DNA from: a virus | Virus record (IMG/VR): IMGVR_UViG_3300021963_000038 | Span: 71,901-135,900 of that record | Length of the DNA stretch: 64,000 bases | Direction: 5' to 3' (one strand) | Part shown: positions 1 through 64,000 of the stretch, in pieces | Layout: each line of letters begins with the position of its first letter | Position numbering within the stretch: the stretch's first letter is position 1 | The notes under the pieces: model-generated | What the model saw: only the letters and a program-made list of their open reading frames with translations | Database searches by the model: none | Told to the model about the DNA's origin: nothing | Made by a program: the position numbers and the translations under genes

Positions 1-26
1 ATTGCATCTTAGCGGAAAATTATATT

Positions 27-956
27 ATGAAAATAGCACTCGCCTCAGACATTCATCTAGAGTTTGCGGATATCAATTTAAAGAATACAGAAAATGCCGA
101 TGTATTGATACTCGGTGGTGATATCTGTGTGGCTGCTGATATTGGTAAACCAGACCCTCATGGTTTTTTAGAAGGCGCTCGTAGCAATCGTATTAACGAT
201 TTCTTCAAGCGGTGTTCATTCCAATTTCCTCATGTAGTGTACATCATGGGTAATCACGAACACTATCATGGTGATTTTGCCACAAGTGGAAATAAAATCA
301 AATCAATGTTAGAATCTAATATGTTGAGCAATGTGTATTTGCTTGACAAAGAATCTAAAGTGATTGATGATGTTACATTCATTGGTGGTACTTTGTGGAC
401 CGATATGAACAGAGAAGATGATATGACTCTATTACACATTCGTGGAATGATGAATGACTTCCGTTGTGTGAAGAATTCTAACCGAACGGTCTCTCGTAAA
501 GTTCCTCTTTACAAGAAAGATGAGAATGGACAATACATCAACGAAACAGTTGGCGGTATCAATCGTCTAGTTGAAGATGGTTACAAATTCAAAGAAGAAG
601 TTTCTACATTTTCACCAGAAGATGCTGTTGTTGACCACAAGAAAATGCTTGGTTATATTCAAACTGTGATTGAAGGTAAGTATGACCAGAAGTTTGTTGT
701 TGTTGGTCATCATGCACCAAGTCGTTTATCAACACATCCTCGATATGCAAGAGAAGAATTGATGAATGGTGGTTACAGTTCTTCATTAGATGAATACATC
801 ATGGAACATCCACAAATTAAATTGTGGACTCATGGTCACACACATGAAGATTTTGATTACATGGTAGGTTCTACCCGTGTCGTTTGTAATCCAAGAGGTT
901 ATGATGGTTACGAAGATAGAGCAGACCGCTTTGAATTGAAATACATGAATGTATGA
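27..956 (+). CDS. calcineurin-like metallophosphoesterase
   Basis: SDIHLE, GD, GNHEHY, HH and HGHTH motifs. Confidence 0.85.
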   Translation: MKIALASDIHLEFADINLKNTENADVLILGGDICVAADIGKPDPHGFLEGARSNRINDFFKRCSFQFPHVVYIMGNHEHYHGDFATSGNKIKSMLESNMLSNVYLLDKESKVIDDVTFIGGTLWTDMNREDDMTLLHIRGMMNDFRCVKNSNRTVSRKVPLYKKDENGQYINETVGGINRLVEDGYKFKEEVSTFSPEDAVVDHKKMLGYIQTVIEGKYDQKFVVVGHHAPSRLSTHPRYAREELMNGGYSSSLDEYIMEHPQIKLWTHGHTHEDFDYMVGSTRVVCNPRGYDGYEDRADRFELKYMNV

Positions 957-1299
957 TATGAGTGATTACAATCCAGATAAGTGGTTGGTTGTTAAGATTA
1001 CTGGTCGTCCCAATGAAAAACCAGCATATAAAGTTTTTGCTTGTTGGTATGGAGGATACCTTGGTTCAGATTCTTGGAAACTGAATAGTGGTATCACCAA
1101 AGTAACTGAAACAACTGACTACTTCTTTTTTGATGGTCATAGTGGTTCAACTTATTCATGTCGCAAAGGTTCTTATGGTGCTAATGGATATGGTTATGGT
1201 GTTCTAGAAGATTTGATTCAAAAAGCAGAATCAAATGATATTACAATTGAAGTGTTACCCGAAGATACAAAATGGATGAAATTAAATTATGAAAACTAA
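949..1299 (+). CDS. hypothetical phage protein
   Basis: ORF overlapping upstream stop; WKLNSGI motif. Confidence 0.6.
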   Translation: MYDMSDYNPDKWLVVKITGRPNEKPAYKVFACWYGGYLGSDSWKLNSGITKVTETTDYFFFDGHSGSTYSCRKGSYGANGYGYGVLEDLIQKAESNDITIEVLPEDTKWMKLNYEN

Positions 1300-1447
1300 C
1301 AGCAACTTTAAACTTAACAAACAAACAAAACGATTCATGGCTACCATGATTAATGATACTGAACGAAACATCTACAAAAAATTAATGATTGGTGCTCAAG
1401 TAGATTCCGAAAAACCAGCACCAAAAGAAAAGCGTAATGAAAAATAA
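1289..1447 (+). CDS. small hypothetical protein (52 aa, MKTNSNFKLNKQ...)
   Basis: manually translated ORF that fills the gap and overlaps both neighbours. Confidence 0.5.
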   Translation: MKTNSNFKLNKQTKRFMATMINDTERNIYKKLMIGAQVDSEKPAPKEKRNEK

Positions 1448-1952
1448 ATTCAAAGATGCCTACATGAAAGTGGCGGAGACATTTGCAGAATTGTCCTCGG
1501 CTCGTAGACTTCATGTTGGTGCCATCGTAGTCAAAGATGATAGAATCATTTCAATTGGTTACAATGGTATGCCTGCTGGTTGGGATAACAACTGCGAAGA
1601 TAAAGAATACATGAGCGTAGATGCCGGAGGTTGGTTAGACCCTAATGAGATTTATGAACAATGGCCGATGCAAGAGCAACAATTACCAAAAGAAGATAAT
1701 CGTTGGCTTCGTTACAGATTAAAAACTAAACCTGAGGTACTTCATGCTGAAACAAATGCGATTGCCAAGTTGGCTAAATCTAACGAATCTGGTATGGGTG
1801 CTACTATGTTTATTACCCATGCTCCATGTTTGGACTGTGCCAAACTTATCTACCAAAGTGGTATTAGCAGTGTTCTATATCGTAACACTTATCGGTCTGA
1901 AGATGGTATCACTTTTCTACAAAAAGCAGGAGTAAGTATTGAAAAAATCTAA
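1437..1952 (+). CDS. cd: dCMP deaminase
   Basis: HAETNAI and PCLDCAK zinc motifs, GYNG. Confidence 0.9.
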   Translation: MKNKFKDAYMKVAETFAELSSARRLHVGAIVVKDDRIISIGYNGMPAGWDNNCEDKEYMSVDAGGWLDPNEIYEQWPMQEQQLPKEDNRWLRYRLKTKPEVLHAETNAIAKLAKSNESGMGATMFITHAPCLDCAKLIYQSGISSVLYRNTYRSEDGITFLQKAGVSIEKI

Positions 1953-2133
1953 AAGATACACAACTAAAGTGGTAGAAATTTGTGAGAATGGTGATGCGAT
2001 TGTTGAATTGCCTGATGAGTTAGTTAAAGAACTTGATTGGCAAATTGGCGACACACTTGATTATGAAATGAAAAACAAAGTTGTTTATATAAAAAATCTT
2101 AGTAAGGAAAAAAGAGATGCTAGTATTGCCTGA
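1939..2133 (+). CDS. AbrB/MazE-like small DNA-binding protein
   Basis: IVELPDELVKELDWQIGDTL pattern. Confidence 0.55.
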   Translation: MKKSKRYTTKVVEICENGDAIVELPDELVKELDWQIGDTLDYEMKNKVVYIKNLSKEKRDASIA

Positions 2134-2575
2134 TAATATGATAGGTAGACCAATTGGTTTTACCTGCTCAACTTTTGATTTACTTCATGCTGGTCATATT
2201 TTGATGCTTGCTGAATGTAAAACTATTTGTGATTATTTAATTGTTGCTGTTCAAAGCGACCCAACAATTGACCGACCAGACACCAAAAACAAACCTGTTC
2301 AGTCGGTTGTTGAACGATATGTACAACTTTCTGCTGTTAAATTCATTGACCAAATTATTGTTTATGATACAGAAAGAGACCTTGAAGATTTACTGATGTT
2401 CTTACCTATTAGTGTTCGTATTATTGGTGAAGAATACAAAGATAAAGAATTCACAGGTAAACAGATTTGTGAGGACCGTGGTATTAAAATTTGGTACAAC
2501 TCTCGCAATCACCGATTCAGTTCTTCTGAATTGAGAAATAGAACCTATCAGTCTGAATTGAAAAGGAAAAGTTAA
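2117..2575 (+). CDS. TagD-like cytidylyltransferase
   Basis: FDLLHAGH (HxGH) and SSSELR motifs. Confidence 0.85.
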   Translation: MLVLPDNMIGRPIGFTCSTFDLLHAGHILMLAECKTICDYLIVAVQSDPTIDRPDTKNKPVQSVVERYVQLSAVKFIDQIIVYDTERDLEDLLMFLPISVRIIGEEYKDKEFTGKQICEDRGIKIWYNSRNHRFSSSELRNRTYQSELKRKS

Positions 2576-2577
2576 TC

Positions 2578-2928
2578 ATGTCTAATATGGCACTTGATGT
2601 GAAAGTCTTTATTGAAGCGTGTGACCAAGAAATAACAGATGAAAATGCAGGTCTTTACACCAAGTTAATTATGGAAGAATATGCAGAATTTTTAGATGCA
2701 GAATCGGATGTAGAAGAACTTGATGCTTGCATGGATATGATTTGGGTTATTCTAGGTTATTGTTACATGAGAGGTTGGAATGTACATGGTGCATGGGAAG
2801 AAGTTGCTAGGTCCAATCTAGCAAAGATTGATAGAAAGACTGGTAAAGTTATTAAAAGAGAAGATGGTAAGGTGTTGAAACCTGAAGGTTGGACACCACC
2901 AGACCTCAAAAGTTTTGTTAAGAAATAA
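2578..2928 (+). CDS. MazG-like/PRA-PH NTP pyrophosphohydrolase
   Basis: EEYAE..ELDACMD, SNLAK, DGKVLKP motifs. Confidence 0.8.
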   Translation: MSNMALDVKVFIEACDQEITDENAGLYTKLIMEEYAEFLDAESDVEELDACMDMIWVILGYCYMRGWNVHGAWEEVARSNLAKIDRKTGKVIKREDGKVLKPEGWTPPDLKSFVKK

Positions 2929-2938
2929 AGGAAATAAT

Positions 2939-3388
2939 ATGTCAATTACAATTAGAAACCTTGAAAGTGCATTAGCTGGAGAAAGTAAGGCACATATCAA
3001 GTATCGTTATTTTGCGAAGATTGCTCGTGAAGAAGGTTATGAGGATGTTGCAAAACATTTTGAACACACAGCAGACCAAGAGATTCTCCATGCATGGGGT
3101 CATCTTGAGTTATTGATTGGTAAACCATCAACCAAAGAATGTTTGGAGTTGGCCATTGAAGGTGAAACATATGAATACACCACAATGTATCCCGAAATGA
3201 AAGAAGATGCAATTGCAGAAGGCAATAAACAAGCAGAACTTGAAGCTTCACATCAAATTACTGAATCAAGAAATCATGCAGAAGAATTTAAAGAAGTGTT
3301 GGTGAAGGCACAGAAACGATTTGCAGCATTAGAAAAGATTGAAAAACGTCATGCTGATGCTTATAAACGTGTACTTGAAAGTGTATAA
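2939..3388 (+). CDS. rubrerythrin (di-iron domain)
   Basis: AGESKA, QEILHA, EGETYE, ESRNH di-iron motifs. Confidence 0.9.
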   Translation: MSITIRNLESALAGESKAHIKYRYFAKIAREEGYEDVAKHFEHTADQEILHAWGHLELLIGKPSTKECLELAIEGETYEYTTMYPEMKEDAIAEGNKQAELEASHQITESRNHAEEFKEVLVKAQKRFAALEKIEKRHADAYKRVLESV

Positions 3389-3567
3389 TGGAAACGCATA
3401 AAAGGACAATAGTAAGAGCAATTAGTTGGCGAATTGTAGCAACACTAGTTACAGCAATTTGGACAGGATTAAGTGGTGCAATTGTGATTAATATCTTTAT
3501 GACAGTAGCACATTATATCCACGAAAGATTATGGTTAAAATTAGATTGGGAGAAAATTAATGAGTGA
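3388..3567 (+). CDS. DUF2061-like small membrane protein
   Basis: manual translation METHKRTIVRAISWRIVAT...HYIHERLW. Confidence 0.7.
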   Translation: METHKRTIVRAISWRIVATLVTAIWTGLSGAIVINIFMTVAHYIHERLWLKLDWEKINE

Positions 3568-3694
3568 ACAACATATATGTGTAGTTTGTGGCCATGTCCA
3601 CGATGATGAAACAGAAGGTAAATGGAACGAATTACCCGATGATTTCGTTTGCCCTGAGTGTGGTTGCGGCAAAGAAGATTATGAAGTTCTTTAA
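3560..3694 (+). CDS. rubredoxin
   Basis: manual translation: CVVCGH...LPDDFVCPECG (two CxxCG motifs). Confidence 0.9.
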   Translation: MSEQHICVVCGHVHDDETEGKWNELPDDFVCPECGCGKEDYEVL

Positions 3695-3698
3695 AGTC

Positions 3699-3727
3699 TT
3701 GCCATCTAACATCAACTATGTTACAAT
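3699..3727 (+). promoter_or_regulatory. sigma70-type promoter
   Basis: TTGCCA-N17-TACAAT. Confidence 0.55.
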
Positions 3728-3748
3728 ACACCATTAAATTTATTAACT

Positions 3749-3985
3749 ATGAAAGAGAATATGAATATTCGTGAACTTGCTAAGAAACTGGCAGTTGAGT
3801 ATAAACTTCCTAGAGCAGATAAGTATGACTTATATCTGCGAGAGATTGACAACAAGGTGGAGGTTCTTGGATGGGTTCAAGACCCAACACAAAGCATGAA
3901 CGACTTCCGTGGTCGTGAAATGCTTTTTCCAAAACGCTGGGTCACCATTGGCGTTTTGCCAGCGGAGACTAAGGTAAATGTATAG
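3749..3985 (+). CDS. hypothetical protein
   Basis: ORF downstream of promoter. Confidence 0.6.
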   Translation: MKENMNIRELAKKLAVEYKLPRADKYDLYLREIDNKVEVLGWVQDPTQSMNDFRGREMLFPKRWVTIGVLPAETKVNV

Positions 3986-4154
3986 AGTAGCATACTATCG
4001 AATAGGTGGTACGTCCGTGGATTTTAAAGATTTTGAATCTTTAACCGAAGCGGTTAATTTTTCAATTAAATTACCGATAGAATCGGTTTTAGAAATTAAA
4101 CATTATGACAGTAAAACTAATAACTTTCAAGACCAACCATACGATTCTAGGTGA
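3978..4154 (+). CDS. small hypothetical protein (58 aa, MYRVAYY...)
   Basis: manual translation; overlaps both neighbours. Confidence 0.45.
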   Translation: MYRVAYYRIGGTSVDFKDFESLTEAVNFSIKLPIESVLEIKHYDSKTNNFQDQPYDSR

Positions 4155-4416
4155 AGTAACAGACTTACCTGAAAATGATTATGTACTTGTAAAAGATAGT
4201 GTTCAGGTTGTTTCAGTGCCACCCACTAGTCAAAATCCACAAGGTGGTATTTCATTTCTTCCTTTTGTTGAATATGCAAAAGAATTCAAAACAGGATTCA
4301 AAATTAAAAGGCAAGATATCTTAATGATTAATGACCCAATACTTGAGGTTGAAAATCAATACAATAAAATTTTTGGTTCTGGTATACAGATTGCCTCTGG
4401 CAACTTTAAAATCTGA
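4105..4416 (+). CDS. conserved T4-like hypothetical protein (possible Sm-like fold)
   Basis: ends YNKIFGSGIQIA; lies just upstream of the polymerase. Confidence 0.6.
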   Translation: MTVKLITFKTNHTILGEVTDLPENDYVLVKDSVQVVSVPPTSQNPQGGISFLPFVEYAKEFKTGFKIKRQDILMINDPILEVENQYNKIFGSGIQIASGNFKI

Positions 4417-4422
4417 TATAAT
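4414..4422 (+). promoter_or_regulatory. extended -10 promoter of the DNA polymerase gene
   Basis: TGaTATAAT, 6 nt before the ATG at 4429. Confidence 0.55.
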
Positions 4423-4428
4423 ATATGA

Positions 4429-6975
4429 ATGAGTAAATTTTATACATCGGTTGCCAGCGTAGGCAACAACATACTTTATCGTGGCGTAGACAATGGCAGG
4501 CGAGTTAAATCTAAAATAGGTTACTCGCCTACTTTGTTTTTGTCATCCAAAAAAGATTCACCTTGGAAAACATTGAAGGGTGAAAGTCTTGAACCAATGA
4601 AATTTGACGGCATTCGTGATGCAAGAGATTTCATTAAACGATATGAAGGCGTTGAGAATTTTAAAATCTATGGCATGAATAGATTTGAATACGCTTTCAT
4701 CACCGAACAACATCGTGGCATGATTGAATGGGATATCGAACATATCTCAATCGCTGTTGTTGACATTGAGGTTGGTTCTGAGAATGGTTTCCCTGACCCA
4801 TATCTTGCAACAGAACCAATTACAGCAATTTGTGTCAAGTATTCTGATGGCACTTGTGTGGTTTTCGGTTGTGGTGATTATATAATTAAAGGCACAGAAA
4901 GATACATCAGATGCAAAGATGAATATTCTCTGTGTAAAAACTTTATAAACTACTGGCAAGAAAATTGTCCTGACGTTGTTACTGGATGGAATATCAAGTT
5001 CTTTGATATGCCTTATCTTGTTAATCGTCTGCGTAAAATCCTTGATGAAGAAGAAACCAAGAAGTTGTCACCTTGGAATATGATTACTGAACGCAAAGCC
5101 AATGTCAATGGTCGTGAGATGATTGCATATGATTTTCTCGGTGTATCTGCACTAGACTATATTGAATTATATAAATGGTATGCGCCAGGTGGTAAATCAC
5201 AAGATTCATATCGCTTGGATAATATTGCACAAGTTGAACTTGGTGAAGGTAAGATTGCATATGATGAGTATGATAATCTTCATGCTTTGTATCGTTTGAA
5301 TTATCAAAAGTTTATTGAGTATAACATTAAAGACGTTGACTTGATTTGGAAACTTGATGATAAGTTGAAGTTGCTTGAATTGGCAATTACTCTTGCCTAT
5401 GATACAAAGTCTAACTATGATGATGTGTTCGCACAAACTCGTATGTGGGATTCTCTGACATATTCATATCTGTTAGATAAAAAGATTGTTGTACCACCAA
5501 GAGTTATCAAAGATAAAACCTCAGCATTTGAAGGCGCCTATGTTAAAGACCCACAAGTTGGTCTACATGATTGGGTTGCATCATTTGACTTGAACAGTTT
5601 GTATCCTCACTTGATGATGCAATATAACATTTCACCAGAAACACTAATTGAACCATCTGATTATACGGATGATATGCGTAACATTATTATGAACGGTGTT
5701 TCTGTTGAAAAGATGTTGAATAAAGAAGTTGACACTTCTAAGATGGAAGGTGTTACTCTGACACCTAACGGACAATTCTTTCGTACCGACAAACAAGGTT
5801 TCTTACCAAAGATGATGGAAGAAATGTATGAAGATAGAAAGAAGTTTAAGAAGTTAATGTTGAAAGCAAAGCAAGATTATGAAAATGAAAAAGATAAATC
5901 TAAATTATATGAAATAGAAAAGAAAATTGCTCGATATAATAATCTACAACTAGCAAAGAAAGTTTCACTAAACTCTGCTTATGGTGCCTTGGGTTCACAA
6001 TACTTCCGATTCTATGATTTGCGACAAGCATTGGCAGTAACTCTGGCTGGCCAACTTTCCATTCGTTGGATTGAAAACAAGCTAAATGAGTATATGAATA
6101 AACTTTTAAAGACTACTGGAATAGATTATGTTATCGCCTCAGACACAGATTCGATTTATCTCCGTCTTGGTCCATTGGTTGAAAAAATCTTTGCTGCGGG
6201 AGGTAAAGTATCGCAGCCAGCACACAAAACAATCGAATTTATGGATAAGGTATGTGAAGATAAAATTCAACCGTTTATTGATGCGAGTTATAAGGAACTC
6301 GCTGAATATGTTCACGCATACAAACAAAAAATGGAAATGAAGCGAGAAGGTCTATCTGATAAAGGTATCTGGACTGCCAAGAAACGATACATTCTTAATG
6401 TGTATAACAATGAAGGTGTTCAATATAACGAACCACAAATCAAAGTGATGGGTCTTGAGATGATTAAATCATCTACACCTGCCGCTGTTCGTGATAAGAT
6501 GAAACAATCAATTGGCATTATGATGAACGGTTCAGAAGAAGATATACATAAGTTTATAGATGATTTTAAATCGGAGTTTAAGACATTACCTGTTGAAGAT
6601 ATTTCTTTCCCTAGAGGTTTGAATGGTCTGAAAACATATTCAGATAGTGTAACGATGTATAAGAAAGGCACACCCATTCATGTTAAGGGTGCAATCATAT
6701 ATAATTATCACCTGAAACAAAAAGGATTAGATAAGAAATATCCTTTCATTCAAGAAGGTGAGAAATTGAAATTTACTTATCTGAAACAACCGAATCCTTT
6801 TAAAGATTCAGTAATATCTTTTCCTCAAAGATTACCAAAAGAGTTTGATATGCAGATGTATATTGATTATGATACTCAATTTGAGAAGGCCTTCATTGAA
6901 CCAATTAAAGTGATTCTTGATTGTATGGGATGGTCTATTGAGAAAAAGACCTCATTGGAAAGTTTCTTTGGATAA
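4429..6975 (+). CDS. 43: family B DNA polymerase (T4 gp43-like)
   Basis: DIEV exonuclease motif, SFDLNSLYP, KVSLNSAYG, SDTDS; C-terminal SLESFFG clamp-binding motif. Confidence 0.97.
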   Translation: MSKFYTSVASVGNNILYRGVDNGRRVKSKIGYSPTLFLSSKKDSPWKTLKGESLEPMKFDGIRDARDFIKRYEGVENFKIYGMNRFEYAFITEQHRGMIEWDIEHISIAVVDIEVGSENGFPDPYLATEPITAICVKYSDGTCVVFGCGDYIIKGTERYIRCKDEYSLCKNFINYWQENCPDVVTGWNIKFFDMPYLVNRLRKILDEEETKKLSPWNMITERKANVNGREMIAYDFLGVSALDYIELYKWYAPGGKSQDSYRLDNIAQVELGEGKIAYDEYDNLHALYRLNYQKFIEYNIKDVDLIWKLDDKLKLLELAITLAYDTKSNYDDVFAQTRMWDSLTYSYLLDKKIVVPPRVIKDKTSAFEGAYVKDPQVGLHDWVASFDLNSLYPHLMMQYNISPETLIEPSDYTDDMRNIIMNGVSVEKMLNKEVDTSKMEGVTLTPNGQFFRTDKQGFLPKMMEEMYEDRKKFKKLMLKAKQDYENEKDKSKLYEIEKKIARYNNLQLAKKVSLNSAYGALGSQYFRFYDLRQALAVTLAGQLSIRWIENKLNEYMNKLLKTTGIDYVIASDTDSIYLRLGPLVEKIFAAGGKVSQPAHKTIEFMDKVCEDKIQPFIDASYKELAEYVHAYKQKMEMKREGLSDKGIWTAKKRYILNVYNNEGVQYNEPQIKVMGLEMIKSSTPAAVRDKMKQSIGIMMNGSEEDIHKFIDDFKSEFKTLPVEDISFPRGLNGLKTYSDSVTMYKKGTPIHVKGAIIYNYHLKQKGLDKKYPFIQEGEKLKFTYLKQPNPFKDSVISFPQRLPKEFDMQMYIDYDTQFEKAFIEPIKVILDCMGWSIEKKTSLESFFG

Positions 6976-7572
6976 ATTATGAGTTATGTTTATTTTATAT
7001 TAGATGAAAAATCTAAAGCAATAAAAATTGGTAAAGCAAATAATATAGAACAACGACTTTCTGATTTACAAACTGGAAATCCTAATATTCTAAATGTAAT
7101 TCATCAAATTGAATGTAAGTCTGAGGAACATAGTTTCTTTACAGAGAAAAAATATCATAAACAACTGAAAGAATTTCACATAAATGGTGAATGGTTTCAT
7201 TATGATGAACCAACATTTGAAAAAATCTTTAGTGATGATATAAATTATAAACCAAAAGAGAAAAGAAATCCACTAAAAATAACTACATTATTTGGTGAAG
7301 AATGTATAGAGATGTTTGGTATTAAAAACAGTCCTTCATGTTATTTTTATCCAAATTTAATTGCACAAATAATGCATAATTATGAAGAATCATCGAAATT
7401 AAAAATACCATTTAGAACTATGGAATATCCAACACATGGAAAACCAATGTTATTACCTTACTCCAATAAAAAAGATATGGTTTTTATTTCAACTAAAAAA
7501 CATAAAGAAAATATGGAACTGAATAGATTTAAAAGTATTGAAATTAATTCATTGGAGAGTTTCTTTGGATAA
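6952..7572 (+). repeat. 24-bp direct repeat (1 mismatch) at 6952-6975 and 7549-7572 bracketing the GIY-YIG gene
   Basis: tcattggaRagtttctttggataa occurs twice. Confidence 0.9.
6979..7572 (+). CDS. GIY-YIG (T5orf172/Mug113-like) nuclease
   Basis: YVYFI..IKIGKA..RLSDLQTGNP..GEWF; very AT-rich. Confidence 0.75.
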   Translation: MSYVYFILDEKSKAIKIGKANNIEQRLSDLQTGNPNILNVIHQIECKSEEHSFFTEKKYHKQLKEFHINGEWFHYDEPTFEKIFSDDINYKPKEKRNPLKITTLFGEECIEMFGIKNSPSCYFYPNLIAQIMHNYEESSKLKIPFRTMEYPTHGKPMLLPYSNKKDMVFISTKKHKENMELNRFKSIEINSLESFFG

Positions 7573-8113
7573 TATTCGTGTCATCAAAACAGGTATCAAT
7601 GTTTCAAAGATAATTAAACAACTGAAACAATATCCTGAAGATTGGGAAAACCAAAAGAAATTAGATGGTGCTCAATCATTGATTGACCGTGGCTTTGATG
7701 ACTTGCCTGCCGGTGTATTACAACTAGTCATTGGTGGTGTAACGAATGTAAATGATTTTGTTGGTGATAGTGAGATTTGTATTCCCACTCCTGCTTATGA
7801 TAGACACACAGAGATTATTGGTTTTCTAAAAAGACATTTTAAAAATTTCAAACGATGTGGTTTTCTATCATTAGAGGTTGGTGGTACAGTTGGTCGACAC
7901 ATAGATGAAGGCACTTATTATCTAACAAAAGATAGATATCATTTATCCATTCAAGGTCGATATAAGTATATGGTCGGAGACGAAGAAGTGATTGTTGAAC
8001 CGGGTACTTTGTTGTGGTTCAATAATAAATTATTGCATGGCACAGAAAATGTTGGTGATTGTACAAGAATCACCTTTGTCTTTGATGTACCACATTCAAA
8101 ATCAAACCCATAA
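7565..8113 (+). CDS. aspartyl/asparaginyl beta-hydroxylase-like 2OG-Fe(II) oxygenase
   Basis: HIDEG..RYHL..WFNN..HG.EN..R motifs; TTG start inferred. Confidence 0.75.
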   Translation: MDNIRVIKTGINVSKIIKQLKQYPEDWENQKKLDGAQSLIDRGFDDLPAGVLQLVIGGVTNVNDFVGDSEICIPTPAYDRHTEIIGFLKRHFKNFKRCGFLSLEVGGTVGRHIDEGTYYLTKDRYHLSIQGRYKYMVGDEEVIVEPGTLLWFNNKLLHGTENVGDCTRITFVFDVPHSKSNP

Positions 8114-9042
8114 TGTTACAAGTTCTATTACCTTTTTTAACTGCAATTGGTCTATCAGGCATTGCAGCTTACTATTCAGTTATCGGCCTAGCACAGATAT
8201 TTCCAGGTTCATACTGGCCAATTATCATCATGGGTTCGATACTTGAAGCATCAAAATTGGTAACAGTATCTTGGTTATATAATAATTGGAATAATACTGT
8301 TAATGTGATGCGCTACTATTTTTTAGCAGCCATTATTTTATTAATGATGATTACTTCAATGGGTATTTTTGGTTTCTTGTCTAAGGCACACCTTGAACAT
8401 TCATCGGATAATGCACCACTTGTAAACAAGATTTCAATCTTAGATGAGAGAATTAAAACAGAGAGAGAGAACATTGATGCCAATCGCAAAATACTCAAAC
8501 AATATGATGAGATTGTGGACCAAACGATGGGTCGCACAACAGATGAAAAAGGTACCGACAAGGCGCAAGCGATACGCCGTACCCAACAGAAAGACCGTAG
8601 TAGAATATTACAAGATATTCAACAGTCGCAAACCACCATTGCCAAATACTCCGAGGAACGTGCGCCTCTATCTAATGAGCTTAAGAAAATCGAAGCGGAT
8701 GTTGGACCAATCAAATATATTGCCGCCTTACTCTACAATCAGGCGGTTGATGTGGATATCATTGACAAAGCGGTCAGGCTGGTAATTTTATTAATCATTG
8801 TTGTGTTTGACCCACTTGCAATTCTATTATTGATTGCCTCAAATCAAACATACCGAAAAATAAAAGAAGAAGAATCGGAACCAATTGAACCATATAAACG
8901 CAAGGTAAAGAAGAAAAAAGAGGTTGCCAAATCAACAGCACCTAGTGTAGAATTGTTCATGGAAGATACAGAAGTCATAAAGAAATCAGATATCGTAGAA
9001 ATTAAACCTCGAAAGAATACTCTTGAGGGTGGTACATTTTAA
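8113..9042 (+). CDS. membrane protein with coiled coil
   Basis: 3 N-terminal TM segments; GPIKYIA and FDPLAI motifs. Confidence 0.6.
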   Translation: MLQVLLPFLTAIGLSGIAAYYSVIGLAQIFPGSYWPIIIMGSILEASKLVTVSWLYNNWNNTVNVMRYYFLAAIILLMMITSMGIFGFLSKAHLEHSSDNAPLVNKISILDERIKTERENIDANRKILKQYDEIVDQTMGRTTDEKGTDKAQAIRRTQQKDRSRILQDIQQSQTTIAKYSEERAPLSNELKKIEADVGPIKYIAALLYNQAVDVDIIDKAVRLVILLIIVVFDPLAILLLIASNQTYRKIKEEESEPIEPYKRKVKKKKEVAKSTAPSVELFMEDTEVIKKSDIVEIKPRKNTLEGGTF

Positions 9043-9053
9043 AAGGAAATATT

Positions 9054-10112
9054 ATGAGTTTACTAGACAAATTGAAAAAGAATTCAACAATTAAAGATAG
9101 CGCAATTCTATCCAAATCTAAATTCTTTACTGAAAAAGATATGGTACCAACAGAAGTGCCGATGATTAATGTGGCACTATCTGGTCGCCTTGATGGTGGT
9201 ATTATTCCTGGTCTTACTATGTGGGCAGGACCATCGAAACACTTTAAGACTGCCTTTAGTTTGTTGATGGCAAAGGCTTACATGGACAAATATCCAGAAT
9301 CAGTATTGTTATTCTATGATTCAGAATTTGGAACACCTGTTAAATACTTTGAAACATTTCAGATTGATATGGACAGAGTTCTACATACACCTTTAACTGA
9401 CATTGAACAGTTGAAGTTCGATATTATGCAACAGCTTCAAGATGTGAACCGTGGTGATAAACTAATTATCATCCTTGATTCTATTGGTAATCTAGCATCT
9501 AAGAAGGAAGTAGAAGATGCACTTGAAGGTAAATCTGTTGCAGATATGAGTCGTGCGAAACAAGTTAAGAGTTTGTTCCGCATGGTAACACCACACTTGA
9601 ATCTAAAAGATATTCCAATGGTGGTTGTCAATCACACATACAAAGAGATTGGTATGTTCCCGAAAGATATCGTTGGTGGTGGCACAGGTTCTTATTACTC
9701 AGCTGACAACATTTACATTCTTGGTCGTCAGCAAGAAAAAGATGGCACCGAAATTGTCGGTTACAATTTTATTATCAATGTAGAGAAATCCCGTTATGTT
9801 AAAGAAAAATCTAAAATACCTATTTCTGTATCTTTTGATGGTGGTATTAGTAAGTATAGTGGTCTACTTGACCTTGCGATTGAATCCGGCCATGTGGTCA
9901 AACCAACCAATGGTTGGTATGCAAAGGTAGACCAAAAGACTGGTGAAATCGGTGATAAGAAACGTATCGCTGACACATCAACACCAGAATTTATGGAACC
10001 GATTCTGAATGATAGTAAATTCAGAGATTTTATTAAACACAAATATGAGATTGCTTATGGGAACATTATGGGAGAAACTCCTGTTTTGGAAGAAGCCGAA
10101 GATGCTGCTTGA
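9054..10112 (+). CDS. uvsX: RecA-like recombinase UvsX
   Basis: GPSKHFKT, YDSEFG, DSIGNLAS motifs. Confidence 0.95.
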   Translation: MSLLDKLKKNSTIKDSAILSKSKFFTEKDMVPTEVPMINVALSGRLDGGIIPGLTMWAGPSKHFKTAFSLLMAKAYMDKYPESVLLFYDSEFGTPVKYFETFQIDMDRVLHTPLTDIEQLKFDIMQQLQDVNRGDKLIIILDSIGNLASKKEVEDALEGKSVADMSRAKQVKSLFRMVTPHLNLKDIPMVVVNHTYKEIGMFPKDIVGGGTGSYYSADNIYILGRQQEKDGTEIVGYNFIINVEKSRYVKEKSKIPISVSFDGGISKYSGLLDLAIESGHVVKPTNGWYAKVDQKTGEIGDKKRIADTSTPEFMEPILNDSKFRDFIKHKYEIAYGNIMGETPVLEEAEDAA

Positions 10113-10413
10113 AGGTAAAGATTACCGCTTCATAGACTTCACCAATTCCGAAATTACAGGAATTCAAATTCTTGAAGGAGAATTTGCCGGTGTAGTCTAT
10201 CATTATGGTAAAGCAAGAGTTCAAGAGGCAGGCGAATTTGCAAAACTACAATTCGGTTATACACTCGTCCACTCAGGTAAACATGACATAGATGAGTTGC
10301 AAAACAACGAAGAATTTGTTACAATAATGGGTGACATACTAACAGAGATTTTGATAAATCAACATAATGAACCGACTAGAACATTCAATACTGAAGAACC
10401 TGATTTACAATGA
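10102..10413 (+). CDS. 40: gp40-like head vertex assembly chaperone
   Basis: position between uvsX and 41 as in T4; matching size. Confidence 0.55.
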   Translation: MLLEGKDYRFIDFTNSEITGIQILEGEFAGVVYHYGKARVQEAGEFAKLQFGYTLVHSGKHDIDELQNNEEFVTIMGDILTEILINQHNEPTRTFNTEEPDLQ

Positions 10414-11770
10414 TAGTTATTGCCGTAAGGTATTACCATTCATAAGTGCTGACTACTTTTCGGATGATACCGAAAAAGTAGTATTCAAAGAAGTTAATGA
10501 GTTTGTAAACAAATATAAAAATTTACCAACACATGAAGCTTTGGTGATTAACTTCACAGAAAGTAAATCTCTAACTGAAGCACAAGTTAGAACATCTATA
10601 AATCTTCTCAATGAGATTCACGAACACAGAGAAGAACCTACCGAAGAACAATGGCTTATCGAGCAGACTGAGAAGTTCTGTCAAGATAAAGCCATTTACA
10701 ATGCCATCATGGAGTCTGTTTCAATCCTTGATGACAAGAATCACAAGACATCCAAAGGTGAAATTCCAAAACTTCTAAGTGATGCTCTTGGTGTTTCTTT
10801 TGATTCACACATTGGTCACGATTATATCAACGATGCAGAAGAACGATTTGACTTCTACCATCGTGTTGAAGAACGTGTTCGTTTTGACCTTGACTTGTTT
10901 AACAAGATTACAAAAGGTGGATTACCTGTTAAGACTTTGAATATTGCTTTGGCAGGTACAGGCGTTGGCAAATCTTTGTTTATGTGTCATGTGGCTGCCG
11001 CCTGTATCAGTCAAGGTAAAAATGTTTTGTACATCACACTTGAGATGGCAGAAGAACGAATCGCTGAACGAATCGATGCAAACCTTCTTAACATTGATAT
11101 ACAAGAACTACACACAATTAGCAAACAAGATTATGACCGTAAGTTTGATGTGTTGAGAAGTAAGACACAAGGTAAACTAATCATCAAAGAATATCCAACT
11201 GCTTCTGCTTCTACATTACATTTCAGGTCTTTGTTACAAGATTTACATCTAAAGAAGAACTTCAAACCAGATATCATCTTTGTTGATTATCTGAATATTT
11301 GTTCCTCTGCTCGTATGAAACCTGGTAATAGTGTTAACAGTTACACTTACATCAAGGCGATTGCTGAAGAATTGCGAGGTCTTGCTGTTGAGTTTGCTGT
11401 GCCTATTGTTAGTGCAACACAAACAACAAGAAGTGGTTTTACAAACAGCGACCCTGGTCTTGAAGATACAAGTGAATCGTTTGGTCTGCCTGCAACTGCC
11501 GACTTTATGTTTGCTTTGATTACAACAGAAGAACTTGAACAACTTGGCCAGATTATGGTTAAGCAATTGAAGAATCGTTATTCGGATCCAAACAACTATA
11601 AACGATTCGTTATTGGTATCGATAGAGCAAAGATGAAACTATTCGATGCTGAACCTGATGCACAGAATGGCATTGTTGATAGTGGCCACGATATACCAGA
11701 TAAACCTTTAAATACTTTTGGTGACCGTGAAAGAAAATTCAATAGTAAATTTGAAGGAGTGAGAGTTTAA
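10367..11770 (+). CDS. 41: replicative helicase gp41 (DnaB-like)
   Basis: AGTGVGKS, DYLNI, SESFGLPATAD motifs. Confidence 0.96.
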   Translation: MNRLEHSILKNLIYNDSYCRKVLPFISADYFSDDTEKVVFKEVNEFVNKYKNLPTHEALVINFTESKSLTEAQVRTSINLLNEIHEHREEPTEEQWLIEQTEKFCQDKAIYNAIMESVSILDDKNHKTSKGEIPKLLSDALGVSFDSHIGHDYINDAEERFDFYHRVEERVRFDLDLFNKITKGGLPVKTLNIALAGTGVGKSLFMCHVAAACISQGKNVLYITLEMAEERIAERIDANLLNIDIQELHTISKQDYDRKFDVLRSKTQGKLIIKEYPTASASTLHFRSLLQDLHLKKNFKPDIIFVDYLNICSSARMKPGNSVNSYTYIKAIAEELRGLAVEFAVPIVSATQTTRSGFTNSDPGLEDTSESFGLPATADFMFALITTEELEQLGQIMVKQLKNRYSDPNNYKRFVIGIDRAKMKLFDAEPDAQNGIVDSGHDIPDKPLNTFGDRERKFNSKFEGVRV

Positions 11771-12013
11771 ATGAAGGTCGTAAATTTAAATCGTGAGTTA
11801 CCAAAAGAGAAACGTAAAAAAGATTTATTGGAAATCATCGATTCGTTTCGTCAAAGAATAGTTGATGATGAAGTTGAAGAATTTGTTATTGCTTCTATGG
11901 ATCCAAATGATGGTGAAGTTGTGATTACAGTTTGTTGCCAAGATTATGTGGGTGCAGTAGGCCTATTTGAAATTGGTAAACATATATTATTTCAAGTTAA
12001 TGAAGAACAATGA
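11771..12013 (+). CDS. hypothetical protein
   Basis: ORF with upstream GGAG. Confidence 0.6.
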   Translation: MKVVNLNRELPKEKRKKDLLEIIDSFRQRIVDDEVEEFVIASMDPNDGEVVITVCCQDYVGAVGLFEIGKHILFQVNEEQ

Positions 12014-13125
12014 GTTTAAATAGAGACCAAGCACTTCATTGTGCAAAAGCATTTGCAGACTATTTCGATAAGTTTTCCCGTATCGATGAGTATATGCGGG
12101 AGCAAAAACTTAATTCATTGGCTGAAAGACCTTTTGTTTTACCTGGATGTGGACCAGAAGAAGATTTATTTTCTGATTTTTCCATGTCACCAATGGATAT
12201 GGAGTTTGAAATTGTATTGATGGAACAGGAACGATGGGCTTCTTACCTTGATATTATTTCTTCACATAATAATCTTTCAAGTCCAGGTAAATCATTACGC
12301 TTTGGTGTTCTGGAAAAGAAAACAAATAAGTGGGTCGGATTCTGTCGCCTTGGGTCTCCAACGATTATGATGAAGCCTCGTAATGAGATGCTTGGTGAAG
12401 TCTTTACAAACACTCCAGAGGGTGCCAAATCGTTTAATAACACAACGATTATGGGTTTCGTTATTGTACCTGCTCAACCTTTTGGGTTTAATTACCTTGG
12501 TGGCAAGTTACTTGCGGCAATCTGTTGTTCACATGAAGTTAGAAATTTGTTGAATGACAAATACAAAATGAATACTTGTTTGTTTGAAACTACAAGTCTT
12601 TATGGTTCTTCAAAGGCAGCCTCACAATATGATGGTATGAAACCATATTTAAGATTCAAAGGTCTTACAGATTCAGATTTTCTACCAATGATGCACGGCA
12701 AACCATATGATGATATCAGAGATTATGTGGAAAAAATTAATGGTGGTCCTATTGTACCAGAAGATGCTTCAAGTCGTAAGTTGAAGATATCAAATACAAT
12801 TATTGCTATGACAAAGGCTGCATTGAAAACACATAAAGATGAATATGATGCCTTCGTTACTACTATCAATAATGCTAAGAATTTGACAGAACAAAAGAGA
12901 TACTATGCTTCAAACTATGGTTTTAAGAACTATGTTGATGTGGTACTTGGAAGAACCGATAAGTTGATACCAGATGAAAACTATGACAAGTTTCATATGG
13001 AGAAAATTGTAGATTGGTGGAAACAGAAGGCCACCAATCGGTTCGACAATCTAAAGACGGAAGGTCGTCTAAGAACAGAACAAGAAGTCTGGACTAGTGG
13101 AAAAGTGCTTGACATTATTCGTTAA
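12010..13125 (+). CDS. DUF4338/DruA-like protein
   Basis: PFGFNYLGGKLLA and FETTSLYG..SQY motifs. Confidence 0.65.
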   Translation: MSLNRDQALHCAKAFADYFDKFSRIDEYMREQKLNSLAERPFVLPGCGPEEDLFSDFSMSPMDMEFEIVLMEQERWASYLDIISSHNNLSSPGKSLRFGVLEKKTNKWVGFCRLGSPTIMMKPRNEMLGEVFTNTPEGAKSFNNTTIMGFVIVPAQPFGFNYLGGKLLAAICCSHEVRNLLNDKYKMNTCLFETTSLYGSSKAASQYDGMKPYLRFKGLTDSDFLPMMHGKPYDDIRDYVEKINGGPIVPEDASSRKLKISNTIIAMTKAALKTHKDEYDAFVTTINNAKNLTEQKRYYASNYGFKNYVDVVLGRTDKLIPDENYDKFHMEKIVDWWKQKATNRFDNLKTEGRLRTEQEVWTSGKVLDIIR

Positions 13126-13164
13126 ATGCGGTAGGATAAATACTCCAAAATTGATAGGAGTATT
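13109..13164 (+). promoter_or_regulatory. composite promoter plus SD-sequestering hairpin
   Basis: TTGACA-N17-TAGGAT; late-like GATAAATA; AATACTCC/GGAGTATT stem covering the SD. Confidence 0.55.
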
Positions 13165-13166
13165 AA

Positions 13167-14237
13167 ATGGCAGAAGGAATATCAGGCGCAGGTGCGGAGA
13201 TAACAGCATTAGCTGAAAGTCTGCAAGCATATGCTTGTGCAACTAGACAATATCTAGGTAAAGACCTTGTTGACATATCTCAAGTTACATCCAAAACTAT
13301 TGGTGATGCCGAATGTGATAGGACATTAGACAAGTGTATGAAAACTTTGGATGAAAATTGGTTCACAAGTGTTGTCAAAACTGCAAATCAAATATTCGTA
13401 GATGTACCTGAAGCAAGAACTGGTAACAAGTATAAATTTTATCGTGGTGGTAAATTTGTAGATTCAATTTATAATGAATGGCGTAGGATGAAAAAAGATA
13501 GTGGTCTTACAGGTGATGATAAATGGAATCCTGCCGACATTTGGATGGTCAAAAAAGGTTTCACATTGAAAACAAAATGGCCAACATTAAGGGAATACAA
13601 TCGATATATGTACGATGAGTTTGCTAGAAAGAATTTGATAGGCATTTCATTAAAGAAATTGGATCCAAAAGGTTCTGCTCACTCTAAAATTTTTAATGCA
13701 GGTAAACCATTGACAGCAGAATTTACTGGTGTCAAACTTGGACCAAATATGTTGGACTCAAAAGACATTTACATAAAATTTAAGTCTGAAGGTAAAGATG
13801 GAGAAATTCAATTGAGAAACTTCTCTAGTAGACCAGTACCATCGTCATGGCAAGGAGAAATTAAAGGTAAGACAGCTGCTGGTGGTAAAATTGGTGGCGG
13901 TGTGATTTTTGAAGGTGCCATAGATACTGGAGTTAACAGAGCAAAGTTAACATTACCTAATCAAACACCAATTGATAAACCTACTGAAGCACAATTTAAA
14001 CAGTTTGCAACGATGTTTAAAGAATTGTCAAAGAGTAAAGAATCAATTCCTAATTTAATTATTCAAGCAAAAGCAGGACACAGGAAAGATAAGACTTGGT
14101 GGATGTCAAAGTATATTGGTATCGACCTTGTGTATACTATGATTAAAGAAAAGAAAATGGATCCTCTCTGTTCTTATATGTTTCAATATGCATCATCAGC
14201 CACAAAAAACAGTAGCATTTTCATAAAGTATAGTTAA
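13167..14237 (+). CDS. putative PD-(D/E)xK-type nuclease (WNPADIW family)
   Basis: DKWNPADIW...GISLKK motif. Confidence 0.5.
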   Translation: MAEGISGAGAEITALAESLQAYACATRQYLGKDLVDISQVTSKTIGDAECDRTLDKCMKTLDENWFTSVVKTANQIFVDVPEARTGNKYKFYRGGKFVDSIYNEWRRMKKDSGLTGDDKWNPADIWMVKKGFTLKTKWPTLREYNRYMYDEFARKNLIGISLKKLDPKGSAHSKIFNAGKPLTAEFTGVKLGPNMLDSKDIYIKFKSEGKDGEIQLRNFSSRPVPSSWQGEIKGKTAAGGKIGGGVIFEGAIDTGVNRAKLTLPNQTPIDKPTEAQFKQFATMFKELSKSKESIPNLIIQAKAGHRKDKTWWMSKYIGIDLVYTMIKEKKMDPLCSYMFQYASSATKNSSIFIKYS

Positions 14238-14238
14238 T

Positions 14239-15468
14239 ATGAAATTCAAAGAATTTTTAACGGAAGCAACAGCAACAGGTAAGAACCTACACCTCGAACA
14301 TATTGAGGATGAGATTCTTAATCGTGGTGTGCAAGGTGGTCGTGATGCAATTAATTTCTTACAGTCGTTGAGAGATATGCTTGCTGGTCATGCAAAATCT
14401 AAAGTGAACATTACCACGAAATGGGATGGTGCGCCTGCCGTATTCTGTGGTATTAATCCTGAGAATGGTAAGTTCTTTGTTGGTACTAAAGGCGTCTTTA
14501 ATAAAAATGCCAAGTTAAACTATACCGATGAAGATATTGATAACAATCACCCATCTGAAGGTCTTAATGCGAAATTAAAAGTTGCTTTGCGATACTTGCC
14601 TAAGTTAGGCATCAAAGGTATTCTGCAAGGTGATATGATGTTCTCTAAAGGTGATTTAAAGAAACAAACAATCGATGGTGAAAACTATATTACATTTCAA
14701 CCAAATACAATTGTTTATGCCATACCATCCGATTCTAAACTTGCTGCGTCTATGCAAGCTGCACAAATGGGTATTGTGTTTCATACTTCATACACAGGCA
14801 GAACTATTGAAGATATGAAAGCATCTTTTAATATTGATATCGGTAAATTATCATCAACAAAAGATGTTTGGTTCCGTGATGCATCATTTGTTGATGCTTC
14901 AGGTTCAGCCACATTTACAGAAGATGAAACAAAAGAATTGACAGGCATTTTATCACAAGCAGGTAGAATATTTCAATCGATTTCTTCTCTGACAGTTAAT
15001 CGCATTGCATCTACTGAAACTATCAGAATTCAAATTGCAACATTCAACAACACCAAAGTTCGTGCTGGTGAAAGAATCAAAGATACTCAGAAACATACAA
15101 CAGAATTAATTAAAACGATTGAAGCAAAATTAAATCAACACGTTCTTGATGCCAAGAAAGAAGATACTAGGAAGAAAAGAGTTGCTGAAAAGAATGAAGT
15201 TATGCGATTCTACCGCAGTAATGCATCTGAGTTGCGTAAAGTATTTGACTTTATGAATCTGATTGTTGATGCAAAATTAAAAATCATTCGCAAATTAGAA
15301 ACTATTCGTGATGTTGGTACTTTCATTCGTACTGATGATGGGTTTAGAATTACTGCACCAGAAGGTTTTGTTGCAGTAGATAAATTAAAAGGTAACGCAG
15401 TTAAATTGGTTGATAGGTTAGAATTTGCCCACGCCAACTTTAATGCAGCTAAGAATTGGGACAAATAA
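14239..15468 (+). CDS. DUF6267-like ATP-dependent ligase/nucleotidyltransferase-fold protein
   Basis: TKWDG (motif I), QGD, EGFV and VKLV motifs; N-terminus MKFKEFLTE. Confidence 0.65.
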   Translation: MKFKEFLTEATATGKNLHLEHIEDEILNRGVQGGRDAINFLQSLRDMLAGHAKSKVNITTKWDGAPAVFCGINPENGKFFVGTKGVFNKNAKLNYTDEDIDNNHPSEGLNAKLKVALRYLPKLGIKGILQGDMMFSKGDLKKQTIDGENYITFQPNTIVYAIPSDSKLAASMQAAQMGIVFHTSYTGRTIEDMKASFNIDIGKLSSTKDVWFRDASFVDASGSATFTEDETKELTGILSQAGRIFQSISSLTVNRIASTETIRIQIATFNNTKVRAGERIKDTQKHTTELIKTIEAKLNQHVLDAKKEDTRKKRVAEKNEVMRFYRSNASELRKVFDFMNLIVDAKLKIIRKLETIRDVGTFIRTDDGFRITAPEGFVAVDKLKGNAVKLVDRLEFAHANFNAAKNWDK

Positions 15469-15749
15469 TGGCAGAGAAAAAATTTGATTTAAGTTCCATT
15501 ATGGCCGAATACGGCGATAATGATTTTGGTTTTACGGCAATCGATGAAGAAGAATACAATTCGATTATTGCTGAAAAAGAAGATACTGTTGAAGAATACA
15601 AAGCAAGACTACATGAAGTTGAGAAATTGATTCTTCCATTTCTAACAAAACTGTTACAGACGGCAGACCAACCTATCATTAAGTGGCCTAATCGAAAGCC
15701 TGTATTAGAATCACAGATTCAAAAAATATTAAACCTAACTAGAGGATGA
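15468..15749 (+). CDS. hypothetical protein
   Basis: DFGFTA..IKWPNR; coupled to upstream stop. Confidence 0.6.
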   Translation: MAEKKFDLSSIMAEYGDNDFGFTAIDEEEYNSIIAEKEDTVEEYKARLHEVEKLILPFLTKLLQTADQPIIKWPNRKPVLESQIQKILNLTRG

Positions 15750-15750
15750 T

Positions 15751-15915
15751 ATGATTGTCCGTGCTGTAAGAAAGTTAAGAGAGAAAGTAGAAAAAGATAT
15801 TCTACCAAAAGCTGGTGCAGGTCAATGGGGTACAGATGAGTTGAAAAATACTTATCTAAAAGATACACCAGGTCAAAAGATTACCAGGTTTAAAGAGTAT
15901 AGGCGACATAAGTAA
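15751..15915 (+). CDS. small hypothetical protein (GAGQWGTDEL..DTPGQ)
   Basis: manual translation, SD GAGG. Confidence 0.55.
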   Translation: MIVRAVRKLREKVEKDILPKAGAGQWGTDELKNTYLKDTPGQKITRFKEYRRHK

Positions 15916-15937
15916 TTATTTAACTGATTGGAATATT

Positions 15938-16786
15938 ATGAAAGATTTGATTATAGGTGCTTGCACCAACTATGATTGGGACAAATTAAAGTATTGGGTT
16001 AACTCAATAAACAGAAGTGGTTTTACTGGCGACAAGGTTATGGTTGCCTTTAATATAAGCTTTGAAACTGTTGACAGATTAACTAAAGCTGGTTTCCAAG
16101 TTATTGTTCCTGGTAAATCCGATGAGGTGAACAAACAATTCACCTATCAATCTAACTTACCAATCCATGTGGAACGATTCATCCACATTTACAACTATCT
16201 ACAAACACATGATGAATATCGGTATGTTATCACAACCGATGTGAAAGATGTTATCTTCCAACACAACCCATCTGAAGCATTAGACTTAGAACTAGGTGCA
16301 AGACAACTGTACCTATTTGCTTCCGAAAGTATGTACTACAAAGATGAACCATGGGGCAATCAAAATTTGATTGAAACATTTGGTCCTTTCTTCCACAATA
16401 TTTTCAAAGAGAATGAAATTTATAATGTGGGTGTTCTTGCTGGTCGTGGCCATGCTATTCAAGATTTGGCAGCAATGATTTTTGCCATGTCAGTCAATCG
16501 ACCAATACCAATTGTAGACCAATCAACATTTAACTTTATGATTTCACAAGAACCATATTTGTCAACAGCAAGATATTGTAAATCAGAAGATGGTTGGGCT
16601 TGTCAATTGGGTACAACTGTTGACCCAAGTAAGATAGAACAATTCAGACCTTTCTTATTAGAAGCATCACCAAAAATGATTGCAGGCAATGTTACAACAT
16701 CTAGAGGAAAAGACTTTACAATTGTGCATCAGTATGATAGAATACCAGAATGGCGCAAAATTATCGAGGAAAAATATAATGACTAA
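15938..16786 (+). CDS. glycosyltransferase-like protein (GT-A)
   Basis: TDVKDVIFQ, DQSTFN, HQYDR motifs. Confidence 0.65.
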   Translation: MKDLIIGACTNYDWDKLKYWVNSINRSGFTGDKVMVAFNISFETVDRLTKAGFQVIVPGKSDEVNKQFTYQSNLPIHVERFIHIYNYLQTHDEYRYVITTDVKDVIFQHNPSEALDLELGARQLYLFASESMYYKDEPWGNQNLIETFGPFFHNIFKENEIYNVGVLAGRGHAIQDLAAMIFAMSVNRPIPIVDQSTFNFMISQEPYLSTARYCKSEDGWACQLGTTVDPSKIEQFRPFLLEASPKMIAGNVTTSRGKDFTIVHQYDRIPEWRKIIEEKYND

Positions 16787-17807
16787 ACGAGTATTAATCA
16801 CCGGCGGTGCAGGCTTTATTGCACATCATTTAATTGAAACTATTCTGGACACCACAGATTGGACAATTGTATCACTTGACCGACTAGACTTCTCTGGCAA
16901 TTTAAATCGCCTAGAAGATATTATGAAGAAATATTCACCCGAACAAAAGAAACGGGTTGAGATTGTCTTTCACGATTTGCGAGCAGAAGTTAATCCACAA
17001 ACCGCTGGTTTGATTGGTGATTGCCAACTTGTGTTACACCTTGCAGCTGGTTCTCATGTAGACCGTTCAATTGAATTTCCAATGGAATTTGTGCAAGATA
17101 ATGTTATCGGCACAGTCAACCTTTTACAATTTTCAAGAACACTAAAGAACTTGGAGAGGTTTGTATACTTCTCAACTGATGAAGTATTTGGACCTGCACC
17201 TGAAGGTGTTGACTATAAAGAGAGAGACCGATATAATGCTACGAATCCTTATTCTGCCAGCAAGGCAGCGGGTGAAGAAATGTGTGTTGCCTTTGAGAAC
17301 ACTTACAATATGCCAATTTACATTACACACACAATGAATGTGTTTGGTGAACGTCAGCATCCAGAGAAATTTATTCCTAAAGCCATTCGATATGCTCGTG
17401 ATGGTGAAACACTAACTATTCATTCAGACAGAAGTAAAACTAAAGCCGGTTCTCGGCACTATGTTCATGCAAAAGATGTTGCTGATGGTTTGATGTTTAT
17501 TCTCAATTTACCTGAAGATTATGCCAAAGTTCCTGATTTTGGTGGTGCAAAGATTCCTAAATTTAACATTGTTGGACCTGATGAAGTAGATAATTTAGAG
17601 TTGGCTAAACTTATCGCAGAAGCACAAAACAAAGAACTCAAATATGAAATGGTTGATTTCCATTCATCACGACCTGGCCATGATTTGCGTTATGCATTAT
17701 CTGGTGATTACATGGCAGCTTTAGGATGGAAACCAAAGATTTCTTTGCGTGAACGCATTAGAGATATGGTTATCTGGTCATTAGAAAATGATAAGTGGCT
17801 TAAATGA
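16779..17807 (+). CDS. NDP-glucose 4,6-dehydratase (RfbB/RmlB-like)
   Basis: TGGAGFI, SHVDRS, STDEVFG, YSASK, RPGHDLRY. Confidence 0.9.
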   Translation: MTKRVLITGGAGFIAHHLIETILDTTDWTIVSLDRLDFSGNLNRLEDIMKKYSPEQKKRVEIVFHDLRAEVNPQTAGLIGDCQLVLHLAAGSHVDRSIEFPMEFVQDNVIGTVNLLQFSRTLKNLERFVYFSTDEVFGPAPEGVDYKERDRYNATNPYSASKAAGEEMCVAFENTYNMPIYITHTMNVFGERQHPEKFIPKAIRYARDGETLTIHSDRSKTKAGSRHYVHAKDVADGLMFILNLPEDYAKVPDFGGAKIPKFNIVGPDEVDNLELAKLIAEAQNKELKYEMVDFHSSRPGHDLRYALSGDYMAALGWKPKISLRERIRDMVIWSLENDKWLK

Positions 17808-18508
17808 AAATAGCATTATGTCTATCAGGACAACCTCGTAGTGTAAAACAAGGCTATGAGTTTGTTAAACGCAACATACTAGACGGTAACGATGTTACCG
17901 TTTTTTGCCATGTTTGGGAAAATCCAGAGGTCATAGATATTGAACTTTATAAACCTGAAGCGTATATGATGGAGAAATCTTTAACTGATGACTTATCAAA
18001 ATACACAAGATTTCCACCACCACAACCAAATTGGAAAGTAAAAGATCCAGTCCGTTCAACATATAATCAATTGTATGCTATCTTAAAGTGCAACGAATTA
18101 AAACTTGTATATGAAGATGAAAACAGTATGAAGTTTGATTGGGTCATTCGTAGTCGTTTTGATTTTGCAATCAATGCTAAAATTCCATTTGAAGAATTAG
18201 ATAACAGTAAACTTCACATACCTAATTGCCGTATGGTACCAAGTCGTGATTTTGGCAATGACCAATTTGCATTTTCTTCATCTGAAAACATGGACAAATA
18301 TTCTGATACATTTAATCGTATCGATGAATTTTATGATTCAGGCACACAAATGATGTGTGAAGATTTGATGAGTGCAAATTGGAAACAGAAAGGTTTGATT
18401 GGTGAAAATCTTGTTTACTGTGATATCAATCACCCGTTTCCTCCAGGTCCATACAATGGAACTTGGCACAGTTTAATTCGTGAGGACTTTGAACAATGGC
18501 TTCGTTAG
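17804..18508 (+). CDS. putative glycosyltransferase
   Basis: MKIALCLSGQPR..RSRFD..NDQFA family. Confidence 0.55.
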   Translation: MKIALCLSGQPRSVKQGYEFVKRNILDGNDVTVFCHVWENPEVIDIELYKPEAYMMEKSLTDDLSKYTRFPPPQPNWKVKDPVRSTYNQLYAILKCNELKLVYEDENSMKFDWVIRSRFDFAINAKIPFEELDNSKLHIPNCRMVPSRDFGNDQFAFSSSENMDKYSDTFNRIDEFYDSGTQMMCEDLMSANWKQKGLIGENLVYCDINHPFPPGPYNGTWHSLIREDFEQWLR

Positions 18509-19221
18509 TAATTTGCATGGCTGGTTTGAATACCAGATTCCATGATGTTGGTTTTGATATACCAAAGTATTTGTTACCATGGAAAAATGAAACAATCATC
18601 CATGAGATTCTCAAACAACTAGGTAAATTTGATGAAATCCTATTGTTAGCTAATAAGCGTGATGTGTATTTCATGCCTAACTTGGTGAAAACTATTGAAC
18701 CACTTGGTCTCACTAAAGATAATATTCATTATATTGGTGACACAAGTGGTCAAGCACATACTGCTTATATTGGTGCCTCACTATTAAAGAACAGAAATAC
18801 CCTTCCCCATCCTTTCTTTGTTCATAATGCCGACACACTATTGATTGGCAGAGATTTCAAAGAAATTGAATCAACAATGTCTGATGGTTATGTTGATGTG
18901 TTTGTTGCCAACAATCCAAAATATTCTTATGTCAGGTCAAAAGATGGTCTTGTGACCGAGATTGTTGAGAAGGCTTTTATTTCTCCATTTGCAAGTTCTG
19001 GTCTTTATGGTTTTAATAATCCCAATCTATATCAAAAAATGTATGAATCTCTATCACAGGGATATATGGGAAAAGAAATGTATATTGCAAATGTGTTAGA
19101 CTATATGATAAAGAATAATATGTCGATTGGTCTAAATGAATTGAATAATGAATATGAAACAATCGTTCTTGGTAGTCCACAAGAATACGGCCTTGAATTG
19201 GCAAGAATGAGTTTAAAATGA
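18496..19221 (+). CDS. sugar/cyclitol-phosphate nucleotidyltransferase
   Basis: MAGLNTRF..PKYLL, NAD, EK, GLYGF motifs. Confidence 0.8.
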   Translation: MASLVICMAGLNTRFHDVGFDIPKYLLPWKNETIIHEILKQLGKFDEILLLANKRDVYFMPNLVKTIEPLGLTKDNIHYIGDTSGQAHTAYIGASLLKNRNTLPHPFFVHNADTLLIGRDFKEIESTMSDGYVDVFVANNPKYSYVRSKDGLVTEIVEKAFISPFASSGLYGFNNPNLYQKMYESLSQGYMGKEMYIANVLDYMIKNNMSIGLNELNNEYETIVLGSPQEYGLELARMSLK

Positions 19222-20186
19222 AAATAAAAGACTTGAAAGGTGGTTCTTTAAGTACCACAGAGTTACACGAAATTGATGGTGTTCATTATGTCAAAAAGAA
19301 AATCAATCTTGTCAAAGAAAGAGAATATGGATTTGTTCGTTGGTATTCTCAATTAAAGAAGATACAAAGATACTCTGTTGATTTTCCAAGTTTGTTTCCA
19401 AAAATTATTGATGTTTCATATGAAACAGACTATGCAGTTATGACTTTACAACACATGGAAGGTTTTAGAGATATCAAAACTATTCTATCCGAAGATAAAT
19501 TAACTGAGCAACAGATTATAAAAATAGTAGATGCTATTTGGAAATCATTTGCTTTACTACATTCTAAAACTTATCCACCAGTTATTGGTGCGCCTAAGTT
19601 ATATTATAAAGAAGAAGTGAGGCAGAAACTAAATGATGCTTTGATAAATGATGAATTTCTACAATTTTTCGGTCATGCTACAGGTGGCGTATTTGAATAC
19701 AATGGTGAAATGACTCATGGTATATTTTCTTATCTTTATGAATTAGAAAATATATTCTTTGATTTGAAACTTTCTTCTGAAGAAAACATACATGGTAATC
19801 CAACATTGGAAAATATGTTGTATTCATTTGAGGAAGATAGAGTTGTTTTTATTGACCTCTATGAAGAAAGTATGATGGACACAAAGTTTCTAGATTATGC
19901 ACAGGTGTTACAGTGTTCACGCAGTCATTATGGTTATATAAATGACCGTGATGTTGTTGTTATGGGTTCAAGTGTATCTCATAATTTAGAAATACCAAAA
20001 AACTTTGAGAAATTCAATTTCTATTTTGAATTGAAGATTCCAAACAATTGGATTAAGTTGGTAAATATATTAGAAGCCACACAATTCATTCGTATGTTGC
20101 CATTCAAATGTCGTGCTGGTGAGATTAAAAAGGCAAAGTTCTTCTATGTTCATGCCTGTAACTTATTAGGTAAGGTTTTAAATTAA
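19218..20186 (+). CDS. APH/choline-kinase-like phosphotransferase
   Basis: GGS loop, HGNPTLENML and FIDL motifs. Confidence 0.7.
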   Translation: MKIKDLKGGSLSTTELHEIDGVHYVKKKINLVKEREYGFVRWYSQLKKIQRYSVDFPSLFPKIIDVSYETDYAVMTLQHMEGFRDIKTILSEDKLTEQQIIKIVDAIWKSFALLHSKTYPPVIGAPKLYYKEEVRQKLNDALINDEFLQFFGHATGGVFEYNGEMTHGIFSYLYELENIFFDLKLSSEENIHGNPTLENMLYSFEEDRVVFIDLYEESMMDTKFLDYAQVLQCSRSHYGYINDRDVVVMGSSVSHNLEIPKNFEKFNFYFELKIPNNWIKLVNILEATQFIRMLPFKCRAGEIKKAKFFYVHACNLLGKVLN

Positions 20187-21319
20187 TGGAAAATGTATTA
20201 GTTAATTTTGACAATTTCAAAAGAACTTGGTCTGTTAAGGCAGAGTTACCTGTTTCTTTTACTGTCAAATATTCAAGTGATATTTTCAATTCATCTAACT
20301 TGGATTTGTTGTCATATAATGATTCTTATCGTAGGTTGGTTGTTATCGATAAAACAGTTTATGAAATTTACAAAGATGATTTGCATAGTTTTTTTGATAA
20401 ACATAAAGTTGAGTTGAAATTATTTGTAATTGATGCAACAGAAGAAAACAAGGATTGGAAACATACAGATGAAGTTTTAAGATTCTTTGAAGATGTTGGT
20501 GTTCTTCGTAGAGAACCAATCATTGCTATTGGTGGTGGAGTTTTACTAGACCTTGTTGGTTTCTGTTGCAGTATCTATCGCCGTGGTATTCCTTACATTA
20601 AGATACCAACAACATTATTGGCAATCGTAGATGCTTCAGTTGGTGTTAAAGTTGCCGCAAATCATTTTGATAGGCGTAATCGTATTGGTGCATACTATCC
20701 ACCAATCGCAACCTTTCTCGACAAGAAGTTTATCAAGACACAAAACGAAAGAGATATCGTTAATGGTATTGCTGAGATATTCAAACTTGCTGTTATCAAG
20801 AGTGAAGAATTGTTTGTCTTACTTGAAGAAAACTATGAACAATTAATTAATGAGAAGTTTCAATTTGGTGCGGTACCTGTTCGTGTAATCAACCTTGCAA
20901 TCACAGGTATGATTGATGAATTGGCACCAAATCTATGGGAAAAGAAATTAGACCGATGTGTTGACTTTGGTCATTCATTTGGTCCTTTGATAGAGATGAA
21001 TAACTTACCAAACCTATATCACGGTGAGGCTGTTGTGTTAGATTGTTTGTTCAGTTCTTGTATTGCAGAAGTTCGTGGGTATATCACAAGAGAACAGTTA
21101 TCGAGAATCTTTATTTGTGCTAAAAAATTAAAACTACCAACATGGCACCAAGATTTTTCTAAGGTTCGTTTACTTGAGTCTGCCTTAGAAGATACAAAGA
21201 AACACAGAAATGGTAATCAATATCTTCCTGTGCCAATTGGTATTGGACAATATACAATGTTGAATAATGTTACTGTCGATGAATTGAGAGTGGCAGCTGA
21301 TTTATTTGAGGAAATATGA
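20186..21319 (+). CDS. sedoheptulose-7-phosphate cyclase, 2-epi-5-epi-valiolone synthase (EEVS) type
   Basis: GGGVLLD, PTTLLAIVDASVG, MIDELAPNLWE..RCVDFGHSF, HGEAV. Confidence 0.85.
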   Translation: MENVLVNFDNFKRTWSVKAELPVSFTVKYSSDIFNSSNLDLLSYNDSYRRLVVIDKTVYEIYKDDLHSFFDKHKVELKLFVIDATEENKDWKHTDEVLRFFEDVGVLRREPIIAIGGGVLLDLVGFCCSIYRRGIPYIKIPTTLLAIVDASVGVKVAANHFDRRNRIGAYYPPIATFLDKKFIKTQNERDIVNGIAEIFKLAVIKSEELFVLLEENYEQLINEKFQFGAVPVRVINLAITGMIDELAPNLWEKKLDRCVDFGHSFGPLIEMNNLPNLYHGEAVVLDCLFSSCIAEVRGYITREQLSRIFICAKKLKLPTWHQDFSKVRLLESALEDTKKHRNGNQYLPVPIGIGQYTMLNNVTVDELRVAADLFEEI

Positions 21320-21993
21320 AAACAATTTTAATTACTGGCACAACAAGTGGTCTTGGTGCTACGATTGCTCACCACTATCTCGAACAAGGTTGGAATGTAA
21401 TTGGTTTAGCTCGTAGTGATTCTATATTTTCATATTCTAACTATAAACATTATAAGACAGACATTAGTAAAATCTATACAAGTTTAAGTGATACCTTTGA
21501 CCAAATCGGAGATACTAAGATTGATATCTTGGTTAACAATGCCGCTATTTTTAAAATGAAATCTTTTTCAGAAACAAGAATTGATGATATGTGCGATATG
21601 ATTGATATCAATCTTAAAGGTCCAATGTATGTAACTAAGTTTGCATTAAAAAATATGGAAAAAGGCAGTCGTATATTTTTCATCAATTCAGTTGCTGGTT
21701 TAGAACAATTAGAAAACCAATCTGTATATTGTGCCACAAAACATGGTCTTACAGGATTTGCAGGAGTTCTTGGTAAAGAATTGCAATCAAAAGGAATCAA
21801 AGTTACCAGCATACATCCAGGTGGTATTGATACACCACTATGGAACAAAGATGTACCTTACCCATGTGGTGATGTAAGTAAGGCAATCTCACCAATAGAG
21901 GTTGTAAAATTAATTGATTTCGTGTATAATAGTAAATTCAATATTGATTATAAAACAATTAAAATGTTCCCTGATACAGAATGGCATCAATGA
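21316..21993 (+). CDS. SDR oxidoreductase
   Basis: TGTTSGLG, NNA, YCATK, PGGIDT. Confidence 0.9.
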   Translation: MKTILITGTTSGLGATIAHHYLEQGWNVIGLARSDSIFSYSNYKHYKTDISKIYTSLSDTFDQIGDTKIDILVNNAAIFKMKSFSETRIDDMCDMIDINLKGPMYVTKFALKNMEKGSRIFFINSVAGLEQLENQSVYCATKHGLTGFAGVLGKELQSKGIKVTSIHPGGIDTPLWNKDVPYPCGDVSKAISPIEVVKLIDFVYNSKFNIDYKTIKMFPDTEWHQ

Positions 21994-22712
21994 GTATTAT
22001 ACCTGACAACCACCTTTTCATAGTTACTTCTGCCCTTAATACGGGCATTGGTGTTATTGATTTTGAAACTCGTGTCAATCAAACACTTGAAACCTTGAAA
22101 GTTCTCCGTGAAAGAGTGCCTCAAGCAATTATTACTTTGACTGATGCATCATCAAGACCAGTAGATAAATCTATCATGGATGAAATGTCGAAGTACAGTA
22201 ACATAAATTTAATATTTCATAATGATAGTGACCTGTGTACACTTGCAAATGCTGGATTAAAATCACAAGCAGAAATTATACTGTTACATAAAACATTATC
22301 AATGTTCAAAATGAATGCTGATTTGTTAAAAGTCATGTCAAGTGTAAAGAGAGTTTACAAATTATCAGGTAGAACTAATTTGATTGATGGTTTTGACATT
22401 GAAAGATATAATGATAAAAACTTGTATGGTAAATATGTTTTTAAGAAACGTATGCCATCATGGATGCCTATCGATAAACAAGTTGGCACGGGTGCAGACC
22501 ACTTATTGATTACAAGAATGTATTCTATCTGTATTTCTTTATTAGATAACTACTACAATACATTACCTTTGATTTATCAATCTGTGAATGAAAACAATAT
22601 TGATACGGAACATGGACATTACAAGCACATAGATAAACAATACTTGGTTGAATTTGATAATTTGTATTGCCAAGGAACTATGGCATCAACAGGACTTACG
22701 GAAACATATTGA
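21981..22712 (+). CDS. hypothetical glycan-cluster protein
   Basis: YKLSGR motif; cluster context. Confidence 0.5.
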   Translation: MASMSIIPDNHLFIVTSALNTGIGVIDFETRVNQTLETLKVLRERVPQAIITLTDASSRPVDKSIMDEMSKYSNINLIFHNDSDLCTLANAGLKSQAEIILLHKTLSMFKMNADLLKVMSSVKRVYKLSGRTNLIDGFDIERYNDKNLYGKYVFKKRMPSWMPIDKQVGTGADHLLITRMYSICISLLDNYYNTLPLIYQSVNENNIDTEHGHYKHIDKQYLVEFDNLYCQGTMASTGLTETY

Positions 22713-23995
22713 TGATTGATGATAAACTAATTGAAGAACTTGCTCGTCAAGCAAAACCAAAATATCAACAAGACTACACTAACTTTAATCCAGAAAAAGA
22801 TTATGTGATGTATTCTGGTCAGTTGTGGGACCATGACGAGTTTGCAGCTGGTCTTAAATCTTTTCTAACAGGTAAATGGTTGCCTGCTGGTGAAAGAGTT
22901 GAACAATTTCAAATGAAGTTTTCAAAGAAATATAATGTGAAGGCTTCGCACATGGTAAACTCTGGTTCATCAGCCAATTTGGTTATGATGGCCGCAGTTA
23001 AGAATCATCTACAATGGCAAGATGGTGATGAAGTTATCGTTTCACCTGTAGGATTCCCAACTACAATCGCACCATTGATGCAGAACAACCTCAAACCAGT
23101 ATTCATTGATATTGAGTTTGATACATTAAACTTTGATGTGAATCTAATCGAAGAAAAGATTACACCAAAAACAAAAGCAATCATTGTTTCTCCTGTGTTG
23201 GCAAACCCACCAGATATGGATGCGATTGTTGATATCTGCAAGAAACATAATCTTGTGTTGATTGGTGACAATTGTGATTCACTAGGCACCAAATGGGATG
23301 GTAAATTAATTACCGATTTATATTACTGTTGGTCAACATCATTCTATCCCGCACACCATATGTCAACAGGTGAAGGTGGCATGATTTCATCCAACGACAT
23401 TAAACTGATTGATGTTGCTAGGTCTATATCATGGTGGGGTCGTGATTGTTATTGTGTCGGTTCAAACAATATGTTACCATGTGGTACTTGTGGCAATCGA
23501 TTCGATAAATGGTTACCTGGTTATGATGGCATCATCGACCACAAATACATCTTTGCATATGCAGGTTATAATTTGAAACCACTTGATATGCAAGGTGCTA
23601 TTGGTATTGCACAACTAGGAAAAGTTGATTACATAGACCAGAAAAGAAAAGAACACAAAGAACGATTATCTAAACTGCTGACTAAGTATTTGAATGTTCG
23701 TATTGCAGATAAGTTAGAGAAGTCAGACCCATCATGGTTTGGTGTTCCAATTATTTGTGAATCACAAGAAGTGAAAGAAAAGTTAGTTGCCTTCTTTGAA
23801 GCAAATCGTATTCAAACAAGAAACTATTTTGCTGGTAATATATTGTTACATCCAGGTTTTAAACATCTAGATGATGCAAGTAAATATCCATTGGCAAACA
23901 AAGCACTATCTCATGTATTTTTGTTAGGTTGTCCTCCTTTTTGGAACGATGCAGTATTTGATTACATTGAAAAGGTATTAAAATCATGTCAGTAA
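22712..23995 (+). CDS. rfbH: RfbH/DdhC-type NDP-4-keto-6-deoxyhexose 3-dehydrase (DegT family)
   Basis: NSGSSANL, DNCDSLG, SFYPAHH (His in place of Lys), WGRDCYC...TCG Fe-S motif. Confidence 0.85.
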   Translation: MIDDKLIEELARQAKPKYQQDYTNFNPEKDYVMYSGQLWDHDEFAAGLKSFLTGKWLPAGERVEQFQMKFSKKYNVKASHMVNSGSSANLVMMAAVKNHLQWQDGDEVIVSPVGFPTTIAPLMQNNLKPVFIDIEFDTLNFDVNLIEEKITPKTKAIIVSPVLANPPDMDAIVDICKKHNLVLIGDNCDSLGTKWDGKLITDLYYCWSTSFYPAHHMSTGEGGMISSNDIKLIDVARSISWWGRDCYCVGSNNMLPCGTCGNRFDKWLPGYDGIIDHKYIFAYAGYNLKPLDMQGAIGIAQLGKVDYIDQKRKEHKERLSKLLTKYLNVRIADKLEKSDPSWFGVPIICESQEVKEKLVAFFEANRIQTRNYFAGNILLHPGFKHLDDASKYPLANKALSHVFLLGCPPFWNDAVFDYIEKVLKSCQ

Positions 23996-24177
23996 TTATT
24001 GATAAACCACACTACAAATTAACCGTAGATAAAAATCCAGTTTTTAACCCACCAGAGTTGAAAGAATTAGTTTTTAAAAAAACTTCATACAATGAAGATG
24101 GTTCTATTCTTACTTACAGTAAATTTGAATTGTATCTCACTGAAGATGAAATTAAAATGATTAAAGCTGCACTATGA
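23986..24177 (+). CDS. hypothetical protein
   Basis: ORF overlapping both neighbours. Confidence 0.5.
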   Translation: MSVIIDKPHYKLTVDKNPVFNPPELKELVFKKTSYNEDGSILTYSKFELYLTEDEIKMIKAAL

Positions 24178-24989
24178 AAGTACAAGTATTTGGTGGTAAT
24201 GGATTTGTTGGTTCTGCTTATGTGAAAAGAAATCCAGATTGTATTGTTAAATCAAGAAATGACTACACCGTAGGTGCAGAAGATGTTCTTTATATGATTT
24301 CGACAGTTACAAATTACCATGTCAAAACAGACCCATACATTGATATCAAAACTAATTTGATGACGTTGATGATGGTGTTGAGTCAATGTAAAGATATGAA
24401 TTTGACATTTAACTTTGTCAGTTCATGGTTTGTTTATGGTGAAACAGAAATGCCTGCAACTGAAGAATCAAATTGTTACCCAAATGGTTTCTATTCGATT
24501 ACAAAAAGATGTGCAGAACAATTATTGATTTCTTATTGTGAAACTTTTGGTATCAAGTATCGTATTCTCAGATTGGCCAATGTAGCGGGTCATGGTGATA
24601 AGAAAGCCTCACCACAAAAGAACGCACTTCAACATATGATTAATGAATTGAAGTTAGGTCGTGATGTAAATGTGTATGATGGTGGTAATTTGTATCGTGA
24701 TTATATTCATGTCAATGATGTTGCCCGAGCAATCGAATTGATATTGGAAAAAGGTGAAGTAAACACAATCTATAATGTGGGCAATGGTATGCCTCTTTTG
24801 TTTAAAGATATGATTGAGTATGCCAAAGAATTAGTCGGTGGGCAAGGCAAATTAAATCCAATCGAAATTCCACAGTTCCACAAGACAGTTCAAGTCCGTA
24901 GTATGTGGATGAAGAACGACAAATTGGCAGCGCTTGGATACACTCTAATGTACGATATGAAGGCTATCATTCAAGACATGGTGAAATGA
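24174..24989 (+). CDS. NAD-dependent epimerase/reductase
   Basis: GGNGFVG, SSWFVYG, YSITK, RDYIHV. Confidence 0.85.
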   Translation: MKVQVFGGNGFVGSAYVKRNPDCIVKSRNDYTVGAEDVLYMISTVTNYHVKTDPYIDIKTNLMTLMMVLSQCKDMNLTFNFVSSWFVYGETEMPATEESNCYPNGFYSITKRCAEQLLISYCETFGIKYRILRLANVAGHGDKKASPQKNALQHMINELKLGRDVNVYDGGNLYRDYIHVNDVARAIELILEKGEVNTIYNVGNGMPLLFKDMIEYAKELVGGQGKLNPIEIPQFHKTVQVRSMWMKNDKLAALGYTLMYDMKAIIQDMVK

Positions 24990-25636
24990 ATTTAATTCTA
25001 TATCAGGCATATTACCAGCAAGAACAACTTGTTCACCTAGATTCGACTTTTACTCCTTACGACAATACGGCAAACGATGCACCACATTTGCGTGAGTTGC
25101 CGATGTGGAGAAAGTTATTAGAACAACACAAAGACTCCGATTTACATTGGGGTCTTTTGTCATGGAGATGGTTACAAAAAACTGGTGTACCACCAATAAA
25201 ATTCAAAGAATGGATTCTCGCAAATGAAGGTTACGATGTTTATCATCTAGACCCTTTTGCATATCTTGCCAATGATTTTCCAAATTTATGGGTGCAAGGT
25301 GATATGTGGCATCCAGGTATGCTAGAGTTTGCAAGAATATTATTTCCAAAAATTGGCATCAATACACCAGTTGAACAGTTTAAATATCTACCTGAAGATT
25401 TTGGAACTTGCAATTATTTTGTAGGCAACTCTAAATTTTGGACAAATTACCTTGGTTTTATTGACCTATGTCTAAAACTATGTGATGAAGATGAACGGTT
25501 GAGCAACTACATATACAAAGATGGTCGAGAATATAATGGACATTTTATTCCATACTTTTCATTTGTTATTGAAAGGTTGTTCTCTATTCACAATATTTTG
25601 AATCGACAAATAACTGTTAAAAAATACCATGATTAA
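24986..25636 (+). CDS. hypothetical glycan-related protein
   Basis: GLLSWRW and FVIERLF; cluster context. Confidence 0.5.
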   Translation: MNLILYQAYYQQEQLVHLDSTFTPYDNTANDAPHLRELPMWRKLLEQHKDSDLHWGLLSWRWLQKTGVPPIKFKEWILANEGYDVYHLDPFAYLANDFPNLWVQGDMWHPGMLEFARILFPKIGINTPVEQFKYLPEDFGTCNYFVGNSKFWTNYLGFIDLCLKLCDEDERLSNYIYKDGREYNGHFIPYFSFVIERLFSIHNILNRQITVKKYHD

Positions 25637-26411
25637 TCAATTTGACTATGAAAAGTTAATTAAACAATATCAAGAAGGCAAACCATTTCGCCATGTGGTG
25701 ATTGACAACTTCTTTGATGCTGAAACTGCATTGAAACTATCTGCTGAATTTCCAGACTTCAATGACCCTAAAATTTGGTCTGTATATAAGAACCCTATTG
25801 AGAATAAGAAACTGACTCCTAATTGGGACTTGTTTCCTAAAAATACATACCGAGCATTTACTTTGATGAATACTCCAGAGTTTGTTGATAAGATTCGCAT
25901 AATTACAGGTATCAATAATCTAGAAGCCGATTATGGTTTACATGGTGGTGGTTGGCACATGACTGCTCGAGGTGGTAAATTGAATATGCACAAAGATTAT
26001 TCAATTCATCCTAAACTAGGCAAAGAAAGACGCATCAACATTATCATCTACATGACACCTGCATGGGAAGAAGAATGGGGTGGTGGTTTAGAATTCTGGT
26101 CACATGATGCAGAGAAGAATCTACCAAAAGAATGTGTGACCAAATTGTATAATAAATTTAATCGTGCGGTTCTATTTGACACCGCAGATAACTCATGGCA
26201 TGGACTACCAACAGAGCTCCAATGTCCAGAAGGTGTATATCGTAAGTCATTGAATATTTACTATGTTTCTGAAGCCAGACCGGAATCAGAAAAACACGAT
26301 AAAGCTTTGTTTGCACCATATGGTGACCAAGTAAATGACCCTCAGATACTTGAATTGATTAAAAAACGGTCTAGTTCCAAGACATCCGGTGAAGTTTACA
26401 GAACACCGTAA
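25629..26411 (+). CDS. 2OG-Fe(II) oxygenase
   Basis: HKD, WGGGLE, FNRAVLF, WHG, RKS motifs. Confidence 0.85.
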   Translation: MINQFDYEKLIKQYQEGKPFRHVVIDNFFDAETALKLSAEFPDFNDPKIWSVYKNPIENKKLTPNWDLFPKNTYRAFTLMNTPEFVDKIRIITGINNLEADYGLHGGGWHMTARGGKLNMHKDYSIHPKLGKERRINIIIYMTPAWEEEWGGGLEFWSHDAEKNLPKECVTKLYNKFNRAVLFDTADNSWHGLPTELQCPEGVYRKSLNIYYVSEARPESEKHDKALFAPYGDQVNDPQILELIKKRSSSKTSGEVYRTP

Positions 26412-26414
26412 ATA

Positions 26415-26422
26415 CATAAATA
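26415..26422 (+). promoter_or_regulatory. T4-type late promoter candidate
   Basis: intergenic CATAAATA (T4 consensus TATAAATA). Confidence 0.5.
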
Positions 26423-26460
26423 GTCTGTAAACTTGTAATATTATCGCTGTAGAGGCGGAA

Positions 26461-28608
26461 ATGAAATTTAGAGAATTTTTAGAAGAACAAAAAGAAAACC
26501 ATGCCGTTATGGCTTTTGGAAGGATGAACCCTCCAACAACAGGTCATGGTAAACTTGTAGACAAAGTTAAAGAGGTCGCCAAAAAAGTAGGCGGTTCTCA
26601 TCATGTCATATTATCACATTCGCAAGACAAGGAAAAGAATCCTCTGTCTGCCGAAGATAAGATAAAACACGCAAAACGATTCTTTCCAGATACTAATCTT
26701 TCAGTATCGAACAAAGAACATCCAACATTCCTACAACACGCAGCAAAACTTCACAAACAAGGTGTAACTCATTTACACATGGTTGCTGGTTCTGACCGTG
26801 TTCCTGAATACAAAAAGAAACTCGCACAATATAATGGCACACACGAAGGTGCATTATATAATTTTAAAAAGATTACGGTTCATAGTGCAGGCGAACGGGA
26901 TCCTGATGCTGAAGGCACAACTGGTATGTCAGCCTCTAAAATGAGAGGCCATGCTGCAAAAGGTAATTTTAAAGAATTTAAAAAAGGCATTCCCTCTCAC
27001 GTTGAACCACATCATGCAAAAGAATTGTACCATGATGTTCGTAAACATATGGGTATTAAAGAAGAAACAGAACTTGATATTCTGTTTGAAGAAATTTTAG
27101 AAGAAGGTGTCCACGATAAAGCCATTTTCAAAGCAGTATTTTTAGCAGGTGGTCCAGGTTCTGGTAAAGACTATGTTCTTGATAACACACTTGCAGGTCA
27201 TGGCCTAACTGAAATCAATTCAGATAAGGCACTTGAGTTTCTCATGGACAAAGAGAACCTCGACAAGAAAATGCCTGATAACGAAGAAGCACAAAGAGAT
27301 GCTGTTCGTTCAAGAGCTAAAAGTATGACTGAATTGCGCCAACGATTGGCACTACAAGGTCGCAACGGCCTTATCATCAATGGTACTGGTGATGACTATG
27401 AAAAAATCAAACGCATCAAAGAAAAATTAGAAGCCATTGGTTATGAAACTTCTATGATTACAGTTAATACTCGTGATGAAGTTTCTCAACAAAGAAATGT
27501 TGAGCGTGGCCAACGTGGTGGTCGTACCGTGCCGGAAAACATCCGTAAAGAAAAATGGGACTCAGTTCAGAAATCAAGACCACAACTTGCAGAGTTATTT
27601 AAAGATAACTATGTTGAATTTGATAATTCTGAAGATTTGCGTTCTGCACATCCAGATGTAGTTAAAACCAAAAAAGATGAATTGTTATCTTTGTATAAAA
27701 ACTTTCAAAAGTTTGTTTCTAAACCACCTAAGAATGATAAAGCAAAAGAATGGGTTGGTGGGCAATTAGGCAAGAAAGATACTTTACCGGTTCCTAAAAA
27801 AGGACAAGAAGCTGTACATCACCCAGCAGATAGAGATTCTAAAGCTACTCTACAAGCAAGACAATTAGGTTTAACCTATTTTGGTTTTGGTCGTTGGGGT
27901 AAAGGTGGTGTTGTTTCACATCATGTTGTGCATGGTCAATTAGTTGCCAACGAAACAGAAAAAAGAGGACAACAAACCGTGCAAGTACCACAAACAAAAA
28001 CTATTGAGAAGATTAAAAAAGTTAACGAAGAATTCGAAAACTTTTTAAATGAATCGGTTACAGTATCGGTAATAGAAGAATCTAACAAAGTTGATTTACA
28101 CCATAGTAAATTAATGAAAGATGGTAAAGGTAAAGTTAGAACTTTTATGATACGCAGAAATGCAGCCAAAGAGGCTCATACACACAATGGTGTCGTACAT
28201 AAAATCGATAAGGGATATGTTGTTAAAATAAAGGAGAATGAAGATGTTAAAAGCATTAGTCAATTATTTAAAGTTGAAACCGAAGGTAGAAGAATCACCG
28301 AAAGTGGAAGTACAACCAGTTCCAGAACCAGAGGTGAAGAAACCGGCAGTAAAAAAATCACCCTCGAAGAAATCCGTGCCCGCCAAAAAGAAAAAATAAA
28401 TGAAATTGATGGTGGTACAGAACCAGGTATGGCATTGAATGGTTACGCAAAAGAAACTATCAGCAGAAAACGTAAAGATGGTAAAGTAACTGTTACAGAA
28501 TTAACTGGTGATGAAACTACTATGAGTATTGGTGATAAAAAAGAAGATGACCTTAAAAAAGTAGGCATCAATCTTTCATCATTTAAAGCAAAGAAATTTG
28601 TAGGGTAA
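26461..28608 (+). CDS. cytidyltransferase-like domain fused to a P-loop (zeta/PNK-like) kinase; putative virion-packaged polyprotein
   Basis: FGRMNPPTTGH, VAGSDR, SASKMR; GGPGSGKD; N-terminus MKFREFLEE. Confidence 0.75.
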   Translation: MKFREFLEEQKENHAVMAFGRMNPPTTGHGKLVDKVKEVAKKVGGSHHVILSHSQDKEKNPLSAEDKIKHAKRFFPDTNLSVSNKEHPTFLQHAAKLHKQGVTHLHMVAGSDRVPEYKKKLAQYNGTHEGALYNFKKITVHSAGERDPDAEGTTGMSASKMRGHAAKGNFKEFKKGIPSHVEPHHAKELYHDVRKHMGIKEETELDILFEEILEEGVHDKAIFKAVFLAGGPGSGKDYVLDNTLAGHGLTEINSDKALEFLMDKENLDKKMPDNEEAQRDAVRSRAKSMTELRQRLALQGRNGLIINGTGDDYEKIKRIKEKLEAIGYETSMITVNTRDEVSQQRNVERGQRGGRTVPENIRKEKWDSVQKSRPQLAELFKDNYVEFDNSEDLRSAHPDVVKTKKDELLSLYKNFQKFVSKPPKNDKAKEWVGGQLGKKDTLPVPKKGQEAVHHPADRDSKATLQARQLGLTYFGFGRWGKGGVVSHHVVHGQLVANETEKRGQQTVQVPQTKTIEKIKKVNEEFENFLNESVTVSVIEESNKVDLHHSKLMKDGKGKVRTFMIRRNAAKEAHTHNGVVHKIDKGYVVKIKENEDVKSISQLFKVETEGRRITESGSTTSSRTRGEETGSKKITLEEIRARQKEKINEIDGGTEPGMALNGYAKETISRKRKDGKVTVTELTGDETTMSIGDKKEDDLKKVGINLSSFKAKKFVG

Positions 28609-28609
28609 T

Positions 28610-29614
28610 ATGAAAACATTTAATACATTTGTTGTTGAAGATTTACGCAAGTGGTTCAGTAAAACCGATCCAGAAGGTGGTTGGAAAAGAATCAACAGTA
28701 AAGGTGAAGCAATTGGTCCTTGTGCAAGAGAACCAGGTGAACCTAAACCTAAGTGTATGTCAAATGAAAAGAGAGCTCAACTAACTAAAAAAGAAAGAGC
28801 ATCTGCTGTTCGTGCAAAAAGAAAACACGACCCTAATCCTGAGAGAAAAGGTGAACCAATCAACGTGTCAAACTTTGGTAAAGGAAAGATATCAGAAGCA
28901 TCAGCAGCTGCTATTGCAGCCGCTACTGCAATTTCTAAAAAGAAATCTGGAAATTATGACAAAGATGGGTTAAGAGTTAAACCCTACAAGAATCCAGATG
29001 CTCCAAATAAAAAGTCAAATGAGCAAAGGAAAAAAGAAATGAAAGAAGAAATCGAACAAATCGATGAAAAGAATGTACCAACAAGTCCTGAAAAATGGGC
29101 ACAAGCTAAAGCACAAGCTAAAGCTAAGTTTGATGTATATCCTTCTGCTTATGCGAATGGTTGGGCATCAAAGAAGTATAAAGAGATGGGTGGTGGATGG
29201 AAATCTGTTAGTGAAAAAGAAGAATTGCTTTCATTTAAATCATTCATCAACGAAAGATGCTGGCCAGGTTATAAAGAAGTACCAGGCAAAAAAGCATATG
29301 AACAAGGTTCTTGCAGAAAAGAAGAAGTTGAATTGGATGAAGTTGCTGCTTGGCAACGCAAAGAAGGTAAATCTGAATCTGGTGGCCTAAATCGTAAAGG
29401 TATTGAATCATATCGTAGAGAGAATCCAGGTTCTAAACTTTCAATGGCAGTTACAACAAAACCATCAAAATTAAAACCAGGTTCGAAATCAGCAAATCGT
29501 AGAAAATCATTTTGTGCTCGCATGGGCGGCATGAAGAAGCGTTTGACTTCTGATAAAACTGCAAATGATCCAGATTCACGCATCAATAAAGCATTAAGAA
29601 AATGGAATTGTTAA
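28610..29614 (+). CDS. modular basic internal head protein (DUF5872/DUF6321-like modules)
   Basis: EDLRKWF, YPSAYAN, CWPGY, RRKSFCARM modules; N-terminus MKTFNTFVVE. Confidence 0.6.
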   Translation: MKTFNTFVVEDLRKWFSKTDPEGGWKRINSKGEAIGPCAREPGEPKPKCMSNEKRAQLTKKERASAVRAKRKHDPNPERKGEPINVSNFGKGKISEASAAAIAAATAISKKKSGNYDKDGLRVKPYKNPDAPNKKSNEQRKKEMKEEIEQIDEKNVPTSPEKWAQAKAQAKAKFDVYPSAYANGWASKKYKEMGGGWKSVSEKEELLSFKSFINERCWPGYKEVPGKKAYEQGSCRKEEVELDEVAAWQRKEGKSESGGLNRKGIESYRRENPGSKLSMAVTTKPSKLKPGSKSANRRKSFCARMGGMKKRLTSDKTANDPDSRINKALRKWNC

Positions 29615-29650
29615 TTTCGTATAAAATTATAAAACTAAAAAGGAAAAACC

Positions 29651-30751
29651 ATGGAATTCGAAAATAAAAAACTAAGAGATGTGGCTGATATTGCAGCTCG
29701 CATTATGTCTGGTCAAACAGTTACAGAAAAATTACATCCAAACCAACAAAAGTTGGATGTACACGAGCCAGAAAAAGACGAATTGACTGCAAAAGACTTT
29801 GAAATGCTTCGTGCTAAAAAAGCAGTGAAGAAAGAAGAAGTTGAAGAACTTGATGAAGTTAAGATGGCTGACTTACCTGTTAGAAAAGTTCAAGGTCGTG
29901 CATATGGTGCTTCTAAGCCTGAACCACACGCAGTAGATACACTTAGAGGTCCAAAAGAAAAAGAATTGAAAGACATTGAATCAGAAAAGAAAAAGAAAAA
30001 GTTTTCTGAAATGATTGATGTTTATAAAACAGGTGGATTAAAATCATTCATGGAATCTATTCCTAAAGAAGAAGAATTGATTGATGAATTGTCGAAAGAT
30101 ATTGCCGATTACACAATGGATGTAATTGATGCTGGTGAATACACAGAAGTTACCATTGGTGAAGAAGCGAGTGAAGAAGAATTCAATGCTGAAATCAAGA
30201 AAGCACAAGCCAAATCAGAAGGTAAAGATAAAGCAGAAGTATCCAAAGGTTCTGTACAGGCAGTTAAACAAGAAGAAACAGAAATCACAGATGAAATGAT
30301 TTTTGAAGTTCTTGAAGAATCTGGTATTGATTTCGAATCATTGAATGATGATGAATTGCAAGAAGTTGTTGCTGAAGCAATTCGTGTTCTTGATGTTTCC
30401 AAATCAAATGCAGGTGTAAAACCAAAAACACCAGAAGATAGAAACAAAGCAGCTGCAGCAGTAAAGGCAGCAAGAGCAAACAAACCAACAGACCGTTATA
30501 CTGCTAAACCAGTTGTTGGTGCAGGTTCAGTTGGTGCAGGACAAAGACAAGCTGGCAAACCAGTATCACACATTGCTGTTCGTGAAGATGCGGAACAAGT
30601 TGATGAACGTCATATGACAGATTCAGAAATGGAAAAACGTGAGAAGATTGTTAAGTCAATGAAAAAAGGCATGGCAGGTTTCAAAGAGCGTTATGGTGAT
30701 AAAGCAAAAAACGTAATGTACGCAACTGCAACTAAACAGGCAATGAAGTGA
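29651..30751 (+). CDS. acidic/charged putative prohead core or internal protein
   Basis: E/K-rich with repeated LDE sites; ends VMYATATKQA. Confidence 0.55.
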   Translation: MEFENKKLRDVADIAARIMSGQTVTEKLHPNQQKLDVHEPEKDELTAKDFEMLRAKKAVKKEEVEELDEVKMADLPVRKVQGRAYGASKPEPHAVDTLRGPKEKELKDIESEKKKKKFSEMIDVYKTGGLKSFMESIPKEEELIDELSKDIADYTMDVIDAGEYTEVTIGEEASEEEFNAEIKKAQAKSEGKDKAEVSKGSVQAVKQEETEITDEMIFEVLEESGIDFESLNDDELQEVVAEAIRVLDVSKSNAGVKPKTPEDRNKAAAAVKAARANKPTDRYTAKPVVGAGSVGAGQRQAGKPVSHIAVREDAEQVDERHMTDSEMEKREKIVKSMKKGMAGFKERYGDKAKNVMYATATKQAMK

Positions 30752-32247
30752 GAACTATAAAAGGTATTTTAGAGCAACATAGGGAAAAAGTTAGGTTCAA
30801 ACCTATCAAACCTAGATATGTTTCGAATTTATCTGGTGTTTCGCCTCGACCAACCAGCGATAGTGAAAATGTTAAATTAAAAGAAGATGGTGGTTTAGCA
30901 CAGAATACTCTTTTAGATAAAAAGAAAAAACCAATGTCAACCGCCACTGCTGAGAATTCATTTCAATCAGTTAAAGAAGAGGCAGAAATTGGTGATGAAT
31001 CATCATCAACAGAGGCATCAGAAAATATTGCTAAGAAAGGCGGTAAAACCGTGATTGTAAAAACATTAGACCAAATGAAAGAAGCAAAAGAAAAATCAGA
31101 GTATGATTACGAAGGTGACATGGCTCGTGGGCAATTACAAAGTATTGTAAACAATGCTCAAAGAGTACATGATATGTTGAAAGATAATGATAATCTTCCA
31201 GAGTGGGTTCAATCTAAAATTACATTAGCAGAAGATTACATTTCAACAGTTGCCAATTATATGATGAGTGAAGTTGATGAAGAAGTCAAAGACGAATATG
31301 CTCGTAAGGTTGATAAGTATTTAAAAAAGAAATACAACAAAGAAGAAGTTGAATTGGATGAAGTATCAACAAAAGGTTATCATTCAGCTGCTGTTAAGAG
31401 TAGAATGAGTGCTGCTGTTAAACTAATGTCCAGTATGGGCAAAGACAAAGAAGCAAAAACAAAACTTGATGCTCGCAATCGTGGATTAAAAAGACTTAGT
31501 GATAGAACATCAGCAGCGATGAAGAAAGCCAATTCTGGTCCACAAAAACCAAGAGTTGCAAAAGAACCAACAGAAGCTGAACGCCGTGGTTATGGCCAAG
31601 GTCGTTACATGGGTGATTCAGTTGAAGTTACTGGTAATCAAATCACCGAAGGTCGTCCATCACAACGTCATCCATTAGAAGGACATGAGTATCACAAAAA
31701 GTCTGATGAAGCATTGATTCACATTGCCAAAGATGCACACGCTGCCGCTGAAGCAATGAAAAGTCATAACACAGCTGCAGAAAACAAATATCGTGACCAA
31801 GCAAATGATTCTGCAACAGTAAGACATTTCCGTAAAACAAGTGGTATGCCTGATTGGTACAAGAAGAAATATGGCCATATGAAAGAATCATTCAGACCTA
31901 TGGATGAACCAAAATATAGTTTGTCTATTCAAGCTCGTCAAAAGAAAGCTGATGACAACAAACCACCATTTGAAGGTCCATATAAGAAAACCAAAGGCGT
32001 CATAACTGATAAATCTGGTGCAAAACATGGTCCTATGTCCCGTGCTAGAGACCTTGCTCGTACAGCTGCACGAAAGCAAGCTAATATGAAAGAATCTAAT
32101 GAACCCTTACAAGAATCCCGTAAAGCCGAGATTGTTCGTGAGGCTATGAAAGTGGCTAAAGAGAAGAAAAAGGCTAATTCTGAGGATAAATTTATTGCGG
32201 ATCCAGAATTAAACAGTAAAGTGATTAAAACCGCAACTCAGATGTAA
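30748..32247 (+). CDS. modular charged putative internal head protein
   Basis: EYDYEGDMA..LPEWVQSKIT module and EVELDE linkers. Confidence 0.55.
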   Translation: MRTIKGILEQHREKVRFKPIKPRYVSNLSGVSPRPTSDSENVKLKEDGGLAQNTLLDKKKKPMSTATAENSFQSVKEEAEIGDESSSTEASENIAKKGGKTVIVKTLDQMKEAKEKSEYDYEGDMARGQLQSIVNNAQRVHDMLKDNDNLPEWVQSKITLAEDYISTVANYMMSEVDEEVKDEYARKVDKYLKKKYNKEEVELDEVSTKGYHSAAVKSRMSAAVKLMSSMGKDKEAKTKLDARNRGLKRLSDRTSAAMKKANSGPQKPRVAKEPTEAERRGYGQGRYMGDSVEVTGNQITEGRPSQRHPLEGHEYHKKSDEALIHIAKDAHAAAEAMKSHNTAAENKYRDQANDSATVRHFRKTSGMPDWYKKKYGHMKESFRPMDEPKYSLSIQARQKKADDNKPPFEGPYKKTKGVITDKSGAKHGPMSRARDLARTAARKQANMKESNEPLQESRKAEIVREAMKVAKEKKKANSEDKFIADPELNSKVIKTATQM

Positions 32248-32250
32248 TAA

Positions 32251-32258
32251 CATAAATA
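32251..32258 (+). promoter_or_regulatory. T4-type late promoter candidate
   Basis: CATAAATA upstream of a structural-type gene with strong SD. Confidence 0.55.
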
Positions 32259-32289
32259 ACAAATAAACCGATTTTTAGGAGAAACTAAT

Positions 32290-32874
32290 ATGTCTTTATG
32301 GGGAAACTTAGATGCCGCTAACAATGCACCAAAATCAAGTGCAATGGCTGGCTATGGTGGTGAAACACCACAAGTAACAAGCAATTCGCAAGTATACTAC
32401 GCTAATACACAACTTGGTGCGTTTATCGACAACCAAGCACTTGGTATTTTTGGTGTATCTGCTGCGGAACAGGCTAATTCATCAACAGTAGCATCAACCG
32501 GTCGTCCACAACACGCTGGATGGGTGGTTCGTAAAGTTGGTATGGGTCCTGTTGCTACAATTACTGCTAACGCAGGCGCAGTTGGTGTAAACAGCACAAT
32601 CACTATTGTTGCAAATAGTGGATTTGGTAATACCGGTTCAAACGGCCGTTCTACCATTATTCCAGTCGTTGCAACAATTACAACAAATACTGCTGGTTAC
32701 ATTGATACAATCACAATCGTGAATCCTGGACTGTATGCTAACACACCAATTTTACGTCCAAATACAGGTAATGCTGTGTTCACCGTAACAATGGGTGGTC
32801 GTGCAAATCGTGTTCAAACAGAAACATTAGTTGCCATGGGTTCAATGACTGGTGACAACGAAAACGTATTCTAA
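32290..32874 (+). CDS. virion structural/decoration protein
   Basis: MSLWG..HAGWV..GRANRVQTETLVAM; G/A/T/N-rich. Confidence 0.6.
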   Translation: MSLWGNLDAANNAPKSSAMAGYGGETPQVTSNSQVYYANTQLGAFIDNQALGIFGVSAAEQANSSTVASTGRPQHAGWVVRKVGMGPVATITANAGAVGVNSTITIVANSGFGNTGSNGRSTIIPVVATITTNTAGYIDTITIVNPGLYANTPILRPNTGNAVFTVTMGGRANRVQTETLVAMGSMTGDNENVF

Positions 32875-32875
32875 A

Positions 32876-33217
32876 ATGGACCAAGTTATACCAGCTCAAG
32901 AACCAAATGAGAATCCGATTGCAAAGTCGGAGATAAACTCACAACTGGTGATTGAGCTGGGTGAAATAATTACCTCTGCAAATCTCGGTTTTCAAAAGAT
33001 TCGTAAAGTGTTGTTCAGGTACGGATTAGACCTGCCAGCACTTTACGATATCCTAGAAGAAGGAGATGAATTCGCCATCGAACTTGATGGCGAATTATTT
33101 TTATATGTTTTATACTACTTAACTGATGAAGGTAATTACGATTTCTATGCCGAAGTTACGGATTGGAATGGTGTTGATGAACTAATGTCAGATGAGGAAG
33201 ACCTAGAAGAAGAATAA
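32876..33217 (+). CDS. hypothetical acidic protein
   Basis: ORF. Confidence 0.55.
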   Translation: MDQVIPAQEPNENPIAKSEINSQLVIELGEIITSANLGFQKIRKVLFRYGLDLPALYDILEEGDEFAIELDGELFLYVLYYLTDEGNYDFYAEVTDWNGVDELMSDEEDLEEE

Positions 33218-33219
33218 TA

Positions 33220-33612
33220 ATGTCCTTTGATGATTTGACGAATGAAAATGTTATGATATATGCGATGAAAGTTTATGATAAACCAAATTGCATAATGAGT
33301 GAGTTTAAAGAAGATATGAAACGATTCAACTACTTGAAAAGGTTGTTTCGTAGGTACGCAAAAGTAGGTGAAATGAGAGAACGATTAGTTCTTAATCATC
33401 TTGTGATACTGTATAATGTTTTTGGTGTAGAAGCAACTACAAGATTGTTGTTTTTTAAAATGGCCAAAAATGATTATTCAGCTTTAAAAACTTTTTTACT
33501 ATTTTTATCATATATGCCAGATGTTATTAAAGGTATTAAAGGACAAGATATCATATCATCGGAGATTTCTGTTGATATGTCAATTGCAGAAATTTTAAGA
33601 ACAATAAAATGA
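33220..33612 (+). CDS. conserved T4-like hypothetical protein
   Basis: EFKEDMKRF..RLVLNHLVILYNVFG. Confidence 0.65.
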   Translation: MSFDDLTNENVMIYAMKVYDKPNCIMSEFKEDMKRFNYLKRLFRRYAKVGEMRERLVLNHLVILYNVFGVEATTRLLFFKMAKNDYSALKTFLLFLSYMPDVIKGIKGQDIISSEISVDMSIAEILRTIK

Positions 33613-33827
33613 CAAACGAATTTAAAAAAGAATGTGGTGCAGGTTATTATTGGTGTACAACCGATAAAGTTTGCAAACCTATTCAAGAAGATGCACCAGT
33701 TAATTCAGTTGGTGGTGGACAAATTGCAGGTATTGGTGTTGGACCTAAAGGTGAACCAGGAATGAAGAAAAAGAAAATGATGCCTTTCATGGCATTCGTG
33801 CGTAGAAAACCACCGGCAGGAGTTTAA
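33609..33827 (+). CDS. small hypothetical protein
   Basis: EDAPVNSVGGGQIAG..GEPG. Confidence 0.55.
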   Translation: MTNEFKKECGAGYYWCTTDKVCKPIQEDAPVNSVGGGQIAGIGVGPKGEPGMKKKKMMPFMAFVRRKPPAGV

Positions 33828-33828
33828 T

Positions 33829-34275
33829 ATGTGGATATTATCTTGGTTGCCTAACTGGATATTCTACGGAATATTTTTTGCTGGTCTATTAGGTTTACTT
33901 GCATCATATGTGATGAGATTCATACCTTTCGTATATGTTTATCGTACACCAATACAGGCAGCTTCTGTATTGGCTATTGCAATCGGAACTTATATGGCTG
34001 GTGCAATATCCAATGAAGAATCTTGGCAAGCAAAAGTCAAAGAGATGGAAGCAAAAGTTGCTGCCGCTGAAGTGCAATCAGCAAAAGAGAATGTGAAAAT
34101 TGTTGAAAGAGTTGTGAAGAAAACAGAATACATAACTCGCAGAGGTCAAGATATCATTCAATATGTTGACAGAGAAATTATTAAGTATGACACAAAGTTT
34201 GCACCAGGCGGTCAATGTGAAATTCCTAAAGAATTTATCAAAGCATTAAATGATGCTGCGGAGCCTCCAAAATGA
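33829..34275 (+). CDS. i-spanin (Rz-like)
   Basis: N-terminal TM segments plus coiled coil; lysis context. Confidence 0.6.
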   Translation: MWILSWLPNWIFYGIFFAGLLGLLASYVMRFIPFVYVYRTPIQAASVLAIAIGTYMAGAISNEESWQAKVKEMEAKVAAAEVQSAKENVKIVERVVKKTEYITRRGQDIIQYVDREIIKYDTKFAPGGQCEIPKEFIKALNDAAEPPK

Positions 34276-34430
34276 AATCTTTTAAACAATTTTTAGAACA
34301 CATTGTAAAAGTAGGCAGTCAGTATAGATTGGTTTCAAAATCAACTGGTAAAAATTTAGGAACATACCCCAGTAAAGAAGGTGCGAAAAAGCGTGAACGC
34401 CAAGTACAATATTTCAAACATCATGGATAA
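34272..34430 (+). CDS. small basic protein with capsid-targeting-like N-terminus (MKSFKQFLE)
   Basis: manual translation ...GKNLGTYPSKEGAKKRERQVQYFKH. Confidence 0.6.
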   Translation: MKSFKQFLEHIVKVGSQYRLVSKSTGKNLGTYPSKEGAKKRERQVQYFKHHG

Positions 34431-34689
34431 AATTAAATATTTTTTACTTGTATTGATTCTAACTGGTTGTTCTACAACTGTGCCTGTTACTGCAAAGTTC
34501 CCTGATGTACCTGAAAGGTTGTTAGTAAAATGCCCTCAATTAGAAAAATTAGAAAACGAAGCAAAGTTATCCGACATAAGCAAAACGGTAACAAATAACT
34601 ATACAACATATTATGAATGTGCCGTGAAACATGATGCGTTTGTTGAATGGTATAATATACAGAAAAACATTTTCGATAAGGTAAAATGA
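34423..34689 (+). CDS. o-spanin (Rz1-like lipoprotein)
   Basis: lipobox LTGC followed by a Pro-rich segment. Confidence 0.7.
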   Translation: MDKIKYFLLVLILTGCSTTVPVTAKFPDVPERLLVKCPQLEKLENEAKLSDISKTVTNNYTTYYECAVKHDAFVEWYNIQKNIFDKVK

Positions 34690-35312
34690 TGGAATTAACA
34701 CTAGAACAATTAAAACAATTACTACCAAAAAATCCATTTGTCGAACATTGGCATGATGCCTTGTCGCAATTGTTGCCTGACTATGATATCAATACACCAC
34801 AACGAATCGCTGCGTTCATTGCACAATGTTCTCACGAATCTGGTGGTTTCACCGCATTAAAAGAAAATCTAAATTATAAAGCTGCAACACTTCGTAAGAT
34901 TTTTCCAAAGTATTTCCCAACTGATGAACTTGCAAATGCATATGCAAGTCTGCCTAATAAACAAGAAGCGATTGCAAACAAAGTTTATGCCAATCGTATG
35001 GGAAATGGTCCTGAAAATTCAGGTGATGGTTACAGGTATTGTGGTCGTGGACTTATTCAATTGACTGGTAAAACAAATTATCAAGCTTTTGCTGATAGTC
35101 TTGAAATGAATGTTGAAGATGTTCCAGAATATCTGTCTACATTTGAAGGTGCAGCACAATCCGCTTGCTGGTTTTGGGAGTCAAACAACCTAAACCAATG
35201 GGCAGATAAAGGTGATATTGTTACTCTAACCAAACGCATCAATGGTGGTACAATTGGACTTGATGATAGAATTAAACATTATCAACACGCACTTCATGTA
35301 TTAGGAGTATAA
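34686..35312 (+). CDS. GH19 endolysin
   Basis: AQCSHESGG, ENLNY, GRGLIQLTG, TKRINGG. Confidence 0.92.
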   Translation: MMELTLEQLKQLLPKNPFVEHWHDALSQLLPDYDINTPQRIAAFIAQCSHESGGFTALKENLNYKAATLRKIFPKYFPTDELANAYASLPNKQEAIANKVYANRMGNGPENSGDGYRYCGRGLIQLTGKTNYQAFADSLEMNVEDVPEYLSTFEGAAQSACWFWESNNLNQWADKGDIVTLTKRINGGTIGLDDRIKHYQHALHVLGV

Positions 35313-35852
35313 ATGGCAACAGAAGTAAAACCACTTTCTCGTTCTGAGAAAGAAGCACTAATCAAAGATAAAGCAGGTTGGGTAATTACTATACTTGCAG
35401 CATTGCTTGCAATCAATACCCTGATGGGTGGCAGTAATGGCAGTAAAGTATTGAACAACACGATTGATGCCAATAATACATGGGCATTTTATCAAGCAAA
35501 ATCAATTAAACAATCTCTTGCTGAAGGACAGTTGGAGAATACTCGTGACCCTAAGCGTGTTAAAGAATTAGCCGCTAAGATTGAACGATATGAATCTGAC
35601 CCAAAGTCAGGTGAAGGTAAGAAAGAACTGATGGAAAAGGCTCGTAAGTTAGAGGCTGACCGTGCAGTAGCAAAGTCTAGAAGTCCTTGGTATACATATG
35701 CTGGTAGTTTATTTCAAATTGCCATCGTATTGTTAACTGCAAGTATTCTAGCAGTAAATAATAGACTTTATTATGCCAGTATTGTTGTTGGTGCCTTAGG
35801 TGCTCTGTTAATGAGCCAAGCACTTTGGTTATGGTTACCATTAACATTATAA
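35313..35852 (+). CDS. DUF4337-like membrane protein
   Basis: WAFYQAKSIK and QIAIVL motifs. Confidence 0.7.
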   Translation: MATEVKPLSRSEKEALIKDKAGWVITILAALLAINTLMGGSNGSKVLNNTIDANNTWAFYQAKSIKQSLAEGQLENTRDPKRVKELAAKIERYESDPKSGEGKKELMEKARKLEADRAVAKSRSPWYTYAGSLFQIAIVLLTASILAVNNRLYYASIVVGALGALLMSQALWLWLPLTL

Positions 35853-35861
35853 GGATTTAAA

Positions 35862-36278
35862 ATGGCTGAAGAAGTTAAAAAAGACGAAGATTGGATGCAA
35901 AAAAAATGGCGTCCAGCTATGGGTTGGATGTACATGGTTGTGTGTTTCTTTGACATGGTTATATTTCCAGTTGCATGGAGTATTCTACAAACTGTTCAAC
36001 ACCAAACAATTACACAATGGAATCCATTGACACTACAAGGTGCAGGACTATTTCACCTTGCGATGGGTGCCGTATTAGGTATTGCCGCATTTGGTAGAAC
36101 ACAAGAGAAGATTGCGGGAGCTGCTGTTAATCCAACACCTGCACCTACACCAGCACCTGCATTTTCAGCACCAACACCATCATTCTCTGCACCTGCGCCT
36201 GCATTTAGTGCGCCTGCACCATCAACAGGATTTGGCGGTAAATTAGCACCACCACCTGCAGCACAACCAGAACTATAA
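35862..36278 (+). CDS. holin (3TM/GTA-type) with Pro/Ala repeat tail
   Basis: WRPAMGW..FGRTQEK; FSAP heptad repeats. Confidence 0.7.
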   Translation: MAEEVKKDEDWMQKKWRPAMGWMYMVVCFFDMVIFPVAWSILQTVQHQTITQWNPLTLQGAGLFHLAMGAVLGIAAFGRTQEKIAGAAVNPTPAPTPAPAFSAPTPSFSAPAPAFSAPAPSTGFGGKLAPPPAAQPEL

Positions 36279-36287
36279 GGAAATAAA

Positions 36288-36461
36288 ATGAAAAAATTAT
36301 TAACTATCTTAATTGCAGCTGCACTTTCAACATCCGTTTATGCTGGTGGTGAAAAGAAAAAAGTCTGCCATGTGGATGAGAAAACCAAAAAAGAAATTTG
36401 TAAAGAAGTAAAAGTACATAAAAAACTAGAAGGCACTAAAGTGCCAGAAAAGAAAAAATAA
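36288..36461 (+). CDS. small secreted Lys-rich protein
   Basis: signal peptide MKKLLTILIAAALSTSVYA, two Cys. Confidence 0.6.
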   Translation: MKKLLTILIAAALSTSVYAGGEKKKVCHVDEKTKKEICKEVKVHKKLEGTKVPEKKK

Positions 36462-36772
36462 TGGCAAGCACATCAGAACGATTAGGTGTCGTTGAGACCA
36501 AGGTACACAATCTAGATAATAAACTTGATGAATTGAAAGTTGATGTTAAGGAAATGCATGATTGCCTTGATAAGACTAGATATGACTTGACTTTACAGCT
36601 AGAAAAGATGTATGATGCATCTTGTTCTCAACATTCAGCTTTGGCGAAAGAAATATCAGAACTTAAAACTCAAAGAGATAAGTGGGTATGGACTGTTGCC
36701 GGAGGGTTAGTTGTTCTGTCTTGGGCAAGTGCCCATGCTGATTCTTTAGGTAAAATTTTAAAATTGTTTTGA
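36461..36772 (+). CDS. coiled-coil protein with C-terminal TM segment
   Basis: ORF composition. Confidence 0.55.
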   Translation: MASTSERLGVVETKVHNLDNKLDELKVDVKEMHDCLDKTRYDLTLQLEKMYDASCSQHSALAKEISELKTQRDKWVWTVAGGLVVLSWASAHADSLGKILKLF

Positions 36773-36797
36773 CAAATGATGGAGTTTATTATATAAT
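36769..36797 (+). promoter_or_regulatory. consensus sigma70 promoter of primase
   Basis: TTGACA-N17-TATAAT. Confidence 0.8.
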
Positions 36798-36803
36798 GGT
36801 TGA

Positions 36804-37835
36804 ATGTCAATACACATCGATTTAAAATATACAAACCTCCTATCACATAGATTTGAGAGATTCGCTCGCAAAGATAATTACCTCTTTAATGTGAGGTGTC
36901 CTCTTTGCGGCGATTCAAAGAAGAATAAGTCCAAGATGCGGGGTTATATCTACCGCAAAGGTAACAACTTATTCTATAAATGCCATAACTGTAACGCAGG
37001 TACAAGTCTTGGCAATCTCATCAAATTTATTGACGGTAACCTACATAAAGAATATGTACTTGAACGATACAAGGCGGGTGAATCCGGTAACTCCAATTTC
37101 AAAGACCCATCATTCGACATACCACCGCCAAGATTCGACAAGGTCGAAAAATCAAAACTGTTTGAACACGCCGAATGGTGCGACAAACTGCCTAGTGGAC
37201 ATTTCTGCTTAGAATATTTGCAGAAACGCAAGATACCAGAACAATGGTATTCTAAATTATTATTCACACAACACTATAAACAATTCTGTGATGATTTAAT
37301 TCCAAATCATGGTAAACAATTAACCGATGATGCAAGACTTATTATACCATTTTATGATGAGTATGATAATTTAATTGCAGTATCGGGTCGTGCATTGGAA
37401 ACTTCTGATTATAAATTGCGTTATGTAACACTTCGTACCAATGATAGTAAAGACAAACTTATCTTTGGTGTGGATAGAGTAAACATACATGAACCAGTTA
37501 AGATTGTGGAAGGTCCAATAGATAGTCTATTTTTATCTAATTGTATTGCAAGTGGTGATGCCAATCTTTCATTAACATCAAAAAATATTTCAGCAGGCAA
37601 AAAAGTTTTAATATTTGATAATGAACCTCGCAATAAAGAAATCGTGAAGATGATAGAGGTTGCAATCAAATCAGACAATTATGTTGTAATTTGGCCTAAT
37701 ACTATCAATGGTAAAGATATAAATGAAATGGTAATGAGTGGATTGTCAGTAGGTGAGATTGAAGATATTATAAGTAGTAATACATTTTCGGGATTAGAGG
37801 CGCAAGCCAAATTCATTTTTTGGAAGAAGGTATAA
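36804..37835 (+). CDS. 61: DNA primase gp61
   Basis: CPLCGDS..CHNC zinc finger; EGPIDSLF and DNEPRN TOPRIM motifs. Confidence 0.95.
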   Translation: MSIHIDLKYTNLLSHRFERFARKDNYLFNVRCPLCGDSKKNKSKMRGYIYRKGNNLFYKCHNCNAGTSLGNLIKFIDGNLHKEYVLERYKAGESGNSNFKDPSFDIPPPRFDKVEKSKLFEHAEWCDKLPSGHFCLEYLQKRKIPEQWYSKLLFTQHYKQFCDDLIPNHGKQLTDDARLIIPFYDEYDNLIAVSGRALETSDYKLRYVTLRTNDSKDKLIFGVDRVNIHEPVKIVEGPIDSLFLSNCIASGDANLSLTSKNISAGKKVLIFDNEPRNKEIVKMIEVAIKSDNYVVIWPNTINGKDINEMVMSGLSVGEIEDIISSNTFSGLEAQAKFIFWKKV

Positions 37836-37838
37836 ATT

Positions 37839-38501
37839 ATGAATGTTAAATTGATTAGTTATTCGCAGGCGGTTGAAGAAGAATCTGACCTCAAAAATGT
37901 GCAAGAGTTGATTGCTTTTTGTGCAAGAGTATCCAACCCTAGCAATCAGTACAACACAGAAACATCAGAAAAGTTGATTCGTTATCTAACCAAACATCAA
38001 CACTGGTCTCCATTAGAAATGGTGAGTGCTTGTTTAGAGATTGAAACAACTCGTGATATTGCTCGTCAAATATTACGACACAGAAGTTTTTCGTTTCAAG
38101 AATTTAGTCAGCGTTATGCTGACCCAACAAAAGATTTAGATTTTGTATTGCGTGAGGCACGGTTACAGGATCCAAAGAACAGACAAAACAGTATCGAAAA
38201 CACCAACCTAGCAGTTGCTGCATGGTGGGAAGAAAGACAACGGCGTGTCATTGAAGAAGCCAGAAATGCTTATGCATGGGCAATTGAAAATGGTATTGCA
38301 AAAGAGTGTGCTCGTGCTGTATTACCGGAAGGCAACACAGTATCAAAAATATACATGAATGGTACATTAAGAAGTTGGGTGCATTTCATCCAATTGCGTA
38401 GTGCTAATGGTACACAGAAAGAACATCAACTAATCGCAAAAGAATGTGCAAAAGTAATCGCCAAAGTATTTCCGATGGCGAATGAATTCGTAGAACAATA
38501 A
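37839..38501 (+). CDS. thyX: flavin-dependent thymidylate synthase
   Basis: HWSPLE and RHRSFSFQEFSQRY. Confidence 0.95.
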   Translation: MNVKLISYSQAVEEESDLKNVQELIAFCARVSNPSNQYNTETSEKLIRYLTKHQHWSPLEMVSACLEIETTRDIARQILRHRSFSFQEFSQRYADPTKDLDFVLREARLQDPKNRQNSIENTNLAVAAWWEERQRRVIEEARNAYAWAIENGIAKECARAVLPEGNTVSKIYMNGTLRSWVHFIQLRSANGTQKEHQLIAKECAKVIAKVFPMANEFVEQ

Positions 38502-38516
38502 TAATTGGAGTTTTTA

Positions 38517-40313
38517 ATGCAAGAAATTGTGCATGGTATCAAGGTAGACTATTCTCGTGATTCTCTATTCGATGAATTAGGTTTAAAAAGACTAAAAGAG
38601 AGTTACATGAAAGAAGATGAGAACTCTCCACAGGAAAGGTTCGCATATGTATCAAAAGCGTTTGGCTCTAATGCAGAGCATTCACAGAGATTATACGAAT
38701 ATAGCAGTAAGCATTGGCTCAGTTATTCTACTCCCATTCTTTCTTTTGGCCGTAGTAAGCGTGGCTTGCCTATTTCATGTTTTCTGCCGTATTTGGATGA
38801 TAGTGCAGAAGGTCTCGTTGATACTCTCTCGGAAGTAAATTGGCTTTCAATGCTAGGTGGTGGTGTAGGCATTGGTTTAGGTATTCGTTCAGCTGATGAT
38901 AAAAGTGTTGGTATTATGCCACACTTACGCACCTATGATGCTTCTTCTCTAGCGTATCGTCAAGGTCGCACACGCAGAGGCAGTTATGCGGCCTATTTGG
39001 ACATTTCTCATCCAGATATTTTAATGTTTTTAGAGATTCGTAAACCTACTGGTGACCAGAATATGCGGTGCCAAAACCTACATCACGGTATTAATATCAC
39101 CGATGATTTTATGGCATTGGTTGAAAAATCAATGTATGACCCACACGCTGACGATACATGGGAATTAAAAGACCCAGCATCAGGTGAAGTGCGTGATACA
39201 GTATCAGCAAGAGAATTGTGGCAACGCATACTTGAAACAAGAATGTTAACTGGTGAACCATATATTCATTACATCGACACTAGTAATAGACAAATGCCAG
39301 ACTTTCAAAAGAAACTTGGTTTAAGTATCAAACAATCTAATTTGTGTAGTGAAATTATTCTACCAACAAACAAAGACCGCACGGCTGTCTGTTGTTTATC
39401 TTCTGTCAACTTGGAGTATTATGATGAGTGGAGAACGGATCCTAATTTTCTTCGTGATATTGCTGAAATGCTCGACAATGTTTTGGAGTATTTTATTCTT
39501 CATGCGCCTACCACCATTGAACGTGCAAGGTATTCTGCCAGTCGTGAGCGCAGTATTGGTATCGGTGCTTTGGGTTTCCATGCTTATCTACAACGAAGCG
39601 GAATAGCTTTTGAGGGTGTCATGGCTAAATCTGCAAATATCAGAATGTTCAAACATATTAGAGGAAAATTAGATGAAGCTAATAAAGAATTGGGAATGGA
39701 ACGAGGTGAAGCTCCTGATGCAATGGGTACTGGAAATCGTTTTAGTCATCTTATGGCTATTGCTCCCAATGCTTCTTCTTCCATCCTTATGGGCAATACC
39801 AGTCCTTCTATTGAACCTTATCGTGCCAATGCGTATAGGCAGGATACTCTTTCGGGTTCTCACCTGAATAAGAATAAGTGGTTAGATAAGATTATACAGA
39901 AACACGCAGAAAATCATCCAGAAGGTTGGGCAGATGAGGTATGGAGTAGTATTATTGCTAATGATGGTTCTGTTCAACACTTTGAATGGCTATCCGAGAA
40001 TGACAAATATGTATTTAAAACATCAATGGAAATTGACCAACGATGGGTTATTGAACACGCAGCTGACCGTCAAGCATTTATTGACCAAGCACAATCATTA
40101 AACCTATTCTTTAGACCAGATGTTAACATTAAGTACCTTCATGCCTGCCATTTCTTGGCATGGAAAAAAGGACTGAAAACACTTTACTACTGCCGTAGTG
40201 AGAAGTTGGCAAAGGCCGATAAGGTATCAAAACGGATTGAACGTGAAGTGATTAAAGAATTAGATATGACCGCAATCGCACAAGGAAACGAGTGTTTAGC
40301 TTGCGAGGGATAA
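38517..40313 (+). CDS. nrdA: class Ia ribonucleotide reductase alpha subunit
   Basis: SNLCSEI, APNASSS, KTLYY, C-terminal CLACEG. Confidence 0.95.
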   Translation: MQEIVHGIKVDYSRDSLFDELGLKRLKESYMKEDENSPQERFAYVSKAFGSNAEHSQRLYEYSSKHWLSYSTPILSFGRSKRGLPISCFLPYLDDSAEGLVDTLSEVNWLSMLGGGVGIGLGIRSADDKSVGIMPHLRTYDASSLAYRQGRTRRGSYAAYLDISHPDILMFLEIRKPTGDQNMRCQNLHHGINITDDFMALVEKSMYDPHADDTWELKDPASGEVRDTVSARELWQRILETRMLTGEPYIHYIDTSNRQMPDFQKKLGLSIKQSNLCSEIILPTNKDRTAVCCLSSVNLEYYDEWRTDPNFLRDIAEMLDNVLEYFILHAPTTIERARYSASRERSIGIGALGFHAYLQRSGIAFEGVMAKSANIRMFKHIRGKLDEANKELGMERGEAPDAMGTGNRFSHLMAIAPNASSSILMGNTSPSIEPYRANAYRQDTLSGSHLNKNKWLDKIIQKHAENHPEGWADEVWSSIIANDGSVQHFEWLSENDKYVFKTSMEIDQRWVIEHAADRQAFIDQAQSLNLFFRPDVNIKYLHACHFLAWKKGLKTLYYCRSEKLAKADKVSKRIEREVIKELDMTAIAQGNECLACEG

Positions 40314-40961
40314 ATGAAACCTACTGTAGCGTTGTTTGTATGTGACCCAAAATGTTCTGTACAATCCACAAACGGTGTAATGAGGGCACTATCAGGAAAC
40401 TATAACTTCAAACTATTTTCAAAGAATGAAGTGGAAGAAGGTTTCTTTGATGGTGTTGATATGGTTATTTTCCCTGGTGGATTTGGTGATTCAGATTCGT
40501 ATGACACGATTTTGAAAAACAATAAAGATGTAGTTGTTGATTTTGTAACTAGAGGTGGTAAGTATCTTGGTATTTGTATGGGAGCTTATTGGGCAGGTAA
40601 AGATTATTTCAACATACTTGACAAGGTTGATGCGGTACAATATATTAAGCAGCCCAATACCTGTACAAAAAGACCTCATGCAAAGAATATGCCTGTCATG
40701 TGGAGAAATGAACCACACAATATGTTTTTCTATGATGGATGTGCATTAGTTGGTGATGATAACTCACCTTACGAAACTATTGCAACGTACAGTAATGGTG
40801 ATAACATGGCTATTATACAAAATAGAATAGGTCTAATTGGTTGCCATCCTGAGAGTGAACAGTTTTGGTATGATAGTTATTCTTGGATGAAAGGTAAATA
40901 TCATAATGGAGTCCAACATAAAATGTTATTAAATTTTGTAAACGAATTAATGGAAAGATAA
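40314..40961 (+). CDS. BPL-N / class I glutamine amidotransferase-like protein
   Basis: FPGG, GICMGAY, HPE. Confidence 0.75.
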   Translation: MKPTVALFVCDPKCSVQSTNGVMRALSGNYNFKLFSKNEVEEGFFDGVDMVIFPGGFGDSDSYDTILKNNKDVVVDFVTRGGKYLGICMGAYWAGKDYFNILDKVDAVQYIKQPNTCTKRPHAKNMPVMWRNEPHNMFFYDGCALVGDDNSPYETIATYSNGDNMAIIQNRIGLIGCHPESEQFWYDSYSWMKGKYHNGVQHKMLLNFVNELMER

Positions 40962-41204
40962 ATGAATAAAATATTAAGATTTACAGCATCATGGTGTGGT
41001 CCATGCAAATCATTGGCGAAGAATCTAGAAGAAGCCAATCTACCAGTACCAATTGAGGTCATTGATATTGACGATAAGTCAGACATTGCCGCAGAATATG
41101 GTATTCGTGGTGTACCAACATTGGTGATGTTACATGAGAATATAGAAATCAAAAGATTGGTTGGTTCAAAGTCAGTCAAAGAATTGCAAGAATGGGTAAG
41201 TTAA
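40962..41204 (+). CDS. thioredoxin
   Basis: WCGPC, VPT. Confidence 0.92.
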   Translation: MNKILRFTASWCGPCKSLAKNLEEANLPVPIEVIDIDDKSDIAAEYGIRGVPTLVMLHENIEIKRLVGSKSVKELQEWVS

Positions 41205-41211
41205 TATAGTT

Positions 41212-41790
41212 ATGGGTTATATTGAGAATTTGTTTTCGACACCCATTTATGTTGATATGATACAAAACATAGATGAGGTGCAATCTGAGATTGATAATGT
41301 TATAAATGATATAAAATTTGTAGAACCACCATCAACTTGGGGTAAAACACATTTGTTATCATCAAGTGATATTTTTGAAACACATAAAATGGTAGTTACG
41401 GAATCTACCATTTTTAGTCATGTGGTAAACTACTGTGATTACCTTGAATTCAAAATTCCAAACAAATATAAAATTGAATCTTGGATGACATTATTCAATA
41501 AAGGTGATTATGGTCATACACATAATCATGGTCATGCTGACATATCTGGTGTATATTATTACAGAACTACTGGTGATGATGGTGATATATTTTTCGAATC
41601 ACCAGTAGAAGGTGCTGAAAATTCTTTAGTCTACGCTAAATGTGCTGAGAGATGGAATCACACACCAAAAGTTGGAAAACTAATTTTATTTCCTGGCTGG
41701 TTAAAACACGGTGTTTTGAAGAACACCAAAGAGTCAAATAGACATAGTATTTCATTTAACATATTTTTCGACAGGATAAACAATGATTAA
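41212..41790 (+). CDS. 2OG-Fe(II) oxygenase (TIGR02466-like)
   Basis: HNH..ISGVYY..FPGWLKH..R.SISFN. Confidence 0.8.
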   Translation: MGYIENLFSTPIYVDMIQNIDEVQSEIDNVINDIKFVEPPSTWGKTHLLSSSDIFETHKMVVTESTIFSHVVNYCDYLEFKIPNKYKIESWMTLFNKGDYGHTHNHGHADISGVYYYRTTGDDGDIFFESPVEGAENSLVYAKCAERWNHTPKVGKLILFPGWLKHGVLKNTKESNRHSISFNIFFDRINND

Positions 41791-42775
41791 AAAAGCAGAA
41801 TCAAAATTAACGGACACAAGAAACAGTTTCAAACCATTCAATTATCCATGGGCATATGATGCATGGTTGAAACATGAACAATCACATTGGTTACACACAG
41901 AGGTGCCAATGTTAGAAGATGTGAAAGATTGGAAAAAGAAACTAACACCATCAGAAAAACAATTTCTCACAAACATTTTTCGTTTCTTTACACAAGGTGA
42001 TATTGATGTGGCGGGTGGTTATGTAAATAACTATCTGCCATATTTTCCTCAGCCTGAAGTTCGTATGATGCTGATGGGTTTTGCGGCTCGTGAGGCACTA
42101 CACATTGCAGCCTATTCACACTTGATTGAAACACTTGGTTTGCCTGATACCACATACAATGAATTCATGGCCTATCAAGAAATGAAAGACAAACATGATT
42201 ATGTCATGGACTTATCAGGTAAGAATGGCACCAAAGAGAACACCGCACGACATATTGCTGTGTTCTCTGCTTTCACTGAAGGTATGCAATTGTTCTCCTC
42301 ATTTATTATGTTACTTAACTTTCCACGCACAGGCAAAATGAAAGGCATGGGACAGATTGTAACTTGGTCTATTGTTGATGAAACAATGCACGCTGAGAAT
42401 ATGATGAAGTTATTTAAGACCTACATACAAGAGAATAATGAAATTTGGAACGATGAATTAAAATCTTCCATTTATGCCATTGCTGAACGCATGGTAGAAT
42501 TAGAAGATAAATTTATTGACCTTGCATTTAATATGGGACCAATGGAAGGTTTAACACCAGAAGATGTTAAACAATATATTCGTTACATTGCTGACCGCAG
42601 GTTGATTGGCCTTGGTATGAAAGGCATCTTTAAAGTAAAACGCAACCCACTACCATGGGTCGAATCTATGATTAACGCACCAACCCACACCAATTTCTTT
42701 GAGAATCGTGCCACAGATTATGCTAAGGGTGCTTTGAATGGTACATGGGATGAAGTTTGGGGAAGAGCTGCATAA
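41783..42775 (+). CDS. nrdB: ribonucleotide reductase beta subunit
   Basis: EALHIAAYS, EGMQLFSSF, DETMH, NFFE. Confidence 0.95.
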   Translation: MIKKAESKLTDTRNSFKPFNYPWAYDAWLKHEQSHWLHTEVPMLEDVKDWKKKLTPSEKQFLTNIFRFFTQGDIDVAGGYVNNYLPYFPQPEVRMMLMGFAAREALHIAAYSHLIETLGLPDTTYNEFMAYQEMKDKHDYVMDLSGKNGTKENTARHIAVFSAFTEGMQLFSSFIMLLNFPRTGKMKGMGQIVTWSIVDETMHAENMMKLFKTYIQENNEIWNDELKSSIYAIAERMVELEDKFIDLAFNMGPMEGLTPEDVKQYIRYIADRRLIGLGMKGIFKVKRNPLPWVESMINAPTHTNFFENRATDYAKGALNGTWDEVWGRAA

Positions 42776-43413
42776 TGGCACACATTGTTGCTAATCTTCC
42801 AGCAGTAAAATGTTTTGTTCGTAAAGAGTTTCTCTATGACTTTGAGAAAGGTCATGGAGAACTTGAGCCTTGTTGGTGGGTGAGTATTAAATCACTAAGA
42901 GGCCAAGCATTTCGTATTGAATCATACCTAAACAACTATGGTGCATTGTATGACAAACTACCACTTCATGCATATTGTTGGAAACCTATTGAAGGTGAAC
43001 CTCTACCTTTAGATTATTTGCAGTTGTGGGACTGTTTATCATATGATATTGCTGTGATAAAGAAAGCACAGCTGCAATCGATGAGGTGTAAGTTTAAGTT
43101 AAAGAATGGAGATTGGCAATATGGTGTTTATATGTTTACAGTTGATTCTGCTCATCCTGATTTTAACGTACTTGATACAGGGTTTAGCGAAGATATCGAG
43201 GACCACAAGTCTTATAATTTCGTCATGTGTGATAATGGTCAGTTTGCTGCTCAGCCAAATAATCGTTTAATCATACTAGAACCAAGTAGTAATCCAAAAG
43301 AACTGAAGATGCCAGATTTTAAGGTTGCAACAAAAAAATGGTCGGTTGAAACCGATCCTAAGTGGGCATTAGGTGACACAAACACAATAATGTACGAAAG
43401 AGAAAATGATTGA
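42775..43413 (+). CDS. conserved hypothetical protein
   Basis: LQLWDC..EDHKSYN..GQFAAQPNNR. Confidence 0.6.
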   Translation: MAHIVANLPAVKCFVRKEFLYDFEKGHGELEPCWWVSIKSLRGQAFRIESYLNNYGALYDKLPLHAYCWKPIEGEPLPLDYLQLWDCLSYDIAVIKKAQLQSMRCKFKLKNGDWQYGVYMFTVDSAHPDFNVLDTGFSEDIEDHKSYNFVMCDNGQFAAQPNNRLIILEPSSNPKELKMPDFKVATKKWSVETDPKWALGDTNTIMYEREND

Positions 43414-44110
43414 ACTAATTTACCTTTTGGTGATGACCCATATCACCATCATATCAGTTACATTGTATCTGCACAGGGGTCAAGCACACAGAGGTATTGA
43501 GTTTCATCCAATACTAGGTCATTTCATGCGTTTCTGGTTGTGGTTAACAACAGGTATGATAACTAAACAATGGGTTGCCATACACCGAAAACACCATCAA
43601 AAGAGTGATATTGAAGGTGACCCGCATAGTCCTCATGTATTTGGTATTTGGACAGTCTTAACTAAAGGAGCATTGTTATACAATGATGCATCAAAAGATA
43701 AAGATATGGTTGATACATATGGTGCTGGCACTCCTGATGATTGGGTGGAAAGAAGTATATACAGTAAACATAGTCGTTTAGGAATTACTTTGTTATTGGT
43801 CATAAATTTACTTTGTTTTTCATGGGTAGGTTTATTAATATGGGCAATTCAAATGATATGGATTCCATTTTGGGCTGCAGGTGTTATTAATGGCATAGGA
43901 CACTTTTGGGGTTACAGAAATGGTGAAACTAAAGATTATAGTCGCAATATTAGTCCTTGGGGTATTGTTATTGGTGGTGAAGAATTGCACAACAACCACC
44001 ATCTCTCACCAGCGAGTGCCAAGTTATCTCAAAAATGGTGGGAATTTGATATAGGTTGGATGTGGTTAACAATATTCAGATTCTTTAAGTTGGCAAAATT
44101 AACAAGATAA
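43406..44110 (+). CDS. delta-9-type fatty acid desaturase
   Basis: His boxes HRGQAH, HRKHH, HNNHH. Confidence 0.9.
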   Translation: MIELIYLLVMTHITIISVTLYLHRGQAHRGIEFHPILGHFMRFWLWLTTGMITKQWVAIHRKHHQKSDIEGDPHSPHVFGIWTVLTKGALLYNDASKDKDMVDTYGAGTPDDWVERSIYSKHSRLGITLLLVINLLCFSWVGLLIWAIQMIWIPFWAAGVINGIGHFWGYRNGETKDYSRNISPWGIVIGGEELHNNHHLSPASAKLSQKWWEFDIGWMWLTIFRFFKLAKLTR

Positions 44111-44113
44111 CAA

Positions 44114-44902
44114 ATGAAATATAAAAGTATATTCATTAGTGATGTACATTTAGGAACTCGTGATTGTCAAGCAGAAAAATTAAATAATTTTTTGAAAAAT
44201 AATTCATGTGAAACACTATATCTTGTTGGAGATATAATTGATGCATGGAAAATTCAACAAAACAAATGGCGGTGGAAACAAAGTCATACAAATGTCGTGA
44301 GAAGAATTCTTGGCCATGCAAAAAGAGGCACAAGAGTCGTTTATGTTGCAGGTAATCACGATGAATTTTTAAGACCAATGATTCCTTATGGTTTCAGTTT
44401 TGGTCTAATCGAAATACACAATCAAGTAGAACATATTGGTGCAGATGGTAAGCATTATCTGGTCACACATGGTGATTTATTTGATGGTATTACTAGGCTT
44501 GCTCCTTGGTTGTCATTTCTTGGTGATAAATTATATGATGTAGTTTTAGAATGGAATTCAAAATTTAATTGGATTAGACATAAATTAGGTTTTGGTTATT
44601 GGTCTTTATCAAAATACTTAAAAAGTAGAGTGAAAAAAGCAAATGATTTTATTTTTCAATTTGAAAAGAATCTTGCAAACTATTGTAAAAAACGTGGTTT
44701 TGATGGTGTAATATGCGGTCACATACATACCGCTGAGATTAAAGATATAGATGGTATAATTTACATGAACGATGGTGATTGGGTTGAATCTTGTTCTGCT
44801 CTTGTTGAACATTACGATGGTAAGTGGGAAATCGTAACTTGGACCAAGGAGAAGAACGATGTGGTTAATGATACTGATAGCAGTACACATGAACAACCCT
44901 AA
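44114..44902 (+). CDS. LpxH2/PlcP-like metallophosphoesterase
   Basis: SDVHLG, GDIIDAW, GNHD, HGD, CGHIH, NDGDWVES. Confidence 0.8.
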   Translation: MKYKSIFISDVHLGTRDCQAEKLNNFLKNNSCETLYLVGDIIDAWKIQQNKWRWKQSHTNVVRRILGHAKRGTRVVYVAGNHDEFLRPMIPYGFSFGLIEIHNQVEHIGADGKHYLVTHGDLFDGITRLAPWLSFLGDKLYDVVLEWNSKFNWIRHKLGFGYWSLSKYLKSRVKKANDFIFQFEKNLANYCKKRGFDGVICGHIHTAEIKDIDGIIYMNDGDWVESCSALVEHYDGKWEIVTWTKEKNDVVNDTDSSTHEQP

Positions 44903-45029
44903 TGATGTGCCAGGAAAAATAACTTTAGAGTTTCAAACACAACAACAATGCGAACAATCATTACAGTCAATGACATATTGGTTAAAATTTGATAAATTTA
45001 AGGTGGTTGGTAAATGTCAAAAGATTTAA
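44859..45029 (+). CDS. small hypothetical exported protein
   Basis: manual translation MWLMILIAVH...CEQ...KCQKI. Confidence 0.5.
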   Translation: MWLMILIAVHMNNPNDVPGKITLEFQTQQQCEQSLQSMTYWLKFDKFKVVGKCQKI

Positions 45030-45730
45030 AAAATAAAATTACAATTGTGGTGCCTTGCAAAAATGAGGAAAACTATATTGCTCATTTGTTAATGCACCTG
45101 CGCCAGCAAGATATAGGCAAAACTAGAATCATTATCGCAGATTGTTCTACTGACAATACACGAGAAGTTATTCAAGTGATGAAAGGTGAACTGAATGTTG
45201 AAGTTATTGAAGGTGGCACAGTTTCATTTGCAAAGAATAGTGGTGCCAAACTTGCAACAACACCATATATTTTGTTTATAGATAGTGATGTGAGATTCTT
45301 TTCTGATACAGTTATAAATGATTGTGTCAATGAAATGGAAAAAAACAATTTAGATTTAATTGGACTAAATATCAAATGTTATGATGGTGACAAAAGGGCA
45401 CAAATTGCCTTTATGATATTTAATGCAATTAATGGCATAATGAAATATTGGTCACCATTTGCAGTCGGTGCTTTCATGTTAACCCGTACTGATAAATTTT
45501 GGGAATACGGTGGCTTTGCAGAAAAATATGTAACAAGTGAAGATTTCTTCTTATCACAAGAATATGATGTGAAAAAATTCAAGTTAGTGAACCATTATTT
45601 TGGCCAAGACAATAGAAGGTTTAAAAAAATGGGATACTTTGGTATGGCTTGGTATCTGATTAAGAATTTTTGGAATCGTAATAATGAGAAACATTGGAGT
45701 AATATAGATTATTCCAAATATTGGAAATAA
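45014..45730 (+). CDS. GT2 glycosyltransferase
   Basis: VVPCKNEE, STDNT, DSD, ED motifs. Confidence 0.85.
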   Translation: MSKDLKNKITIVVPCKNEENYIAHLLMHLRQQDIGKTRIIIADCSTDNTREVIQVMKGELNVEVIEGGTVSFAKNSGAKLATTPYILFIDSDVRFFSDTVINDCVNEMEKNNLDLIGLNIKCYDGDKRAQIAFMIFNAINGIMKYWSPFAVGAFMLTRTDKFWEYGGFAEKYVTSEDFFLSQEYDVKKFKLVNHYFGQDNRRFKKMGYFGMAWYLIKNFWNRNNEKHWSNIDYSKYWK

Positions 45731-45731
45731 G

Positions 45732-46061
45732 ATGATAACACTAGACGAAACCGCCAAAGATAAGATTACAGACTTATACATAGATGAGAATGACTCAACC
45801 ATCAAAGGGTTGAGAGTTTTTGTTCAAGGTGGCGGTTGTTCTGGTTTTTCATATGGTTTCACATGGGAGTGGGAAAAGAATGAAGATGACTTTGAATTTC
45901 CCATCAATGAAAAAATCCAAGTATTGGTTGATGCCATGAGTATGCAATATTTACAAGGCGCAACAATCAAATTCAAAACCGAATTAATGGGTTCTAATTT
46001 TCTAATTGAGAATCCAAACGCAACGAACAAATGTGGTTGCGGCTCATCATTTGCAGTATAA
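45732..46061 (+). CDS. erpA: A-type Fe-S carrier (ErpA/IscA-like)
   Basis: GGGCSG and CGCGSSF. Confidence 0.88.
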   Translation: MITLDETAKDKITDLYIDENDSTIKGLRVFVQGGGCSGFSYGFTWEWEKNEDDFEFPINEKIQVLVDAMSMQYLQGATIKFKTELMGSNFLIENPNATNKCGCGSSFAV

Positions 46062-46072
46062 AGAAAGATAAA

Positions 46073-46882
46073 ATGAAAAAATTCCTGTTTGTATTACTAT
46101 TAATTTCAACAGCAGCATTTGGTTGGACACAAAGACAACCATTGCCCGTTGAATCATGCAAAGTCCATGCACCATATGGATTTCCTCAGAGTGCAGTTAA
46201 TGTTCAACCAATTTGCCGACAAGCCTATTTGGTTGGATATGATGCACCAACAAAACTACCACGATTCGTTACATATGAATTGATTCCACAAAATGCATTA
46301 GGTTGTGTTGCTCGCACCAATGCATTTGTTGCTGACCAATCAATATCAAATGGTCCAAGACCTGATGACTATGCAGCAACAGGTTACGACAAAGGCCATA
46401 TGGCACCAGATGGTGATTTATCATGGGACCAACAGGTTGAGTATGAATCTTTTTTGATGACCAATATGTCACCGCAAGCTGGCTCTTTGAACCGTGGCAT
46501 ATGGAAACTGTTAGAGACCTCTGTAAGAGGATGGGTCGTTCAAAGAAACCAATCGTATACGATTTATGTTGGCGGCATTTACAATGCACAAGATAAGAAG
46601 ATTGGTACTGGTGTTGTAGTGCCTCATGCATTTTATAAGATTGTAATTAACAATCAAACAAATGAAATTGCTGGTTGGCAATTCCCTCATGTGCCACCAT
46701 ATCCAAATCTAGGCAACGATTTAAAATTATTTCGATTGCCCGTTTCACAAATTCAAACAAATGCAGGCGTTAACTTTGGTTATCCACAAAATGCCATAGA
46801 ATTACAACCAGGTCAAGAATGGCCTGTTGATTTTGGTGCATTGACCAATGCTAAGCGTGCCAAATGTGGTAGAGCAGACTAA
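46073..46882 (+). CDS. exported DNA/RNA non-specific endonuclease (NucA-like)
   Basis: signal peptide; DKGHMAP, NMSPQ, LNRGIW. Confidence 0.88.
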   Translation: MKKFLFVLLLISTAAFGWTQRQPLPVESCKVHAPYGFPQSAVNVQPICRQAYLVGYDAPTKLPRFVTYELIPQNALGCVARTNAFVADQSISNGPRPDDYAATGYDKGHMAPDGDLSWDQQVEYESFLMTNMSPQAGSLNRGIWKLLETSVRGWVVQRNQSYTIYVGGIYNAQDKKIGTGVVVPHAFYKIVINNQTNEIAGWQFPHVPPYPNLGNDLKLFRLPVSQIQTNAGVNFGYPQNAIELQPGQEWPVDFGALTNAKRAKCGRAD

Positions 46883-47031
46883 TGATTATAAAACACCAAT
46901 GTTCAGAGTGTGATTCAAAATACACCATTGAATTCAGTTTAGATGATTGTGAAGATAATCCAACCTACTGTCCCTTCTGTTCATCCTATATACAGGAAGA
47001 TGAAGTTGAACAGCAGGATGATGATTATTAA
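46882..47031 (+). CDS. small zinc-ribbon protein
   Basis: CSEC...CPFC with acidic tail. Confidence 0.6.
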   Translation: MIIKHQCSECDSKYTIEFSLDDCEDNPTYCPFCSSYIQEDEVEQQDDDY

Positions 47032-47516
47032 TGACTTGGTTTTTTCATAATACACCAGAACAATTCAATATTGACGATGCCGAAGGTTACTTTGGTTTCG
47101 TCTATCTTATTACCCACAATCCAACAGGTCGAAAATATATTGGTAAGAAATTCTTTACCAAAGCTGGAACTCGCCAAATCAAAGGCAAAAAGAAAAAGAT
47201 TCGCAAGACCTCTGATTGGGAAACATATTGGGGTTCCAATACAGAATTGCAGGCAGAAGTAAAACAAAATGGGGAGGAACAATACACAAGAGAAATTCTA
47301 CATTTATGTAAATCTCGGTCAGAGTGTAGTTATATGGAAACATTTGAAATATTCAATCGCCATGCATTATTGAGTGATTCATATTATAACTCATGGGTGA
47401 CCTGTAAAATCCACAAATCTCATGTAATAGGAAAAATTAATGGCTCGCAAACAAACAGCAAACAACGAAACAATAACAGTAGCCAAGACAACCAATCAAT
47501 TGAAAATACGAATTGA
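47031..47516 (+). CDS. GIY-YIG endonuclease II (DenA-like)
   Basis: GFVYLI..KYIGKK..YWGS..REIL..YYN. Confidence 0.75.
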   Translation: MTWFFHNTPEQFNIDDAEGYFGFVYLITHNPTGRKYIGKKFFTKAGTRQIKGKKKKIRKTSDWETYWGSNTELQAEVKQNGEEQYTREILHLCKSRSECSYMETFEIFNRHALLSDSYYNSWVTCKIHKSHVIGKINGSQTNSKQRNNNSSQDNQSIENTN

Positions 47517-48180
47517 TGACCTTAAAACATTCGACCCATTAACCGACAATCAAAAACTATTCTTTGATGCATATAAAAGAGGTGATTACTTTGTAGCACT
47601 ACATGGTGTTGCAGGTACAGGTAAAACATTCTGTGCATTGTATAAGGCAATAGAAGAAGTCCTTGACAAATCAAACCCATTCAAAAAAATCATTGTTGTC
47701 CGTTCAGCAGTACAATCTCGTGAGATTGGCCATTTACCTGGCGATGTAAATGAAAAGATGGAAATCTACCAACAGCCATATCGGCAAATATGTGAAACAC
47801 TATTTGGTCGCCGTGATGCATGGGATAGATTAGAAGAACAACATTATATTGAATTCATATCAACCTCATTCATTCGTGGTATGTCATTTGATGATGCCAT
47901 TATCATTGTGGATGAGATGCAGAATATGACCTTTGAAGAAATCGACACCGTTATGACACGGGTTGGTTATCGTTCAAAGATTCTATGGTGTGGTGATTAC
48001 AGGCAAACCGACCTGAACAAAAAGAAAAACGATATGTCAGGCATATTGAAATTCTTTGACATTGCCATGCATATGAAAGCATTTACCCGTATTGAATTTA
48101 CTGCCGATGATATTGTCCGTTCATCATTGGTTAAAGATTATATTCTGGCGAAGATGCAATATGAAGATGCCGTTTCATAA
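47440..48180 (+). CDS. phoH: PhoH-like ATPase
   Basis: GVAGTGKT, GHLPG, RGMSF, DEMQN, GDYRQTD. Confidence 0.92.
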   Translation: MARKQTANNETITVAKTTNQLKIRIDDLKTFDPLTDNQKLFFDAYKRGDYFVALHGVAGTGKTFCALYKAIEEVLDKSNPFKKIIVVRSAVQSREIGHLPGDVNEKMEIYQQPYRQICETLFGRRDAWDRLEEQHYIEFISTSFIRGMSFDDAIIIVDEMQNMTFEEIDTVMTRVGYRSKILWCGDYRQTDLNKKKNDMSGILKFFDIAMHMKAFTRIEFTADDIVRSSLVKDYILAKMQYEDAVS

Positions 48181-48300
48181 GGTGAAATAGACCAGGCATA
48201 CTAGTAGAAACACTAGGTTTTTGATGCAATGCAACATATATAATAGTATGGGTGCTCAATAGTGAGGCTCATACTATTTTAATCGTCTAAAGGAGATATT

Positions 48301-48513
48301 ATGTTCGCAGTAGATACATTCATCGAAACCGTTCAAGGTGCAAAGAAATATTTTGTCAACACATTTGTTGCCGATAAAGAATTACAAAAACCACTTAACG
48401 CTTTCATCGATAAACAAACCGAGTTTGTTACTCAAATCGTAAAGACCAACCAAGAAGTGTCAAATCAAATCTTGGATTCATTGGCCAAATTCTCTAAAAC
48501 ATCGAAGGCCTAA
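48301..48513 (+). CDS. phasin-like amphipathic helical protein
   Basis: strong SD; helical pattern FIDKQTEFVTQ; upstream TGC-rich motif. Confidence 0.5.
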   Translation: MFAVDTFIETVQGAKKYFVNTFVADKELQKPLNAFIDKQTEFVTQIVKTNQEVSNQILDSLAKFSKTSKA

Positions 48514-48514
48514 T

Positions 48515-48664
48515 ATGCCAGATATGACAGGATTTTGGGAGTGGGTTAAAAGAACATTCACACCTGCATACAGAAATGAGATTGAGGCCTATTTGGCTGA
48601 TTCTGTTGACCATGCTGATGTTGAACGTAGAATTATGAACCTCCAACGCAGAGGCATGATATGA
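48515..48664 (+). CDS. DUF3563-like small protein
   Basis: manual translation EAYLADSVDHADVERR. Confidence 0.65.
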   Translation: MPDMTGFWEWVKRTFTPAYRNEIEAYLADSVDHADVERRIMNLQRRGMI

Positions 48665-48842
48665 AAATCTTAAAATCAATCGCAAAATTTTTTGTTGTGT
48701 GTGGTGAAGTTTTAGAAGAATATCGCAACGGTAAATATTCTAAGATTCATAAACGGTGAGAGTGTTGTTCGGCGTATAATTTGATTGTATTGTAAATTTC
48801 TGATATACTACATATACCATAAGATAGTATAATGAGATACCA

Positions 48843-49091
48843 ATGCAAAAAAAGTTATCGCCGGCAACTACCAAACTGAGGACTGAAATCAAGAACAATT
48901 TGCGTTCTTGGCACCTTTGTGAGCGTAATGGCTGGTTTATAAAATTATCGATACACCGAGAAGAAAACATATTATTGATGTTCATTTCTCGGTACACGGC
49001 ACAAACTATTATTCGGTATTTTACCTGTGAAGATGATGCCGTAGAATATATAAATTTTGTTATTGACAAGAGTGCCGAAGATAAGGTTTAA
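48843..49091 (+). CDS. hypothetical protein
   Basis: ORF ending at a terminator. Confidence 0.5.
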   Translation: MQKKLSPATTKLRTEIKNNLRSWHLCERNGWFIKLSIHREENILLMFISRYTAQTIIRYFTCEDDAVEYINFVIDKSAEDKV

Positions 49092-49095
49092 TTGT

Positions 49096-49119
49096 ACCCA
49101 CCAAATTGGTGGGTTTTTT
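49096..49119 (+). terminator. Rho-independent terminator
   Basis: acccacca-aat-tggtgggt followed by a T-run. Confidence 0.85.
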
Positions 49120-49184
49120 ATTTTTGCCGCATTTATTATTTTTTTGTGTTATAATTACTGAACTGACCACTTGAAGGAATCATA

Positions 49185-49802
49185 ATGAAAGAACCAGTCT
49201 TGCATGGCTTATTTCCAACGCCATTAATCTTTACCAATATCGAAAGAGAATTCACCAAAGAAGAACTAGAATTCTTTGATGAACACGGTAAAACAACATT
49301 TAAGAATGAAGGCAATGTAACCAGTCTTGATAATTATTTGATGAAGCACGATGCAATGTCGACCATCAAACAAGAACTGACACAGGCCTTACAGATGTAT
49401 TTGGATAGCATTATCAAACAAAAAGATGATGTGAAGCCTTATATTACACAAGCATGGTTAAACTATACAACCGAAAATCAATATCACCACAAACACGCAC
49501 ACCCTAATAGTTTTCTATCTGGTGTGATGTATATCAATGCCGACCCCGAAAAAGATAAGATTACATTCTTTAAAGAGGGTTACAAACAAATCAAATTGGA
49601 ACCAAAAGAGTGGAGTTGGTACAATGCAGAAACTTGGTTCTTTACTGTAAAGCCAGGTGATATCGTAGTGTTTCCATCATCATTAACGCATATGGTTGAG
49701 CAGAAGGCTGGTGACAATACTCGCATTAGTTTGGCGTTTAATTCATTCCTAAGAGGTGCAATTGGTGACAATCGTTCGCTGACCGAGTTACTCAACCCAT
49801 AA
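49185..49802 (+). CDS. 2OG-Fe(II) oxygenase (TIGR02466-like)
   Basis: HAHPNSFLSGVMY..FPSSLTH..RISLAFN. Confidence 0.82.
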   Translation: MKEPVLHGLFPTPLIFTNIEREFTKEELEFFDEHGKTTFKNEGNVTSLDNYLMKHDAMSTIKQELTQALQMYLDSIIKQKDDVKPYITQAWLNYTTENQYHHKHAHPNSFLSGVMYINADPEKDKITFFKEGYKQIKLEPKEWSWYNAETWFFTVKPGDIVVFPSSLTHMVEQKAGDNTRISLAFNSFLRGAIGDNRSLTELLNP

Positions 49803-49814
49803 TCGGAGGTGTTT

Positions 49815-50057
49815 ATGAGTGATGAAGATTCTAAAATCAAACATTCAAAGCGGTTACACAAAGAGAATAGTGCAATTGTAAAGCAGACCAAGATTGCTAA
49901 GGCACACGGTATCGATGTAAAAGAACCGCATAAGTTTGCCAAGCATCATGCATTGGATTGTGGTCGACCGAACTGTATATTGTGTTCATCGCCACGCAAA
50001 ATATGGAAAGAAGAAACAATACAGGAACGCCGATTTAAGCAAGAGGAGTTAGAATAA
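49815..50057 (+). CDS. hypothetical basic Cys/His protein
   Basis: HALDCGRPNCILCSSPR. Confidence 0.55.
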   Translation: MSDEDSKIKHSKRLHKENSAIVKQTKIAKAHGIDVKEPHKFAKHHALDCGRPNCILCSSPRKIWKEETIQERRFKQEELE

Positions 50058-50530
50058 TGGGTATGTTCGATTATATACATTATGGTGGGTTTAAATATCA
50101 AACAAAGGACACACCAAGTCAATTCATTGATGATTATAAGATAGAAGTTGACCAAGAATCTGGTCTTGTATATCTTTGGATAAAAGAATATGACAGCGAA
50201 TGGGTTGATATTGAGGATAATGTAGTGGGTGGTTATTTCAAACGAAATAATGAGAGATGGGTGAAGTGTGAGGATTTTGATGGTTCAATTCGATTTTATC
50301 GTGAGGATGAAAAGAATGGTGGGTACAATAATGATGCATGGATTGAATTCAAAGCTTTATTTTCTGATGGTCAACTAATCAAAATGGTGGGCAATAGTTA
50401 TGAACCAGATGATGGTGCATTAACTGAAGAGCAAACAAATCAAATACTCAAAGAGGTAAAGGAAACAAAGAGATGCGAAACCAACTTGAAATCCAGTATT
50501 TTTGGCCCCTCACCGAACAAATCGAATTAG
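50057..50530 (+). CDS. hypothetical protein
   Basis: MGMFDY..YQTKD. Confidence 0.55.
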   Translation: MGMFDYIHYGGFKYQTKDTPSQFIDDYKIEVDQESGLVYLWIKEYDSEWVDIEDNVVGGYFKRNNERWVKCEDFDGSIRFYREDEKNGGYNNDAWIEFKALFSDGQLIKMVGNSYEPDDGALTEEQTNQILKEVKETKRCETNLKSSIFGPSPNKSN

Positions 50531-50748
50531 ATTTAGATTACAGTGGTTGTTACAAACAGAAAATAGAATGGTCACCGATAGATAGAAGTTTATATACACT
50601 TTCGAATGGTGGTACTGGTGCATCGACCATTACAGCCTCGCATTTGGTTCTAGATATTGATACAACCACTATTAAGATGAAATCTAAACCAAATCTGCTG
50701 TTCCGTTTCATGTACAAATTAATAGGTTTAAAATGGGAAATTAAATGA
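50473..50748 (+). CDS. hypothetical protein
   Basis: ORF. Confidence 0.45.
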   Translation: MRNQLEIQYFWPLTEQIELDLDYSGCYKQKIEWSPIDRSLYTLSNGGTGASTITASHLVLDIDTTTIKMKSKPNLLFRFMYKLIGLKWEIK

Positions 50749-50942
50749 GCAATGTAGCATTAAAGACCGATATCTCTGGTAAATGGGTATCGGTAGAAGA
50801 AGTCAACAATCAATTGAATATATTAGAAGGACAGATTGAGTCAGCGAAAACACGCCTTGATTCTTTAGAAAAAGAGAATGCCGCATTACGGGAACTGGTG
50901 CATCACCTTGCATCAAGACCAGCACCTCATATGGCAACCTGA
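50745..50942 (+). CDS. small coiled-coil protein
   Basis: ORF. Confidence 0.5.
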   Translation: MSNVALKTDISGKWVSVEEVNNQLNILEGQIESAKTRLDSLEKENAALRELVHHLASRPAPHMAT

Positions 50943-50944
50943 CA

Positions 50945-51238
50945 ATGAGATATTATGTTATTGCCGGTACATTTGAAGAATACTTGCTTTGGTTGAAAAC
51001 ATCAAACCTTTCACCTAATGGTGCAATATGTGTAAGCACACCAGCAGTATTGCGTGGCACACGAAACCCGCATGGTTCTTTTATTGGCACATGGCGTAAT
51101 AGAAGTGACCTTGAAGATATCTTTATGGAGTTATTAACCAGAACCGATATTCAAACAAAATCACACAGAGTAATCACTAACATATGGAGTAAGTGGAAGG
51201 AAACACAATGTGGTGATGTTAAAGAAAAGACCATATGA
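50945..51238 (+). CDS. hypothetical protein
   Basis: ORF. Confidence 0.5.
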   Translation: MRYYVIAGTFEEYLLWLKTSNLSPNGAICVSTPAVLRGTRNPHGSFIGTWRNRSDLEDIFMELLTRTDIQTKSHRVITNIWSKWKETQCGDVKEKTI

Positions 51239-51771
51239 CTAAAGCAAAAACACTACCTCCGTCAGAAGAATTACAAAAAATCTTTGAATATAAGGACGGA
51301 TATCTTTACAAAAATGGCAGAAAGACAGGGCATATCGTTACAGGAAAAGTTGATGGTAGACAATATGTGTTTGTAAGTTACTATCCTTGGCGTAAACGAT
51401 ATCCTGCTCATAGATTAATATGGGTTTGGCATGGTTATTCTTTAAAAGAGGACGAACTTATAGACCATATAGATGGAAACTCAATCAATAATCGTATAGA
51501 AAATCTAAGAGCTTGTACAAATAAACAAAACCAAGAAAATAAAAAAAGTTGTTATTCAACTAATAAAACAAGTGGTCATTTAGGTGTTTTTTTTGAAGAT
51601 TCCAGAAAGAAATGGCACGCTACAATTTGCCACAATCGGAAAAAAATTAGTTTGGGTAGATATGATAAAATTGAAGATGCCATAGCCGCAAGAATAGAGG
51701 GTGAAAAGAAATATTATACTCATTCTTCCAATAGTGCAATAAAGTGTGAAATTGTGCAAAAAAGTGGGTAG
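51235..51771 (+). CDS. HNH homing endonuclease with AP2 domain
   Basis: AHRLIW, IDHIDGNSINNRIENLR; GV..KWHATI..LGRY AP2 domain. Confidence 0.85.
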   Translation: MTKAKTLPPSEELQKIFEYKDGYLYKNGRKTGHIVTGKVDGRQYVFVSYYPWRKRYPAHRLIWVWHGYSLKEDELIDHIDGNSINNRIENLRACTNKQNQENKKSCYSTNKTSGHLGVFFEDSRKKWHATICHNRKKISLGRYDKIEDAIAARIEGEKKYYTHSSNSAIKCEIVQKSG

Positions 51772-51792
51772 TAAATACGCTTAGAGGAAAAG

Positions 51793-52107
51793 ATGCCAGG
51801 TGTATATAAGTTAAAATCGTGTCCTGAGTGCGGAAAAGAACACCGTAAGAGAGGACTGCATTGCTCTCAGAGTTGTGCTCAGATTAATAAAGAATTAACA
51901 GATGAACACAAAGATAAATTATCAGAGAAAGCAATAGAGTACCGACAGACACCCGAAGGTATTGCGACCACCTCTATGATTATCAGAGGTCGTGAGAGAT
52001 ACTTAACTAATGTCGAAAAACAAAAAAACGGTGAGTATATATTAACTGACGATGATTGGATGATTGATATTCCGAACCTCGAAGATGATGATAATATTAA
52101 TCTATAA
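51793..52107 (+). CDS. hypothetical zinc-finger protein
   Basis: CPECG..CSQSC. Confidence 0.55.
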   Translation: MPGVYKLKSCPECGKEHRKRGLHCSQSCAQINKELTDEHKDKLSEKAIEYRQTPEGIATTSMIIRGRERYLTNVEKQKNGEYILTDDDWMIDIPNLEDDDNINL

Positions 52108-52159
52108 TAATAAAGTATTACTAATATAATAGTATTACCCCGCCCCGAACCACCCCTCC

Positions 52160-52188
52160 ATTATACCAGATAATTGCCGAAAAGGCAA
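52160..52188 (-). promoter_or_regulatory. leftward sigma70-type promoter
   Basis: minus strand TTGCCT-N17-TATAAT. Confidence 0.55.
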
Positions 52189-52233
52189 GCCCCTAATAAT
52201 ACTTGACCATTCCGGTCGACTATTCGAGGGGGC

Positions 52234-52261
52234 TTGCCTTTTTTGCCCATTGTGATATACT
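52234..52261 (+). promoter_or_regulatory. early promoter candidate
   Basis: TTGCCT-N16-TATACT with extended TG. Confidence 0.55.
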
Positions 52262-52327
52262 CCTTCCATAGATTGAAAAAGCGAGAAAAACAGATGTTGC
52301 AGAAAAACAACAGAATCCACAAACCGC

Positions 52328-52356
52328 TTGACAATTGCCAAAAATCGTGATATACT
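52328..52356 (+). promoter_or_regulatory. early promoter
   Basis: TTGACA-N17-TATACT with extended TG; upstream TGTTG-N8-CAACA. Confidence 0.75.
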
Positions 52357-52386
52357 GATAACATCAAAACTTGAAAAGGAAACAAA

Positions 52387-52683
52387 ATGTCTAAAACCTC
52401 TGACCTCTCCGTTGCTCTGAAAAACATTCAGTCCGAAATGAAAACCCTCCGTGCTCAGGCTACTGAAGTCCGTGCCGCTTTGAAAACGGCTCGTGCTAAT
52501 GCGAAAACCGAGAAAGCCATTGCTCGCCAAGCGAAGCAGAATATTGCTGCTGTAAAGAAAGCAGAGCGTATTGCTAAACTTGAAGCCAAGTTGCTTGCAT
52601 TGAAAACCGGTCCCGTTGGTATCAAAGCTCGCAAAGCTAACAAAAAACCTGGTAAAGTTACTGTTACCAAAATCGCCGCCTAA
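52387..52683 (+). CDS. Lys/Ala-rich basic early protein
   Basis: strong SD and promoter; strongly biased codons. Confidence 0.7.
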   Translation: MSKTSDLSVALKNIQSEMKTLRAQATEVRAALKTARANAKTEKAIARQAKQNIAAVKKAERIAKLEAKLLALKTGPVGIKARKANKKPGKVTVTKIAA

Positions 52684-52694
52684 GGATAACTAAT

Positions 52695-53024
52695 ATGATG
52701 TTGGTCATTTCCACCCAAATCCACGAAAATTACGGTGCCCACGATTGGGACGGTAATGGTGTTTGCCCCCAATACTGGAAGGCTAAGGGTGGTTCTGAAT
52801 ATAAAATAACCAACATTCCTCTGAATATCGATTACCTTGCTGTGGTCGCTATGGCTGGTTTAGAAGGTGGTAACGATTATTTCCGTGAGGAAATTATTGA
52901 TTGGAAAATTGAAGGTGATGATTATCTTAGTTGGTTCGAAAAGAGTCAGCTCGATTATGAGGGTGTTATTACACACAAAGAGCCTACAATTGAATACTCT
53001 GAATTAAATGGGAGCTTCGCTTAA
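52695..53024 (+). CDS. hypothetical protein
   Basis: ENYGAHDWDG..PQYWKAKGG. Confidence 0.6.
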   Translation: MMLVISTQIHENYGAHDWDGNGVCPQYWKAKGGSEYKITNIPLNIDYLAVVAMAGLEGGNDYFREEIIDWKIEGDDYLSWFEKSQLDYEGVITHKEPTIEYSELNGSFA

Positions 53025-53156
53025 TGGATACTATTTCACGGGAAGATTTAATTTTGTTGCTGAGTTTCAAAGGCTGGACTAGTGATGAGCTCAGTCTAAT
53101 GGATAATGAAACTTTAGATAACCTTTATATTGAATACATTGTATTGGAGAACGATT

Positions 53157-53429
53157 ATGTCTAAACTTACCGAATACACGTTGGAGATTCACAAAGCCGA
53201 CAAGCGATACATTGAAGGTCGCCGTTTGGTTCAAGTGATTGATTTTGCAGAGTCCACAAAGGACTATATTGAAGCGGTTGCAGCTGCGAAGCGCAAGCTT
53301 GGTTTTATTGTTTTTGTGTTTGAGACCTATGTCACCAAAACCAATATTATGAGTGGAAAAGAAATTAAAGAGCGTTACGATACGCCTTATTATTGCTCAC
53401 CTTCAAGTGAGTCCTACTGGAGTATGTAA
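53157..53429 (+). CDS. hypothetical protein
   Basis: DTPYYCSPSSESYWSM. Confidence 0.6.
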   Translation: MSKLTEYTLEIHKADKRYIEGRRLVQVIDFAESTKDYIEAVAAAKRKLGFIVFVFETYVTKTNIMSGKEIKERYDTPYYCSPSSESYWSM

Positions 53430-53873
53430 TGAATAAGATAAGGAATTTTGTCGCAAAGCACAATAAGCACCGTGCTGTGGTGATGAAAGTCCGTGTCCGT
53501 TATCAGAGGCGACCGAAGCACCAGAAGAAGTTGACCAATGGGATGGAGAACTAAAGTAGTATATTGCCATTTTCACCAATTCTGTTATACTCCTTCCATA
53601 GATTGAAAAACCACTCTGAGACCACCGAGGAACGGTGGCACCACAAAAGACCCATGCCAACATGGGTTCTCAGGTGTAAGGCAGAAGGATCGGATCCTCG
53701 AGGCCGCTGATTGAAAAATTATCAGCAAATAAATTTAAAAGGAATTGCAATGAGTGAATTTTTTGTTGAACATGAGGACGGTTGTGATTTAATCGAAGCT
53801 CCCAATTTGGAAACGGCATATGAAATTGCCAATGAATTGGGTTTGGTAATTTATTCAATTAATGAGGCTTAAA

Positions 53874-54089
53874 ATGATTTACTACGGAATGTTCACGGAT
53901 GAAGGCAATGCAAAGGTTGCCGAAATTGTAGAATTCGCTAAGACTAATAATGCTCAATGGGAAGATATATTGCCCATGCTCAGAAATTTAGCTGAGAGCG
54001 ACCGTGCTAAATTTGGTGAAGCGCTTGACACCGCTGTCCGTGAAATGGTGTATGATGCTTGCTTTTGCACAGGTGATTTTTATATATGA
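53874..54089 (+). CDS. hypothetical protein
   Basis: YGMFTDEGN..DTAVRE. Confidence 0.55.
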   Translation: MIYYGMFTDEGNAKVAEIVEFAKTNNAQWEDILPMLRNLAESDRAKFGEALDTAVREMVYDACFCTGDFYI

Positions 54090-54397
54090 GAAAAAAGCGC
54101 AGCGACCGTAACCATGTTATCTATCAGGTAACCTGCGTGGATACAGGCGACAATTACATTGGTTTGACAGTCGCCCAAGGTCAAGCATTCCTCCGTAGTG
54201 TCAAAGTAAGATGGCAGAAGCACCTCTCCAGAGCGCTGTGTGAGGACAAGGATTGGACATTTTGTGATTTCATCCGCACCATGCCAGAAGCACAGTACCA
54301 ATATGAGGTGCTCGAGGTGGTGAGAGGTCGCAAACCTGCCCACCAGAGGGAGCGCCAGTATATTGCAGAGTACCAACCAACCTTGAATACATTTTAA
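54086..54397 (+). CDS. small GIY-YIG-like protein
   Basis: VIY..YIGLT..RWQKH..E..I...PTLN. Confidence 0.6.
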   Translation: MRKKRSDRNHVIYQVTCVDTGDNYIGLTVAQGQAFLRSVKVRWQKHLSRALCEDKDWTFCDFIRTMPEAQYQYEVLEVVRGRKPAHQRERQYIAEYQPTLNTF

Positions 54398-54408
54398 AAG
54401 GAAAGAAC

Positions 54409-54651
54409 ATGAGCAGAATGAGCAATTTGGATTTGGAATTGCGTGAATTGTTTGAACGTGGTTTGACCGCCACCGAGGCGGCAGAAATTGTGGATGCACC
54501 AATTTCCATAGTGAAGGACTTTTTTGAGATGCTCGAAGATGAGCTGGATGCGGAGTCATATGATGATAGCATGGATGGAGATTTCGATTCAGCAATGGCC
54601 TCAGCAGGCTATGGCACGGATGAGGACTATGGGTATTTTGGTGATGAGTGA
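54409..54651 (+). CDS. acidic hypothetical protein
   Basis: DGDFDSAMASAGYGTDEDY. Confidence 0.55.
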   Translation: MSRMSNLDLELRELFERGLTATEAAEIVDAPISIVKDFFEMLEDELDAESYDDSMDGDFDSAMASAGYGTDEDYGYFGDE

Positions 54652-54774
54652 TGAGCAGTGAGCCATGTGATATCTGGAAAAAATTTAGGATATTAGAATA
54701 AGGATCCTTAAAAGGAGTCCTCTAGGGAACCACAGATGGATTCCTTAATTTTCTATTTTGCCCCAGTTTCCCAT

Positions 54775-54890
54775 AGCCCCCCGTCATTCTCTGGAGGTTT
54801 TTTGGTTAAGGTTCCAGTCGGTAGGAATAAGGTTCCCTTTTTTCAGAGCCCCCCCGTCATTCTCTGGGGAGATTCTGGTTTAAGGTTCCA
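54775..54890. repeat. imperfect ~42-bp direct repeat pair in a non-coding region
   Basis: agC6-7gtcattctctgg..ttaaggttcca at 54775 and 54847; extra taaggttcc at 54828. Confidence 0.8.
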
Positions 54891-55145
54891 TATATTTGCC
54901 ACACAGGTACTTTTGTTTATGTTATAATGGAGTCTTTATGTTGTTAGCCGTATGGTTGGTTAGTATGGTTGTTTATTGGGGTGGTGATTCTATGGGTTTT
55001 GATGACAAGTGTGTTCTCCCTAAGGAATGTGTGGTTGCAAGCAAATGAAAGAATTCTTAGAAAATGATATGTGGTTCATACTGTGTATCATATGGTTTTG
55101 CATAGTGTCGTTTGCGATTGGTTTACTGATAGGTTTCTTTGTATT

Positions 55146-55289
55146 ATGAATGACGATAAAAAAGAAATAGATTGTCCTCGGTGTGGTGGTAACTGGTTCA
55201 ATGACTTAGATGAATCTGGTGTGCCTTATACCTGTTTCCATTGTTGTAATGGTACCTTGCCATGTTATGAAGGTGAAGAAGATGAATGA
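55146..55289 (+). CDS. small zinc-finger protein
   Basis: CPRCGG..CFHCCNG. Confidence 0.45.
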   Translation: MNDDKKEIDCPRCGGNWFNDLDESGVPYTCFHCCNGTLPCYEGEEDE

Positions 55290-55464
55290 AAAAATCAGAG
55301 AGATTGCATTAGAAGCAGGCGGCAGTACCTATCCTGAAGTAAATACTACGCAATTGATAAAATTTGCCGAGTTGATTATCAGAGAATGTGCCAATATTGC
55401 TGATATTGCAGAACCATTCCTTGCTTCGGATCTGATTAAACAACATTTTGGAGTTGAAGAATGA
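55282..55464 (+). CDS. hypothetical protein
   Basis: KFAELIIREC..HFGVEE. Confidence 0.55.
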   Translation: MNEKIREIALEAGGSTYPEVNTTQLIKFAELIIRECANIADIAEPFLASDLIKQHFGVEE

Positions 55465-55637
55465 AACTAAGTGGTATCAATGCCGCCATGGCACATAAAA
55501 TTGAATTGCAGAAACTTGTCCACCAAGAAACAATCAAGCAACAGCAGATTAAAGTAATCAAAGACCGTCAGGTTGAATTGCAGGCAATTAAAACAAAAGA
55601 CCTTGATAAAGGTACCAATATTGATGAAATGGCATAG
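55461..55637 (+). CDS. hypothetical protein
   Basis: manual translation MKLSGINAAM... Confidence 0.45.
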   Translation: MKLSGINAAMAHKIELQKLVHQETIKQQQIKVIKDRQVELQAIKTKDLDKGTNIDEMA

Positions 55638-55804
55638 GAGTTAAATTATGAGTTTCGATTGGAAAACGTATGGTTGTCGTTCCACTACGGGTGAGTTCCA
55701 CCTGATTGGTGGTGAAGATTTGGAAGATGCGATGAAAAGTTATGCGAATGTCTTTCCGTATAAAGAATTAGAATCCGTTTATTTGTTGGTTTACCAAAAG
55801 GAAT

Positions 55805-56056
55805 ATGAAAATGAATGATATCGTAATTACTGGCCTGAATAAGCGCCAAAAGATTCTCGCAGACATTATCTGGAACATCGAAGAATGGGACCAAGTAGAG
55901 ATTTTTATGAGTTCTCTACCAGAAAGAGATAGAATCGATTGTGAAGGTATTATCGAAATGATGCGTATGCAGTTGGTCGAAATCTATGCGGAAGGCATGG
56001 GACTGACGGACTATCCGGAAGCCAATGAATTGATTGCGAAAGTAAAAAGAAAATGA
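55805..56056 (+). CDS. hypothetical protein
   Basis: ORF. Confidence 0.5.
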   Translation: MKMNDIVITGLNKRQKILADIIWNIEEWDQVEIFMSSLPERDRIDCEGIIEMMRMQLVEIYAEGMGLTDYPEANELIAKVKRK

Positions 56057-56271
56057 ATAGTGCTTGGATATTGATAATTGCTTTCTATTCTCCTGGTGGT
56101 GATTTTATGGATAAGACCACCATGAAGTTTGAGAACAAGCGTGATTGTGAAGTGGTTCGAGCGCAGTTGCAGAATCTAGATGCCCCACTAAAAGTAAGGC
56201 ATAAGGGTGTTTGTGTGACCAAAGGACATTGGGATGGAACAAGACCAATGAATGGTATTGCCTACGATTAG
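56053..56271 (+). CDS. hypothetical protein
   Basis: ORF. Confidence 0.5.
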   Translation: MNSAWILIIAFYSPGGDFMDKTTMKFENKRDCEVVRAQLQNLDAPLKVRHKGVCVTKGHWDGTRPMNGIAYD

Positions 56272-56279
56272 GAGTTAGT

Positions 56280-56468
56280 ATGAGTGATAGGTTTGATTTG
56301 GAACAGAATATTCTCCGTTGCTGGAATATCACAGAGGACATTCGTTTGTTCGTAAGTAAAGGTTCGACACCAGAGCAAATGACCGCTTTGGCTGATTATT
56401 ATGAAGTTTATTTCCAAAATCTTTTCGACCAAATGGAAACAATGAGTAAAGAAGGCAAAATTAAATGA
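56280..56468 (+). CDS. hypothetical protein
   Basis: SD AGGAG; DRFDLEQ. Confidence 0.55.
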   Translation: MSDRFDLEQNILRCWNITEDIRLFVSKGSTPEQMTALADYYEVYFQNLFDQMETMSKEGKIK

Positions 56469-56743
56469 GTGGTGGACATTTTAGTTATATGCAATGGGAA
56501 ATTGGCAATATTGCTGATGAAGTGGAACAGTTGATTCTGGACAATGATTCAGAAGAATTAGATGAATATGGTGGCCGCAAAGGTTCTCATTTCACTCCCG
56601 AAACAATTGAAGAATTTAAAAAAGGTTTAGTTATTCTAAGACAGGCATATGTCTATGCACAGCGCATTGATTGGTTAGTAAGTGGTGATGATGGAGAAGA
56701 TTCTTTCCATCGCCGATTAAAAGTTGAATTGGAAAAGTTGTGA
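56465..56743 (+). CDS. hypothetical protein
   Basis: MSGGHF..RIDWLVSGDDGEDSF. Confidence 0.6.
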   Translation: MSGGHFSYMQWEIGNIADEVEQLILDNDSEELDEYGGRKGSHFTPETIEEFKKGLVILRQAYVYAQRIDWLVSGDDGEDSFHRRLKVELEKL

Positions 56744-57849
56744 GTTATTACATGAAATCAGGCAATACATTCCGTATTGCCACAAAAGAATCTATGGATT
56801 TGCACGAATCGTTGCCTGCTGGTAACTATGTCGTAAAGCAGGATCCGTTTGAGAATTTTTACATTGAACAGATTGAATCATTTGATGTACCCACCAGAAT
56901 GTATGGTGATACAATCCGCAATACAGAACGGATTATCAATAGTTTTTGGGACCGTGAAAAGTCAACAGGTGTCATGCTTGTTGGTGAAAAAGGTTCAGGC
57001 AAAACCTTGTTGAGTAAAAATATCTGTGTTGAGTTGGCCAAACAAGGTGTGCCAACTATCGTTATCAATCATGCTTGGATTGGTGACAAATTCAATACGC
57101 TGATTCAATCCATTCAACAACCATGTATTGTGATGTTTGATGAGTTTGAAAAGGTTTACAATTCAGAAGAACAGGAAGAATTGCTGACATTGCTTGATGG
57201 CATTTATTCATCAAAGAAACTATTCATGCTGACCAGCAACGACAAATGGCGTGTTGATTCACATATGCGTAACCGACCAGGTCGTATCTTTTACATGGTT
57301 GACTTCAAAGGTCTGGATGAGGCATTCATCCGTGAATACTGCTATGACAATCTGGCCAAACCTGAATTGAAAACGATTGACACCATTGTGGGTATTGCTT
57401 CTGTATTCGGTGCATTTAACTTTGATATGTTAAAGGCATTGGTTGAAGAAATGAACCGTTATGGTGAAACACCACAAGAAGCAATGCGTATTCTAAACGT
57501 GAAGGCTGAGTTTGATGGTGGTACAACATATAGTGTGGAAATCTACAAAGGTGACCGCAAGGCAGACCGTACAAGTCCTTCCATTTGGAATGGCGCACCG
57601 TTGTCATCAAAAGAAATCTGTATCAACTGGCGTTTCTTTTCTAAGAAGAAGTCAGAACTTAATGATGCACCAACCACATTGGTTAGTCCTGTTAATGATG
57701 ATGAAGATGGTTGGGGTGATGAAGATTTTACTACCGATGACTTGGTGAAATTCAACAACAAAACTGGTCAATTCATCTTTGAAAAAAATGGCGTGACCTT
57801 GATTTTGGTGAAAGAAACACCAAAATATTTCAATTTTGATGCATTTTGA
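56740..57849 (+). CDS. AAA+ ATPase
   Basis: GEKGSGKT, FDEFEK, NRPGRI. Confidence 0.85.
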   Translation: MSYYMKSGNTFRIATKESMDLHESLPAGNYVVKQDPFENFYIEQIESFDVPTRMYGDTIRNTERIINSFWDREKSTGVMLVGEKGSGKTLLSKNICVELAKQGVPTIVINHAWIGDKFNTLIQSIQQPCIVMFDEFEKVYNSEEQEELLTLLDGIYSSKKLFMLTSNDKWRVDSHMRNRPGRIFYMVDFKGLDEAFIREYCYDNLAKPELKTIDTIVGIASVFGAFNFDMLKALVEEMNRYGETPQEAMRILNVKAEFDGGTTYSVEIYKGDRKADRTSPSIWNGAPLSSKEICINWRFFSKKKSELNDAPTTLVSPVNDDEDGWGDEDFTTDDLVKFNNKTGQFIFEKNGVTLILVKETPKYFNFDAF

Positions 57850-57904
57850 GAAAGTAATACTAAAGACTTAATGTTGCGTAAAAACAACAACTTAGGACTA
57901 GGGC

Positions 57905-57933
57905 TTGCCAATCATGGTATTCTATGTTATACT
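57905..57933 (+). promoter_or_regulatory. early promoter
   Basis: TTGCCA-N17-TATACT with extended TG; upstream TGTTG-N8-CAACA. Confidence 0.7.
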
Positions 57934-57963
57934 GGTAACTTAGAAACTGATAGAGGAACTAAA

Positions 57964-58194
57964 ATGACTGAATTTGAAAAACAATGTTATGGCATGACCG
58001 AGTCCGATATTCGTGAGCAATACATGAATTCCTTTACCGCTCGCTTGAGTGGTTTGGAAATGGTTGTGATGGGTATTTTATCGGATGCTCAAGAATTGCT
58101 TGCGATGGGTGCTACCAATGATTCTCGCCAATATATGAATCGTGCTAAATTTATTTTGTCTGAAATGATGGAAGAAAAGAGTGAGGTTGCCTAA
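57964..58194 (+). CDS. hypothetical protein
   Basis: SD GAGGA; ILSDAQE motif. Confidence 0.55.
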   Translation: MTEFEKQCYGMTESDIREQYMNSFTARLSGLEMVVMGILSDAQELLAMGATNDSRQYMNRAKFILSEMMEEKSEVA

Positions 58195-58388
58195 TGAATA
58201 AAATAAATTCTTTTGTTGTTGTTTCAGTTGCTGATAATATTACCAAAATGAATGAAGCCGAATTGAATATGCTGGCAGAAATTCTTACTGGTTCGGCTGG
58301 TGAGCGATTGTGTGATTTACTTTCATTCGCTATTCAGGATGCCGATTTAATGAGAAAAGAAACTTTAGAAGAAATGGAAACGATATGA
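58194..58388 (+). CDS. hypothetical protein
   Basis: ORF. Confidence 0.45.
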   Translation: MNKINSFVVVSVADNITKMNEAELNMLAEILTGSAGERLCDLLSFAIQDADLMRKETLEEMETI

Positions 58389-58529
58389 TAAGATTTTTTC
58401 TTGGTTTACTAATTGCTTTTGGTTCAGTAGGTGGCATGGAAAATCCAGATAACAGTTTATTGTTGTGTGTTATTTTTGCTTCTGCTGGTTTGATTATGAT
58501 GGCCAGCGGTGTTAGGAAGATGAATCAAA

Positions 58530-58742
58530 ATGACCAATTCTAAACAATCGACAGCAATTCGGCGTACCATGCGTGAACGGTACAATATGCGAGGTGCTGA
58601 AATTACCAGAGAAAATTCTGAGCAAGAATTTCGTGAATTAGAATTATCGTTGAAATATCAACCTGATTTAGAATTGAAAGCAATGCTGGGTTGTACCTTA
58701 GAAGATTTTGACATTGAAGTGCAAGACGCTGAGTGTTATTAG
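58530..58742 (+). CDS. hypothetical protein
   Basis: ORF. Confidence 0.45.
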   Translation: MTNSKQSTAIRRTMRERYNMRGAEITRENSEQEFRELELSLKYQPDLELKAMLGCTLEDFDIEVQDAECY

Positions 58743-58761
58743 AAATATATAAGGAAGTAAA

Positions 58762-59037
58762 ATGAAAGTTGTGATTAATGATTGTCATGGTGGTTTCGGT
58801 TTATCTGAGGCTGCATTGAAAGAATACAAAGACCGTAAAGGCATTACGGATAAAAATTTTTGGTACTATGACATTCCTCGGGATTGTCCAGTGTTGGTTG
58901 AAATAGTAGAACGTGGTGCTGCTGATGGTGCCTATGCTGATTTAAAAGTTGTGGAAATACCCGATGATGTGAATTGGTACATTGAAGAATATGATGGTTT
59001 AGAACACGTTGCTGAAAGGCACAGGACTTGGAGTTGA
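58762..59037 (+). CDS. conserved phage hypothetical protein
   Basis: KVVINDCHGGFGLS..EYDGLE. Confidence 0.65.
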   Translation: MKVVINDCHGGFGLSEAALKEYKDRKGITDKNFWYYDIPRDCPVLVEIVERGAADGAYADLKVVEIPDDVNWYIEEYDGLEHVAERHRTWS

Positions 59038-59038
59038 T

Positions 59039-59224
59039 ATGAGTTGGAATTATTATATGGTTGAGTTTTTTTGGGAAACAAACACAGCTTCATATGAAGA
59101 AGTGGGTGCTATATCTGCTCAAGAAGCGGTAAATTCAATAAAATTGGGCTGGCCGAAGTGTCAAGTTCAAAATGTTTGGGTTGCAGTTGGTGAAAATGAT
59201 ACTTGGAAAGATGAATATGAATAA
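59039..59224 (+). CDS. hypothetical protein
   Basis: ORF. Confidence 0.45.
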   Translation: MSWNYYMVEFFWETNTASYEEVGAISAQEAVNSIKLGWPKCQVQNVWVAVGENDTWKDEYE

Positions 59225-59393
59225 AATTAATGAAATTTCTGAAAAAATGCGTGAATTTGTGATTATTAATCACTTGCAAATCTCTTGGGCTCTAGTGGGA
59301 ATGTTCGTTTTCGCTTCGGCACACTCACTTTTAGCAGGAAATTTTGTAAACGCTGCACTTTTTCTGCTTGCTGCAATGTTGGCTGTCTTTTGA
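59217..59393 (+). CDS. small membrane protein
   Basis: two hydrophobic segments. Confidence 0.45.
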   Translation: MNKINEISEKMREFVIINHLQISWALVGMFVFASAHSLLAGNFVNAALFLLAAMLAVF

Positions 59394-59717
59394 ATAACAA
59401 TTTTTTCAAAATTTTGCTAATTTTTTCGTTGTGCATGATATTAATTATCATGTCCGACTTGTTTTTTTCGAATTCCGTTGGCCATAAAATGGCAAAAGAG
59501 CTCGGATGCGATTATTTGGGTAGCATCAAGGGTCAAGATGAGCTCGGTTGGTTCAAATGTCGTGATAAAATTGAATTGATAAGGTTAAAATGACGCTTAC
59601 TACGCTTATGATGATTGCTATACTAGAAGCAGTTGGTTATTTTTTGTTGGGATTTTTGTTAATTGCGTTTATCATTAATCTTTGTGAAGATTTTTTTAAT
59701 CAATAACTAGGATTTTA

Positions 59718-60095
59718 ATGGAAAGCTCAAAATATGATGGATTTTATTTCTTGCCTCTTGATGATGATGAAGAAGGCATGAGATTTTCCTATTTCACATT
59801 GTCAGATGAAGCACAAGGCACAGCAATTGATGGAAATTCTATCGGTGATATGTATCACGTTGTAATGTTTAAAGCTGGCGAAGATGGTTTGCCGGTTTTT
59901 GATGATTTCTTTGACGCTATTTTGGGTGACCCCACGAAATATGTTGAAAATCTGATTGGTACCGAAATTTATGGATGTGTGTTGCGAAAAACAGACAAAT
60001 CGGGTAAATGGATTGAAGATTACCTCACAAGGGTACTAGGTTCTGTTATAATTAAGAAATTAAAGGGTTATGCAAGCAGCATAGCTGAAGGTTAA
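59718..60095 (+). CDS. hypothetical protein
   Basis: ORF with SD. Confidence 0.55.
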   Translation: MESSKYDGFYFLPLDDDEEGMRFSYFTLSDEAQGTAIDGNSIGDMYHVVMFKAGEDGLPVFDDFFDAILGDPTKYVENLIGTEIYGCVLRKTDKSGKWIEDYLTRVLGSVIIKKLKGYASSIAEG

Positions 60096-60117
60096 CAAGA
60101 AAGGTGAATGTTTGATT

Positions 60118-60432
60118 ATGGATAATTCAAAAAAACTGTTTTTTAAAAATGAAAAAGAAAAAAATTGGTTGCGGCATTTGTTGAAAGATGAAATTGTAAC
60201 GCTTACATTCACCAAAAAAGATGGAAGTGAGCGGATTATGAAATGTACGCTAAATGAACAGCATACTCCCAAAATTGAAGAAGGTGTTGTAACAAATCGT
60301 AAAAAATCAGATGATGCACAAGCTGTCTTTGACATTGAAGCGAATGGTTGGCGTAGTTTTCGCTGGGACTCAATTCAAAAAATTGAATTTAGTTTAGGTT
60401 CAAAATGGGCTGAAACTAGTTTAGAGGGTTAA
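60118..60432 (+). CDS. SH3/WYL-like beta-barrel protein
   Basis: FTKKDGSERIMKCTL..WRSFRWDSI. Confidence 0.7.
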   Translation: MDNSKKLFFKNEKEKNWLRHLLKDEIVTLTFTKKDGSERIMKCTLNEQHTPKIEEGVVTNRKKSDDAQAVFDIEANGWRSFRWDSIQKIEFSLGSKWAETSLEG

Positions 60433-60437
60433 TTATC

Positions 60438-60824
60438 ATGGCACAATGGAAAGTTACTCCAACTTGGAAAAAATCTATCATTGAACGACAAACGTGGTCA
60501 AAACCTGGTGTTGCGGGTTATATTACAAATGCAACCGGTTGGCGATGGGGTGAATTTGTTGTAACCACAGAAGATGATGAACCGCCTGAGTTGGAATCTG
60601 GTGTAGATATCTATTCTTGTGGTTATGATTCTGAAATGATTGAATTGAATGATGCTTGTTGGGAAGAAACCGACATTGACCTTGCTGATGAAGCAGAAGT
60701 TGAAAAAATTCAAGAGTTTCTTGATGAGAATTCAATTCTCGACCTAGAAGAAGAAGGTTGGTCTATGGATGATTGTGAGATGATTATCGATTGTGATATG
60801 GAAATTGAAAGGATTGATGAATGA
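60438..60824 (+). CDS. acidic hypothetical protein
   Basis: GWRWGEF. Confidence 0.55.
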   Translation: MAQWKVTPTWKKSIIERQTWSKPGVAGYITNATGWRWGEFVVTTEDDEPPELESGVDIYSCGYDSEMIELNDACWEETDIDLADEAEVEKIQEFLDENSILDLEEEGWSMDDCEMIIDCDMEIERIDE

Positions 60825-61111
60825 AGTATATTGTTGAAACTTTAAACGCTTTTCGTCATGTACATATTATAGAAGCGGAGAATGAACAAGAAGCATTAAA
60901 CATTGCTTCTGTTGCTGATGATAATTGGCAGGAGTTTCTTGGTCAAATGAAAATTGATTGTCAAGAATATACCGAAGAACACATTAATATATTCCGTAAA
61001 AAAGAATATTTTTGGAATGGAGTTTGTACAAGAGATGAAGATGGTTATGTTGCTTATATTCACCCATCAGGTGAGAAAGTAGAAGCAAAACAAACTAGAA
61101 TTCCTGGATGA
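60821..61111 (+). CDS. hypothetical protein
   Basis: ORF. Confidence 0.55.
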   Translation: MKYIVETLNAFRHVHIIEAENEQEALNIASVADDNWQEFLGQMKIDCQEYTEEHINIFRKKEYFWNGVCTRDEDGYVAYIHPSGEKVEAKQTRIPG

Positions 61112-61129
61112 TTTTGGATATATAATAGG

Positions 61130-61210
61130 ATGACAACAAGAAAAATGCACTCCGCCTTTATTGAGTATTCACGCCCAACATTAGATTGGAATGGCGGTGT
61201 TCGTGTGTAG
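61130..61210 (+). CDS. putative attenuator leader peptide MTTRKMHSAFIEYSRPTLDWNGGVRV
   Basis: 26-codon ORF whose last codons form the 5' arm of an antiterminator. Confidence 0.6.
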   Translation: MTTRKMHSAFIEYSRPTLDWNGGVRV

Positions 61211-61237
61211 AATTTAGAAATTATTTTCCCACACACG

Positions 61238-61270
61238 AACCCTAGACCTAAAAAATCTAGGGTTTTTTGT
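61238..61270 (+). terminator. Rho-independent terminator (attenuator)
   Basis: aaccctaga-N9-tctagggtt followed by a T-run. Confidence 0.85.
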
Positions 61271-61275
61271 TTTTG

Positions 61276-61352
61276 GCCTCGGTGACGGAATTGGTATACG
61301 TGCTGGTCTTAGAAACCAGATTCTAGGAGTTCGAGTCTCCTCTGAGGCACCA
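61276..61352 (+). tRNA. tRNA-Leu(TAG), short variable loop
   Basis: cloverleaf, ctggt-ctTAGaa-accag, encoded CCA. Confidence 0.88.
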
Positions 61353-61354
61353 AT

Positions 61355-61431
61355 GCGGATGTGATGGAATTGGTATACATATCAGACTTAAAATCTGAGT
61401 TCTGAGGGTTCGAGTCCCTCCATCCGTACCA
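61355..61431 (+). tRNA. tRNA-Leu(TAA), short variable loop
   Basis: tcaga-ctTAAaa-tctga, encoded CCA. Confidence 0.88.
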
Positions 61432-61462
61432 AGATTGATGTTGTATTTTTACAACGGGCTGG

Positions 61463-61532
61463 TTGACAAATTAACTGGTTCATGTATAATACGTTTCATC
61501 GGTTGAGAAATCAATCGATACGCTCTTTAAAA
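61463..61532 (+). promoter_or_regulatory. rrn-like promoter with boxB hairpin and boxA
   Basis: TTGACA-N16-TATAAT; atcggttga-GAAA-tcaatcgat; GCTCTTTAAAA. Confidence 0.7.
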
Positions 61533-61547
61533 ATTTGATGAAGAAAT

Positions 61548-61623
61548 GCACCTATCGTCTAACGGTTAGGACGATGCCCTTTCAAGGCATAAACGGCGGG
61601 TTCGATTCCCCCTAGGTGTACCA
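61548..61623 (+). tRNA. tRNA-Glu(TTC)
   Basis: atgcc-ctTTCaa-ggcat, encoded CCA. Confidence 0.9.
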
Positions 61624-61772
61624 TTTGTTTAGTGTTATCAAGGTATCGTCATAGGACGCTATGACTATGCGGGTGCAACCGTGCGAGGAACGCATCCTGA
61701 TATAACTGCTATTCGCTTGTCAGTGCTAGCTACATTGTTGACAAATAGGCAGATAACACTAAACAAATGGTA
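61619..61772 (+). ncRNA. candidate structured RNA closed by a perfect 21-bp stem
   Basis: 61619-61639 is complementary to 61752-61772. Confidence 0.5.
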
Positions 61773-61776
61773 GTTT

Positions 61777-61850
61777 GGAGGCATAACTTAGTGGTAAAGT
61801 AGTAGGCTTTTAACCTATTAACCAGAGTTCGATTCTCTGTGCCTCTACCA
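61777..61850 (+). tRNA. tRNA-Lys(TTT)
   Basis: gtagg-ctTTTaa-cctat, encoded CCA. Confidence 0.88.
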
Positions 61851-61938
61851 TAGATAAACACATTTCAGCGGGATAGACCGTGATGGATAGTTTCTGTTTA
61901 GTACAGTATCCGAAGTGTGTTTTTCTCTGTTAGAATTT

Positions 61939-62023
61939 GGAGACACGGCAAAGTGGGAGAGTTGCGGCAGACTGTAAATCTGTTCCTTCGGGTGAGTAGG
62001 TTCGAATCTTACTGTCTCCACCA
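61939..62023 (+). tRNA. tRNA-Tyr(GTA)
   Basis: gcaga-ctGTAaa-tctgt, long variable arm, encoded CCA. Confidence 0.88.
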
Positions 62024-62219
62024 AATCCCGTTACTACTTCCGTTAAAGTAGCGTTTGATTAGCGATAGAGATCCGGTGGCAGAAAACCGTTAGCGAGAGA
62101 AATCTCAGGCTCTGATAGGCAGAATCCTAACTGCACACAGACACCTAGAATAAAATGGATGGACAGAGTAACTGCTCAATTAAGGGCTTGTGTGGAAACA
62201 AGTAGCTTATCCTATTTTA

Positions 62220-62294
62220 GGTGCGTTCATATAATGGTCATTATCTCGGATTGTCTATCCGAAGATGGGAGTTCGATTCTCCCACGCATCGCCA
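62220..62294 (+). tRNA. tRNA-Asp(GTC)
   Basis: tcgga-ttGTCta-tccga, G73, encoded CCA. Confidence 0.88.
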
Positions 62295-62378
62295 GTTTTG
62301 TGGTAAGGAAAGTAAAAGGAGAATGGGCAAGTCATAGGACGCTATGAACAGATACCTCACCTGCCACAAATTCATTAT

Positions 62379-62453
62379 TCCACAGTAGCACAGCGGTAGT
62401 GCAGTTGACTGTTAATCAATTGGTCGTTGGTTCGATCCCAGCCTGTGGAGCCA
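62379..62453 (+). tRNA. tRNA-Asn(GTT)
   Basis: gttga-ctGTTaa-tcaat, encoded CCA. Confidence 0.92.
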
Positions 62454-62506
62454 ATACTCGCCTTTATTGACGGCGTAGAGAAGGATAAATTGTCAATAAA
62501 AATTTC

Positions 62507-62581
62507 GGATTCTTAGCTCAGCGGTAGAGCAACGCTTTTACACGGCGAAGGTCAAAGGTTCAATCCCTTTAGAATCCACCA
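62507..62581 (+). tRNA. tRNA-Val(TAC)
   Basis: cgct-ttTACac-ggcg, encoded CCA. Confidence 0.85.
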
Positions 62582-62585
62582 ATAG

Positions 62586-62677
62586 GGAAGATGATGCAGC
62601 TGGGATGGTCCGGCGACTGGCCTTGAAAACCAGGTTCCGAGAAATCGGATGGGGTTCGACTCCTCCGTCTTCCGCCA
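62586..62677 (+). tRNA. tRNA-Ser(TGA) with 8/4 acceptor/T-stem fold
   Basis: ggaagatg/cgtcttcc 8-bp acceptor, 4-bp T stem, long variable arm, G73. Confidence 0.8.
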
Positions 62678-62683
62678 AATTAT

Positions 62684-62771
62684 GGAGAGTTGGGTGAGTG
62701 GTTAAACCAGCGGTTTGCTAAACCGTCATCCAGAAATGGGTGCATCAGTTCGAATCTGATACTCTCCGCCA
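62684..62771 (+). tRNA. tRNA-Ser(GCT)
   Basis: gcggt-ttGCTaa-accgt, long variable arm, encoded CCA. Confidence 0.9.
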
Positions 62772-62995
62772 AGTCCAGTCGAGGTAACGCTTGACTACTA
62801 TGACCCGTAGGAAGTGAAGTGAGTTCGTTACTCAAGGGTGGTTCCAGTCATACCAAACTGGCGCTGGCAATGCGAGAATCCTCTCTGGTCGGGAAGTGGG
62901 TGGAGGTCGTGCGTGATGAAAGACTAATTGGTGAGTGCAAACTTGCTGACCAAATTTCTGATGCGATATAATTACCACCGCAGAGAGGAAGCAAT
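62772..62995 (+). ncRNA. candidate structured ncRNA
   Basis: GC-rich inter-tRNA segment; tcctctctg/cagagagga and ggtgg/ccacc helices. Confidence 0.45.
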
Positions 62996-62999
62996 TAAT

Positions 63000-63074
63000 G
63001 CCGAGGTAGCTCAGAGGAAGAGCAATGTGTTGATAACGCATAGGTCGAGATTTCGAAATTCTCTCTCGGTACCA
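63000..63074 (+). tRNA. tRNA-Ile(GAT)
   Basis: atgtg-ttGATaa-cgcat, encoded CCA. Confidence 0.85.
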
Positions 63075-63081
63075 GTTTTAT

Positions 63082-63157
63082 ATCTCGATGGTGTTTAACG
63101 GCAGCATGACGGTCTCCAAAACCGTGGGTGGGGGTTCGAATCCCTCTCGGGATGCCA
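63082..63157 (+). tRNA. tRNA-Trp(CCA)
   Basis: acggt-ctCCAaa-accgt, encoded CCA. Confidence 0.9.
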
Positions 63158-63181
63158 ATTTTAATTTTAAAAAGGAAGCAT

Positions 63182-63751
63182 ATGCCTAGTGTATTTTTGA
63201 CAAGCGACACACACTTTGGTCATCTAGGTGTGTGCCATTTCGTAGATGATGATGGTAAAAAAATAAGACCATGGAATACTCCAGAAGAAATGGATGAAGA
63301 AATGGTCAAGCGTTGGAACGAAACAGTAAAACCAACTGATAAAGTATATCATCTTGGTGATGTTGTGATTAACCGCAAAGCACTTAGCATTATGCATAGA
63401 CTGAACGGTGATAAAGTTTTGATTCGTGGTAACCATGATATATTCAAAGATGAAGATTATAGGGAACATTTTCGTGAGCTTCGTGCATATCACATTATGA
63501 ACGGAATGATTTTGTCCCATATTCCAATTCATACAGAAAGTCTTGGTAGATTTGGTGTTAACATTCACGGTCATACTCACCAAAGGCGAGTGATGACAGG
63601 AATTAAAAATTCACAAATTGATGTAAGATATCATTGTGTTTGTGTTGAACAAACAGATTTTAGACCAATTCTTTTTGAAGAAGTTATCAAACGAATTAAA
63701 GAAGAAGGTGGTGTGATTGGTTTCAAAAACGGAAATGGACCAATATCATAA
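63182..63751 (+). CDS. calcineurin-like phosphoesterase inside the tRNA array
   Basis: SDTHFGH, HLGD, GNHD, HGHTH. Confidence 0.85.
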   Translation: MPSVFLTSDTHFGHLGVCHFVDDDGKKIRPWNTPEEMDEEMVKRWNETVKPTDKVYHLGDVVINRKALSIMHRLNGDKVLIRGNHDIFKDEDYREHFRELRAYHIMNGMILSHIPIHTESLGRFGVNIHGHTHQRRVMTGIKNSQIDVRYHCVCVEQTDFRPILFEEVIKRIKEEGGVIGFKNGNGPIS

Positions 63752-63760
63752 AAGAAATAC

Positions 63761-63837
63761 CCGTGTGTAGCGCAGTCTGGTAGCGCTCCTGGTTTGGGAC
63801 CAGGCGGTCGGAGGTTCGAATCCTTTCACACGGACCA
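63761..63837 (+). tRNA. tRNA-Pro(TGG)
   Basis: cctgg-ttTGGga-ccagg, encoded CCA. Confidence 0.92.
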
Positions 63838-63840
63838 ATT

Positions 63841-63915
63841 GGGGAATTGGCGTAATTGGGAACGCAGTAGCTTTGCAAGCTTCAGTCAGGAGTTCGAATC
63901 TCCTATTCTCCACCA
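63841..63915 (+). tRNA. tRNA-Ala(TGC)
   Basis: G3:U70, ttTGCaa loop, encoded CCA. Confidence 0.88.
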
Positions 63916-63920
63916 AGTAT

Positions 63921-63997
63921 CGGTCGTTAGCTCAATTGAATAGAGCGTAGGGCTACGGACCCTGAGGTTGAGAGTTTGAATCTTTCACGACCGGCCA
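63921..63997 (+). tRNA. tRNA-Arg(ACG)
   Basis: taggg-ctACGga-ccctg, encoded CCA. Confidence 0.88.
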
Positions 63998-64000
63998 ATT

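Follow-up and report, generated by a model that had tools for sequence, protein, structure and literature searches.

A candidate gene set for making an activated C7 cyclitol in the sugar island of a T4-like aquatic phage

The island at 15938-26411 of the viral DNA analysed here is, we think rather probably, a phage-borne glycan-building gene set that would convert a common metabolite, sedoheptulose 7-phosphate (SH7P), via a ketocyclitol into an NDP-activated C7 cyclitol, probably for use in a glycan. The window, meaning the whole stretch analysed, spans 64,000 nt (positions 71,901-135,900 of IMG/VR record IMGVR_UViG_3300021963_000038), and window coordinates are used throughout. The source is a T4-like aquatic phage: the virus record containing the window is 135.9 kb long and about 82% complete, and the window encodes a family-B DNA polymerase sharing 51% identity with those of Synechococcus myoviruses along with UvsX, a DnaB-like replicative helicase, primase, RNR and 14 tRNAs. 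The record and its T4-like replication genes thus bear out the phage origin that an earlier note on this DNA had assumed. GC content in the island (0.33-0.37) falls inside the window's own range.

Two conserved phage genes, a DUF6267 ligase-like gene (14239-15468) and a cytidylyltransferase/P-loop gene (26461-28608), flank the island, whose genes, A to M, all lie on the + strand. From C to H (17804-22712) successive genes overlap by 13, 4, 1, 4 and 13 bases, consistent with coupled translation; the ORFs that the earlier note had described as coupled, for a glycosyltransferase (GT)-like protein, a nucleotidyltransferase, an APH-like kinase, a cyclase and a short-chain dehydrogenase (SDR), are all there. 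As dozens of independent viral contigs have the identical gene order, the arrangement is not a matter of chance.

Gene F (20186..21319, 377 aa), which with D, E and G makes up a core cassette, is on its sequence a sedoheptulose-7-phosphate cyclase of the EEVS type. Its translation includes the stretch GMIDELAPNLWEKKLDRCVDFGHSFGP, with the motifs from which the earlier note had argued for an EEVS, as opposed to AroB or a DDGS; the DDGS and DHQS motifs used there for comparison agree with alignments of 5TPR and 6LK2. Like ValA and AcbC, F has the two Pfam domains DHQ_synthase (2.1e-33) and DHQS_C (1.2e-21). Among 16 PDB matches, which cover EEVS, DDGS and DHQS structures with no solved EVS among them, the best is the solved EEVS ValA (4P53; E 5.5e-84, 285 bits), its closest solved relative, ahead of the DDGS structure 5TPR (3.9e-63, 217 bits) and of DHQS structures (2.4e-37 or weaker, at most 132 bits). 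F also has the residues that set EEVS apart, among them the VDFGHSF and KHR(N/D)G motifs, just as in ValA. Positions 246/251/260/265/340 (F numbering) are L/W/D/F/H in 54 of 54 phage-type sequences and identical in ValA; they are E / H or F / A / W / T or K in DDGS, a class labelled here by its O-methyltransferase neighbour gene, and V / K or R / N / mostly I / mostly V in AroB. In the group of other EEVS-like sequences D260, F265 and P267 were built into the scan pattern and are hence present by construction.

The phylogeny that had been proposed as a check, against ValA, DDGS and AroB, places F outside both the DDGS and the AroB clades. The 19 phage rows group in a single clade (SH-aLRT 93), which is nested within a clade of cellular cyclases from cassette-bearing loci and stands apart from DDGS (100*) and the AroB outgroup (99*); the tree comes from a "quick" search and leaves several forks open. 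Might F nonetheless be a normal AroB, in an auxiliary gene set for shikimate or general sugar metabolism? Source names are mostly "3-dehydroquinate synthase", with EEVS in 1 of the 120 listed, and the top NCBIfam model for F is aroB (9.2e-62). However, that aroB score, 209 bits, lies below the cut-off of 305, DHQS structures score under half as well as ValA, F lacks the N and H of AroB at positions 260 and 267, AroB joins the tree as an outgroup over a long branch, and no other shikimate gene recognisable by Pfam or NCBIfam adjoins F. We regard an AroB identity as hardly credible.

If F is a cyclase of this kind, with which genes does it travel? The survey of synteny over phage contigs that the earlier note had also proposed finds D-E-F-G in the same order time and again: 47 of 54 related viral loci have it complete, and in the other seven the contig breaks off within the cassette or next to it. 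Gene by gene, the counts are 50/54 for D, 51/54 for E and 51/54 for G, against 40/54, 45/54 and 43/54 for the putative transferases A, C and H. In five viral loci tblastn detects D-E-F-G but none of A, C and H, although in one of these (L029) HMM searches give three C-like ORFs. In cellular loci, homologues of E and D accompany F in 14 of 78 cases, nine of which also have the SDR. A Prochlorococcus single-cell genome (L094) has an aldo/keto reductase after the cyclase, in the place of the SDR, a non-homologous replacement that points to a required reduction step. Fusions tell a similar story: an E-like kinase (34% identity to E, E-value 1e-43) is joined to the cyclase in P0123, ROK kinases are joined to cyclases in P0130, P0133 and P0135, and P0163 combines a cyclase with an NTP_transferase domain. 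Judging from co-occurrence in viral and cellular loci and from the kinase-cyclase fusion, kinase, nucleotidyltransferase and SDR are obligate partners of F, in support of the first reading of the cluster as one pathway.

Some of the cellular loci that carry the cassette are surface-polysaccharide loci. In Polynucleobacter (L097) it is bordered at one end by ManC, GT2 and Wzz-like genes and at the other by genes for an ABC-type ATPase, a GT9 and a GDP-mannose dehydratase, and in a Balneolaceae locus (L067) its neighbours are an ABC transporter, a methyltransferase, a DegT protein, a C-like protein, a HAD-NTase and a GT2.

The partner genes themselves are recognisable to varying degrees. G (21316..21993, 225 aa), the proposed ketocyclitol reductase, is a classical SDR (Pfam adh_short, 2.6e-39). 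E (19218..20186, 322 aa), an APH/choline-kinase-like small-molecule kinase, has no Pfam match above threshold when searched alone; 25 members of its family scanned singly give fructosamine kinase eight times, choline kinase six times (best 1.1e-5), Pkinase five times and APH four times (best 5.9e-6), and its look-alikes in the Atlas are APH-bearing. It combines a G-rich loop (LKGGSLS) with an invariant Lys and the pattern HGNxTLEN...FIDxYE, whose HGN catalytic loop puts Asn at the position of the APH-type catalytic Asp. This Asn is invariant in 22 viral sequences and present in 24 of 25 overall, and the best PDB match of E, the JAK2 pseudokinase domain, has HGN there too, so that activity of E is not assured.

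The family profile of D (18496..19221, 241 aa), the sugar-phosphate nucleotidyltransferase (NTase), matches the NDP-sugar pyrophosphorylase 4EVW (2e-41), RmlA (6.9e-7) and GlmU (2.6e-6) in the PDB and, more weakly, an IspD-like cytidylyltransferase (1.9e-5) and the ribitol-5-phosphate cytidylyltransferase TarI (5.7e-4). These last two raise the prospect of a cyclitol-phosphate decoration, in which the kinase would phosphorylate, for instance, the primary hydroxyl at C7, D would form a CDP-cyclitol akin to CDP-ribitol or CDP-glycerol and the cyclitol phosphate would be passed to a glycan as a phosphodiester. Pairing a reductase with an NTase is the logic of TarJ/TarI; no substitution at a carbocyclic carbon would be required, and the cellular cassettes sit in polysaccharide loci. 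We nevertheless consider this route unlikely: D appears somewhat closer to the sugar-1-phosphate NTases (4EVW and RmlA score better, GlmU likewise) than to IspD or TarI, Pfam, NCBIfam and PHROG recognise no TagF, LicD or stealth-type phosphotransferase in the island, the neighbouring C and H resemble Leloir GT-A transferases, and a strictly linked reductase would be superfluous for a C7 kinase.

The flanking proteins had been called GT-like, and structural models agree. Neither C (17804..18508, 234 aa) nor H (21981..22712, 243 aa), which is phage-specific, has a sequence-family match above threshold: C gives a weak DUF7796 match (8e-4) and phrog_13607, and H nothing in Pfam, NCBIfam or PHROG. 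AlphaFold models (pLDDT 82.7 for C, 92.6 for H) find solely GT-A-fold glycosyltransferases in the PDB. For C the best 50 Foldseek matches are all GT6-type retaining transferases (GTA/GTB, alpha3GalT, BoGT6a; E from 2e-7, TM about 0.5); for H they include CmsA/Ktr4, glycogenin, alpha3GalT, Kre2/Mnt1 and GfsA (E from 4e-7, TM about 0.5). As modelled, C and H are thus glycosyltransferase-like in fold. The island's first gene, A (15938..16786), another phage-specific putative glycosyltransferase, has no Pfam or NCBIfam match and is placed by phrog_1579 "glycosyltransferase" (9.1e-7). In the Atlas its look-alikes are clusters of viral proteins; PF03407 on 10% of the members of one such cluster is a lead only. 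HMM searches find A and H in none of the 78 cellular loci, and a single C-like gene beside a cellular cassette; since they are otherwise absent there, A, C and H may serve ordinary sugars.

DNA was among the targets named in the earlier note, and phage-encoded sugar activation combined with a glycosyltransferase for DNA is an established paradigm. The phage is T4-like, the island sits in the replication/nucleotide-metabolism region, and the late-promoter-type motif TATAAATA occurs 0 times in the window as against 6 in the structural half, all of which would suit transfer of an activated cyclitol or sugar to a modified base, like glucose in T4, for evading restriction. The 135.9 kb of the roughly 82% complete record, however, hold no ThyA-family dCMP/dUMP hydroxymethylase, only ThyX, which speaks against DNA as the target; the identical cassette occurs in cellular polysaccharide loci; and the GT-A fold of C and H is unlike that of the T4 DNA glycosyltransferases, which are GT-B enzymes. 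DNA hypermodification is, in our view, very improbable.

The remaining genes belong largely to a second, accessory module. B (16782..17807) is an NDP-hexose 4,6-dehydratase-like SDR (Pfam GDP_Man_Dehyd 3.3e-50, Epimerase 1.3e-46) that matches the dTDP-glucose 4,6-dehydratase model TIGR01181 at 1.6e-70 but, with 237.7 bits, below its cut-off of 365. I (22709..23995), a DegT-family gene, is no aminotransferase: it shares the SFYPAHH and WGRDCYC motifs with E1, matches 3BCX (5e-69) and ColD (3.8e-47) in the PDB and RfbH (NF011936, 1.3e-108, 363.5 bits against a cut-off of 423), and is of the E1/RfbH type, a PMP-dependent NDP-4-keto-6-deoxyhexose 3-dehydrase. Then come a small ORF with no family match (J, 23986..24177, 63 aa), an NAD-dependent epimerase/reductase (K, 24174..24989; Epimerase 2.2e-32), a protein with no Pfam or PHROG match whose ATG overlaps with the end of K at its stop codon (L, 24986..25636) and, as the island's last gene, a 2OG-Fe(II) oxygenase (M, 25629..26411; 2OG-FeII_Oxy_3 4.6e-15). 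I is part of a 3,6-dideoxyhexose-like module carried by a minority of related loci (B 8/54 at 90% identity or more, I 9/54, K 8/54, L 7/54, M 9/54); J occurs in 3/54.

Together with the transferases this deoxysugar module resembles a natural-product cluster, and one might imagine a soluble product: a free pseudo-oligosaccharide or cyclitol glycoside, such as a signal or an inhibitor of glycosidases or trehalase, acting on host or competitors during infection. The EEVS products named in the available text of PMC12904256 (acarbose, validamycin, kirkamide, gadusol) are small molecules, as is streptol glucoside in that of 10.1101/2022.09.27.509721, and acarbose is assembled by NDP activation followed by a single coupling, according to the available part of PMC7081202. 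Yet the cassette loci examined in cells contain genes that are usual for surface polysaccharides (Wzz, ABC transporter, GT2, GT9), and the island is without an exporter, an aminotransferase or the usual tailoring set of known inhibitors. We give a soluble product a low probability.

How does the proposed glycan pathway compare with known systems? F differs from ValA and AcbC in being a viral gene, a putative EEVS known here from sequence, and the phage cyclases, unlike the sampled actinomycete EEVS, form a clade with those of an undescribed kinase-cyclase-reductase-NTase cassette. The parallel with validamycin and acarbose drawn in the earlier note holds for the general logic (cyclise, reduce, phosphorylate, nucleotidylate) and for a single locus with SDR, NTase, 4,6-dehydratase and a DegT-family enzyme; in the available text of PMC7081202, activation there runs from EEV through phosphorylation to NDP-valienol. 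It fails in the details: the phage kinase is APH-like, not ROK like ValC and AcbM, the DegT enzyme belongs to the 3-dehydrases and not to the transaminases, the transferase candidates are of GT-A fold with no GT-B pseudoglycosyltransferase, and the island lacks a 2-epimerase, dehydratase and aminotransferase for the cyclitol. These absences exclude the validamycin or acarbose pathway proper and, in the case of epimerase and dehydratase, suggest that the cyclitol ring probably stays saturated. The pseudoglycosyltransferases known to us are GT-B enzymes with an unsaturated donor (GDP-valienol), and we know of no precedent for saturated carbasugar transfer by a GT-A enzyme.

NDP-heptose pathways (GmhA, HddA or HldE, GmhB, HddC) also lead from SH7P to an NDP-activated C7 unit, and their genes lie in LPS or capsule loci that have transferases of the GT9 type. 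Here a DHQS-like cyclase replaces the isomerase, which points to a carbocyclic product, and kinase and NTase are of other families. With its variable set of NDP-sugar enzymes and glycosyltransferases within a T4-like genome, the island resembles the sugar-modifying islands of T4-like cyanophages and pelagiphages as well as the virion glycosylation systems of phages; we know of none among these that has a sedoheptulose-7-phosphate cyclase. Among 50,697 phage records we find no close homologue of F (15 matched, all below 32% identity and AroB-like), and the literature searched yielded no phage or virus example of an activated-cyclitol pathway, in keeping with the earlier statement that none had been characterised.

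Because kinase, NTase and SDR are obligate partners of an EEVS-type cyclase, an activated C7 cyclitol would be the most economical product. F would cyclise SH7P of the host to 2-epi-5-epi-valiolone, although its product could be another SH7P-derived cyclitol. As this ketocyclitol has a ketone and no phosphate, reductase, kinase and NTase are the exact set for making and activating a mimic of a sugar 1-phosphate: G would reduce the C1 ketone to a pseudo-anomeric hydroxyl, E would phosphorylate the reduced cyclitol and D would couple the cyclitol phosphate to an NMP, giving the NDP-C7-cyclitol. The data show what the genes are to the level of family or fold, the active-site pattern of an EEVS, the strict co-occurrence, the fusions and the cellular settings; we infer the substrate and product of each step, the reductase-kinase-NTase order, the phosphorylated position and the nucleotide, and likewise the acceptor. 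In this phage B, I and K, perhaps with L and M, would supply a 3,6-dideoxyhexose-type sugar, and C, H and probably A would draw on the NDP-cyclitol and on further NDP-sugars in assembling or decorating a glycoconjugate.

The earlier note had described a run of translationally coupled genes, and six overlapping plus-strand ORFs are indeed found at 17804-22712, with successive overlaps of 13, 4, 1, 4 and 13 bases. Because the ORF run extends beyond this stretch in both directions, we treat as the unit an island of 13 plus-strand ORFs, A to M (15938-26411). Its core cassette consists of D, a nucleotidyltransferase (18496-19221), E, an APH/choline-kinase-like kinase (19218-20186), F, the cyclase (20186-21319), and G, a classical SDR (21316-21993). 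Island GC (0.33-0.37) lies inside the window's own range, and every long ORF in the window is on one strand. The island is flanked by a DUF6267 gene (14239-15468), whose product carries a ligase-like TKWDG motif, and by a cytidylyltransferase/P-loop gene (26461-28608), whose 715-aa product combines cytidylyltransferase-like and Zeta-toxin-like P-loop parts. These two proteins match separate halves of PHROG 455 (764 aa), so in other phages they apparently either form one fused protein or lie side by side.

The source IMG/VR virus record is 135.9 kb long and estimated to be 82% complete; the window corresponds to its bases 71901-135900, and both end together, with an array of 14 tRNA genes at 61276-63997. 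PHROGs in the window include a family-B DNA polymerase (51% identical to Synechococcus myovirus polymerases), UvsX, a DnaB-like replicative helicase, primase and ribonucleotide reductase. ThyX is present in the record, in which neither psbA nor transaldolase was found. In the replication region, a 371-aa phage protein (12010-13125; phrog_19197, 4.6e-137) includes a stretch resembling DruA (Pfam DruA, 1.3e-9), a domain related to Druantia defence.

F contains both DHQS-like Pfam domains (PF01761, 2.1e-33; PF24621, 1.2e-21) and scores 209 bits against the NCBIfam aroB model, for which the cut-off is 305. The cyclase motif quoted in the earlier note, GMIDELAPNLWEKKLDRCVDFGHSFGP, is present in F. 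When F was compared with all PDB chains, which cover EEVS, DDGS, DHQS and DOIS and include no solved EVS, the solved EEVS ValA (4P53) ranked top (5.5e-84, 285 bits), followed by Anabaena DDGS (5TPR; 3.9e-63, 217 bits), the best DHQS (2.4e-37, 132 bits) and DOIS (1.9e-23, 86 bits).

One report derives a 14-residue fingerprint from the ValA structure and states that two sites tell bacterial EEVS from DDGS (PMC4426668). We take these sites to be Asp281 and His360 of ValA, an identification that draws on a residue table of context-labelled references. With a presumed six-residue tag subtracted from the 4P53 chain numbering, they correspond to the Asp of VDFGH and the His of KHRDG; they align with D260 (VDFGH) and H340 (KHRNG) of F, both of which are kept in 54 of 54 phage-type sequences. 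Across F positions 246, 251, 260, 265 and 340, all 54 phage-type sequences read L, W, D, F and H. The corresponding residues are E, H or F, A, W, and T or K in DDGS (two groups, n=8), and V, K or R, N, I (4/6) and V (5/6) in AroB (n=6), the AroB references additionally having A at position 257 and H at 267. According to the PDB alignments, the context-labelled DDGS agree with 5TPR and the phage-type sequences with ValA. Note that the DDGS references are six homologues from one cyanobacterial order with an O-methyltransferase next downstream, as in mycosporine clusters, and that the two groups of four combine these six with two close relatives taken without a neighbour scan; the AroB references are a Polynucleobacter paralogue adjoining shikimate kinase and five low-scoring cyanobacterial paralogues chosen by score alone. 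Residues E197, H263, H279, D149, K155, N165 and K200 of F are invariant across all cyclase groups; we assume that Glu/His/His of the E197/H263/H279 type bind metal throughout the superfamily and that the Lys, Asn and Asp residues are catalytic.

A cyclase tree was built in IQ-TREE 'quick' mode from 78 of 152 extracted sequences, including 18 phage-type locus rows, the window's F and 28 of 66 other EEVS-like rows, with references labelled by gene context. AroB forms the outgroup (support 99) and DDGS a single clade (100). The 19 phage rows make up one clade (SH-aLRT 93), which is nested in a group of 33 cyclases that all have a kinase and a nucleotidyltransferase alongside (support 81), itself nested in a set of 39 EEVS-like sequences (97). 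The tree, of the kind proposed in the earlier note, places F, relative to context-labelled references, outside the AroB and DDGS clades and among EEVS-like sequences. Every membership test that could be run put F with EEVS, and on the strength of the PDB ranking, the ValA-like residues and the tree position we conclude from sequence that F is an EEVS-type SH7P cyclase and not a DHQ synthase or DDGS, as had originally been claimed. Its reaction may have a different stereochemical outcome.

One cyanobacterial EEVS-like cyclase, 42% identical to F (locus L144, G020:C70:29176-33267), has a short O-methyltransferase gene (219 aa) downstream. The pair is unlike the pairs of DDGS and a 270-280-aa O-methyltransferase, the cyclase sits on a long unplaced tree branch, and the arrangement may be gadusol-like.

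Among the partners of F, D has a 24-sequence profile that matches a solved NDP-sugar pyrophosphorylase in the PDB (4EVW, 2e-41), then RmlA (6.9e-7) and GlmU; its matches to cytidylyltransferases of the IspD and TarI types are weaker. G is a classical SDR (adh_short, 2.6e-39). E alone has no Pfam match above threshold; when 25 members of its family were scanned singly, the matches were to fructosamine kinase (8), choline kinase (6, best 1.1e-5), Pkinase (5) and APH (4, best 5.9e-6), and atlas look-alikes of E have an APH domain. The family alignment displays a glycine-rich loop (LKGGSLS), an invariant lysine and HGNxTLEN...FIDxYE, with HGNxTLEN at residues 192-199. HGN is kept in 24 of 25 sequences, including 22 of 22 viral ones, and only the archaeal sequence of L061 has HGD. 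Its Asn stands at the position of the catalytic Asp of APH-type kinases, and the best PDB match of E, the JAK2 pseudokinase domain, has HGN in common with it. The family is a new one among kinases, distinguished by this unusual HGN loop, which is a difficulty for the pathway set out below.

How widely is the cassette conserved? An IMG/VR scan recovered 54 viral loci with a cyclase at 63-92% identity, in which genes were counted by tblastn of window proteins at a coverage of at least 50%. D, E, F and G were found in 50, 51, 52 and 51 of the 54 loci, respectively, and the synteny survey that had been suggested finds all four together in 47 of 54; the cassette is cut by a contig end in the remaining seven (L003, L019, L020, L045, L049, L054 and L055). 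Glycosyltransferase-like genes are present in 45 (C), 43 (H) and 40 (A) loci, accessory genes in nine (I), eight (K), seven (L), nine (M) and three (J), and B at 90% identity or more in eight. Gene order is A-(B)-C-D-E-F-G-H-(I-M). By tblastn, L016, L017, L026, L029 and L039 have D-E-F-G without A, C or H; HMM searching found three C-like ORFs in L029.

No close homologue of F was found in 50,697 phage records, the 15 matches all being AroB-like and below 32% identity. In a large protein collection, the best 120 of 3,388 F matches are 72-99% identical to F; those that bear a name are mostly called '3-dehydroquinate synthase', and EEVS appears once. DNA near-identical to 17804-22712 occurs in 20 sequencing runs from 14 studies, labelled as marine, estuary, lake-water and freshwater metagenomes. 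Half or more of the sampled words are present in ten of these runs, of which one may be the source; no RNA run is listed for this stretch.

In a set of 1.84 billion representatives, 19,860 proteins match F at E <=1e-3. Ten of the listed matches were scanned against Pfam, and the multidomain ones include a fusion of a cyclase with a kinase that resembles E (P0123; 34% identity, 1e-43), three fusions of a ROK kinase and a cyclase (P0130, P0133, P0135), a cyclase-NTP_transferase fusion (P0163) and a fusion with an AMP-binding enzyme (P0129). The last of these, along with P0121, P0197, P0202 and P0269, carries its EEVS-like domain inside a protein of 947 to 2787 aa; in several of these very long proteins the match falls into two stretches, a pattern suggestive of fusions of the megasynthase type.

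A genome scan with a 13-sequence cyclase alignment yielded 80 loci. Two of these, L056 and L057, have the phage-type D-E-F-G order at about 70% identity and are binned in MAGs (Gammaproteobacteria and 'Caenarcanales'); they look phage-derived and may be mis-binned phage contigs or prophage-like regions. In L056 (contig of 262,794 bases) a GtrB-like GT2 gene adjoins the cassette, and an upstream protein of at least 1,531 aa has its frame open at the locus edge. A PHROG scan of cassette neighbours in L056 and the viral L029 returned only the GtrB-like GT2 and a permease-like match, and no clue to the acceptor. Among the other 78 loci, homologues of E and D both stand beside F in 14, with an SDR as well in nine of the 14, where the order is usually E-F-G-D. 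These 14 cellular loci come from Woesearchaeota, another archaeon, Saccharibacteria, Myxococcota (4), Balneolaceae, Fibrobacteria, Holophagaceae, Desulfobulbaceae, Magnetovibrionaceae, a Prochlorococcus SAG and a cultured Polynucleobacter. In Polynucleobacter (L097) the cassette has ManC, GT2 and Wzz-like genes to one side and genes for an ABC-type ATPase, GT9 and GDP-mannose 4,6-dehydratase to the other; in Balneolaceae (L067) it is accompanied by an ABC transporter, a formyltransferase, a methyltransferase, DegT, a C-like protein, a HAD-NTase and GT2. In the Prochlorococcus SAG (L094), the gene after D-E-F encodes an aldo/keto reductase (5981-7060) that replaces the SDR. Beyond it lie LPS-type genes, among them a CMP-sugar-type cytidylyltransferase and a GT9-like gene, and an aspartate-oxidase/succinate-dehydrogenase-type flavoprotein that looks like a housekeeping gene. 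Of the indirect evidence that the four activities belong to one pathway, this reductase swap and the fusions are the strongest.

What might that pathway be? In acarbose synthesis, AcbC converts SH7P to 2-epi-5-epi-valiolone, which is later phosphorylated, reduced and nucleotidylated (PMC7081202). In the island, F would turn SH7P into a phosphate-free ketocyclitol with a C1 ketone, G would reduce that ketone, E would phosphorylate the reduced cyclitol to a sugar-1-phosphate mimic, and D would transfer a nucleotide to give an NDP-2-epi-5-epi-valiolol-type compound, of which GT-A proteins would be the users. We propose the order F, G, E, D because a C1 ketone without a phosphate calls for a ketoreductase, a kinase and a nucleotidyltransferase; step order, the phosphorylated carbon, the nucleotide and the acceptor are what we infer for this route.

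The analogy with validamycin and acarbose drawn in the earlier note stands in outline but fails in its particulars: four defining features were not found, and the island does not carry the validamycin/acarbose pathway itself. First, no island protein has a ROK domain of the ValC and AcbM type, E being APH/choline-kinase-like. Second, the pseudoglycosyltransferase of validamycin and acarbose synthesis is a GT-B enzyme resembling trehalose-6-P synthase, and none was found among the modelled candidates, C and H having predicted GT-A folds. Third, the island encodes no nitrogen-introducing aminotransferase, its sole PLP/PMP-fold protein being the E1-like I. Finally, acarbose synthesis includes epimerase and dehydratase steps to an unsaturated ring (AcbO, AcbL; PMC7081202); no family matching a 2-epimerase plus dehydratase was found among the 13 island ORFs, of which A, H, J and L have no assigned enzyme family and may include a novel enzyme.

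C (17804-18508) and H (21981-22712) have no sequence-family match above threshold. Their structures were predicted because profile searches against the PDB gave nothing significant. The models (pLDDT 82.7 for C and 92.6 for H) match only GT-A glycosyltransferases among PDB folds (E ~1e-7, TM ~0.5), namely GT6 blood-group and alpha-3-GalT enzymes for C, and Ktr4/CmsA, glycogenin and alpha-3-GalT for H, so that both are GT-A folds as modelled. A (15938-16786) is a putative glycosyltransferase (PHROG 'glycosyltransferase', 9.1e-7, and a weak atlas lead), and hhalign detected no mutual relation among A, C and H. A viral homologue of A (L013:5097-5939) has an in-frame stop codon and may be a pseudogene or reflect a sequencing error. 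We know of no GT-A enzyme that acts as a pseudoglycosyltransferase, nor of any enzyme transferring a saturated carbasugar. Cellular cassettes almost entirely lack A, C and H, which may therefore act on ordinary sugars instead.

The accessory module may supply a different sugar. B (16782-17807) is a 4,6-dehydratase-like SDR (TIGR01181, 1.6e-70, below the cut-off), and I (22709-23995) has as its best solved relative the E1 CDP-4-keto-6-deoxyglucose 3-dehydrase (5e-69), with which it shares the motifs SFYPAHH and WGRDCYC. An aminotransferase role for I is ruled out by this match and by the His that replaces the Schiff-base Lys in SFYPAHH. K (24174-24989) is an epimerase/reductase and M (25629-26411) a 2OG-Fe(II) oxygenase; J (23986-24177) and L (24986-25636) have no assigned family. 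B, I and K look like a putative 3,6-dideoxyhexose-type branch; neither an E3-type flavodoxin-reductase-like gene nor a dedicated hexose-1-P nucleotidyltransferase was seen in the island.

With regard to the target, DNA had been listed alongside virion proteins and the host surface. T4-type DNA glycosylation differs in needing a ThyA-family dCMP/dUMP hydroxymethylase to make the acceptor base, and PF00303 has no match in the 135.9 kb record (~82% complete), in which controls were positive; DNA is therefore disfavoured. The gene neighbourhoods of the cellular cassettes speak for surface glycans.

Not one copy of the T4-type late-promoter motif TATAAATA occurs in the 64-kb window, against 5.7 expected by shuffling, and six, all on the plus strand, occur in the record's first 50 kb (G000:C1 1-50000), a distribution that weakly suggests that the island is not driven by a late promoter of its own. 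Several of the six closely precede long ORFs, as T4-type late promoters would. A sigma-70 consensus scan of 13000-29000 found nothing above chance (63 promoter-like sites versus 69 expected; 11 terminator-like versus 8).

A much broader proposal, which we put forward tentatively and consider rather doubtful as a whole, is that glycoconjugates containing a carbocyclic pseudo-sugar are made by an entire aquatic T4-like phage clade and also, in a scattered fashion, by bacteria and archaea (Polynucleobacter, Prochlorococcus, myxobacteria, Fibrobacteria, Woesearchaeota and others). A minimal route of EEVS, ketoreductase, APH-like 1-kinase and nucleotidyltransferase would yield an NDP-C7-cyclitol, and GT-A-type transfer would create linkages proof against glycosidases, including phage depolymerases, re-dressing host surface or virions.

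In the literature consulted, C7 cyclitols form the core of drugs and sunscreens that are small molecules (acarbose, validamycin, gadusol), and their producers are bacteria and some eukaryotes. The earlier note knew of no characterised phage example; likewise, the literature searched yielded no virus-encoded EEVS or cyclitol pathway and no EEVS tied to surface-antigen loci. The cassette would be a compact, undescribed C7-cyclitol activation route, present in an aquatic T4-like phage clade and in scattered bacteria and archaea. The naming of most homologues as 3-dehydroquinate synthase amounts to widespread mis-annotation. A C7-cyclitol route encoded by viruses, and here conserved across more than 50 viral contigs, would add to the known auxiliary metabolic functions a new one that draws on the pentose-phosphate pool of the host and depletes it. 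The same cassette in cellular surface-polysaccharide loci suggests that microbial glycans have carbasugars among their building blocks and that this has gone unrecognised.

Follow-up and report, generated by a model that had tools for sequence, protein, structure and literature searches.

Putative leader-peptide attenuator cassette preceding tRNA genes in uncultured phages

Genomic context and architecture of the leader element

The window analyzed here, a stretch of 64,000 nucleotides, makes up the final 64 kb of an IMG/VR virus contig of 135.9 kb with an estimated completeness of 82%, and its tRNA array, as called by ARAGORN, is interrupted by the contig end. This stretch was present in DNA runs labeled as lake, freshwater, estuary, and marine metagenomes. 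A plus-strand operon of the window runs through its last gene into a leader element, which ends in an intrinsic terminator directly ahead of tRNA genes. The features of this locus are as follows (positions are those of the window, and L002 denotes the locus of its closest relative).

60821 to 61111, plus strand: gene of 96 amino acids without assigned function (ORF list), the last gene of the operon running into the leader element
61119 to 61126, plus strand: -10-like box TATATAAT, with no recognizable -35 in the window
61130 to 61210, plus strand: leader ORF MTTRKMHSAFIEYSRPTLDWNGGVRV, 26 codons plus TAG, with an ATG start
61152 to 61156, plus strand: CCGCC, whose predicted partner in minimum-energy folds is GGCGG at 61193 to 61197 (possible segment 1:2)
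61193 to 61208, plus strand: 5' arm of the upstream antiterminator-like hairpin, GGCGG-T-GTTCGTGTGT, comprising the last codons and the first base of the stop codon, without substitutions in L002
61209 to 61230, plus strand: loop of the upstream hairpin, containing 5 of the 13 differences between the window and L002
61231 to 61242, plus strand: 3' arm of the upstream hairpin, ACACACGAAC plus CC via a 1-nt bulge, overlapping the terminator 5' arm
61238 to 61264, plus strand: intrinsic terminator hairpin, AACCCTAGA, 9-nt loop, TCTAGGGTT (-12.7 kcal/mol, z -4.08)
61263 to 61275, plus strand: terminator T-run TTTTTTGTTTTTG, of which T6 is invariant in alignment A4
61276 to 61431, plus strand: tRNA-Leu(tag) and tRNA-Leu(taa) (ARAGORN and Rfam tRNA matches), the sole genes located past the terminator and ahead of the next promoter
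61463 to 61490, plus strand: consensus sigma-70 promoter TTGACA-16-TATAAT (12/12 positions match), serving the rest of the tRNA array independently

A preliminary description of this locus had reported a 26-codon ORF running from ATG to TAG at 61130 to 61210, with 18 different amino acids (Cys and Gln alone missing) and with 17 distinct residues over the 19 codons starting at the second Met, all of which was found to be correct. The exact complementarity that it had noted, in which GTTCGTGTGT (61199 to 61208) is the reverse complement of ACACACGAAC (61231 to 61240), was likewise present, as were the terminator stem formed by AACCCTAGA (61238 to 61246) and TCTAGGGTT (61256 to 61264) around a 9-nt loop, the subsequent TTTTTTGTTTTTG up to 61275, and the second promoter at 61463. 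The claimed overlap between the complementary segment and the terminator also exists, but it comprises just 3 nt (AAC, 61238 to 61240), and both hairpins form together in the minimum-free-energy fold.

When compared with dinucleotide shuffles, the upstream hairpin had a z score of -4.16 (0/200 shuffles as good) and the terminator one of -4.08 (1/200), and the fold stability of the whole leader element gave a z score of -2.37. The terminator has the hallmarks of a Rho-independent terminator, with a GC-rich stem and a T-run on the same strand after the last gene of the upstream operon, and tRNA-Leu(tag) starts at 61276, i.e., 11 nt past its stem; it was unlisted in a consensus terminator scan because that scan allows loops of 3 to 8 nt. 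The complementary segment of the window is distally longer (10 bp) and meets the CCC of the terminator only via a 1-nt bulge, and the minimum-energy fold of the window has the upstream hairpin and the terminator side by side, which argues against an attenuator reading.

Several other features of the window argue in the same direction. No Shine-Dalgarno sequence was found ahead of the leader ORF, the -10 box is separated from the ATG by only 3 nt and lacks a -35, and the leader contains no run of any single codon, unlike the trp and his leaders. In addition, the consensus promoter lies 190 nt downstream and serves the other 12 tRNA genes, and only the two tRNA-Leu genes stand directly behind the leader element. 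Another candidate promoter, located within the leader (TTGGAA-16-TAGAAT, 9/12), was rejected because its transcript, lacking the 5' arm, would always terminate.

Database searches returned few matches for this region. Neither the 96-amino-acid gene nor the 26-residue leader peptide matched a PHROG family; the leader matched no Rfam family, tRNA included, the only Rfam matches at 60900 to 61600 with E values up to 1 being tRNAs and none of them a T-box; and ARAGORN called no tRNA within the leader. In searches against cultured phages, blastn of the window region matched tRNAs only, tblastn of the 96-amino-acid gene and blastn of the L036 element found nothing, and a SprT-like neighbor had only distant relatives. 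The leader peptide may resemble the arrest peptides TnaC and SecM, a possible likeness to which we give no weight. Contigs from RNA runs (n = 4) mostly matched only tRNAs of other organisms. In one of these runs (X15), a single low-depth RNA contig of 151 nt carrying L002-type variants spans 61149 to 61296, possibly through DNA carry-over, and enters tRNA-Leu by 21 nt, the bridging threshold being 31 nt; we give this contig no weight.

A family of leader elements preceding phage tRNA arrays

The 96-amino-acid gene has 15 relatives among viral contigs, 14 of which are followed by a tRNA array and one of which (L016) is not, according to ARAGORN. The spacer between this gene and the first tRNA differs among the relatives' loci. 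L002 carries the same 164-nt element as the window, and L010 carries a 155-nt version with the layout of the window and a different peptide. In L003 to L006 the gene lies 5 to 11 nt from the first tRNA without any spacer element, hairpins of other kinds occupy the spacers of L007/8 and L011, and those of L012 to L015 consist of a promoter, an ORF of 41 to 43 codons, a strong terminator, and then a second strong promoter. The window and L002 share 151 of 164 leader positions (92%), whereas their identity is 80% in the upstream gene and 86% and 75% in the two tRNA-Leu genes. Of the 13 differences, 8 fall in the ORF interior and 5 in the hairpin loop, with none in the stems, the terminator, or the -10 box. 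Judged against L002, the window element is under strong constraint. Five of the six differing codons change the residue, and the second Met of the window leader is absent from L002.

To describe the wider occurrence of the element, we used four pattern scans and removed chance matches by eye. In the viral scans, 14/31 stretches, 50/59, and 19/20 new loci were set aside in this way, as were 82 of the 96 cores among the matches listed in the metagenome scan. The resulting family has at least 21 distinct sequences, 17 in viral contigs and at least 4 in metagenome contigs, and all of its members come from uncultured phage contigs or metagenome contigs, with none from cultured phages. The same order was observed in all 21 members listed, namely, TATATAA(T/A), ATG, ORF, a stop in the hairpin 5' arm, the terminator overlap, and the T-run. 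The preliminary description had proposed to compare homologues upstream of tRNA arrays, and in these the stop position and the ORF/hairpin overlap are indeed kept, as the stop codon lies within the hairpin 5' arm and the hairpin 3' arm overlaps the terminator 5' arm in 21/21 members listed. The N-terminal search pattern left the hairpin unspecified, yet every family member that it recovered has the hairpin and the terminator; most of the hairpin was unconstrained in the metagenome pattern, and the members recovered with that pattern show no change in it. GTTCGT is invariant in the family, a motif that three of the four search patterns had required. With an nhmmer profile of the family, each locus gave a single copy, the 135.9-kb contig contained no further one, and L012 to L015 were not matched.

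TATATAA is invariant in alignment A3, and six relatives have a full promoter, TTGACA-17-TATAAT. In 11 of 17 members the ATG is located 6 nt past the -10 hexamer, that is, at the expected +1 position, which suggests that the leader mRNA is leaderless. The first tRNA called by ARAGORN lies 63 to 69 nt past the last sense codon in 16/17 viral members, a spacing that leaves no space for a promoter; in the other one, L031, an uncalled tRNA-like stretch lies in between.

The leader ORF spans 22 to 26 codons, and the homologous frame is open in 17/17 viral members, with ORF lengths of 66, 69, 72, 75, and 78 nt, all multiples of 3. Stops number about 31 and 18 in the two other frames (L010, read from the wrong ATG, is part of this count), and shuffled ORF interiors stay open 12 to 24% of the time. 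At least four in-frame indel events are required, with the 17 sequences being related rather than independent trials. To judge from these alignments, the leader ORF is kept by selection and is not a chance ORF. M1, W, and G-V-R do not vary among the 15 aligned peptides, and W and G-V-R also occur in the six later members, while peptide identity across subfamilies is 25 to 38%. Such poor conservation of the peptide is expected for a leader whose reading, and not whose product, matters, and is no proof of it.

The 18 distinct residues among the 26 of the window leader compare with 13.1 ± 2.0 in random 26-residue windows of the phage's ORFs (P = 0.003) and with 13.6 ± 1.4 for independent draws (P = 0.003), and its 25 codons represent 21 distinct codon half-boxes (P = 0.002); both the residue-diversity and the half-box tests were picked post hoc, with the data already seen. 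The preliminary description had also suggested looking for residue diversity in homologues, and it recurs there, since 17/17 members have 14 to 18 distinct residues, all at or above the background mean. The high residue diversity is real and family-wide, and any role of it is conjectural.

In most relatives a SprT-like gene lies ahead of the element, and unbiased sampling behind this gene gave 43 close loci with 27 distinct downstream regions, of which only 5 had the full cassette. L125/L126 and L152 have the terminator alone, without the ORF, followed in L125/L126 by a strong promoter; L161 has a terminator directly ahead of tRNA-Trp and no leader; and behind the full cassette of L258 and L284 there is no tRNA but a hairpin and a strong promoter. 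These arrangements count against an attenuator reading. The terminator can thus exist independently, as in L125/L126, L152, and L161, where the ORF is absent, and the cassette is modular.

Predicted competition between the upstream hairpin and the terminator

Covariation, another check proposed in the preliminary description, gave support for the terminator but not for the upstream hairpin. In the terminator, two stem positions show compensatory changes (in 7/17 and 6/17 sequences), 13 cells are changed on both sides, and the covariation score was matched by 0/500 shuffles. The base of the upstream hairpin (GGGTTCGT with ACGAACCC) is without variation, even in the metagenome scan that left this part free, and therefore shows no covariation. 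Its distal part differs in sequence among subfamilies with the pairing kept, and the score of the whole upstream hairpin was reached by 22/500 shuffles, which counts against the attenuator reading.

Folding of both conformers predicted that the two hairpins compete in most relatives and coexist in the window. Considered separately, the upstream hairpin is the more stable of the two in 15/15 members (-15.1 to -22.0 kcal/mol, compared with -12.6 to -13.2 kcal/mol for the terminator). Because both share AACCC, the upstream hairpin excludes the terminator in 11 of the 15 folded members, whose joint minimum-energy fold forms all of the upstream hairpin and lacks a proper terminator. The window, L002, L020, and L048 fold at minimum energy with a shortened upstream hairpin next to the terminator, which counts against an attenuator. 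When the 5' side was blocked, as by a ribosome at the stop, the terminator was restored in 15/15 folds.

A conserved protective 1:2 helix was also considered. The CCGCC and GGCGG segments of the window are identical in L002, and their pairing was dispensable for terminator formation in shuffles. This helix was seen in single-sequence folds only; RNAalifold gave no consensus pairs for the ORF part of 15 members, and the claim of a conserved helix was therefore dropped. The shuffle control agrees, as free RNAs with a shuffled 5' half mostly retain the terminator; a protective 5' pairing is thus nothing special, which counts against the attenuator reading.

Modeled response to ribosome stalling

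To simulate stalled ribosomes at equilibrium, a 28-nt footprint was masked for each A-site position, and the probability of the closing C-G pair of the terminator was taken as the readout. In this model, the predicted terminator probability was at least 0.89 for free RNA in 16/17 members, 1.00 in 17/17 with the ribosome anywhere from the Trp codon through the stop, and below 0.3 in 15/17 with the ribosome at mid-ORF codons, the responsive stretch in relatives being the middle third to half of the ORF. The claim that a ribosome reaching the stop masks the antiterminator arm and lets the terminator form was thus reproduced by the model in all 17 viral members. The modeled profile has the shape expected of an attenuator, and the part of the model that needs pairing between the 5' half and the hairpin arm is not robust. 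The amino acids predicted to matter in the main family are Thr, Asn, Tyr, and Ser, and L021 and L036 exemplify clear switches.

The predicted response of the window is much narrower. Only stalls at codons 11 to 13 (ATT, GAG, and TAT, encoding Ile, Glu, and Tyr) cut the terminator probability, to 0.05 to 0.31, and it was at least 0.92 at the other 23 of the 26 stall positions, which argues against an attenuator. The response at codons 11 to 13 was stable within one codon over six footprint definitions. It depends on TTAGATT pairing additionally with the terminator 3' arm, an interaction that L002 has in weaker form, again contrary to the attenuator reading. The same applies to the long forms in L012 to L015, which have a strong terminator, nearly no modeled switch, and a promoter of their own. 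The switch of the window copy looks weak, as the terminator is predicted in almost every state.

Correspondence between leaders and tRNA arrays

Each leader fits its own tRNA array better than permuted arrays, with P values of 0.0002 to 0.004 that ignore shared descent. For instance, the fraction of array amino acids within 700 nt that are present in the own leader was 0.90, compared with 0.78 after permutation (P = 0.0006), and the fraction of leader residues served by the own array likewise exceeded that for permuted arrays (P = 0.0002 to 0.0014). This test covered 16 of the 17 members, L028 with one tRNA only being omitted, and many of the arrays are partial. The effect was driven by Ala (6/2/0/8) and Pro (8/2/0/6). 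Modeled sensor codons were cognate to the available phage tRNAs in 49/93 cases, compared with 115/296 for other codons (Fisher P = 0.02, ignoring shared descent). A tRNA-Trp is present in 17/17 arrays and the leader Trp codon is invariant; a modeled stall at Trp would lead to termination, not read-through. The idea that phage tRNAs preferentially read the codons of the window leader was rejected, since the lineage's tRNAs can read 21 of its 25 codons against a genome average of 79% (P = 0.44), no better than for ordinary genes.

Proposed mechanism and alternative explanations

We propose that a conserved phage cassette, of which the window has a diverged copy, acts in the manner of a leader-peptide (ribosome-dependent) transcription attenuator ahead of tRNA genes, a reading that we regard as evenly balanced between right and wrong. 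A transcript starting from the -10 box or coming from the upstream operon would carry an ORF of 22 to 26 codons, whose last codons and stop codon would form the 5' arm of a stable hairpin. The 3' arm of this hairpin would share bases (AACCC in most relatives, AAC(CC) in the window) with the 5' arm of a terminator located 5 to 11 nt before the first tRNA gene. A ribosome at the last codons or the stop would melt the upstream hairpin, so that the terminator forms and transcription ends, and a ribosome delayed earlier in the ORF would leave the upstream hairpin intact, so that transcription continues into the tRNA genes. Translation of the ORF, a leaderless mRNA, and read-through dependent on ribosome position are what we infer from these data. 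The preliminary description had recognized the geometry of the trp and his attenuators in this element, and modeling and folding support such a geometry at the family level, but only weakly in the window copy, where the hairpins coexist. The window element may mainly be a leaky terminator ahead of two tRNA-Leu genes, close to constitutive.

A simpler explanation is a plain operon terminator next to an unrelated small cassette, with the tRNAs made from promoters of their own or through unregulated leakage past the terminator, and with a nonregulatory upstream hairpin serving mRNA stability at most. The persistence of the terminator without the ORF in L125/L126, L152, and L161, the strong promoters right behind the terminator in L258/L284 and L012 to L015, the 12/12 consensus promoter 190 nt downstream in the window, and the coexistence of both hairpins in the minimum-energy fold of the window would all follow from it. 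It leaves unaccounted for the stop in the hairpin arm and the hairpin overlapping the terminator arm in 21/21 members listed, the exclusion of the terminator by the upstream hairpin in 11/15, the tRNA placed immediately past the T-run without promoter space in 16/17 viral members, and a leader that is more conserved than its neighbors, with zero stem changes between the window and L002; we consider this explanation unlikely. A noncoding structured RNA with an incidental ORF (a small RNA, a signal for tRNA-precursor processing, or a decayed tRNA remnant) would agree with the strong structure of the whole element (z -2.37) and with the 11-mer TGGTGTAGTGG that, at several loci, is common to the leader and the D-arm region of the downstream tRNA-Trp. 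Nonetheless, the frame and the in-frame indels are kept in 17/17 members, and the leader has neither an Rfam match, tRNA included, nor an ARAGORN call, which makes a noncoding RNA very improbable indeed.

Two further alternatives concern what the ORF encodes. According to the preliminary description, the leader would be a general tRNA-depletion sensor that samples 18 of the 20 amino acids, such that a stall at almost any codon turns the tRNA genes on. The diversity of residues in the window (P about 0.003), the 17/17 members at or above the background mean, and the 21 distinct half-boxes in 25 codons (P = 0.002) are in its favor. The model does not bear this out, because stalls lower the terminator probability at just 3 of the 26 window positions, where the hairpins moreover coexist, and relatives respond in the mid-ORF only. 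Members use 14 to 18 residues in sets that are not the same, the second Met of the window leader is missing from L002, the codon match to phage tRNAs (21/25 versus 79%, P = 0.44) is that of the genome average, and only two tRNA-Leu genes are directly gated; a sensor of this breadth is hence distinctly improbable. We are similarly skeptical of a peptide with its own function, either a small effector or a nascent chain whose arrest parks the ribosome at the stop, with Trp and G-V-R-[LV] selected as amino acids. In its favor, all 15 aligned peptides and the six later members have W and G-V-R unchanged, the hairpin arm does not include the Trp codon, and the long forms in L012 to L015 retain a conserved N-terminal part of 24 residues. 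Against this stand an identity of only 25 to 38% between subfamilies, the altered residue in 5/6 codons differing between the window and L002, and the exact coincidence of G-V-R with the hairpin arm. In the predicted folds of many members, moreover, the Trp-Cys codons pair with upstream Thr-Ser codons, and thus RNA constraints could account for these codons.

Returning to the attenuator-like cassette, a more specific version of it is a tentative proposal that in our view falls somewhat short of an even prospect. Here, phages of an uncultured freshwater lineage would gauge decoding speed on a leaderless mini-ORF, stalls would antiterminate the phage's own tRNA genes, and the mid-ORF codons would coevolve with the tRNA set, which would amount to a feedback loop on tRNA genes in the style of the trp operon. 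The stalls might be caused by anticodon-nuclease cleavage of host tRNAs or by tRNA shortage late in infection.

Relation to known systems and biological significance

Phage tRNAs are now regarded as a countermeasure to tRNA-cleaving host defenses as well as a means of adapting codon usage, and to our knowledge, the control of phage tRNA genes by phages is largely unknown. Leader-peptide transcription attenuators are represented by trpL, hisL, leuL, pheL, thrL, and ilvL of enterobacterial amino acid operons. The phage element has in common with them a short ORF 5' of an intrinsic terminator, an alternative hairpin sharing bases of the terminator 5' arm, an ORF end that lets a terminating ribosome mask this hairpin, and the lack of a promoter between the terminator and the controlled genes. 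It differs from them in preceding phage tRNA genes instead of biosynthetic genes, in having a leader without a regulatory codon run, without a Shine-Dalgarno sequence, and probably without a 5' untranslated leader on its mRNA, and in that a protective 1:2 pairing is not demonstrable and the window hairpins are not mutually exclusive.

T-box riboswitches, the tRNA-sensing antiterminators of Gram-positive aminoacyl-tRNA synthetase genes, bind tRNA directly and have no ORF. In both the T-box and the phage element as proposed, tRNA status would determine the choice between antiterminator and terminator, whereas the phage element has an ORF and no T-box match in Rfam at 60900 to 61600 with E values up to 1. 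With an ordinary Rho-independent terminator it shares the GC-clamped hairpin and the T-run right after the last gene of the upstream operon, in contrast to which a conserved mini-ORF and a competing hairpin precede its terminator and a tRNA gene adjoins it. Two studies of Anabaena sp. PCC 7120 describe a trn operon, a long supernumerary tRNA array, that is induced by translational stress and controlled by the ribbon-helix-helix repressor TrcR acting on DNA (PMC8421152, PMC10272220). On that account, the phage element as proposed would be alike in tying the expression of a tRNA array to impaired translation, and would differ in using a leader ORF and a terminator switch where the cyanobacterium uses TrcR. 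In the main text of published full texts, we found no account of a leader-peptide attenuator ahead of tRNA genes.

At about 150 nt, members of this family are compact, and they offer natural variants ranging from clear switches to near-constitutive terminators, the window copy included. If the proposed reading is true, a ribosome-sensing attenuator would provide phages with a demand-driven supply of tRNAs, and a classic regulatory device would be extended to a new class of targets, tRNA genes.

Genomic context of the leader and its long-form relatives

In this phage group, the tRNA arrays are adjoined on their upstream side by a conserved gene of ~185 amino acids, which has a C-terminal ..LGWK and an HEMxH motif that we take to be the signature of a SprT-like metalloprotease, and the region behind this gene is highly variable. 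Besides the two copies listed here, the gene was found at ~40 more loci, and a phosphoesterase gene lies inside the tRNA array of the window.

L021:3977-4546, ~185-aa HEMxH gene
L044:7474-8028 (-), ~185-aa HEMxH gene
Window 63128-63751, 207-aa phosphoesterase gene (phrog_547, E 2e-49)

Four related viral loci (L012-L015, ~3290-3630) carry a long-form relative of the leader behind the same 96-aa gene as in the window, composed as listed below; its switch behaviour was slight in the model.

Promoter, TTGCCA-17-TATAAT
ORF, 41-43 codons, with an N-terminal part like that of the window's leader (H-S..F..P-T..W)
Terminator, 13 bp, after the ORF and followed by a second strong promoter

Moreover, a recurring module precedes the tRNA blocks (window 61436-61535) and was also detected downstream of the terminators in L012-L015, L122, L125, L258, and L284. 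It consists of a hairpin of the GTGTTGT...ACAACA type, a consensus promoter (TTGACA-16/17-TATAAT), a small hairpin, and the motif GCTCTTTAAAA or GTTCTTTAAAAA, which resembles rrn boxA.

In the freshwater metatranscriptome run X15, window positions 61149-61296 were covered by one 151-nt contig at a depth of 4, which takes in the leader and the two hairpins and extends 21 nt into tRNA-Leu; neither its length nor its depth suffices to demonstrate read-through. The five loop variants of the type found in L002, the window's closest relative, were present in this contig.

tRNA sequences and the possible origin of leader variants

Directly behind the terminator in L031 (~1160-1240, -), and downstream of the T-run in L233, lies a tRNA-like stretch for which ARAGORN gave no call. 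This stretch differs very little from the tRNA-His(gtg) that is called in L018 and probably represents a tRNA-His that has decayed or is atypical. In addition, at L021:4602-4720 and at further loci where tRNA-Trp comes first, the 11-mer TGGTGTAGTGG, which forms the Trp-Cys codons of the leader, recurs in the D-arm region of tRNA-Trp, a gene located 70 nt downstream. Such sharing might reflect a tRNA-derived origin or recombination.

At one locus (L161:1989-2100), downstream of the SprT-like gene, tRNA-Trp stands directly behind the terminator and the leader ORF is absent. The junction there, AGAAC/CC, has the appearance of a site at which the full cassette underwent a deletion between two GAAC repeats. 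The 5' arm of this terminator, CCAACC, is complementary to GGTTGG, which forms the last codons of the upstream gene, 9 nt ahead of its stop, and because of this complementarity, the upstream gene itself might serve in the role of the leader.
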